Shown in pieces: positions 1-32,000 of a stretch of 32,000 bases of DNA. The translations under genes were made by a program, and so were the position numbers. Within the stretch, counting starts at the first letter, position 1; the number at the start of each line of letters is the position of its first letter. This DNA is from Candidatus Heimdallarchaeota archaeon B3_Heim. Its GTDB lineage: Archaea; Asgardarchaeota; Heimdallarchaeia; Hodarchaeales; Hodarchaeaceae. The stretch spans positions 1 through 32,000 of the forward strand of contig NJBF01000022.1 of the NCBI GenBank assembly GCA_003144275.1, given 5' to 3'. The notes below the pieces were generated by a model. That model ran no database searches, was not told where the DNA came from, and saw nothing but the letters and a program-made list of their open reading frames with translations.

Positions 1-43
1 GGAGTCCGTTTTCTAACGAGTGTATTTCTTGATTCGCTATCAT
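1..43 (-). CDS. Possible 5' fragment of a CDS running off the window edge (MIANQEIHSLENGL...), reminiscent of M16 peptidase N-termini
   Basis: ATG at 43 on the minus strand, open to base 1. LENGL resembles the 'LxNGL' start of insulinase-family proteins. Only 14 codons are visible. Confidence 0.25.
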   Translation of the reverse strand, partial: MIANQEIHSLENGL

Positions 44-133
44 AGAAAAACATTTGGCTCAGAAGTTAAATGCTTATGGGTCAGCTCCGTCATTACTCCC
101 CGATGGTGACTTACTCATCATTCGAGATGAGGG

Positions 134-1012
134 TTATTGTGAATATTTTCGACTTAGAATTATTTCACGGTCATTTTTTCTAAATCCCCATTTTTTGTAC
201 ATCTTATTATGATGGGAAGAATCGGCGTAAGTGGATAATAAAACTCGGGTAACATGTTTTGATCTGAACCATTTGAAAGCGTGTGCAGTAAGGGTAGTGG
301 CGACACGTTTTTGCTGCTGATCTGGAAGAGTTGCTATCCTAATATAATTACCGCTTTGATTAGTACGTGATACTGCATTAAAATTGTAACCAACAATGAT
401 ATTATTCCAAATAGCTACAAATAAGATTTCAAATACGTCTTTCATTATTTTTTTAAATTCATCACGATTCTTTTGCCAATAATCCGAAAAGCATGCTTTT
501 TCGATTTGTAAAATTCCATCTATATCAGACTTCTTAGCTTTTCGAACGGCTATTTCTTTATTGACAGAAAAAGGGAAGTCTAAACTGTTTTTTATGTATC
601 CATTAATTTCTGCGATAATTGAGAACTTTCTTCTTAGGAAAAATGATTGGAATTTAAAATACTCCTCTGGTATTCTCACAGATAAGTAGCGAAGACTGGA
701 ATTTTTTGATACTATTTCGCTTTCTAATGATTTAAGAAGATTTGTAGCAATACCTTGGTTACGATAATCAGCAGACACATAAATTGCTTGAATTTTTGCT
801 TCTTGAGGGTTAGATATATATCCCATTGCGAAACCTGATATTTGACTTGATGGTTCTTCTGACACTTTTATTAAATCACGATTCGATGTGATGTAGGAGT
901 AAAAATTTGTCTTATTATGTGTATATTCAAATCTTCCCATGCATTGAATGTACAAAGATTCAAGAGCCTTTAAATCTTCTTTTTTTGCAGATCTGATAAG
1001 AGAATTCGCTAT
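134..1012 (-). CDS. Tandem (two-domain) GNAT N-acetyltransferase
   Basis: Domain 1 has the acetyl-CoA motif VSADYRNQGIATNLL. Domain 2 is RimI-like (VRKAKKSDIDGILQIEKACF, IATLPDQQQKRVA). The track starts at TTG 955, but the frame stays open upstream through IRSAKKEDLKALESLY (typical GNAT beta1-alpha1), so the start is probably near 1012. Confidence 0.85.
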   Translation of the reverse strand: MANSLIRSAKKEDLKALESLYIQCMGRFEYTHNKTNFYSYITSNRDLIKVSEEPSSQISGFAMGYISNPQEAKIQAIYVSADYRNQGIATNLLKSLESEIVSKNSSLRYLSVRIPEEYFKFQSFFLRRKFSIIAEINGYIKNSLDFPFSVNKEIAVRKAKKSDIDGILQIEKACFSDYWQKNRDEFKKIMKDVFEILFVAIWNNIIVGYNFNAVSRTNQSGNYIRIATLPDQQQKRVATTLTAHAFKWFRSKHVTRVLLSTYADSSHHNKMYKKWGFRKNDREIILSRKYSQ

Positions 1013-1179
1013 GATAAAACACCAATTAATTTATATTAAATCCACATCATAGTAAGCATAGCATTTTCTCGTTAAATATTTTAAGGTGTCATTTAAACTC
1101 CAAAATATCATGAACTGAAATTATGAGTTCAGGTGACTGAGTGAGACCTAATCTAATGTGGTAAATAGGAGAAAAGTTC

Positions 1180-3270
1180 GTGCCTATAGAAAAAAATTTT
1201 CCTGTTGCATCTATTCAAGAAATTGCAAAGGTTGAGTCGCAAAGACGCCAATTCTATCGACCGATTTACTCAATTCACAAATCATGGGCACGAAGACCAG
1301 GATCAACGTTTCGAGCAATAGGATTAGCTCAATTTTCAGATACTCACTTATTTAGCTCTACAGAAGATGACGAAGGAGCATTCTATAGAAATCATAATTT
1401 TTCCGGAAAAATTGTCTTGGATCCCTTCTGTGGAGGAGGAACAAGCCTGATTGAGCTTAATAGATTGGGGGTAAAATCTATTGGGATTGATCTAAATCCT
1501 GTTGCTTGGTTCACAACAAAAAAGGAGCTTGATAGCTTAAACAAAGAAAAATTCAACCAAAAAATAACCTGGATTTTTACCCACGTGGGAAAACGAATTA
1601 AAGAGTTCTATCAGACAAAATGTTCTGAATGTGGATCTCATCACGCAGACATTATGTATACATTTTGGGTTCGTACGATACAATGCCCTAGTTGCCAATC
1701 GAATGAGGATTTATTCAAATATTACATCATAGGGAAGAAGCAACGCAAGAGTCTAGAAACATTAGTAATTTGTCCAGAATGTGATATGTTGTTTTCCACT
1801 AGAGAGGATCTCTCTTCTCAAAGTACTTGTCTCAATTGTGAAACAAAGTTCATCCCCCAAAAGGGGAACTGTAAGAAGAAGATATTCACGTGTACAAAGT
1901 GTGAAAGTGAATTCCGGTTAGTGGATATAGTAAAGGAAAATGTTCAATCTCTCTCATCAAGACAGATTGCCATTGAATTTTATTGTAAAACGTGTAGGTA
2001 CAGAGGATACAAATCGGTGGATGAAGAGGATATTAAAAATTATAATAAAATCGTAGATTCATTTGAAGAGCAAAAAGAGAGTTTACCATATCCAAGAGAG
2101 CTAATTCCTGAAAGCGGGTCAAATGTAAAAAATCTAATCAACTACGGCTTTAAGACTTTCGCATCCTTATTCAATCCTCGACAATTATTTAGCCTAAGTT
2201 TACTTCTAGAAACCATCTTATTAATTAAAGATCAAAATTTAAAAGAATTTTTTGTTTGTGCCCTTTCTAGTTGCTTGGAATTTCATACCGTGCTCTCTCC
2301 ATATAATTATACCATGAAACAAATTGTTAATGTTTTTAATTTTCAATCATTCCTTGTTCCTTTGCAGTATGTCGAGAATAACGTCTGGGGAACTGATAAG
2401 GGTAATGGAACATTCATCACTTATCTAGAAAAGATAAAAAGAGCAAAAGAATATTGTGAAGCCCCATTTGAGATCAGAATCCAAGAGAATCGAATTACTC
2501 GCGTACCTATTCCTGGTGACCGAATCCATGCTAAGATACTTGAAAATTTTGATCAACTTAAAGAGAGTGTCAACGCTGACTCTTTGTTGATTGCAGGTAC
2601 GTCCATTAACCTGATGAAGTATGGTATTCCTGATCAATCTGTCGATTTAGTCTTGACTGATCCACCATACTTTGATTATATACAATATAGCGAATTAGCA
2701 AATTTTTTCTATGTGTGGTTGCGGTTAGCTTTAAAAGAAACATATTCATGGTTTGAATCTTCCACTATCATTAGTGAAGAAGAAATTGGATTACAAAAAG
2801 ATGATTTAATATTTGTTTCTCAATTAATTAAGGTCTTTAGAGAATGTCGTCGGGTATTAAAAGATAAATCTCCCTTAATATTCACCTTCCATCATTCTAA
2901 TCCGAAAGCATGGACCTTAATACTTAAAGCTTTAAATGAAAGCCAGTTTCTACTCAAAGCAGCCTTCCCTGTAATTAGCGAATTTCGTGCCCGACCCGTC
3001 ACAGGGAGTAATTTCGATATAATTCTAGTAGCTAGAAAAACAACAGAAGATGATACTCCAGTCACAGTGGATACATTTACCTCAATAGAGGAGGAAATCA
3101 AAGTAAAATTTCAGAAATTTTCAGATAAATATGGAAAAAGGAAAGAGGGAGAGTGGGAGAAATTATTTGCAGAAATTTTACCATTACTATCATTTTATTT
3201 ACTACACGGTACTGAAAATGATCTAAAAAAAACTTTGGCCAAACTATTTCAAATGAAGAAATTGTTATAA
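1180..3270 (+). CDS. DUF1156/COG1743-type SAM-dependent amino (N6-adenine-type) DNA methyltransferase with Zn ribbons, paralog 1
   Basis: N-terminal IEKNFP...HKSWARRP (DUF1156-like), motif I LDPFCGGGT, six CxxC pairs and motif IV LTDPPYFDY. GTG start with AGGAG at 1167-1171. Confidence 0.85.
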   Translation: MPIEKNFPVASIQEIAKVESQRRQFYRPIYSIHKSWARRPGSTFRAIGLAQFSDTHLFSSTEDDEGAFYRNHNFSGKIVLDPFCGGGTSLIELNRLGVKSIGIDLNPVAWFTTKKELDSLNKEKFNQKITWIFTHVGKRIKEFYQTKCSECGSHHADIMYTFWVRTIQCPSCQSNEDLFKYYIIGKKQRKSLETLVICPECDMLFSTREDLSSQSTCLNCETKFIPQKGNCKKKIFTCTKCESEFRLVDIVKENVQSLSSRQIAIEFYCKTCRYRGYKSVDEEDIKNYNKIVDSFEEQKESLPYPRELIPESGSNVKNLINYGFKTFASLFNPRQLFSLSLLLETILLIKDQNLKEFFVCALSSCLEFHTVLSPYNYTMKQIVNVFNFQSFLVPLQYVENNVWGTDKGNGTFITYLEKIKRAKEYCEAPFEIRIQENRITRVPIPGDRIHAKILENFDQLKESVNADSLLIAGTSINLMKYGIPDQSVDLVLTDPPYFDYIQYSELANFFYVWLRLALKETYSWFESSTIISEEEIGLQKDDLIFVSQLIKVFRECRRVLKDKSPLIFTFHHSNPKAWTLILKALNESQFLLKAAFPVISEFRARPVTGSNFDIILVARKTTEDDTPVTVDTFTSIEEEIKVKFQKFSDKYGKRKEGEWEKLFAEILPLLSFYLLHGTENDLKKTLAKLFQMKKLL

Positions 3271-3317
3271 CCTCCCCCCTTAAAAGAAAAGAGCAAGTTA
3301 AAAGGTCAATCGCTAAT

Positions 3318-3323
3318 GGAGGT
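3318..3323 (+). promoter_or_regulatory. Shine-Dalgarno GGAGGT for thymidine kinase
   Basis: GGAGGT lies 8 nt upstream of the TTG at 3332. Confidence 0.6.
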
Positions 3324-3331
3324 CATATTTA

Positions 3332-3940
3332 TTGCCAGAAATCTATACACCTGGATATCTCGAAGCAATCTTCGGACCGATGAAATCTGGGAAAAGTGAA
3401 TATTTAATTCGTATGTTCAACGAGTTACGGTATTCAGATATTAAAGGTATTGTATTTAAACCAGCTGTCAACACCCGAGAGCCTGGAATTGCGTCGAGGG
3501 GTAGTGATATGCAGCTAGAAGCAATTATAATAGATGAAAAATATCCTGAAAAAATATTGTACCATTTAGAGACTCTAGAATGTAAATTCGTTGGAATTGA
3601 TGAAGCTCAATTCTTTACAGATAATCTAGTTGATGTTGTAGAAGATTTGATCAAAAAAGAATATCATGTCATTGTTTGTGGATTATTATTGAGTTTTCGC
3701 GGAGAACCATTTGGACCAATGCCCTCGTTAGTAGGAAGAGCAAATCACGTGACTCGACTCACTGCAATATGTGAATATCCAAACTGCAATCATTGGGCCG
3801 TCCTTACTCAGCGACTGATAGATGGAAAACCCAGTCCTTATGACAGTCCGCTAGTCTTAATTGAAAAATCAGGACAATCAGATAATTATGAGCCAAGATG
3901 CGTAAATCACCACCAAGTACCCAAGAAATCCAAAACTTGA
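3332..3940 (+). CDS. tdk: Thymidine kinase (TK1/bacterial type)
   Basis: Walker A GPMKSGKS, Walker B VGIDEAQFF, GLxxSFRGEPF, and a Zn/lasso region LTAICEYPNC...YEPRCVNHH. Confidence 0.93.
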   Translation: MPEIYTPGYLEAIFGPMKSGKSEYLIRMFNELRYSDIKGIVFKPAVNTREPGIASRGSDMQLEAIIIDEKYPEKILYHLETLECKFVGIDEAQFFTDNLVDVVEDLIKKEYHVIVCGLLLSFRGEPFGPMPSLVGRANHVTRLTAICEYPNCNHWAVLTQRLIDGKPSPYDSPLVLIEKSGQSDNYEPRCVNHHQVPKKSKT

Positions 3941-6060
3941 TCCAAGAGAAAGAAATCGAAAAAGAATTTCCCTTCTCTCAAGTCAGTGAGATTGCTAATC
4001 GCGAAAGCAATGCAAAGAGGTACTATCGTCCAATCTTAACTCTTCATAAATGGTTTGCCCGTAGACTAGGATCTGTTTTTCGCTCTATATTAATATACGC
4101 AAGTATTAAACCACTAGCTCACACTAAAAAAACTGGAGGGGATTCCTTTTGGGATTTATATTTAGAAGATCACTCTTTCTCAAATATGACAGTTCTAGAT
4201 CCTTTTATGGGGGGTGGGACTACTGTTGTCGAGGCGTTGAGATTGGGTTATGCTAAAGTCATTGGAGGAGATTTAAATCCCGTTGCATGGTTTACTGTCA
4301 AAAAGGAAATAGAAGATGTAGAAATAGATTTACTACAGAAAGAATTTGATAATATTTCAAAAAATATTAAGCTAGATATTCAGCGATACTATAAATCCCA
4401 ATGTTCATTTTGTTCTAGCATTGCTGATGTCATGTATTATTTCTGGATCAAAGAAATTAAATGTGAAAAATGTCAACATAATATTCCGCTATTTCGTAGT
4501 TTTCTCTTTGCAGATAATCGAAAAGATGCAACAACGCAGCATGTAATTTGCCCTGAATGCAATCAATTATTTTTAACTGATAGAAAGTCTAGATGTTTGT
4601 GTCCCAAGTGCTCAACAAGATTTGAAGCATCAGATTTTGTAGTAAAAAGGGGCCGCTATTTCTGTCCTTCATGTGAACACACAGGACGAATAGTTAATGT
4701 AAATGAGAGTCAAGGAAAGCCTACTGAAAGACTTTATGCTCTTGAATTCTACTGTTCTGAATGTAAAGTACGAGGATATAAAACGGCTAATAAAGAGGAT
4801 TTTGAACTATATAAGCATGCAGAATCAGAATTTGATTCATTACATGCCGTCTTACCTCTACCACAGCAAAAAATACCCCTTGGAGCAAAGACTCAAGAAT
4901 TGTTGAATCATAGGATTACTTATTTTACTGATATGTATAATAAACGACAGCTTTTATCATTAGGTAAACTATTGCAAGCTATACTTGACATAGTAGATCC
5001 AAATATTAGGGAATTTTTGCTTATAACTTTTTCTACAGCTCTAGAATATAACAATCTATTATGTGAATACCATCGAAAAAATCATTATGTCTACAACTTA
5101 TTCAGAAAACATGCATACCCAGCTACTTTAAATCCATGCGAAAACAATCCATGGGGAGCACGTTATGGAACAGGGACTTTCAAGAATTTTCTTAAGAAGA
5201 TGATAAAGGTTAAATTGTATTCAAAGGCCCCTTACGAGGTGTACATTGATTCTTCTGGAAAACCAGCTCGAAAACAAATGAACCATCCAATTGTTGCTAA
5301 AGTAAATTTTAATTCTTCAACTATTGATTCCTCAGTTAACTCCAAACTTGTTCATTTATATTGTCATTCATCATCCAAAATTCCCCTATCTGAAAAATCT
5401 ATTGATCTCGTTGTTACTGATCCCCCGTATTACGATAATGTACAATATGCAGAGCTGGCTGATTTCTACTATGTATGGCTGAGATTGGGTTTACAAGAAT
5501 CATACCCATGGTTTGTGCCAGAATATTCACCCAAAGATACTGAAATTGTGAAGAATGTGAAGAGGGGTAAATCAGGTGAACAATATCAAGAAGAACTTAC
5601 AGCGGTTTTTCGAGAAATCTCAAGAGTTATGAAAGATGATGGCTTATTTATCTTTACATTCCATCATAAAGAATTGGATGCTTGGATTATATTAATCAAT
5701 AGTCTGATACAGCAAAATTTCATAATAAAAAGTATTTATCCAGTCCATTCAGAGATGAAAACAAGCACTCAGATTCGAGGAACTAAAAGTATCGGAATAG
5801 ATGTAATATTTGTTTGTAGAAAGCATTTAGATGAGGTTTTGACAAAAGAATGGACTGAGATTCTCAAAAAAGCAAAAAGTGAGATAAATGAGAAGTTGAG
5901 TATTTTACATGATACAATTAAGGATCTGTCAGAAATTGACTGTTTTGTTCTTAAAATGGGTGTAGGACTCAAATATTACACTCAATATCACCGTTCTATT
6001 AAATCAAGGGGGGAGAAAGTTTCAATTAAAGACGTATTAGAAAATTTCTCTCAAGATTAA
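3937..6060 (+). CDS. DUF1156/COG1743-type amino DNA methyltransferase with Zn ribbons, paralog 2
   Basis: IEKEFP...HKWFARRL, motif I LDPFMGGGTT, six CxxC pairs and motif IV VTDPPYYDN. The track starts at ATG 3898. An in-frame TTG at 3937 overlaps the tdk stop (TTGA) and aligns better with the N-terminus of paralog 1. Confidence 0.85.
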   Translation: MIQEKEIEKEFPFSQVSEIANRESNAKRYYRPILTLHKWFARRLGSVFRSILIYASIKPLAHTKKTGGDSFWDLYLEDHSFSNMTVLDPFMGGGTTVVEALRLGYAKVIGGDLNPVAWFTVKKEIEDVEIDLLQKEFDNISKNIKLDIQRYYKSQCSFCSSIADVMYYFWIKEIKCEKCQHNIPLFRSFLFADNRKDATTQHVICPECNQLFLTDRKSRCLCPKCSTRFEASDFVVKRGRYFCPSCEHTGRIVNVNESQGKPTERLYALEFYCSECKVRGYKTANKEDFELYKHAESEFDSLHAVLPLPQQKIPLGAKTQELLNHRITYFTDMYNKRQLLSLGKLLQAILDIVDPNIREFLLITFSTALEYNNLLCEYHRKNHYVYNLFRKHAYPATLNPCENNPWGARYGTGTFKNFLKKMIKVKLYSKAPYEVYIDSSGKPARKQMNHPIVAKVNFNSSTIDSSVNSKLVHLYCHSSSKIPLSEKSIDLVVTDPPYYDNVQYAELADFYYVWLRLGLQESYPWFVPEYSPKDTEIVKNVKRGKSGEQYQEELTAVFREISRVMKDDGLFIFTFHHKELDAWIILINSLIQQNFIIKSIYPVHSEMKTSTQIRGTKSIGIDVIFVCRKHLDEVLTKEWTEILKKAKSEINEKLSILHDTIKDLSEIDCFVLKMGVGLKYYTQYHRSIKSRGEKVSIKDVLENFSQD

Positions 6061-6066
6061 TTCATT

Positions 6067-6828
6067 TTAATTCTTATCATATATCCATCGTGTTAAATAC
6101 ATGAAAGGTGTATCGATTACTCCTAAGAACCATTTGATAGCAACTTGGCCGAGAATTAACTCCAAGACGAAACCAATGTCATTTGGTTGTATTGCTGTAT
6201 CAATGAATCCTTGAATAATGGGAAAGAAATAGAATGCCAGTGGGACAAAAATTATCGAATCGAGACCTAAGCTGAGTATATCGCTAAAAACGTTTCGAAT
6301 CCAAAGATATTTCCACCAATCATCATCGTTTTGAGTTCTGTTTCGTATCCACTCCCTTATATTGTCATAAATCCAAGCATCGAATCTTTCACTAATAAGA
6401 AAGCTTGTCCAAGATGCAAGAGTAATGGCTGGTATAATTGCAAACCCAGAAAACGGATCTGGACCGTCGGCTACAGGCAAATATACTGCAAAAATTATGA
6501 AAATAACCATCAAAATCTGACTGACTAATCCAATCCATATCATATTGTAGACAGCTTGCCTACCGAATTTCTCATTCACCATATCAGTGATTTGCAGGGT
6601 AAATGGGAAGACTATCACTCCTACTGGTGCATATACTACACCGAGTAAAATGAAGTCAAGGTTAAATACAGCTATTTTCGTAGCAAAGAATTGAGCAAGT
6701 GTAAGAAAGAGAATGTAACTTGCTAACAATCCATAATATGAATTTGTTATCACTGTGTGTTTTGCAACTATATATGTAAATATTCCAAGTGTTATAAAGA
6801 TACCAATTGAGATTATCAATGTTTCCAA
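6067..6828 (-). CDS. Queuosine precursor (preQ0/preQ1) transporter, YhhQ/VUT family
   Basis: Multi-TM protein with family-like segments ATKIAVF, FPFTLQITDMVNEKFGRQAV, ASWTSFLISERFDAWIY and WIRNVFSDILSLGLDSIIF. Confidence 0.85.
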   Translation of the reverse strand: METLIISIGIFITLGIFTYIVAKHTVITNSYYGLLASYILFLTLAQFFATKIAVFNLDFILLGVVYAPVGVIVFPFTLQITDMVNEKFGRQAVYNMIWIGLVSQILMVIFIIFAVYLPVADGPDPFSGFAIIPAITLASWTSFLISERFDAWIYDNIREWIRNRTQNDDDWWKYLWIRNVFSDILSLGLDSIIFVPLAFYFFPIIQGFIDTAIQPNDIGFVLELILGQVAIKWFLGVIDTPFMYLTRWIYDKN

Positions 6829-6872
6829 GATTTTCCCGCTCCATATTATTCTGATTTCGAAGGTGAATCGTG

Positions 6873-7061
6873 TTATTTTAATTTAGGCTGAGCTTCAATT
6901 CCTCTTCCATGACGATTATCAATTTCATCTAGAGAATCTAATAACTTACGTAATGCAGCACGAATGGCATCACTAAGGCTTACAAATTTCTTATCGGTTC
7001 CAATATGGAGTTTAAGATCATCCAGTATGTGTTGTGGGACTTCGACTGATATTTTTGTCAT
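6873..7061 (-). CDS. Ribbon-helix-helix (CopG/Arc/MetJ-type) DNA-binding protein
   Basis: 62 aa. N-terminal strand KISVEVP, helix QHILDDLK and second helix SLSDAIRAALRKLL. Confidence 0.8.
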   Translation of the reverse strand: MTKISVEVPQHILDDLKLHIGTDKKFVSLSDAIRAALRKLLDSLDEIDNRHGRGIEAQPKLK

Positions 7062-7217
7062 TTGAGAACTATTCCGATAAAATTATTTCAGAGGATATTC
7101 ACTGAGGAGGATTGAAGGAGGGTTGAGAGAGGAATAAAAATCCATGGGAACATATGGGTTATAACCACAATTAGCTAAGTAGAAATAATTACTTCGAGAA
7201 GGTTAGTAATTTTTCCG

Positions 7218-7661
7218 TTAGTGGATATATTTACCTTCTACATAATTTTTCCAGTCAATGTGGACCTTTTGAGGAATGAAATCTAATTCCTCAACTTGAC
7301 TTAATCTCACTCTAAGTTCAGATAGTTCTGTAACTAAATGTCTCATTGCAACGTCAAATTCTTTAATCAAATACACATCAACTAATTCAGGCGCTTCATG
7401 AAAAATTTCTAGTCTAGCTTCGGGAATGTATATTATACCCTTTCTTACAAGTTCAAATATTTGCTCTAGAAGACGCGTCGCATCTTTTAATGATGAAATA
7501 CCTAAAAGAGAAAGTAATAAATTTAAAGTTTGTCGTTCTGTATGTCTAAAAACGGAAACAATCATCACTTGCCACGCGATAATCTCTAGTTGAGCTTCTG
7601 AGTCATGACTAGACATACAAATCAAAACACCATTTCTTACTATAAGAATCTGACTAGACAA
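7218..7661 (-). CDS. Hypothetical protein, possible winged-helix-like segment
   Basis: 147-aa ORF with protein-like composition. The segment LLEQIFELVRKGIIYIP resembles a wHTH recognition helix plus wing. The start could be the internal MSSHDSEAQ. Confidence 0.6.
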   Translation of the reverse strand: MSSQILIVRNGVLICMSSHDSEAQLEIIAWQVMIVSVFRHTERQTLNLLLSLLGISSLKDATRLLEQIFELVRKGIIYIPEARLEIFHEAPELVDVYLIKEFDVAMRHLVTELSELRVRLSQVEELDFIPQKVHIDWKNYVEGKYIH

Positions 7662-7692
7662 ATCATCCCAAAATGTTTATCGTTCCCTAACC

Positions 7693-7703
7693 TTGCCCGA
7701 CAA
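7693..7703. promoter_or_regulatory. Imperfect palindrome TTGCC-C-GACAA (candidate operator, copy 1)
   Basis: One mismatch to TTGTC-N-GACAA, upstream of the 7218-7661 ORF. Confidence 0.35.
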
Positions 7704-7899
7704 TTTAACGTTCGAAGGAAAGGAGGAGCAATTAATTATTGGATGATTAGGGATTTATTAACAATTCGTTTTGGGAATGACTCAGAAGTTTGAATCAACG
7801 GACTTAGTAAAATATCCATTGTGAGTGATAAACAGATTATCTGATGATCATAAATTTATTATAATCAAATACTGTAAAGAGAAGTTTGTATGATCATTT

Positions 7900-7910
7900 T
7901 TGTCCGACAA
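7900..7910. promoter_or_regulatory. Perfect palindrome TTGTC-C-GACAA (candidate operator, copy 2)
   Basis: Read directly from the sequence. The arms are identical to those of the copy at 8226-8236. Confidence 0.45.
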
Positions 7911-8225
7911 GGCAATATTTCTCGTATTCGCTGACCTCTCTCTCTTACGATCTTAAAAGGCCTCCCTCCCTTACTTCTTCAACCCCGAGGTGATGCCAAA
8001 AAATTTTCTTAATTCTTAGGTCATATTCCCTTGTAACTACGTTAGACGAGTTACCCGTCAAAGGCAAGAGAAGAATGGCAAAAACTGGTGGAAGATCATT
8101 GGTGTTTGGGATATCACAGGTAGGTTTGTCTCAAGTAGTCCCTCGAAAGCTATCTCTCCTTGGGAGCTAGTTTTTTCCGGATAGTGGATGTGTGACTCAT
8201 CCTGTCCAGAATTCTTTTTAAAGAG

Positions 8226-8236
8226 TTGTCTGACAA
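8226..8236. promoter_or_regulatory. Perfect palindrome TTGTC-T-GACAA (candidate operator, copy 3)
   Basis: Ends 8 nt before the likely ATG (8245) of the endonuclease III-related gene. Confidence 0.45.
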
Positions 8237-8244
8237 AATTAGTC

Positions 8245-8973
8245 ATGGAATTAAATGATCTATATCAGTTACTATCCATATCCTATAATCGGATCGATCC
8301 ACATCACGAGACTTGGATGCTATGGCTCAAGAAAAAGTCAGAAGAAGAATTATTCGAAGTAGCAATTGGAACCATTCTTGTCCAAAATACAAATTGGCTA
8401 AATGTGGATTTAGCAATTTCAAATCTCTTTAAGCATAATATTACTTCTTTTAAGCGTCTCAAGGCTGTTAAATGTGCACAACTTGAGGTGTTAATACGAC
8501 CAGCAGGATTCTATAAGCAAAAAGCACGGTCTCTATATTCATTAGCTGAGATTTTTCTTGATTATTCCAAAGGATCAAAAACCCCATCTAGAAATGCTTT
8601 GTTGCGAATAAAGGGAGTTGGGAAGGAAACAGCTGATTCTTTAAGAGTATACTGCTTTTATGATGCAGTACCAATTGTTGGAACTTATACAAGGAGACTT
8701 TTTGCCAGGATGTTTGGTAAGGTCAATTACTTGAAAGAAAAATATGAAAATATTCAGGAAATAATCTCTAACTCTCTCGACCAAGATTACTACGTATTAG
8801 GGAAATTTCATGCCTTAATTGTCAGTCACTGTCAACAATTCTGTCAGAAAATTCTTCCTCTTTGTGAGCAATGCCCGTTAGAAAGTCAGTGTATTTATGG
8901 ACAGTACCACCAAACACAACCTGAACTCATACAAATCCAAAATACCATTAATAAGCCAAAAAGTGTGAAATGA
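8245..8973 (+). CDS. Endonuclease III-related HhH-GPD protein (COG2231-like) with 4Fe-4S motif
   Basis: AILVQNT-like GTILVQNTNW, HhH LLRIKGVGKETADS and C-x6-C-x2-C-x5-C (CQKILPLCEQCPLESQC). ATG 8245 is preferred over the track start at 8188. Confidence 0.85.
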   Translation: MELNDLYQLLSISYNRIDPHHETWMLWLKKKSEEELFEVAIGTILVQNTNWLNVDLAISNLFKHNITSFKRLKAVKCAQLEVLIRPAGFYKQKARSLYSLAEIFLDYSKGSKTPSRNALLRIKGVGKETADSLRVYCFYDAVPIVGTYTRRLFARMFGKVNYLKEKYENIQEIISNSLDQDYYVLGKFHALIVSHCQQFCQKILPLCEQCPLESQCIYGQYHQTQPELIQIQNTINKPKSVK

Positions 8974-8985
8974 ATCTGAAAACAA

Positions 8986-9528
8986 CTAGCTATTCAGGTT
9001 ATTCCATTCTTTCTTCGTGATATCAAGTAAAAAGATGTCAATATACTTTCCATCTCGAAAGAGAGCTTCCCGACGGACTCCAGTTTTTCTAAAGCCATTT
9101 TTTTCATAACAACGTTGAGCTCGTGGATTATTAGAGAATACCTCCAATTCTGCTGAATGTAAATTTAATGTAGTAAATGAATAATCAAGAATTAACCCGA
9201 TAGCCTCTGTTCCATGTCCTTTGCTCCAATAGTTAGGATTAAATATAGATATTCCCACGTTGCCACGCCGACTTATTTTATCAAGAATTCTTACCTCAAT
9301 ATTTCCGATATAAAGATCAGTTTCGACAAGACATACTCCAAATACATAGGAATTGCCATTTTTTCTCTCGATCCACGTATTCCGAATCCATTGTTCTTCT
9401 TCTTGGATCGATTGGGGTGCGATTATATTTAAAAATTGTTTTAACTCCCGATTGTTCCAGTGTTTCATGAGTTCAGGTACATCGGAAAGTTCTAAGCCAC
9501 GTAAGTAGATATTCTGACCAAATAACAT
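8986..9528 (-). CDS. RimJ/RimL-family GNAT acetyltransferase
   Basis: IYLRGLE, GISIFNPNYWSKGHGTEA and NNPRAQRCYEKNGF...GVRRE. Confidence 0.9.
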   Translation of the reverse strand: MLFGQNIYLRGLELSDVPELMKHWNNRELKQFLNIIAPQSIQEEEQWIRNTWIERKNGNSYVFGVCLVETDLYIGNIEVRILDKISRRGNVGISIFNPNYWSKGHGTEAIGLILDYSFTTLNLHSAELEVFSNNPRAQRCYEKNGFRKTGVRREALFRDGKYIDIFLLDITKKEWNNLNS

Positions 9529-9611
9529 AATAAGGAAGACTTTCTCATATATTTTTAAACAAAACTAATTTGGTTTAGCTCTCTGAATTCTGTATTTTAT
9601 AGGGATTAGCG

Positions 9612-10067
9612 ATGAATTTACAAGAATTTATAAGAGAAAATGGATTACAAGCCTCATTAATTACCGTGGATGCCTCAACGCGAACAGTAGAAGAAACTTG
9701 TAAGGTACTTAGATGCAGTAGTGAAGAGATAATAAAGTCAATTGTCGTTATAGATTCATCTAATATGGTTTATTTAGTTATTCTGCAAGGAAATAGGAAA
9801 ATTAAAACATCAAAATTGAAAAAACTATTACTTGTTAAAGATATCAAGTTAGCCTCACCTAAAGAAGTTAAAAAACATACAGGTTATTCTGTTGGGGATG
9901 TTCCTCCGATTAGCCTTGGATTACCTGCAATCCTTGATGAACTTGTCTTAAATCAACAAAAGGTATATGGAGGAGGTGGAGAGTTAGGCCAAAATTTGTT
10001 TATGTCCGTTGAGGAGCTAATAGATTGTACACATCCATTAATTGCAGATATATCAGGTTCTTTATAA
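9612..10067 (+). CDS. YbaK/EbsC aminoacyl-tRNA deacylase (trans-editing) family protein
   Basis: IIKSIVV (conserved Lys), LASPKEVKKHTGYSVGDVPP and VYGGGG. Confidence 0.85.
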   Translation: MNLQEFIRENGLQASLITVDASTRTVEETCKVLRCSSEEIIKSIVVIDSSNMVYLVILQGNRKIKTSKLKKLLLVKDIKLASPKEVKKHTGYSVGDVPPISLGLPAILDELVLNQQKVYGGGGELGQNLFMSVEELIDCTHPLIADISGSL

Positions 10068-11093
10068 TTCTTTATACTCCCTTGCTCTACGAATACCCAT
10101 ATGCGTTAAATTGTTGATAACTTGGTGAAATTCAAGCGATTTAAGACGTTGTCGCTCTTCTAAAATTGCTAATTCGACAAAATATGACTTCATTGCCGGA
10201 ATGAGGTCTTCTTTGATGTGCTTGGGTACTTTTTTCCATTGACGGATGAAACGTTGGAGTTTTAAAAGTCGTTGAGGGTTATTAATTACAAAAATATTAT
10301 TTGTTGTCGTTATAAACTCCATACCCAATGAGGCATCATAGCCAAAAACAAGACGAGATGGATATGCAGAAAAAAGAAGATTACAGTACGCAGCGGTTAC
10401 AGAGGAAAATGCACTAATTAAAGCCCCATCTATTGGAGGTTCATGTTCAAGATAAACTTGAGCGCCTGTGCTAGAATGTACTACTCCCCAAGGAGAAGTC
10501 TGGGGAAAATTAGAATAGTGAGAGTAAGATTCGAATAAGTTTTTTAACAGTGCATGGAAAAAGAGGAGTTCTTCGACTGAAAGAGCTGAAAATGAACATT
10601 CTCCATTCCCCACAGTTACTTTTTTATTAAAAGTTACAGCAGTTACAGCTTCTTGGAAGATTTCATCAACAATGGAAGGTTCTAGAGTACTCCCCTCTGA
10701 AAAGAATTTTGAGTAAGTTACAGCAGCTGAACCAGCTAAAATACTCCTAATATTATCAAAATCTTGAGATTGATCATCATCCACAGTAATCTTGCTCATA
10801 AGTCTTGTAGTAACTAGAGGATCAGAAATAACAATATTATATTCTCGATGTAAGTCAATGATCATAATTTCTCGAGCATGGCTAGGATGAGGAGTAGCAT
10901 ACCGTAATCGAATTGTGCCTATTGATTGATCCTTCCCCCAAATTTCATGACCGAGTTTAGATAATGCTGTGATAAAATCAAGTGTCATTTCTTGCTTTTC
11001 TTGGTTGATATCACCGAAGGACCACATTATACGATTGTCTGAAGTCATTAAAGCCCAATTATTAAGATATAGTCGTCGTTGGTCTGATTCCAC
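10062..11093 (-). CDS. Hypothetical protein with two predicted longin/roadblock-like domains
   Basis: Two segments show a beta-beta-alpha-beta-beta-beta pattern: WALMTSDNRIMWSF...LDFITALSKLGHEIWG...IGTIRL...IMII...IVISD and WGVVHSSTGAQVYL...LISAFSSVTAAYCNLLFS...LVF...MEFI...IFVINN. The CDS is well supported; the fold call is inferred. Confidence 0.55.
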   Translation of the reverse strand: MESDQRRLYLNNWALMTSDNRIMWSFGDINQEKQEMTLDFITALSKLGHEIWGKDQSIGTIRLRYATPHPSHAREIMIIDLHREYNIVISDPLVTTRLMSKITVDDDQSQDFDNIRSILAGSAAVTYSKFFSEGSTLEPSIVDEIFQEAVTAVTFNKKVTVGNGECSFSALSVEELLFFHALLKNLFESYSHYSNFPQTSPWGVVHSSTGAQVYLEHEPPIDGALISAFSSVTAAYCNLLFSAYPSRLVFGYDASLGMEFITTTNNIFVINNPQRLLKLQRFIRQWKKVPKHIKEDLIPAMKSYFVELAILEERQRLKSLEFHQVINNLTHMGIRRAREYKEL

Positions 11094-11249
11094 TTTGTTA
11101 ATTACTCCGATTCTAGCTCAAAATAAAATTGTAAGTGATATTTGTCTGAGTCTAGGTATCGCACTAAAAAAGTTTTGTGAATTTGAATTCGAGGTCGTCG
11201 ACCGATTTTCTTTTTAACAGGTGTAATTTTTTCTCAGTATGTTGCGAAA

Positions 11250-12611
11250 GTGGGTATAATGGTGAATACTGAAGTCTTAGTGGTTGGTGGGGGCCCTGCA
11301 GGAGTGCTTTCAGCATTAACTGCAGCAAAAAACGGGCATAGCGTAATCTTAGTAGATGCTAAATCATATACAGAAATTGGGAATAAAACTTGTGGGGATG
11401 CGATCAATCTTGGCCCCTTGAAATTGCTAGACAAGGAATTAGGTATTCAATTACCCCATGGAGAAGAAGTGGCTGAGAGTGTAGAATCATTAGTCTTCCA
11501 GACAGAACGGGTAACATTTCCCTTGTCTGGTCCTGGATTCGTACTCAATCGGCATCCGTACGGGCAACGCCTGTTAAAAATTGCAGTAGAGAGTGGAGTA
11601 GAAGTACGGGCTGATACCAAAGCTATTAGAGCAATAGTTGATGAAACTGGTGTAAAAGGTGCAATCGTCCAAGAGAAAGGGAGCAAAGAATCTTATGAAA
11701 TTCATGCGTTCATCACTATTGATTGTAGCGGTAGAAATTACCAAATAAGAAAAACGATTCCTACCGAGTTATTTCCTAATTTAGAAAAGAAAATGGAGAA
11801 GAGAGATGTAGCTGCCTCATATAGGGAAATTATTCGACTTAAAGAAGATCATCCGTATGATAATAAGATATTACTAATATATGACAGTATAATTCCTGAG
11901 CCAGGATATTTTTGGATCTTTAGCAAAGGAAAAAAAAGACTTAACATAGGTATTGGGTGGTACCTTGATATGTCCGTTGAAAAAGGAATGAAAGAGCTTT
12001 TTAGGGAAGTCCTTCACAAATATTATCCACAAGGAACGTATGAAGTGGAAGATAAAGGAGGGTATACTATTCCTACGCGCTATCCTTTAATGAATGCGGT
12101 TGCTCCTGGTTTTATAGCCGCTGGTGATAGTGCTTTTCATGTGAACCCTTTTTCAGCGGAAGGTCATGGGCCAGCTCTTTCTGCTGGATATTATGCAGGG
12201 AAAATCTCCTCCGAGGCTTTAAAGGTAAAAGATGCGAGTGAACAACAATTATGGGGATATAACACGGCAGTAATGAAAGATTTCGGCCTATCGCATACCA
12301 AATTACAGTTGTTCACAGAGGCTTTGCGTAAAGTTAAAACTCCTGGACTAGAATACCTTTTTAAGCGCAATATCCTCACTCAGGATCAGTTTATGGCCCT
12401 ACACAGTGGAAAAGGTTTAGGAAAGAGTGAAATATTTAAAATCATACTGAAAGGGTTTCCACGTTATGACCTCTTGCTCAATCTCTATAAAATCGCTAAA
12501 GGGATACAAAAATTCAATAGACTCTTTGATAGATATCCCAGCACTCCCCAGGAATTTCCTGATTGGGAAAATGAATTTCTGTTAATCATGAACAATATAA
12601 GAAATTGGTGA
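11250..12611 (+). CDS. Geranylgeranyl reductase family FAD-dependent oxidoreductase (DGGGPL reductase-like)
   Basis: VVGGGPAG, KTCGDAI, PGYFWIF and GDSAFHVNPFSAEG. The start may be ATG 11259. Confidence 0.88.
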   Translation: MGIMVNTEVLVVGGGPAGVLSALTAAKNGHSVILVDAKSYTEIGNKTCGDAINLGPLKLLDKELGIQLPHGEEVAESVESLVFQTERVTFPLSGPGFVLNRHPYGQRLLKIAVESGVEVRADTKAIRAIVDETGVKGAIVQEKGSKESYEIHAFITIDCSGRNYQIRKTIPTELFPNLEKKMEKRDVAASYREIIRLKEDHPYDNKILLIYDSIIPEPGYFWIFSKGKKRLNIGIGWYLDMSVEKGMKELFREVLHKYYPQGTYEVEDKGGYTIPTRYPLMNAVAPGFIAAGDSAFHVNPFSAEGHGPALSAGYYAGKISSEALKVKDASEQQLWGYNTAVMKDFGLSHTKLQLFTEALRKVKTPGLEYLFKRNILTQDQFMALHSGKGLGKSEIFKIILKGFPRYDLLLNLYKIAKGIQKFNRLFDRYPSTPQEFPDWENEFLLIMNNIRNW

Positions 12612-12647
12612 CTTCTTAAAGTCAACCGATATGCAAATAAAAGATAA

Positions 12648-12665
12648 GCTTAGAATAATCTAAGC
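12648..12665. terminator. Hairpin GCTTAGA-ATAA-TCTAAGC downstream of the reductase gene
   Basis: Perfect 7-bp stem 36 nt after the stop, between convergent reading frames. Confidence 0.3.
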
Positions 12666-12794
12666 ACATCGCATATTGATAGGAACGTACAGTTCTGGTT
12701 TCTTAGGTCGATTACTATTTACTGATCTAAAGAGGGAATTGAAAACTGCACTAAAACTGGCGGCTTCATTGAATTTTTCGTTTATTTTTGCCAT
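12660..12794 (-). CDS. Candidate 44-aa small protein (MAKINEKFNEAASFSAVFNSLFRSVNSNRPKKPELYVPINMRCA)
   Basis: Translated by hand. ATG preceded by AGAAGGT; fills an otherwise empty gap. No family recognised. Confidence 0.25.
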   Translation of the reverse strand: MAKINEKFNEAASFSAVFNSLFRSVNSNRPKKPELYVPINMRCA

Positions 12795-13095
12795 ATTTAA
12801 TACCTTCTATTGTTATTTTGTATCTAAAGCGCTATTGTCGAAGAACTGCCTATTTCAGCATCATTATACTGAGGAACTTCCGCTTCACGTCTAATGCTTT
12901 AGACTATGATATTTAATATTCCATTGAAGGAATAAAATTCTTCAGACACTTGTTTTAACAAATATATTGCAAGTAAGTAATCTATCGATCTATTTATATG
13001 TCTTTAGACAGGATTTATGGCATGACGAAATTCTTCAGTTTATATACATCATGGACAGGTAATCAAGAACCGTGATCCTTACCGAACAGTAAATG

Positions 13096-14229
13096 TTAAT
13101 CTTTTCCAAGTACCTGAGGAAATCGTAGTATTATTTTCGTTCCTTTTGTCCAATCTTCCTTTACTCTGTTTAAGTAGAATATTTGTCCTCCAAACATCTC
13201 TACTAAGGATTTAATGATAGTCACACCGAGGCCTGTCGATCCTTTTGAGGATATCCAACCATGATTAATCCTCTTCGCCCTATCGAATAATACTTCTTTA
13301 ATCTCGGGAGGTATACCTTTCCCATAATCTACAATTTCAATTTGAATAAATTCTTGATCTTGAAGATAGTTCGTTATTTGTACTTTTATCCCTACCGTTT
13401 GGCTAGGAGTGAATTTCACCGCATTAGTGAGTATATTGAGAAAGATTTCTGCGAGTAGTATATTGGCCCAGATGATAGCAGTATGGTCCGAAACTTTCAC
13501 ATCGATTACTGTATCTAAGGTTTTTTCTGGAAACATAGAGGAAATTTCAGCTATACAATTATCCAGAATTGGAATTACGTCTAGTTGCTCCAAATTAGTT
13601 AATGGATCCTCAAGCCTGCTGAAATCTCGTAATTCTTCTAAAATGGAAATGGTATGCGATGTGTTCGACTGTGCAATATCTAAAAATCGTTTATCTCCCT
13701 CTTTGAATGTTTTGCTTAATTTAAGGCTTTCTAAAGCCATATTTATGATATTCAAATAATTAGGGATATCGTGTCTGACAATATTCAATACTAGAGAATC
13801 TTTGGATTGCAGAGAATCATAAAGTTGTCTTTGATGTTTTTCTGCGGTAATATTCTGAATGAGTTCGATAACTGCAACTTTTCCCTCATATATAATGGGA
13901 AGGGCGATTACTCGATACCATTTTCCATCAATAAGACTTCGATCTTCCTTTATGTGGGGAGTCATTGTTTCAATACTATTCATAGCGGTACAATGGGGAC
14001 AAGGATAGTCCCTTCCAAAATTAACTTTGTAACATTTTTGACCAATCATTTTACCGCGGAGTTTAGTAGTTTGAGAATCTTCCCACAGTATTTGATTGTC
14101 GATATCTTTTAATTGAACGATATATCCTGAGGGGATGAAAACTAACTTCGTTAAACGTTTTACGTCGTCGATCGTGAGAATCTCTGATTCATCGAGTAAG
14201 TTAATTGGATTATTTTGAGTCATATCCAT
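13096..14229 (-). CDS. PAS-domain sensor histidine kinase (cytoplasmic)
   Basis: N-terminal PAS-like region with KCYKVNFGRDYPCPHC, H-box IVRHDIPNYL, N-box NILTNAVKF, G1 DYGKGIP and G2 GSTGLG. No TM segment is evident. Confidence 0.9.
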   Translation of the reverse strand: MDMTQNNPINLLDESEILTIDDVKRLTKLVFIPSGYIVQLKDIDNQILWEDSQTTKLRGKMIGQKCYKVNFGRDYPCPHCTAMNSIETMTPHIKEDRSLIDGKWYRVIALPIIYEGKVAVIELIQNITAEKHQRQLYDSLQSKDSLVLNIVRHDIPNYLNIINMALESLKLSKTFKEGDKRFLDIAQSNTSHTISILEELRDFSRLEDPLTNLEQLDVIPILDNCIAEISSMFPEKTLDTVIDVKVSDHTAIIWANILLAEIFLNILTNAVKFTPSQTVGIKVQITNYLQDQEFIQIEIVDYGKGIPPEIKEVLFDRAKRINHGWISSKGSTGLGVTIIKSLVEMFGGQIFYLNRVKEDWTKGTKIILRFPQVLGKD

Positions 14230-14270
14230 GCAGACCTAGTTTGCAGTTACTAATAATAATTACTAGATCA

Positions 14271-14296
14271 TTTCATAAAAACACTTGGTTATGAAA
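14271..14296. promoter_or_regulatory. Inverted repeat TTTCATAA-N10-TTATGAAA between uvrA and the kinase gene
   Basis: Perfect 8-bp arms but AT-rich. Could be a terminator or an operator. Confidence 0.25.
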
Positions 14297-14359
14297 AGAA
14301 CTAAACACTAGAGGAGCAGCTGTGGATAGAATTTAATCAGTGAATGAGATTGTAAAATT

Positions 14360-17260
14360 CTATTCCGTGGTTTCAATTGGATTAGTTCTATGGGAAGTGC
14401 TCGCTGAATATAATTCAAGAATATCTCGTAAAAATAACCCAGTTGGACAGTCTATTTGAGATATTTTCTCAGGAGTTCCAATTGCAAGGACTAACCCGCC
14501 CTTCTCACCCCCTTCGGGGCCTAACTCAATGATCCAATCACAAGTCTTGATCACATCAAGGTTGTGTTCAATGACTACTACTGTATTACCTTCTTTGACA
14601 AGTCGCTGTAGAACAGTAAGTAGAAATGAAATATCGTGTGTTGAGAGACCAGTAGTGGGTTCGTCTAGAATGTAAAATGTCTTTCCTGTCGATTTCTTTG
14701 ATAATTCCTTGGCTAATTTGACACGTTGTGCTTCACCACCTGATAAGGTAGTCGCTGCTTGGCCAATTTGGATATACCCAAGACCAACATCAACAATTGT
14801 TTGTAACTTCTTTTTAATGGGGGGAATATTTGCGAAGAATTCCAGTCCTTCCTCAACAGTCAGAACAAGAATATCAGAGATATTCTTACCTTTGTAACGA
14901 ATCTCAAGAGTTTCTGAGTTGTATCTTTTTCCCTTACAGTCTTCACACGTAATCCAGACATCAGGTAAAAAAGACAATTCTATCTTAATTTGCCCTCCTC
15001 CATGACAGGTTTCACACCTACCACCTTTGACATTAAAAGAAAAGCGGCCTGGCTTATACCCTCGTAATTTAGCTTCCTTTATTTGAGAAAATAGCTGTCG
15101 GATATGATCCCATACACCCGTATATGTAGCTGGATTACTCCTTGGAGTTCTTCCGATAGGACTCTGATCAATATTTATGACTTTATCAACATTTTCGAGC
15201 CCTACAAACTTTTTGTGGATACCTACTCTTCCTTTTGATCCATGTAAGTATTTCATCATTCCTTTATACAAGGTATCGTTCATCAACGTCGATTTTCCTG
15301 AACCTGATACACCTGTAAGACAAATAAATCTTCCAAGAGGAAATTCGACCGTAATATTCTTCAAATTGTTTTCTTTGGCACCAACAATTTTTATTTTATT
15401 TCCATTTCCATTTATTCGGCTTTTAGGAATTTGAATGACCTTTTTTCCAGACAAGTATGCTCCTGTATATGATTCTGGAGTGTTCATAATAACTTCTGGT
15501 GTCCCTTGAGCCACAAGAGTGCCACCATGAATACCTGGACCAGGCCCAAGATCTATAACATGATCAGCTGACAGAATTGTTTGATGATCATGTTCAACCG
15601 CAATAACAGTATTTCCAATTGCCCGTAAATTCTTTAAAGACAGTAGTAATTTGTCTTGATCTCTCGCATGAAGACCAATTGAAGGCTCGTCCAAAACATA
15701 GGTAACTCCTACAAGTGCTGAGCCAATTTGAGTTGCTAATCGTATACGCTGGGATTCTCCACCTGAGAGTGTCATTGATGCTCGGTCTAAGGTTAAATAC
15801 GGCAAGCCGACGGAAATCAGAAATTTTAATCGACTTTCAATTTCTCTTAAGATATTATAGGCAATCTTTTGGTGGGTTTTAGACAAACCTTTCCTTGTTT
15901 CCGCAATCCAATTCAAACATTGCTCAATCGTAGTATTACTAATGTCTACAATAGTTTTATCGTTAATAGTGACTGCGAGACTGGAAGGTTTAAGACGTTT
16001 CCCTTGACACGTTTCACAAAGATCCTTTCGCATAAAACTCTCATAATATCTCCGAGAATAATCAGATTTAGTTTCCCGATACCGACGGTATAAAGTATTT
16101 ACAATACCTTCGTGATGATGTTGTTTTGATTCCCAGCGGCTTTTTTCAGATTCAAAAACTACACTAATATTCTCCGAAGAACCATGGAGAAGACGGTTAA
16201 TTACTTCTTCAGAAAGATCCTTCAAAGGAGTATCGACTGAAAAATCATCCCAAGCCTTATCAAGAGCGGTATAATAAGAGTATCTCCATGTTCCTGGTTC
16301 CAGTTGTTTATCCATAACACCTCCGTTGCGGAAGGTTAGGTCATAATTGGTGATGATCAGGTCAGGATCGATTTTAAGAGTTTTACCCAATCCCTGACAG
16401 TCTGGACAACTTCCCCACGGGGAGTTAAAGCTAAAATTTCTTGGTTTCAACTCTTCAAAGGATAATGAACAATCTGCACAAGCATAATTTTCTGAGAATA
16501 AGTTATCGGACTCAGTTTTTGTACCATTTTCAATCTTTGTGACGAGGATAATACCCTCGCCCAGCGCTAAAGCTTGTTCAATCGCCTCGATAAGACGTGA
16601 TTTCGCAAGGTGTGCATTAATCACCAATCGATCAATAATGACCTCGATTGTGTGAATTTTATACCGATCTAATTTAGGTGGATCGGTGAGTTCATATTCC
16701 TCATTGTCTACACGCACTCGCGCATATCCCATTTCCGTCAGACGATCCCACTGCGTGTGGTGAGTTCCTTTCTTCCCTCGAATTATTGGTGCTAATATTT
16801 TGATTCGGGTTCCTTCTTCCCATGAACGAATTGCTCTGGTAATAGATTGAGGGGTTTGAATCTTTAACTCTTTACCACAAGATGTACAATGAGGGATTCC
16901 AACATTTGCATAAAGAAGGCGAAGATAATCATAAATTTCTGTTTGAGTTCCAACTGTCGAACGAGGATTTTTACTTGTCGTTTTCTGTTCAATACTAACC
17001 GCGGGGCTTAATCCTTCAATGAGGTCAACATCAGGTTTTTGCATTCTTCCAAGAAATTGTCGTGCATAGGCAGATAAAGATTCTACATATCGTCTCTGTC
17101 CTTCTGCGAAAATTACATCAAAAGCTAAGCTTGATTTTCCACTCCCAGAAACGCCTGTTATGACTACTAGCTTATTATGAGGGATATCTACCGATAGGTT
17201 ACGGAGATTGTGAACACGAGCATTTTGAACAGAAATTACCTCTTTCTTACTGGAAACCAT
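14360..17260 (-). CDS. uvrA: Excinuclease ABC subunit A
   Basis: GVSGSGKSSLAFDVIFAEGQRRYVESLS, two ABC ATPase modules (LSGGESQRIRLATQIG and LSGGEAQRVKLAKEL) and Zn-finger CxxC pairs. Confidence 0.97.
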   Translation of the reverse strand: MVSSKKEVISVQNARVHNLRNLSVDIPHNKLVVITGVSGSGKSSLAFDVIFAEGQRRYVESLSAYARQFLGRMQKPDVDLIEGLSPAVSIEQKTTSKNPRSTVGTQTEIYDYLRLLYANVGIPHCTSCGKELKIQTPQSITRAIRSWEEGTRIKILAPIIRGKKGTHHTQWDRLTEMGYARVRVDNEEYELTDPPKLDRYKIHTIEVIIDRLVINAHLAKSRLIEAIEQALALGEGIILVTKIENGTKTESDNLFSENYACADCSLSFEELKPRNFSFNSPWGSCPDCQGLGKTLKIDPDLIITNYDLTFRNGGVMDKQLEPGTWRYSYYTALDKAWDDFSVDTPLKDLSEEVINRLLHGSSENISVVFESEKSRWESKQHHHEGIVNTLYRRYRETKSDYSRRYYESFMRKDLCETCQGKRLKPSSLAVTINDKTIVDISNTTIEQCLNWIAETRKGLSKTHQKIAYNILREIESRLKFLISVGLPYLTLDRASMTLSGGESQRIRLATQIGSALVGVTYVLDEPSIGLHARDQDKLLLSLKNLRAIGNTVIAVEHDHQTILSADHVIDLGPGPGIHGGTLVAQGTPEVIMNTPESYTGAYLSGKKVIQIPKSRINGNGNKIKIVGAKENNLKNITVEFPLGRFICLTGVSGSGKSTLMNDTLYKGMMKYLHGSKGRVGIHKKFVGLENVDKVINIDQSPIGRTPRSNPATYTGVWDHIRQLFSQIKEAKLRGYKPGRFSFNVKGGRCETCHGGGQIKIELSFLPDVWITCEDCKGKRYNSETLEIRYKGKNISDILVLTVEEGLEFFANIPPIKKKLQTIVDVGLGYIQIGQAATTLSGGEAQRVKLAKELSKKSTGKTFYILDEPTTGLSTHDISFLLTVLQRLVKEGNTVVVIEHNLDVIKTCDWIIELGPEGGEKGGLVLAIGTPEKISQIDCPTGLFLRDILELYSASTSHRTNPIETTE

Positions 17261-17785
17261 TATAAGTACTCTTCGTGAATAGCATATTTATATACATAGA
17301 ATCTGGCAAACGGTTTAGGAAATAGAAATAGACCTAGTATTCACTATGCTCTTCCTTGTACTCTTCCTTTATCCTAGAACCAACGAGAAATTACTATTGC
17401 CATTTTGCAGTAGTTTGACGTTGGTATGAAGAGGTCAATCTAGAAATAAAAAAGTCTTGTAGACGGATATCAAATTAATCTACCCCCATTTATCTTCCCA
17501 GTTCTTAACCTATATCCAGTCTTTTAACATTTAATTTCTCCTAAGAAGAGAAGTTCCTTTGGTTTTACTAAGAATAAAATTTCTGTTCTCATCAGTTATT
17601 TAAGCATAAATTCGTTACTAAAGACCTGTCTGGACGTTTTGTTCCGTACCCTTAATCTAAATCCGCTTTTTATGCTAGATTACCTACCTATCTTCAATAT
17701 CTAATCCTAAAAGTTTAAGAATTCCTCACAAGTCGCTCAATGAAATTATTTTGAAAATGAATTTAAGATCAGGACGAAAAATAAG

Positions 17786-20155
17786 ATGGTCATAGGCAAG
17801 ATAATGAGGTTTACATTAACTCAGATGAGTAAACGTCGATTACCCATTACTGATGGACAGATAGACGTAGAAGGATTAAGAGGGAAATCAGTTGAGATCA
17901 TCCGGGATAAATGGGGTATTCCACACATATTTGCCGACCATTCACACGATCTATTTTTTGCCCAAGGATTCGTGCAGGCCCAAGATCGACTATGGCAGAT
18001 GGAAATCAACAGAAGGACTGCGAATGGAACATTAAGCGAGATTTTTGGTGATATTGCAATTGAAACAGATCGTACTGCTCGGACATTTGGATTCGCTAGA
18101 TTAGGTAAAATAGATTGGGATAATGCTTCAGAGGAAGTGAAAGAATGTATACAAGCATATGCAAATGGTGTCAACGCATTTTTAAAGCATAAAAAATCAA
18201 AATTACCTGTAGAATTCACTCTGATTAGGCATAGGCCTGAAGTATGGACTCCGCAAGATTGCTGTGCATTTACTCGAGTCATGTTATGGCAGCTCTCCCA
18301 CGCATGGTTGGGAGAACTTATTAGGGCAAAAATTGTTGAGGAAGTTGGGAGTGAGCACGCTGCAGAATTAGAAATTAGCTTTCCTGATACACACCCAATC
18401 ACTCTACCTAATGGCATAGAATTTAATGTCTTGGATAAAAATGGAATACTTTCGGGGTCTAGTGGTCCTTTCCTAGCACGAAGTCAAGGTAGTAATACTT
18501 GGGTTATTTCTTCGGAGAGAAGTACATCTGGACATACTTATTTGTGCAATGATATGCATTTATCACTAATGCTTCCGAGTATTTGGTATGAAACTCATTT
18601 AATCGGAGCTGGGTTTAACATTTCTGGAGTTTCATTAAGTGGAAACCCATTGATTCTCGTTGGCCACAACCAAAATATTGCATGGGGAAGTACTTTAGCC
18701 TTTACCGATGCAGAAGATCTATTTATCGAGAAAATGAATGAAGAAGATCCCACACAATATGAAGTAAATGATAAATGGGTAGATGCCGAAGTTATTGAAG
18801 AAGAGATTATTGTAAAAGGACAAGAGGAACCTCATATAGAGAAAGTATTGATTACTCGTCATGGGCCAATTATAAGTGACGTCATCGAGGGGACAAAAAC
18901 CCGAATTGCAACTAATTCAATGGCCTTAAAGCCCAGTCAAGCGTTACAGGGTTATTTCTTGTTGAATAAAGCAGCTAATTGGAATCAATTTGTAGAAGCT
19001 ATGCAATTCATTGATGCCACACAATTGAATATGTCTTATGCGGATGTGAATAATAATATAGGCTATTGGGTTACAGGAAAAGTTCCTATAAGAGCAAATG
19101 GGCATAAAGGGAATATACCTGTTCCAGGATGGAATGATTCGAATGAGTGGCAGGGAGAAGTTCCCTTTGAATCGATGCCACATGCTCTAAATCCAAAACA
19201 AGGATATATTATTAGTTGTAATCATAAAATTGTTCCTGATGATTTCCCATATTTTTTGGGTGAGGTTTGGATGAATGGAGCTAGAGCAAAACGGTTCGAA
19301 CAAATTCTCACTGATAAAGGAGGTAAACTTTCTGTTGAAGATTTCAAAGCAATGCAAATGGATGTTACATGTTTACCCGGACAGCAATTTGTGGAATTCG
19401 TAAGAGATTTAGAAATAGCTATCAACGATGACACAGAAGCCTCAGTGGCTTTACAGCTCTTAACCGATTGGAATGGAGTATTATCTACTGACTCAATAGG
19501 TGGAGCGATTTACGAAGTTTTACGATACAACATAGTTCGCGATATTCTAAGTTGCGGTTTAAGCGAGAAATTAGTACTAGAAATTATGGGAAAAGGATTT
19601 AATCCAGTTTTATATCATGCTAATGAATTTTATGGTCATGATACTTATACTATTATGCGTTTGCTAAAAACACCAAATTCTTGGTGGATCCAAGAGGCAG
19701 GGGGAACAAAAGAGATAATCATCCGGAATTTGAAGAAAACAGCCATATGGTTATCAAGCTCATGCGGTAAAAAGCCTACAGGTTGGCAGTGGGGTAAACT
19801 TCACAAGATCCACTTCCCCCATGCATTAGGGCTTAAAAAACCACTTGATCAGGTCTTTGATCGGGGTAATATTCCAATCGGTGGAGATACAGACACTCTT
19901 TGTCAAACAGCAATTCACGCAGATGACCCGTACGATGTTAATGCGTGGGCTCCATCTCATAGACAAATAATTGATATGAATGATTTATCAAAATCATTGA
20001 TGATATATGCTCCAGGGCAATCGGGACATTTAGCGAGTAAACATTACGATGATTTGATACCAATTTGGTATAATGGAGAATATCATCCAATGTTATGGGA
20101 ACGAGCTGATATCATTGCCCGTGCTGAAGGCCGTTTAATTCTAAAATGGGGTTAA
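17786..20155 (+). CDS. Penicillin acylase family (Ntn hydrolase) amidase, no signal peptide
   Basis: IIRDKWGIPHI, FAQGFVQAQDRLWQME, autoprocessing site G|SNTW, NDMHL and PGQSGHLASKHYDD. The start may be ATG 17804. Confidence 0.92.
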   Translation: MVIGKIMRFTLTQMSKRRLPITDGQIDVEGLRGKSVEIIRDKWGIPHIFADHSHDLFFAQGFVQAQDRLWQMEINRRTANGTLSEIFGDIAIETDRTARTFGFARLGKIDWDNASEEVKECIQAYANGVNAFLKHKKSKLPVEFTLIRHRPEVWTPQDCCAFTRVMLWQLSHAWLGELIRAKIVEEVGSEHAAELEISFPDTHPITLPNGIEFNVLDKNGILSGSSGPFLARSQGSNTWVISSERSTSGHTYLCNDMHLSLMLPSIWYETHLIGAGFNISGVSLSGNPLILVGHNQNIAWGSTLAFTDAEDLFIEKMNEEDPTQYEVNDKWVDAEVIEEEIIVKGQEEPHIEKVLITRHGPIISDVIEGTKTRIATNSMALKPSQALQGYFLLNKAANWNQFVEAMQFIDATQLNMSYADVNNNIGYWVTGKVPIRANGHKGNIPVPGWNDSNEWQGEVPFESMPHALNPKQGYIISCNHKIVPDDFPYFLGEVWMNGARAKRFEQILTDKGGKLSVEDFKAMQMDVTCLPGQQFVEFVRDLEIAINDDTEASVALQLLTDWNGVLSTDSIGGAIYEVLRYNIVRDILSCGLSEKLVLEIMGKGFNPVLYHANEFYGHDTYTIMRLLKTPNSWWIQEAGGTKEIIIRNLKKTAIWLSSSCGKKPTGWQWGKLHKIHFPHALGLKKPLDQVFDRGNIPIGGDTDTLCQTAIHADDPYDVNAWAPSHRQIIDMNDLSKSLMIYAPGQSGHLASKHYDDLIPIWYNGEYHPMLWERADIIARAEGRLILKWG

Positions 20156-20194
20156 AAGTTCCCTCACAATTAATTAATTCTTGCCAAGAATAAA

Positions 20195-22057
20195 TTGTAT
20201 ATAAACTCGTTAACCCGCTCATTTATTATGGCGGTAATTACTGCAAAGAAAGAGATTTCCTCAAAATCGTTTTCTCGATGGTTTCTTGGGCACCTATTAG
20301 CTAATCCTCTGAACCTCGTACTTATCTTTGTCGGTACATCTGTATCCATATTAATTCGTATGTTAATTCCAGTTTTTTTGGGACAGGCTCTCGACCAAGC
20401 AATTATTGATCAACAAAACCTCAGGACAAATAATGAACAATTAGTCATTTTGAGGGATTTTGTATTTCTGATCTTCTTTCTTGGCATTCTTCGCTTTATT
20501 GTGGGAATTGTAACGTCTATTGCCAATGAATGGCTCTCGTGGACATCTCAAAAGAGAATTCGAGAAGAATTTTTCAATTCTATTCAGAATAAACCATTAA
20601 AATTCCATGATTCAGTAAGAACTGGGGAATTAATGGCTTTAGCGACGAATGATCTCTCTCAAGTAGGTGGATTAATTTCTCCAGGATTTTCAATGATGGC
20701 CGATGTTTTTATATCTATAACGATTGCTGCTTTCCTAGTCTTAACATTACTAAATGCTCCCCAACTCTTAATAATGTCAATTCCATTTTTCATCGTTTAT
20801 TTATGGACAATTTTTAGTTATAATAAGAAAATGGCCCCCATAAGTCATACATTTATGCGGAAATGGAGTGCAATAGCAACTGCAGTTCAGGATAATATTA
20901 CAGGAGCTGAAGTGGTCCGAGCCTTTGCAGAAGAGTCTTATGAAAGAAAAAAATTCATGGAATATGTATTAGATTTTAGAGACACATGGTATAAAAGACA
21001 GATTCTTCAAGCAAGATACTTTCCAACTTTGATCCTGTTTGCCACGACTGGAACGGCGGTTCTTGTAGGTTCTGTGCTCATTTTGAGAGGGGAATTAACA
21101 ATTGGTACGTTAATCGGTTTTACTGGAATTCTATTTACTTTGATAGGTCCAACATATATTATATCGTTTGCTGTAATGTTATATAATGGGGGATTGGCTG
21201 GAGCAAGACGGATTTATACTATGGAAATGAAAGAAATTGGAGAGGATGTTAGTGAGAATAATTCGTCTTCCATTGGAAATATCCAAGGCAAGATCGTCTT
21301 TAAAAACGTTTCATTTCAGTACCCCGCATCTAAAGGGCCAATTCTCGACAATATTTCTTTCAGTGTGGCACCAGGTCAGATGATTGCCATTGTGGGTCCT
21401 ACAGGATCTGGAAAATCATCTTTAACAAAATTATTGCTACGTCTTTATGATTATTCTGGAGAAATATTGATAGATGATGTGAATATCCAAAAATTTCCTT
21501 TGGAAAGCTTAAGAAAAAGTATTGGATTGATAGAACAAGATATCTATCTGTTTCCCAGATCAATTCGTAAGAACATTGCTTTTGGAGCTAGAGATGCAGA
21601 TGAAGCGAAAATAATTCAAGCAGCGAAACTTGCTCAAGCTCATGAGTTTATAACTGAATTTCCAAAAGGATATGATTCTTATGTTGGAGAAGGTGGAAGT
21701 CAACTTTCTGGGGGACAACGCCAACGTGTTGCTCTAGCTAGGACATTTCTAACAGATCCTCGGATTTTGATACTTGACGATTCCACTTCTAGTGTAGACT
21801 CTAAAACCGAGGAGGAAATTGTTAAAGCTATTAACGCTGTGAGTCAAGGACGAACTACTTTTATTATCACACACAGATTATCCCAGATTAGAAGGGCTGA
21901 TTGTGTCATCGTAATTAAGGGTAACAAGATTGTAGCAAAGGGACATCATTCAAAATTGATTAGTCAATCAGCTGACTATCGTAGGATATTTGGAAAATAT
22001 GCGGTCCTACCACCGTTAGAGAATAGAGAAACTGTTGAAAATGGAGGGGGTACATAA
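20195..22057 (+). CDS. ABC exporter (type IV, MdlA/TM287-like), fused TMD-NBD, subunit 1
   Basis: GPTGSGKS, LSGGQRQR and Walker B ILILDDSTS (Asp in place of the catalytic Glu). The start is probably ATG 20228. Confidence 0.93.
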   Translation: MYINSLTRSFIMAVITAKKEISSKSFSRWFLGHLLANPLNLVLIFVGTSVSILIRMLIPVFLGQALDQAIIDQQNLRTNNEQLVILRDFVFLIFFLGILRFIVGIVTSIANEWLSWTSQKRIREEFFNSIQNKPLKFHDSVRTGELMALATNDLSQVGGLISPGFSMMADVFISITIAAFLVLTLLNAPQLLIMSIPFFIVYLWTIFSYNKKMAPISHTFMRKWSAIATAVQDNITGAEVVRAFAEESYERKKFMEYVLDFRDTWYKRQILQARYFPTLILFATTGTAVLVGSVLILRGELTIGTLIGFTGILFTLIGPTYIISFAVMLYNGGLAGARRIYTMEMKEIGEDVSENNSSSIGNIQGKIVFKNVSFQYPASKGPILDNISFSVAPGQMIAIVGPTGSGKSSLTKLLLRLYDYSGEILIDDVNIQKFPLESLRKSIGLIEQDIYLFPRSIRKNIAFGARDADEAKIIQAAKLAQAHEFITEFPKGYDSYVGEGGSQLSGGQRQRVALARTFLTDPRILILDDSTSSVDSKTEEEIVKAINAVSQGRTTFIITHRLSQIRRADCVIVIKGNKIVAKGHHSKLISQSADYRRIFGKYAVLPPLENRETVENGGGT

Positions 22058-23913
22058 TGGGTTGGATTTTTGAAGGTATAGAACGACCAGAAGATGAACG
22101 GCGCTATGGTGATCGTGAACTCGTCCAGAGGTCATTGAAACGTCTAACCCCTTATCGTCGGCCTATTCTAATATCTTCAGCAACAACAATAGCATTAACT
22201 GTTATTAGTCTACTTAGTCCACTACTTTTTGGTTTCCTAATTGAAACTTTAGATGTTTCTGATTTGTCCAGCGTAAGTATTGCAATAATCCTCTTCGCTG
22301 GTACATGTTATCTAGTACTTTCTGTCGTGAGTTGGGTAGGAGATTATATAATAAACGTACAAGTTGCCAAAGTTGTTCCTTTTTTCATGGTCACTCTTCG
22401 TGGTGATATCTTTGACGCTTTGCAAAAGCAAGATATGAAATTTTTTGATCAGCATCGAAGTGGTAGATTGAACTCTCGAGTTTCAAGTGATGCTGCAGAT
22501 TATGGAGGAGCTGTATCTATAGTATTAACGGTTGTTGGCCAATTATTGATTATTGTAGCTGTCTTTTTTGTGCTTGCTCTGATCAATTTACAGTTAGCTG
22601 TACTTACTGCCATGGTGATACCTGGTTTAGTGATAATTAGCTTTTTATTTAGAAAAATTGCTCGTTCAACAAGTATGAGTTATAGAAAAGCACATGCGTC
22701 TGTAAATGCCGCAATAGCAGAAAGTGTGAATGGAATCCAAGTTTCTAAATCATTTGGTGTAGAGGCAGAATCGCTGGATGAGTTCAAAGAAGTAAACCAA
22801 AAGCATTTTCGGGCTGGATTTAAGAGAAGTATTTCCATGATGTTATTCTTTCCATTTGTAGAGATATTGTCGGCAACAGCAACTGTAATAATACTACTAG
22901 TGGGTGGTGAGATGGCATTATCAGGAACAAGTATTATTACTGCAGCATATCTTTTCATATTTATCTCCTATCTCAACAATTTCTTCTTCCCTATAACTCA
23001 ATTAATTAGCTTTTATGCCCAGATTCAAGCGGGATTTGCCGCATTTGAACGAATTCTGCAAGTTATTGATACCGAACCCTCTGTCCAAGATTTGGGAAAT
23101 ATTGAAAAGAATAAAATCGAAGGGGAAATCGAATTCCAACATGTAGATTTTGCATATGTACCTGAATCTCCAGTGTTGACTGATTTTTCCTTAAAAATTA
23201 ATCCAGGTGAAAAATTGGCGATTGTGGGGCATACAGGCGCGGGGAAAACGTCAATTATTGCGTTATTAACACGTTTCTATGAATTTCAAAAAGGGAAAAT
23301 CCTCGTTGATGGCACACATATTCGTGATTATGAACTAAAAGGATATCGAAACCATTTAGGAGTCGTACTTCAGACCCCGTTCTTGTTCAATGGTACGATC
23401 TTAGAAAATATAACATATGGAAGGAAAAATGCGTCTGATGAGGATCTCAAACAAGCATTACTGATATCACGAGTAGAGGAAATTCTTGAATACCTAAAAG
23501 ATGGCTTAGATACCTCTGTGGGTGAAGGTGGATCTTTACTTAGTACTGGACAGAGACAATTGATTAGTTTTGCCCGTGCTTTATTAGCTGATCCAAAGAT
23601 TTTAATTTTAGATGAAGCAACCTCTTCTGTTGATGCTTACACAGAATCATTGATTCAAGAATCACTTGAAGAATTAATGAAGGGAAGAACTTCAATTATT
23701 ATTGCACACAGGTTATCTACTGTAAAAAATGCAGATAGAATCATTGTAATTGATCACGGGAAAATAATTGAAGAAGGCACTCATAATGACTTGCTTTCGC
23801 TGAAGGGTGAGTACGCCACTCTATATAACACCTATTTTAAACACCAAGAGGTTAATTGGAATCCCAATGTTTCAGCTAGTCCTGCTACAGCAGAAATCGC
23901 TTATAACCCGTGA
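22057..23913 (+). CDS. ABC exporter (type IV, MdlB/TM288-like), fused TMD-NBD, subunit 2
   Basis: GHTGAGKT, signature LSTGQRQL and ILDEATSSVD. Overlaps the subunit 1 stop by 1 nt (TAATG). Confidence 0.93.
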   Translation: MGWIFEGIERPEDERRYGDRELVQRSLKRLTPYRRPILISSATTIALTVISLLSPLLFGFLIETLDVSDLSSVSIAIILFAGTCYLVLSVVSWVGDYIINVQVAKVVPFFMVTLRGDIFDALQKQDMKFFDQHRSGRLNSRVSSDAADYGGAVSIVLTVVGQLLIIVAVFFVLALINLQLAVLTAMVIPGLVIISFLFRKIARSTSMSYRKAHASVNAAIAESVNGIQVSKSFGVEAESLDEFKEVNQKHFRAGFKRSISMMLFFPFVEILSATATVIILLVGGEMALSGTSIITAAYLFIFISYLNNFFFPITQLISFYAQIQAGFAAFERILQVIDTEPSVQDLGNIEKNKIEGEIEFQHVDFAYVPESPVLTDFSLKINPGEKLAIVGHTGAGKTSIIALLTRFYEFQKGKILVDGTHIRDYELKGYRNHLGVVLQTPFLFNGTILENITYGRKNASDEDLKQALLISRVEEILEYLKDGLDTSVGEGGSLLSTGQRQLISFARALLADPKILILDEATSSVDAYTESLIQESLEELMKGRTSIIIAHRLSTVKNADRIIVIDHGKIIEEGTHNDLLSLKGEYATLYNTYFKHQEVNWNPNVSASPATAEIAYNP

Positions 23914-23972
23914 ATTTTGAGACTCCTGACGCATGTAGCTATTCATGTGAGTTGAACTGTAAAATAAGATTT

Positions 23973-24521
23973 CTATAAATGGACTCTCAATGGAATTTCA
24001 CTTATCGTAATGAAAATGAGACTAACTACAGTCAATGAAATTAGAATATATAAGATTTGGAATAAGCCGTGGTTGTATAACCATTGTACGCGATCAATGG
24101 TTGATCTACTTTTAATTGCTAAATGACTTAACTTGATTAACACTTGGTGTTCATTCGCGTTAAAATGATCCCGATCCAATATCTTTTCGATATTCAAATC
24201 GTGTTTCACTCGAGCTAAACGTAGTCGAGCACGATGAATCATAATTTGCGTAATTAAGGAAATAAATACCATACAAAGAAGCATTAGTATATTAACGCCA
24301 GCAAGTAATCGTGTTGAAAGTAATGTTCCACTAAAGAAAAATTGAAGAGAAAGAAAGGTTAGCACAGATGCGGACATAGCAACCGATACAAGGGGAGTTG
24401 CTGCAGCACTTAAAAATTCGATCCGAGTGCTTGCATTTTCTAATAGTTCTAGAAGTTCCTTTCGAATGGTAATTGCTTCATGAGAATGTCCCGAAGAATG
24501 AGATTTGTTTGTTGGCTCCAG
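23973..24521 (-). CDS. Hypothetical membrane protein (about 3 TM segments)
   Basis: The track ORF is 23973-24377. The frame stays open 48 codons further upstream to a CTG at 24521 (LEPTNKSHSSGHSHEAITIRKELLELLENASTRIEFLSAAATPLVSVA-M). The start is uncertain. Confidence 0.6.
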   Translation of the reverse strand: MEPTNKSHSSGHSHEAITIRKELLELLENASTRIEFLSAAATPLVSVAMSASVLTFLSLQFFFSGTLLSTRLLAGVNILMLLCMVFISLITQIMIHRARLRLARVKHDLNIEKILDRDHFNANEHQVLIKLSHLAIKSRSTIDRVQWLYNHGLFQILYILISLTVVSLIFITISEIPLRVHL

Positions 24522-24548
24522 CTTTAATCACGCTTTTCCTTTTCATCG

Positions 24549-25817
24549 TTAACTAAGAAATTTCTTTCCAAATGCACGCAATGCATCTTGGAACATTTCA
24601 ATAGGAGCAGCTGTTAGACCTGCACCGATTTGGCCAACTCCTGCATCCTTATGAGCAATACCAGTATTAATGAGAGGAGTCTCATTTAATTCTACCACTC
24701 GTCGTATATCGACACCTGTCGGTGTTCCGCGAAAATTTAGAATTGGAATTGTAAATGATTTACTTATCCCCTCCGTTATTTCGTACATTCTTTCAGTTCT
24801 GGATACTGCATCGGTTGCAGCCCCACCAACAAAAGATACAATGGCTGGAGAGGCTGCCATTGCAAATCCACCTATCCCAATAACTTCAGATATCGTTGAA
24901 TCACCTAAATCTGGGCAGGCGTCGGCTGTTGAATATCCAGGAAAATATAATCCATCAACCATAGTTGCTGGGGAGGTAAACCATGATCGACCTAATCCCG
25001 AAACTTGAATACCAATATCAGTACCATTCCGAGCCATCGCGACCATCAAAGAACAATATTCGATGTCACGAGCTGCATCCGCTATTAGCTTTGAGTGAGG
25101 CATTGATAAATTCAAGTGAAAAATATCTGCATTATCCTTAATGAATTGAAATACTTCTTTTACCACTTTTGAATCAGTGGTATCTAAAAGGTGAGGTGTA
25201 AGTTCACTTAAGAAAAGATAAGTACCCGATCGGTTTCTATTATGCGCCTCGTCTCCCATATGAAGGGACTCTGATATTATGGCTTTAATATCAATTCCTT
25301 TGGAGTGAATGATGGCTTTTTTCATTGTTGGTGCTAAAACATCCTTCATCCAGTTAAGACGCTTTAAAACATCATCACCCCATCCACCGAATCTTAGAAC
25401 TTTTCCTCTACCTTCGTTTAATGTACAATAAGCTCTTGCTTTAGTTTTGGGATCTTCTAATATAAATACGGATTGATGAGGCGCAGTAATTCCTGTCATG
25501 GGGCCAACTGCATCATGATCATGATTTGGATCAAATTTTATGTCCCCTGATGCGGCTAAATCGTAACCATCTTCAATTGAATCAGCTAATCCTTCGTATA
25601 CTAATATCCCAGCAATTGCACCTTTTATCGGTCCAGACATTTTTCCCCAGTCAATAGGTGGTCCAGCATGCAAAACTGTTTTTTCATCCATTCCAGGAAC
25701 AACGTTAATCGCAAGATCGATGTCAACCAAAATTGGTTGTACACGTGCCATCTTTTCTAGAGCTTCTTGATTTGCCGTGTCTATTGATTTTTTTATGTTC
25801 ATTGATACCATACTCAT
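24549..25817 (-). CDS. DUF1116 / YlbE(AllG)/YahG-family protein
   Basis: VLHAGPP, MSGPIKGAI, PNHDHDAVGPMTG, LNEGRGKVLRFG, HMGDEAHNRN, PDLGDSTISE and INTGIAHKDAGVGQIGAG. Confidence 0.88.
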   Translation of the reverse strand: MSMVSMNIKKSIDTANQEALEKMARVQPILVDIDLAINVVPGMDEKTVLHAGPPIDWGKMSGPIKGAIAGILVYEGLADSIEDGYDLAASGDIKFDPNHDHDAVGPMTGITAPHQSVFILEDPKTKARAYCTLNEGRGKVLRFGGWGDDVLKRLNWMKDVLAPTMKKAIIHSKGIDIKAIISESLHMGDEAHNRNRSGTYLFLSELTPHLLDTTDSKVVKEVFQFIKDNADIFHLNLSMPHSKLIADAARDIEYCSLMVAMARNGTDIGIQVSGLGRSWFTSPATMVDGLYFPGYSTADACPDLGDSTISEVIGIGGFAMAASPAIVSFVGGAATDAVSRTERMYEITEGISKSFTIPILNFRGTPTGVDIRRVVELNETPLINTGIAHKDAGVGQIGAGLTAAPIEMFQDALRAFGKKFLS

Positions 25818-25837
25818 TTGTTAGCTAGTAAAGTAGA

Positions 25838-26011
25838 TTATAGCAGCTTATCCAATAAATGTAGGAGCTCACGATTACCCCTTGCTGGTGGTTCCCATTT
25901 AATATGAACTACTGGGATACCTTGAGTTTTGGAAGCCTCAAAAAAAGAACGTAATCCGATATTTATTACCAGTGGCCCATCTTTTACTAATTTATCAATT
26001 TTCTTCGTCAT
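25838..26011 (-). CDS. 57-aa FdrA-associated small protein (MTKKIDKLVKDGPLVINIGLRSFFEASKTQGIPVVHIKWEPPARGNRELLHLLDKLL), missing from the ORF track
   Basis: Translated by hand: ATG 26011, TAA 25840-25838. It sits 13 nt after the fdrA-like stop and 20 nt before DUF1116. The VINIGL...VVHxxWxPxAxGN...LLxxL pattern matches, from recall, the C-terminal segment of FdrA-type proteins. Confidence 0.85.
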   Translation of the reverse strand: MTKKIDKLVKDGPLVINIGLRSFFEASKTQGIPVVHIKWEPPARGNRELLHLLDKLL

Positions 26012-26024
26012 AACCTTATATCCC

Positions 26025-27605
26025 TTATTTCATTTCAATTTTATCTTTCTTTGAGGCGATTAAAGCAGCTAATTTTGCTGCTTGAGCATTAGTAGGCATT
26101 GTAATTACACCGTGAGACGCCAATCGATTGAGAGAATTGTTATAATCCTGTGGATCTAAAGGTGTACCGCAAACATGTGCTACAATCGGAATGAACCTGT
26201 TATTCTTTTTCCATTGGAGAAATGCATCTTCCATATCAAGAACTGGATCAGGATGAGATCCGTACCCTAGTACAAAATCCAGTAGAATCACAGCTGTTTC
26301 AGGATCATTAATTTCTTTCAAAAAACGCTGAGTACGCTCAGTTTGATCAATCATAGGATGAGGTTTACCAAGTGTAAACTCATCTGCTCCCATATCAATC
26401 AGAGTATTACCTTGACTTGTCTTAACATTTTTAATAATCCGTGTCCCATCAAGGTGGATATTGGTATAGAGTGAATCCTTTGTTAATAACAGATCTCTGA
26501 TGATTTGAGCTGCTTCAAAGGTGAAAGTGCCTCCAGCGAACAGTCCTCGAATGAATTTTTGATCAGGATGGAGACGTTGTTTTGCTTCTCTCAGGGATTT
26601 TGCTACTTTCACCTCATCATCGAACTGAATAGTTGTTCGTGTTAACTTACCTGACTGTATAAACGTTGCTGCAGTGTAAGCTGCGTCTTCAAGTGTATCA
26701 ACAGTCACAGATTTATTTGGAAAATCACAATATCCGTGGTGTTTACCGAGAAAGTTTATGATAACTGGTTTCGAACAATTCCTTATTTCCCTCACGATTT
26801 TGGAAATCGTATTTGCTTCTGGAGGTTTCGAAACCAATATAATAAGTTTAATAGAGGTGTCCCTTTCTAAAGCACGTAACCCATCTATCATTGTGATTCC
26901 TCCCACAGCATCCGTCACATCTCTCGATCCCGTACCAATAGCATGTGTTACACCTAGATTCAGATGATGACATAATGTCATTACCTCTTGAGTTCCTGTA
27001 CCAGACGCAGCTATAATACCAATGGAACCTGGATTTACTATATTACAGAAACCCAATCCTACATTTTTAATCATGGCGGTACCACAGTCTGGTCCCATTA
27101 ATAGAAGGCCTTTACTATGTGCTTCTTTTTTTAATCGAATTTCATCTTCTAAAGACACGTTGTCGGAAAAAAGAAGAACATTAAGATCATTCATTAAAGC
27201 AATATGAGAATCTCTTGCAGCATACTCTCCTGGAACTGAAATCACCGCCAAATTTGCGCCAGGGAGACCTGCAAGAGCTCCTCGAATAGATCGATACAAT
27301 AATGTACTATCATGAGAGGACTGAACAGATTGAGAAAGATAATCAAGTATAAAACCTATCGCTGCTTCTGCACTTGTTTCCGAGTCAGCTCGAATTGAGA
27401 TAATTATATCATTCGCGTCTGCTATATTAGCCTCGGGAGTGAGGAGCCCGACCTCTTCTAATAACGGTTTATTCTTTGTTGTGCCCATCATTACAGAAGC
27501 TATTTTGACACCATCAATTTCTTTGCTGACACTAGATGCAGCTCTCATTAACTGAACTGAATCACGATATTCCTGATGTATGAGGTGGGTTCTAACAATA
27601 GCCAT
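26025..27605 (-). CDS. fdrA: FdrA/YahF (AllF)-family acyl-CoA synthetase-like protein
   Basis: YRDSVQLM, VMMGT, ANLAVISVPGEYAA, LLFSDNVSLEDE, LLMGPDCGTA, AASGTGTQEV, RGLFAGGT and DMGADEFTLGKPHPMID. ATG 27605 is preferred over the track start at 27650. Confidence 0.88.
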   Translation of the reverse strand: MAIVRTHLIHQEYRDSVQLMRAASSVSKEIDGVKIASVMMGTTKNKPLLEEVGLLTPEANIADANDIIISIRADSETSAEAAIGFILDYLSQSVQSSHDSTLLYRSIRGALAGLPGANLAVISVPGEYAARDSHIALMNDLNVLLFSDNVSLEDEIRLKKEAHSKGLLLMGPDCGTAMIKNVGLGFCNIVNPGSIGIIAASGTGTQEVMTLCHHLNLGVTHAIGTGSRDVTDAVGGITMIDGLRALERDTSIKLIILVSKPPEANTISKIVREIRNCSKPVIINFLGKHHGYCDFPNKSVTVDTLEDAAYTAATFIQSGKLTRTTIQFDDEVKVAKSLREAKQRLHPDQKFIRGLFAGGTFTFEAAQIIRDLLLTKDSLYTNIHLDGTRIIKNVKTSQGNTLIDMGADEFTLGKPHPMIDQTERTQRFLKEINDPETAVILLDFVLGYGSHPDPVLDMEDAFLQWKKNNRFIPIVAHVCGTPLDPQDYNNSLNRLASHGVITMPTNAQAAKLAALIASKKDKIEMK

Positions 27606-27711
27606 TACTAACACACGTATTCGTCGGTAAAGCAGACAATATAAGTGCACTCTTCACAGTCATAAAGAATTTTTCGTGAATAATATCAGCTGGAGAAAGA
27701 CGATTTTTAAA

Positions 27712-28017
27712 TTATTTTTTTGAATTTCTCCATAAAATCCCAATAAGACCGAAACAGACTCCAATTACTCCTCCTGAAATGCATAGAATTAATAATATAC
27801 CAAAAAAGGGAAAACTAATATCAGGTCGAATTGATTGGAAATTATCAACGACATCAGGGATATAGATCTCGGTAAAAAGGAGAACTGATACAATAAATAA
27901 ACAAATAATACCCGAGGCCAAATAAAAAATGGGCCCACTAAGTGAATAATCTTTTCCACCAAAAAAGCTCTCGTATAGAGTCTTTTGATTATTTTGTGTG
28001 CGCTCTTCCATATCCAA
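27712..28017 (-). CDS. Small hypothetical membrane protein (2 TM)
   Basis: 101 aa with two hydrophobic stretches and a basic C-terminus; co-oriented with its neighbours. Confidence 0.6.
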   Translation of the reverse strand: MDMEERTQNNQKTLYESFFGGKDYSLSGPIFYLASGIICLFIVSVLLFTEIYIPDVVDNFQSIRPDISFPFFGILLILCISGGVIGVCFGLIGILWRNSKK

Positions 28018-28057
28018 ATCACATATGAATTGGTTTCTGATTACTTAAGATTTTCTA

Positions 28058-29341
28058 TTATTCATATACCTTCTCTTCAGTATATTCTGCCCCAGTGGCA
28101 TCATTTTCCACATCCCTTGCCTCAAAATTTGGATCAGATTTGGATATTTCCTTATAATACTCATGCTGGATAAGCAAACTCATAATTTCATTTGTACCGG
28201 TCCAAATACTCATTAATCGAATATCTCTAAGAAGACGTTCAATTGGATACACATTGGTATATCCTATGCCTCCAAGAATTTGCATTGCATGATTAATAAC
28301 ATTCCAAGCCGAATCAGTGGCGAATTTCTTAGTTTCAGATACTAGTCGACGAATGATTCCGCTTGTTAACCCTTTTTTTTGATCTATTGTTCGACTTGTT
28401 GTAAAGAGGAGACTACTCGCTGCATCAAGAAGAGTTACACTTTCTGCAATTTTGAATGAAACAGCTTGAAATTTTCGAATAGGTCGTCCAAATGCTTTAC
28501 GTCGAGAACTATATTTACCAGCAACTCGAAGACCAGCACGTGCAGCTCCAATAGCCCCAGCGGCGGAAGTCATTCGCTCTGGGATCATCATCTGATTGAA
28601 AATTTCACCTCCAGCGTTTAACTCACCTATAAGGTTTTCTTCAGGAATTTCAACATTTTCAAAAACAAGACGACCAGTACCTCCTCCCCTTGAACCCATC
28701 AAACCATAGACATGCTTTACTTCTACACCAGATACTCTTTCTATAAGAAATGTGCTAATGGAGGTTCTGGGGTCCGATGCCTTTTGGTCTGTTTTTGCGT
28801 AAACTAGAAAAATTTCAGCTCCTTCTGCACCAACTACAAACCGTTTTTGTCCATTGAGTATATAGGAATCCCCATGTTTTTCCGCGGTGCATGTTGCCCC
28901 AAAAAAATCTGATCCCCCTCTAGGCTCAGTCAATGCTTCTGCAGTGTAGAGTTTTCCTTCTAATATAGGGAGTAAATATTTCTTTTTCTGCTCTTGTGAC
29001 ACAAAATGATTAATTGCTTCCCCAACAATACTAGGAAGAGAATATAGACAGCCTAAGGCAGGACCCAGAGTACCAACTTCTTCAATAACCGCTGATTCGG
29101 CAACCCAGCTCAATCCTAAACCACCAAACTCCACAGGAAAGCGTACTCCAAGGAGATGTTGCTTAGCTAGATCTTTGATGAAATTCGTAGGATATTGAAT
29201 TTCCTCCTGATCCATCTTTCGTAACATTGAAGGAGGAATGGTTTTAATAACTTTTCGTACTTTATATTTAATTTCTTTCTCATTATCTGTGAGTAAAACA
29301 TCCAACATCAGAAATTTCTCCTCTTCTAACCAAATTTTCAA
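28058..29341 (-). CDS. Acyl-CoA dehydrogenase
   Basis: ALTEPRGGSD, LNGQKRFV, RRKAFGRPIRKFQAV, AMQILGGIGYT and LLRDIRLMSIWTGTNEI. Confidence 0.93.
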   Translation of the reverse strand: MKIWLEEEKFLMLDVLLTDNEKEIKYKVRKVIKTIPPSMLRKMDQEEIQYPTNFIKDLAKQHLLGVRFPVEFGGLGLSWVAESAVIEEVGTLGPALGCLYSLPSIVGEAINHFVSQEQKKKYLLPILEGKLYTAEALTEPRGGSDFFGATCTAEKHGDSYILNGQKRFVVGAEGAEIFLVYAKTDQKASDPRTSISTFLIERVSGVEVKHVYGLMGSRGGGTGRLVFENVEIPEENLIGELNAGGEIFNQMMIPERMTSAAGAIGAARAGLRVAGKYSSRRKAFGRPIRKFQAVSFKIAESVTLLDAASSLLFTTSRTIDQKKGLTSGIIRRLVSETKKFATDSAWNVINHAMQILGGIGYTNVYPIERLLRDIRLMSIWTGTNEIMSLLIQHEYYKEISKSDPNFEARDVENDATGAEYTEEKVYE

Positions 29342-29471
29342 ACGTTAAGTCCTTTAGTGCTGAATGGGTCTAAAAACTCTTTCCTCTTTCTATAAATTGT
29401 TATAAAAATATTGAAGATAATCTTCCCTAAAATTCCAACCCTAAGTAGAAATGCAGATGTGAGTAAAAATC

Positions 29472-30497
29472 TTGAGTTCCACAAAAATCACCAATGTTCT
29501 GTTTACATGGGAAGTTAATGACAGATTAAAATCGTATCTTAAGGAAAATCTTTCCGTTCTGCCTGAAGTCAATCTTTTATTTCCTTCTCCTATTTCTGAT
29601 GAAAAGCTTCTAACATTAGCACCAAAAGCAGACATAATTATTGGATGGAGAGTCAAGGATGAAATTAAATTAGCTGCAACAAAGATGAAACTTTTCATAA
29701 ACCCAGGAACAGGTATAAAGCATCACATTGATTTCTTTAGAAAGCTTAATCAAACGCGAAATGTGATTTTAATCAATGGTCATGGAAATTCATATTTCGC
29801 AGCCCAACATGCAGTTGCAATGCTATTAGCACTGCTCAATAAAGTAATTCCTCATCATTTTTGGATGAAAGAGGGAAAATGGAGAAGAGGGGATAAAGAG
29901 GCAATTTCAATTCCATTGAGAAATAAAAGTGTGGGTCTATTAGGATATGGCGCAATTAACAGCAAAGTTCATCGTTTTTTAGAAGGATTTGATATCCAAT
30001 TTTGTATTCTCAAAAGAACAGTAAATGACATCACATCATTTTCAGAAGAAGTTAAACTTTTTCCCAGAAATCAACTAGCTGAATTTTTAAAATCAATAGA
30101 TATCTTAATCATAGCTGTTCCTGAAACCACAGAAACTACAAATCTTATTGGTCAGGAGGAATTAGACCTATTAACTCCGGATGGGATTATTGTTAATGTT
30201 AGTAGAGGTTCTGTGGTGGATGAAAAAAGTCTCTTCAATGCTTTAAAACAGAATAAATTACTGGGAGCAGCAATAGATGTATGGTACGAGTATTCCCCAA
30301 AAGAAAACAAGAATGGAGCTAAATTTCCATTTCATTATTCATTTAATTCTCTACCTAATATTATTCTTTCTCCTCATCGGGCGGCCTCCCCTTTTTCCGA
30401 CTTGAAAAGGTGGAATGAGGTCATCGTGAATATTAAAAGATATCATCGCGGCACTAATGACTATTTGAATGTGGTAGAATTAGATAGAGAATATTGA
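29472..30497 (+). CDS. D-isomer-specific 2-hydroxyacid dehydrogenase
   Basis: VGLLGYGAIN, NVSRG, IDVWYEY and SPHRAA. Confidence 0.9.
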   Translation: MSSTKITNVLFTWEVNDRLKSYLKENLSVLPEVNLLFPSPISDEKLLTLAPKADIIIGWRVKDEIKLAATKMKLFINPGTGIKHHIDFFRKLNQTRNVILINGHGNSYFAAQHAVAMLLALLNKVIPHHFWMKEGKWRRGDKEAISIPLRNKSVGLLGYGAINSKVHRFLEGFDIQFCILKRTVNDITSFSEEVKLFPRNQLAEFLKSIDILIIAVPETTETTNLIGQEELDLLTPDGIIVNVSRGSVVDEKSLFNALKQNKLLGAAIDVWYEYSPKENKNGAKFPFHYSFNSLPNIILSPHRAASPFSDLKRWNEVIVNIKRYHRGTNDYLNVVELDREY

Positions 30498-30523
30498 TTT
30501 TGAAATAGAAAATTCACTTATAT

Positions 30524-31534
30524 TTAACCTTTCCACTTATATTGGAGTGTGCGGTTATTAATGAAGTTGAGAACATCGGTAACTATCATGTTGGTTTGAT
30601 GACGAATAACATCCTTTGTATTTCCCCCAAAATGAGGCATCACTGTTACGTTATCAAATTGCAAAAAGCGATTCTCTGAATCGACTGGTTCATCATCAAA
30701 AACATCTAATCCTGCTCCTGCGATTCGTTTATTCTTTAATGCATCGTATAAAGCATCTTCATCAATACAGAAGGACCGAGCTAAGTTAAAAAAGTATGCT
30801 GTGGGCTTCATAAGGTTGAACATCTTTTCATCAATCATTTCCTCCGTTTCTTCGACGGGAGGTGTATGAATTGTTATTAAATCTGATTCTTTCATAAGAA
30901 TTTCTAATGTGACTTGTCTAGCTTTTGTTTCCAATACAACAGTATGATCGTTTGGAATATAAGGATCAAAGTATAACAAATTGGAACCAAACCCATGATA
31001 TAATCGTTTTGCAACTCTTTGACCAATTTGACCAAAGCCGATTATCCCAATTGTAAGACCTCCAACTTCCAAACCTATAAACCTATTGAAAAAATTGGCA
31101 AATCCGTCATCATCTAAATCAGAAACATCAAAATTTCCACTACGGAGAAATCTGTCGATTTCAGTCATTTTACGTACTTGTGAAAGCATCATGGCAACAG
31201 TTAAGTCAGCAACAGCATCTGCGTTCCGAAAAGGAGTATAGATTACGGGAATATTCTTTTTCTGTGCTTTAGCTAAATCCACATTGACTGGATTTCCGCG
31301 TGTTACTCCGATCAATTTTAATCCAGACTTCTCAATTACAGCTGTATCTACTTCGTCTCCTTCAGTAATAAAAATATCAATATTATTCGAGACTAGCTTT
31401 TCAATTAGCTCTTCCTCGTCTAAATAAATCGTTCCTGTTTCCCGCCAATTCTCATAAAGTATTTTTAGATCTCTAGATTCCCTTAAAACTTGTAATCCAG
31501 ATTCATCGAATGGAGCTGTGATCAATATTTTCAT
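30524..31534 (-). CDS. D-isomer-specific 2-hydroxyacid dehydrogenase (phosphoglycerate dehydrogenase-like, no ACT domain)
   Basis: NADAVAD, GIIGFGQIG, NLARS, LDVFDDEP and MPHFGG. Confidence 0.9.
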   Translation of the reverse strand: MKILITAPFDESGLQVLRESRDLKILYENWRETGTIYLDEEELIEKLVSNNIDIFITEGDEVDTAVIEKSGLKLIGVTRGNPVNVDLAKAQKKNIPVIYTPFRNADAVADLTVAMMLSQVRKMTEIDRFLRSGNFDVSDLDDDGFANFFNRFIGLEVGGLTIGIIGFGQIGQRVAKRLYHGFGSNLLYFDPYIPNDHTVVLETKARQVTLEILMKESDLITIHTPPVEETEEMIDEKMFNLMKPTAYFFNLARSFCIDEDALYDALKNKRIAGAGLDVFDDEPVDSENRFLQFDNVTVMPHFGGNTKDVIRHQTNMIVTDVLNFINNRTLQYKWKG

Positions 31535-31569
31535 AAAGTTTCACCAGTATGATCATTTACCGAGAGTCA

Positions 31570-32000
31570 CTACTCATCCTCACGAGATCTCTGATAAAGT
31601 TCTTTCCATTCTGGGTACAGTGATTCATATTCATCAGATTGATCCTCTTGAGGATAATATATGGAGTAATCAGATATAACTTTTACTGCTTGGTTTAAAT
31701 TGTTGTATTTACCTGTTCCAATCATGCTAGCCAATGTTCCAGCAACAGAGGCTCCTTCTGGTAAATAGGTTTTAATTTCTGTGTTCATAATGTTGGCCAA
31801 AATTTGGATGAAAGCTTTCGATCTTGAAACACCACCAACAAGAAAGACAGAGTCAAACGAATAGCCAACTAATTCTTGAATTTGTTCACTATTTGCACGT
31901 GCAGCGTAACCAAGATTTTCAATTAAGGATCTAGAAAAAGAAGCGATATCTACAGGAGCATCGAATGAATAAGCTATTGGGGTAAAAGAAAATCCGCCTC
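31570..32000 (-). CDS. FGGY-family carbohydrate kinase, C-terminal part (5' end outside the window)
   Basis: The frame is open to the window edge: ...FSRSLIENLGYAARANSEQIQELVGYSFDSVFLVGGVSRSKAFIQILANIMNTEI...GASVAGT... The track shows only the last 76 aa. Confidence 0.82.
   Translation of the reverse strand, partial: GGFSFTPIAYSFDAPVDIASFSRSLIENLGYAARANSEQIQELVGYSFDSVFLVGGVSRSKAFIQILANIMNTEIKTYLPEGASVAGTLASMIGTGKYNNLNQAVKVISDYSIYYPQEDQSDEYESLYPEWKELYQRSREDE

Follow-up and report, generated by a model that had tools for sequence, protein, structure and literature searches.

Two methyltransferase genes, A and B, flank a thymidine kinase gene (tdk) at positions 1180–6060 of the window, the 32,000-nucleotide stretch of DNA from Candidatus Heimdallarchaeota archaeon B3_Heim analysed here, and raise the question of whether the three form one functional unit. 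The first-pass annotation suggested an undescribed DNA-modification module. The analysis favours a different explanation, with a probability of roughly 0.65: that A and B are solitary, persistent DNA amino-methyltransferases inherited at a fixed site and that tdk is a passenger. The locus does not represent a new DNA-modification system linked to a kinase.

Locus organization

The names given to homologues put the organism among the Hodarchaeales (Asgard). The three genes are co-oriented (Table 1). The 61-nt gap reported in the first-pass annotation stands, and TTGA is present at 3937–3940, where a TTG start for B at 3937 would overlap tdk by 4 nt; alternatively, B may start at the in-frame ATG at 3898, which lengthens the overlap to 43 nt. 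The longer B frame is kept in the three closest relatives, with 34–43 nt of overlap with tdk. The window begins at the very start of the contig, so only 1.18 kb upstream of A is visible. The GNAT gene is the conserved upstream boundary in relatives with long contigs, with an orthologue in this position at eight loci, and the Vut_1 gene lies downstream of B in all annotated relatives. A Pfam search of the 32-kb window gave no match to a nuclease, to DUF499 or to SNF2, in agreement with the earlier observation that such partners are absent from it, and none was found within 10 kb in any Hodarchaeales or Thor locus examined.

Table 1. Positions of genes and sequence motifs at the A–tdk–B locus (window coordinates).
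Feature	Position	Strand	Start, length or match	Remarks
GNAT acetyltransferase	134–955	−	Pfam Acetyltransf_1, 6.5e-19	Divergent upstream neighbour; left boundary of methylase block
Methyltransferase A	1180–3270	+	GTG start, 696 aa	Predicted short-form DUF1156-family amino-methyltransferase
A, HKSWARR	1276–1296	+		
A, DPFCGGGT	1420–1443	+	Residue 81	
A, six CxxC	1621–1995	+	Residues 148–272	
A, DPPY	2659–2670	+	Residue 494	
A–tdk spacer	3271–3331	+	61 nt	GGAGG about 9 nt 5′ of the tdk TTG; no long T-run (sequence read directly)
Thymidine kinase tdk	3332–3940	+	TTG start, 202 aa	
tdk P-loop, GPMKSGKS	3374–3397	+		
tdk, DEAQFF	3599–3616	+		
Methyltransferase B	3898–6060	+	ATG start, 720 aa (alternative TTG start at 3937)	
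B, HKWFARR	4045–4065	+		
B, DPFMGGGT	4198–4221	+	Residue 101	
B, six CxxC	4402–4764	+	Residues 169–289	
B, DPPY	5419–5430	+	Residue 508	
Vut_1/queuosine-precursor transporter	6067–6828	−	Pfam Vut_1, 3.1e-35; NCBIfam TIGR00697, 86 bits	Convergent downstream neighbour; right boundary

Family assignment of the methyltransferases

A and B share 37% identity over 638 residues (E 1e-139), and the DPFxGGGT and DPPY motifs in both support their earlier description as paralogues that have diverged while keeping the SAM-binding and catalytic motifs intact. They may or may not be tandem duplicates; the two are not sisters in the tree, but the AU test gives p 0.157. A search against Pfam produced matches with N6_N4_Mtase (1.9e-13 for A and 8.6e-16 for B); both proteins fall just under the cut-off for DUF1156 (A scores 21.1 bits; cut-off 24) and, at 120–126 bits, far under the cut-off of 1000 for the NCBIfam equivalog NF042963. 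The top PADLOC match for both is HmaB (A, 5.9e-27; B, 2.4e-38). HmaB, or 'BR-MTase', is the DUF1156 (PF06634; NF042963) methyltransferase of the Hma and type-1 BREX-related defence systems, which are centred on DUF499 (PMC11232893; bioRxiv 10.1101/2025.10.09.681413).

Over 97–98% of its length B aligns with DUF1156 proteins of ∼900 residues at ∼40% identity (E ∼1e-180). Alignment with the bacterial and haloarchaeal long forms extends to the N-terminal motif HKW(W/F)ARR, to motif I, DPPY and FTFHH and to each of the 12 cysteines, and the C-terminal ∼150–190 residues of the long forms are the sole region missing from A and B. The six-CxxC insert noted in the first-pass annotation is present in both proteins but is a family-wide feature, conserved in these long forms, rather than a peculiarity of the pair. 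B has an AlphaFold2 model with pLDDT 89 and pTM 0.90, and the top structural neighbour is Trm14, as published for HmaB. Judged by sequence homology, A and B belong, in trimmed form, to the DUF1156 (HmaB/BREX-related) methyltransferase family; the HmaB match and the collinear homology uphold the earlier assignment to a family known from DUF499/SNF2 defence operons.

The thymidine kinase and the variable slot

The tdk product matches Pfam TK over its full length (2.7e-31, 109 bits), scores 171 bits with NCBIfam NF003296 (cut-off 183) and has C-terminal Cys/His zinc ligands in addition to the motifs in Table 1. The gene is single-copy (one tblastn match in the genome), with a dN/dS of 0.05–0.11.

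A survey of gene neighbourhoods shows tdk between A and B only in the window's subclade of five genomes (the window's own, G051, G052, G053 and G054; B at least 71% identical). All other annotated loci carry a PhoU_div gene and a PiT/PHO4 transporter gene in this slot, with two exceptions: G048, in which the slot is 137 nt long and holds no gene, and G059, in which the slot contains, besides PhoU_div and PHO4, two further inserts (8 kb and 3 kb). The A–B spacing of ∼2 kb in 12 genomes fits PhoU_div plus PHO4. Outside the subclade, the tdk match lies elsewhere in all 11 genus genomes that have one (nine at 54–65% identity, two at 33%), more than 1 Mb from the pair in the complete genome G057. 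Its neighbours in G057 and G061 match a contig of the window's genome (C93) from which tdk is now absent. Since the content of the slot varies and the tdk orthologue resides in another syntenic block elsewhere, tdk has moved into the slot: it is a housekeeping gene relocated from its ancestral locus in one subclade. The chance insertion of tdk, which the first-pass annotation gave as a fallback, is thereby favoured.

A single module, in which thymidine salvage would be tied to DNA modification (for instance through the supply of a modified or unmodified pyrimidine pool), would fit the tight gene spacing, with its 61-nt gap and its overlap of 4 or 43 nt, as well as the A–tdk–B order kept under purifying selection in five related genomes and the other phosphate-related genes in the methylase clusters of the lineage (PhoU_div/PiT in the slot and a HAD phosphatase upstream of C, a third short paralogue). 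This reading is largely refuted, on the very ground that the first-pass annotation had named (tdk unlinked to the pair in other genomes), and is now highly improbable, given the restriction of the arrangement to one subclade and the identifiable ancestral tdk neighbourhood. In addition, the conservation of A and B is the same whether PhoU_div/PiT, large inserts or nothing lies between them, and the tdk in the slot, as the only copy in the genome, must serve ordinary salvage.

Distribution and inheritance of the pair

All but one of the 21 other genomes in the window's GTDB genus have a B orthologue of at least 52% identity, with A beside it wherever the contig allows. In other families of the class, B orthologues occur in 0/31, 0/12, 0/3 and 1/12 genomes. 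The lineage retains three short paralogues (A, B and C) and one long form (D, 871 residues; Pfam DUF1156, 74 bits), each of which forms a clade with support of 100 and congruent inner branching. The genes flanking the pair (GNAT, Vut_1, orf147, HhH-GPD and tRNA_edit) show conserved synteny and comparable rates of divergence, and dN/dS is 0.13–0.20 for A and 0.08–0.17 for B. From the genus-wide presence, congruent clades, syntenic flanks and dN/dS values of 0.08–0.20, it follows that the pair is vertically inherited and co-diverges with its host under purifying selection.

In most relatives, a gene for an Eco57I/N6_Mtase gamma-class DNA methylase lies directly upstream of A and is operonic with the pair. 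Its 769-residue product contains methylase domains only (Pfam, NCBIfam), and the gene was not found in the window's genome. The C gene directly follows that of the HAD phosphatase and has CcrM-like N6_N4 methylases around it; the D gene lies between thioredoxin and TldD genes. Thor-lineage genomes hold one short form only, and this orthologue is near RNA polymerase genes.

The proximity of A and B, their joint retention in every genome in which the contig allows and the catalytic motifs kept in both could also indicate an obligate pair: either a heterodimer of a reader and a methylating subunit, in the manner of Type III Mod dimers, or separate enzymes for the two strands of an asymmetric site, like M1/M2 of Type IIS systems. 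Haloarchaeal Hma-like loci, with two DUF1156 paralogues flanking DUF499, and the third, Eco57I-type methylase that precedes A and B in the same operon in most relatives are in keeping with this arrangement. However, the A–B linkage tolerates 0.6, 2 and ∼13 kb of unrelated genes between the two, the paralogues C and D are as conserved as A and B yet unlinked, and the Thor-lineage genomes manage with a single short form. The recognition inserts and catalytic sites are, moreover, complete in both proteins, neither of which resembles a degenerate partner subunit. Obligate pairing is accordingly considered unlikely.

Proposed function

In the preferred explanation, A and B would be stand-alone SAM-dependent DNA amino-methyltransferases that produce N6-methyladenine or N4-methylcytosine and that descended from DUF1156 (HmaB/BREX-related) defence methylases by trimming. 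Each has a normal Rossmann-type core, in which strand 1 carries motif I and strand 4 carries DPPY, interrupted by a putative target-recognition insert of ∼350 residues comprising three zinc ribbons and a helical domain. The pair has been passed on vertically at one chromosomal site, between GNAT and Vut_1, throughout the window's GTDB genus and Hodarchaeales family, with each enzyme most likely methylating its own motif on the resident chromosome in the absence of a cognate nuclease. In one subclade tdk has taken the place of the PhoU_div/PiT phosphate-transporter pair in the slot; it is probably the ordinary salvage enzyme of the cell and would have no mechanistic role in methylation.

We infer that A and B act on DNA, are catalytically active and lack a restriction partner. 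DNA is suggested as the substrate by the DUF499 and NOV_C genes that adjoin long-form relatives, by two Armatimonadota short forms that directly follow a HaeII-family restriction endonuclease gene and are the only methylases on their contigs, and by the Eco57I/N6_Mtase operon in relatives. Restriction nucleases are hard to recognize by sequence, and the 'orphan' status of A and B thus amounts to an absence of evidence.

Descent from the DUF1156 family could alternatively have led to housekeeping tRNA or rRNA methyltransferases acting on guanine N2 or adenine N6. The vertical, core-gene-like inheritance of A and B and the position of the Thor orthologue near RNA polymerase genes agree with such a role, and a literature search turned up neither an experiment showing DNA methylation nor a demonstrated DNA target for any DUF1156 enzyme; HmaB of Halomonas, the sole tested case, had no R-M-like protective effect (PMC11232893). 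However, the match is restricted to a core of ∼180 residues, with no THUMP or other RNA-binding module, and most other families of the class lack A and B, an unusual distribution for an enzyme of core RNA modification. Their relatives are paired with HaeII-family endonuclease or DUF499/NOV_C defence genes, and in this lineage they themselves lie in clusters with members of genuine DNA-methylase families (Eco57I/N6_Mtase and, around C, the CcrM-like N6_N4 methylases). An RNA-modifying function therefore appears improbable.

A further reading is that A, B, C and D form the modification arm of a dispersed Hma/BREX-related-type system, with a DUF499 ATPase and an unrecognized nuclease or helicase effector acting in trans and tdk again a passenger. 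The first-pass annotation had allowed for a cognate endonuclease or a DUF499/SNF2 locus elsewhere; the genome does contain genes for a divergent DUF499 ATPase and for an SNF2 protein, both of them unlinked to the pair. The former (866 residues; contig C23, 29302–31902) has an Atlas feature score of 0.98, TM scores of 0.71–0.82 to DUF499 clusters and an intact P-loop, FGGGKTH, that aligns with DUF499 proteins. Its range approximates that of the methylases (18/21 genomes of the genus, 1/2 in the group f2 and close to none elsewhere; G048, G060 and G061 have no match, although genome completeness limits the reading of this), and the genome encodes the long form D as well. However, a range common to one family is expected of any family-specific gene, and related genomes are not independent samples. 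Known Hma and BREX-related systems are compact operons, whereas the components here each stand alone in a conserved housekeeping neighbourhood: the DUF499-like gene always beside uvrC, D between thioredoxin and TldD, and A and B between GNAT and Vut_1. The SNF2 gene, on a 5.6-kb contig (C37), has its own adjacent methylase; no helicase–nuclease was found in the genome, the sole NOV_C match being weak (23.6 bits) and on another contig. The trimming of the C-terminus, finally, takes away a region regarded as particular to system methylases. A dispersed system of this kind seems doubtful.

Comparison with known systems

B and HmaB are collinear over ∼650 residues at ∼40% identity, and A and B share with HmaB the N-terminal HKWWARR helical domain, motif I, the six-CxxC recognition insert after core strand 2, DPPY and FTFHH. 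In contrast to the ∼900-residue HmaB, A and B are ∼700 residues long and lack the HTH-like triad region at the C-terminus of the long forms. They also differ from the HmaB systems in having no adjacent DUF499 ATPase or SNF2/NOV_C helicase–nuclease and in being fixed, by vertical inheritance, in a housekeeping neighbourhood rather than a defence island.

The Armatimonadota short forms (765–788 residues; loci L055 and L057) have the same architecture, and in the tree clade A lies closest to them (support 95, with a long-branch warning). Each DUF1156-like methylase there forms a Type II R-M pair with an overlapping upstream HaeII-family endonuclease gene, whereas such a gene is missing from the 10 kb around A, B and C. 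A search for the HaeII family gave no match in the window's genome, although the control genomes gave none in it either.

In Type IIS/IIG R-M systems, two separate methylases serve an asymmetric site (M1/M2 pairs; Eco57I plus M.Eco57I). The present locus is similar in having two or three co-oriented amino-methylases in one operon, with an Eco57I-family methylase 5′ of A in relatives, but no nuclease domain was detected, and the genes belong to the core, with conserved synteny, rather than being mobile.

The persistent orphan DNA methyltransferases of Halobacteria are reported to be conserved across a lineage and to have no cognate restriction gene, in contrast to the patchy distribution of true R-M genes (PMC6471742). 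A and B resemble them in being present as a pair in 20/21 genus genomes, syntenic and under purifying selection, and differ in being of the DUF1156 type with a zinc-ribbon recognition insert and in belonging to a retained set of three short paralogues and a long form. The thymidine kinase is functionally no different from other type II (TK1-like) enzymes (PF00265); only its chromosomal position is unusual.

Organization of the locus

The co-oriented methyltransferase-tdk-methyltransferase order described in the first-pass annotation is real: the three open reading frames, a 61 nt gap between the first methyltransferase gene (A) and tdk, and a TTGA stop/start overlap of tdk with the second methyltransferase gene (B) are all present. 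A GGAGG sequence lies approximately 9 nt 5' of the TTG start of tdk. The TTGA overlap falls at 3937-3940, and an in-frame ATG at 3898 would give a 43 nt overlap instead; the longer frame of B is kept in the closest relatives. A and B share 37% identity over 638 residues (E = 1e-139), and each contains DPFxGGGT, DPPY and six CxxC pairs.

The surroundings are of a housekeeping type in Pfam searches (GNAT, a Vut_1 transporter, an HhH-GPD glycosylase, a tRNA-editing domain, UvrA, ABC transporters and others). Across the 32 kb window Pfam returned neither a nuclease nor a DUF499 or SNF2 gene, so the absence of such partners reported for the window holds. Base 1 of the window is also the first base of contig C44; relatives whose contigs extend further likewise have the GNAT gene 5' of the block, so nothing relevant has been cut off at the contig start. 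Synonymous divergence from the closest relative, G054 (locus L103), is uneven: dS amounts to 0.08-0.10 in GNAT, A, tdk and HhH-GPD but reaches 0.30 in B and 0.59 in Vut_1 (3898-6828), a pattern suggesting a putative recombination tract over these two genes.

Coordinates of the features discussed (window positions unless a contig or locus is named)
Feature	Location	Strand	Remarks
GNAT gene	134-955	-	
Methyltransferase A	1180-3270	+	696 aa; ORF, GTG start
tdk	3332-3940	+	202 aa; ORF, TTG start
Methyltransferase B	3898-6060	+	ORF, 720 aa from ATG; alternative start TTG 3937
Vut_1/YhhQ-type queuosine-precursor transporter, 147 aa ORF without family, HhH-GPD glycosylase	6067-8973		3' of the pair in all relatives
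Paralogue C	C30:71364-73505		714 aa
Paralogue D	C100		871 aa, long form; genuine Pfam DUF1156 match
Second methylase cluster	C30:69838-76060 (L009:7836-14061)		small N6_N4 methylase (-) / HAD-IA phosphatase, C, CcrM-like small methylase / Eco57I/TaqI_C methylase (-)
DUF499-like gene	C23:29302-31902 (L108:9303-11903)	-	866 aa
Helicase-methylase fragment	C37 (5585 bp)	-	truncated zinc-ribbon methylase (627+ aa), SNF2 helicase (959 aa), truncated ORF (282+ aa)
Interrupted A-B slot of G059	L101 (G059:C235), 5070-17058		approximately 8 kb between PhoU_div and PHO4, approximately 3 kb between PHO4 and B
Armatimonadota short-form loci	L055:2917-6208; L057:2858-6212		HaeII-family endonuclease (Pfam, 1.7e-110) overlapping the methylase start

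Family and fold of A and B

N6_N4_Mtase is the Pfam match for both proteins. PF06634 (DUF1156) remains below its threshold (21.1 bits for A and 18.9 for B; cutoff 24), and the N-terminal DUF1156 motif is present, with HKSWARR in A and HKWFARR in B lining up with HKWWARR of the long forms of the family (approximately 900 residues; short forms have approximately 700). HmaB, the DUF1156 methylase of the Hma system, is the top PADLOC model for each, and the scores against NF042963, the NCBIfam equivalog for anti-phage-associated DUF1156 proteins, are 120.3 (A) and 125.9 bits (B), below the cutoff of 1000. A database search with B retrieved a clade of proteins of approximately 720 residues, annotated as Hodarchaeales, Heimdall or Thor and 50-90% identical to B, and, beyond it, hundreds of DUF1156 proteins of approximately 900 residues, which match 97-98% of the length with an identity of about 40% (E of about 1e-180). 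In the alignment A, B and their paralogue C are collinear with the long forms to the end of the catalytic core, and only the last 150-190 residues or so are absent. Judged from their sequences, A and B are members of the DUF1156 methyltransferase family (HmaB/BR-MTase) in the broad sense.

Motif I (DPFxGGGT) and motif IV (DPPY) are invariant in an alignment of 52 sequences and align with those of the long forms. The HKWWARR motif, motif I, DPPY, an FTFHH motif and 12 cysteines are common to bacterial, haloarchaeal and Thor relatives. A, B and C retain all 12 cysteines (six CxxC pairs forming three zinc ribbons), most of which paralogue D lacks. The description of A and B as paralogues with intact motifs and a six-CxxC insert is borne out, but the insert does not serve as a shared mark of the pair: its conservation in the bacterial, haloarchaeal and Thor relatives makes it a trait of the whole family.

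The AlphaFold2 model of B (pLDDT 89, pTM 0.90) runs from an N-terminal helical part through Rossmann strands 1 and 2, a zinc-ribbon domain, a helical domain and the rest of the core with DPPY to a short C-terminal helical bundle. The insert follows strand 2 and consists of a beta-rich zinc-ribbon domain (residues ~166-296) and a helical domain (~299-445). It makes the methylase fold discontiguous, with motif I near residue 100 and DPPY near residue 500. A Foldseek search of the PDB with the full-length model gave no match at an E value of 0.001 or better, and a profile search of PDB sequences gave matches only at the level of motif I. A circular permutation, considered because the Pfam N6_N4_Mtase matches occur in permuted order, was rejected: the model and the literature show the normal order of motif I followed by motif IV, with a large insert. 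Identity among A, B and C is uniform by domain (31-53%) except in the C-terminal helices and gives no clue to divergent specificity.

Conservation of the locus and content of the slot

An orthologue of B with at least 52% identity is found in 20 of the 21 other genomes of the window's GTDB genus/family, the sole exception being a fragmentary 1.4 Mb assembly, and in the genus survey A lies on the same contig as B wherever the contigs allow. In the other families of the class the counts are 0/31, 0/12, 0/3 and 1/12. The annotated loci share a common frame in which GNAT (minus strand) precedes A, and B is followed by Vut_1 (minus strand), orf147, HhH-GPD and tRNA_edit.

The slot between A and B varies within this frame. 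It holds tdk in the window and in G054, G051, G053 and G052 (B at least 71% identical), and, in all remaining annotated loci but G059 and G048, PhoU_div together with a PHO4/PiT-family permease (G057, G061, L016, L018, L022, L052 and L059); a spacing of approximately 2 kb in 12 genomes fits the latter content. In G059 (L101) inserts of 8 kb and 3 kb split PhoU_div and PHO4, and in G048 (L102), the B of which is the earliest branch of its clade, the slot measures 137 nt only. The slot behaves as an insertion hotspot. In most of the loci without tdk the gene immediately 5' of A encodes an Eco57I/N6_Mtase-type methylase; this gene has been lost from the window's genome. Searches with tblastn for PhoU_div and PHO4 (a PiT-type phosphate or sulfate permease) gave no match in this genome, the assembly of which is 94% complete, and the window's subclade seems to have lost the transporter.

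The product of tdk matches PF00265 over residues 9-194 (109.2 bits), a full-length TK domain, and contains GPMKSGKS, DEAQFF, CEYPNC and CVNHH, so that the P-loop and the zinc-binding lasso region are present; against NF003296 it scores 171 bits, slightly below the 183-bit equivalog cutoff. The middle gene encodes a full-length TK1-type thymidine kinase. It is single-copy in its own genome. In 11 other genomes of the genus tdk matches occur outside the slot (nine at 54-65% identity, two at 33%), and in the complete genome G057 tdk lies at 4.90 Mb and the A-B pair at 3.76 Mb. The genes flanking tdk in G057 and G061 have orthologues on contig C93 of the window's genome (94-107 kb), in a syntenic block that contains neither tdk nor its 233-residue upstream neighbour. 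Since tdk is single-copy, located elsewhere in relatives and absent from the C93 block, it is a vertically inherited salvage gene that moved into the slot in one subclade.

The first-pass annotation had proposed a DNA-modification module of which tdk is a part, with chance insertion of tdk between the methyltransferase genes as a fallback. A thymidine-kinase-coupled module would have added a new type of system; with tdk in the slot in one subclade only and unlinked to A and B in other genomes of the genus, it is extremely improbable and the claim should be dropped on these comparative data. The slot survey and the synteny of tdk favour the fallback: the three genes do lie in this order, but they do not form a functional unit, and their arrangement is an accident.

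Paralogues and evolutionary history

The window's genome contains four family members, A, B, C and D. In a tree of 73 sequences each forms its own clade with a support of 100, and the inner branching of A and B is congruent, the pattern expected under co-divergence with the host. The unconstrained tree does not make A and B sisters: A groups with two short forms from Armatimonadota (support 95, with a long-branch warning), and B falls in a poorly resolved group that also includes long forms and the short forms of Thor. AU tests rejected neither a single clade of A and B (p = 0.157) nor one of A, B and C (p = 0.185), and the pair may have arisen by duplication or by separate acquisition. Comparison with three relatives gave dN/dS values of 0.13-0.20 (A), 0.08-0.17 (B) and 0.05-0.11 (tdk), close to those of the flanking genes. 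A and B might cooperate as a pair; this is unlikely, and it is compatible with their being solitary methyltransferases.

Paralogue C belongs to a second cluster of methylases, the order of which is the same in all seven genomes examined (the window's own, G057, G065, G062, G049, G055 and G051). In four genomes a thioredoxin-reductase-like gene is inserted, in at least one of them with a cupin gene. The extra ORFs of this cluster had been candidate nucleases and proved to be this thioredoxin-reductase-like flavoprotein and the cupin. The 393-residue ORFs without a Pfam match near the second cluster in the window's genome and near the A-B locus in G061 were likewise rejected as a common partner, as they are unrelated to each other.

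Outside the lineage, Thor genomes encode a single short form, the gene of which is flanked on one side by an SDR or arrestin-like gene and on the other by an ECF-type cobalt transporter gene, with RNA polymerase genes close by; in loci L027, L029, L032, L037, L039 and L109 this fixed site is near rpoB. An orthologue with at least 54% identity is present in 44 of the 81 sampled genomes of that class, about a dozen of which have a second paralogue at approximately 37% identity. In the two Armatimonadota loci, where no other methylase gene is on the contig, the overlap with a HaeII-family endonuclease gene gives the strongest indication from gene context that short forms may act on DNA, and an RNA substrate for A and B appears very unlikely. 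If HaeII-like specificity (RGCGCY) has been kept, the Armatimonadota methylase would need to make N4-methylcytosine.

Candidate partners

None of the Hodarchaeales and Thor loci has a DUF499 or SNF2/NOV_C gene within 10 kb; BLAST found 18 long-form loci with DUF499 (HmaC, the ATPase of the Hma system). A profile search of the window's genome with PF04465 (DUF499) was negative, and BLAST with DUF499 proteins found a divergent homologue on contig C23. This protein has no Pfam match, an ESM Atlas feature score of 0.98 and a TM-score of 0.71-0.82 over approximately 770 residues to DUF499 clusters, and its P-loop (FGGGKTH) lines up with the DUF499 P-loop. Its gene is convergent to uvrC in the window's genome, G057, G065 and G049, occurs in 18 of the 21 genomes of the genus and is hardly found in the rest of the class; in no case is it linked to A, B, C or D. 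The protein evolves fast (31-35% identity where uvrC shows approximately 60%) and may be a domesticated HmaC-like protein tied to excision repair.

The only SNF2 gene of the genome is on contig C37 beside its own truncated methylase gene. This contig holds part of a separate helicase-methylase system, possibly DISARM- or Hma-like, which is truncated by the two contig ends. NOV_C gave one weak match (contig C57, 23.6 bits). The expectation that DUF499 or SNF2 genes elsewhere might explain the pair as a standard system is partly borne out: both exist in the genome, but neither is linked to A or B.

Pfam searches of the window and of the relatives' ancestral-type operon found no restriction nuclease family, although such enzymes are hard to recognise by sequence. 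A search of the window's genome for the HaeII family was negative, as it also was in the control genomes. In the 769-residue Eco57I-like protein of the relatives only methylase domains were found, leaving an N-terminal stretch of approximately 150 residues outside any assigned domain.

The reading that we favour, at a probability of about 65%, is that A and B are persistent solitary DNA amino-methyltransferases derived from the DUF1156 defence family, which would have lost the C-terminal extension and the partners and become established at a fixed site in Hodarchaeaceae. They combine lineage-wide vertical conservation at a fixed locus, purifying selection and no linked nuclease found, the properties of a persistent orphan. 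A broader view would have Hodarchaeaceae domesticate the whole Hma/BREX-related toolkit (A, B, C, D and the DUF499 gene beside uvrC) as resident epigenetic or repair-linked marking and not as an anti-virus system, with A and B cooperating, whether as a heterodimer or with each enzyme serving one strand, and the recurrence of PiT/PhoU_div, tdk and HAD phosphatase genes within the methylase clusters reflecting shared regulation and not chance; we regard this as quite unlikely.

Of the known archaea, Hodarchaeaceae count among those most closely related to eukaryotes. The point that the analysis leaves is modest: trimmed, partner-less descendants of a defence-type methylase family, DUF1156, are inherited vertically and behave as core genes do in no fewer than two lineages of Asgard archaea, and they would illustrate in nature how defence genes can become resident epigenetic genes. 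Hodarchaeales keep several such methylases in two conserved methylase clusters, which predicts a rich and stable methylome in these archaea and provides candidate enzymes for it.

Comparison with known systems

The features of an Hma or type 1 BREX-related system are missing from A and B: the C-terminal extension is absent, neither DUF499 nor SNF2/NOV_C (HmaA, the SNF2 helicase with a NOV_C nuclease) is adjacent, and the NF042963 scores are below the cutoff. The locus is not a standard Hma system. The unlinked parts keep alive the reading of a dispersed Hma-like system that uses the unlinked DUF499 ATPase, although with no linkage to A or B it is improbable, and solitary methyltransferases remain the preferred interpretation. 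Conserved orphan methylases are described as a known phenomenon in archaea (PMC6471742); no report of solitary Asgard forms or of trimmed solitary forms was found in the literature on DUF1156.

[quoted passage not shown] The model of B matches the published layout, but without the HTH-like triad. In the haloarchaeal Hma-like loci (L047, L050, L051 and L058) the order is NOV_C protein, DUF1156, DUF499 and DUF1156, and the two DUF1156 paralogue types are sister clades; paired DUF1156 paralogues around another gene are thus found in canonical systems too.
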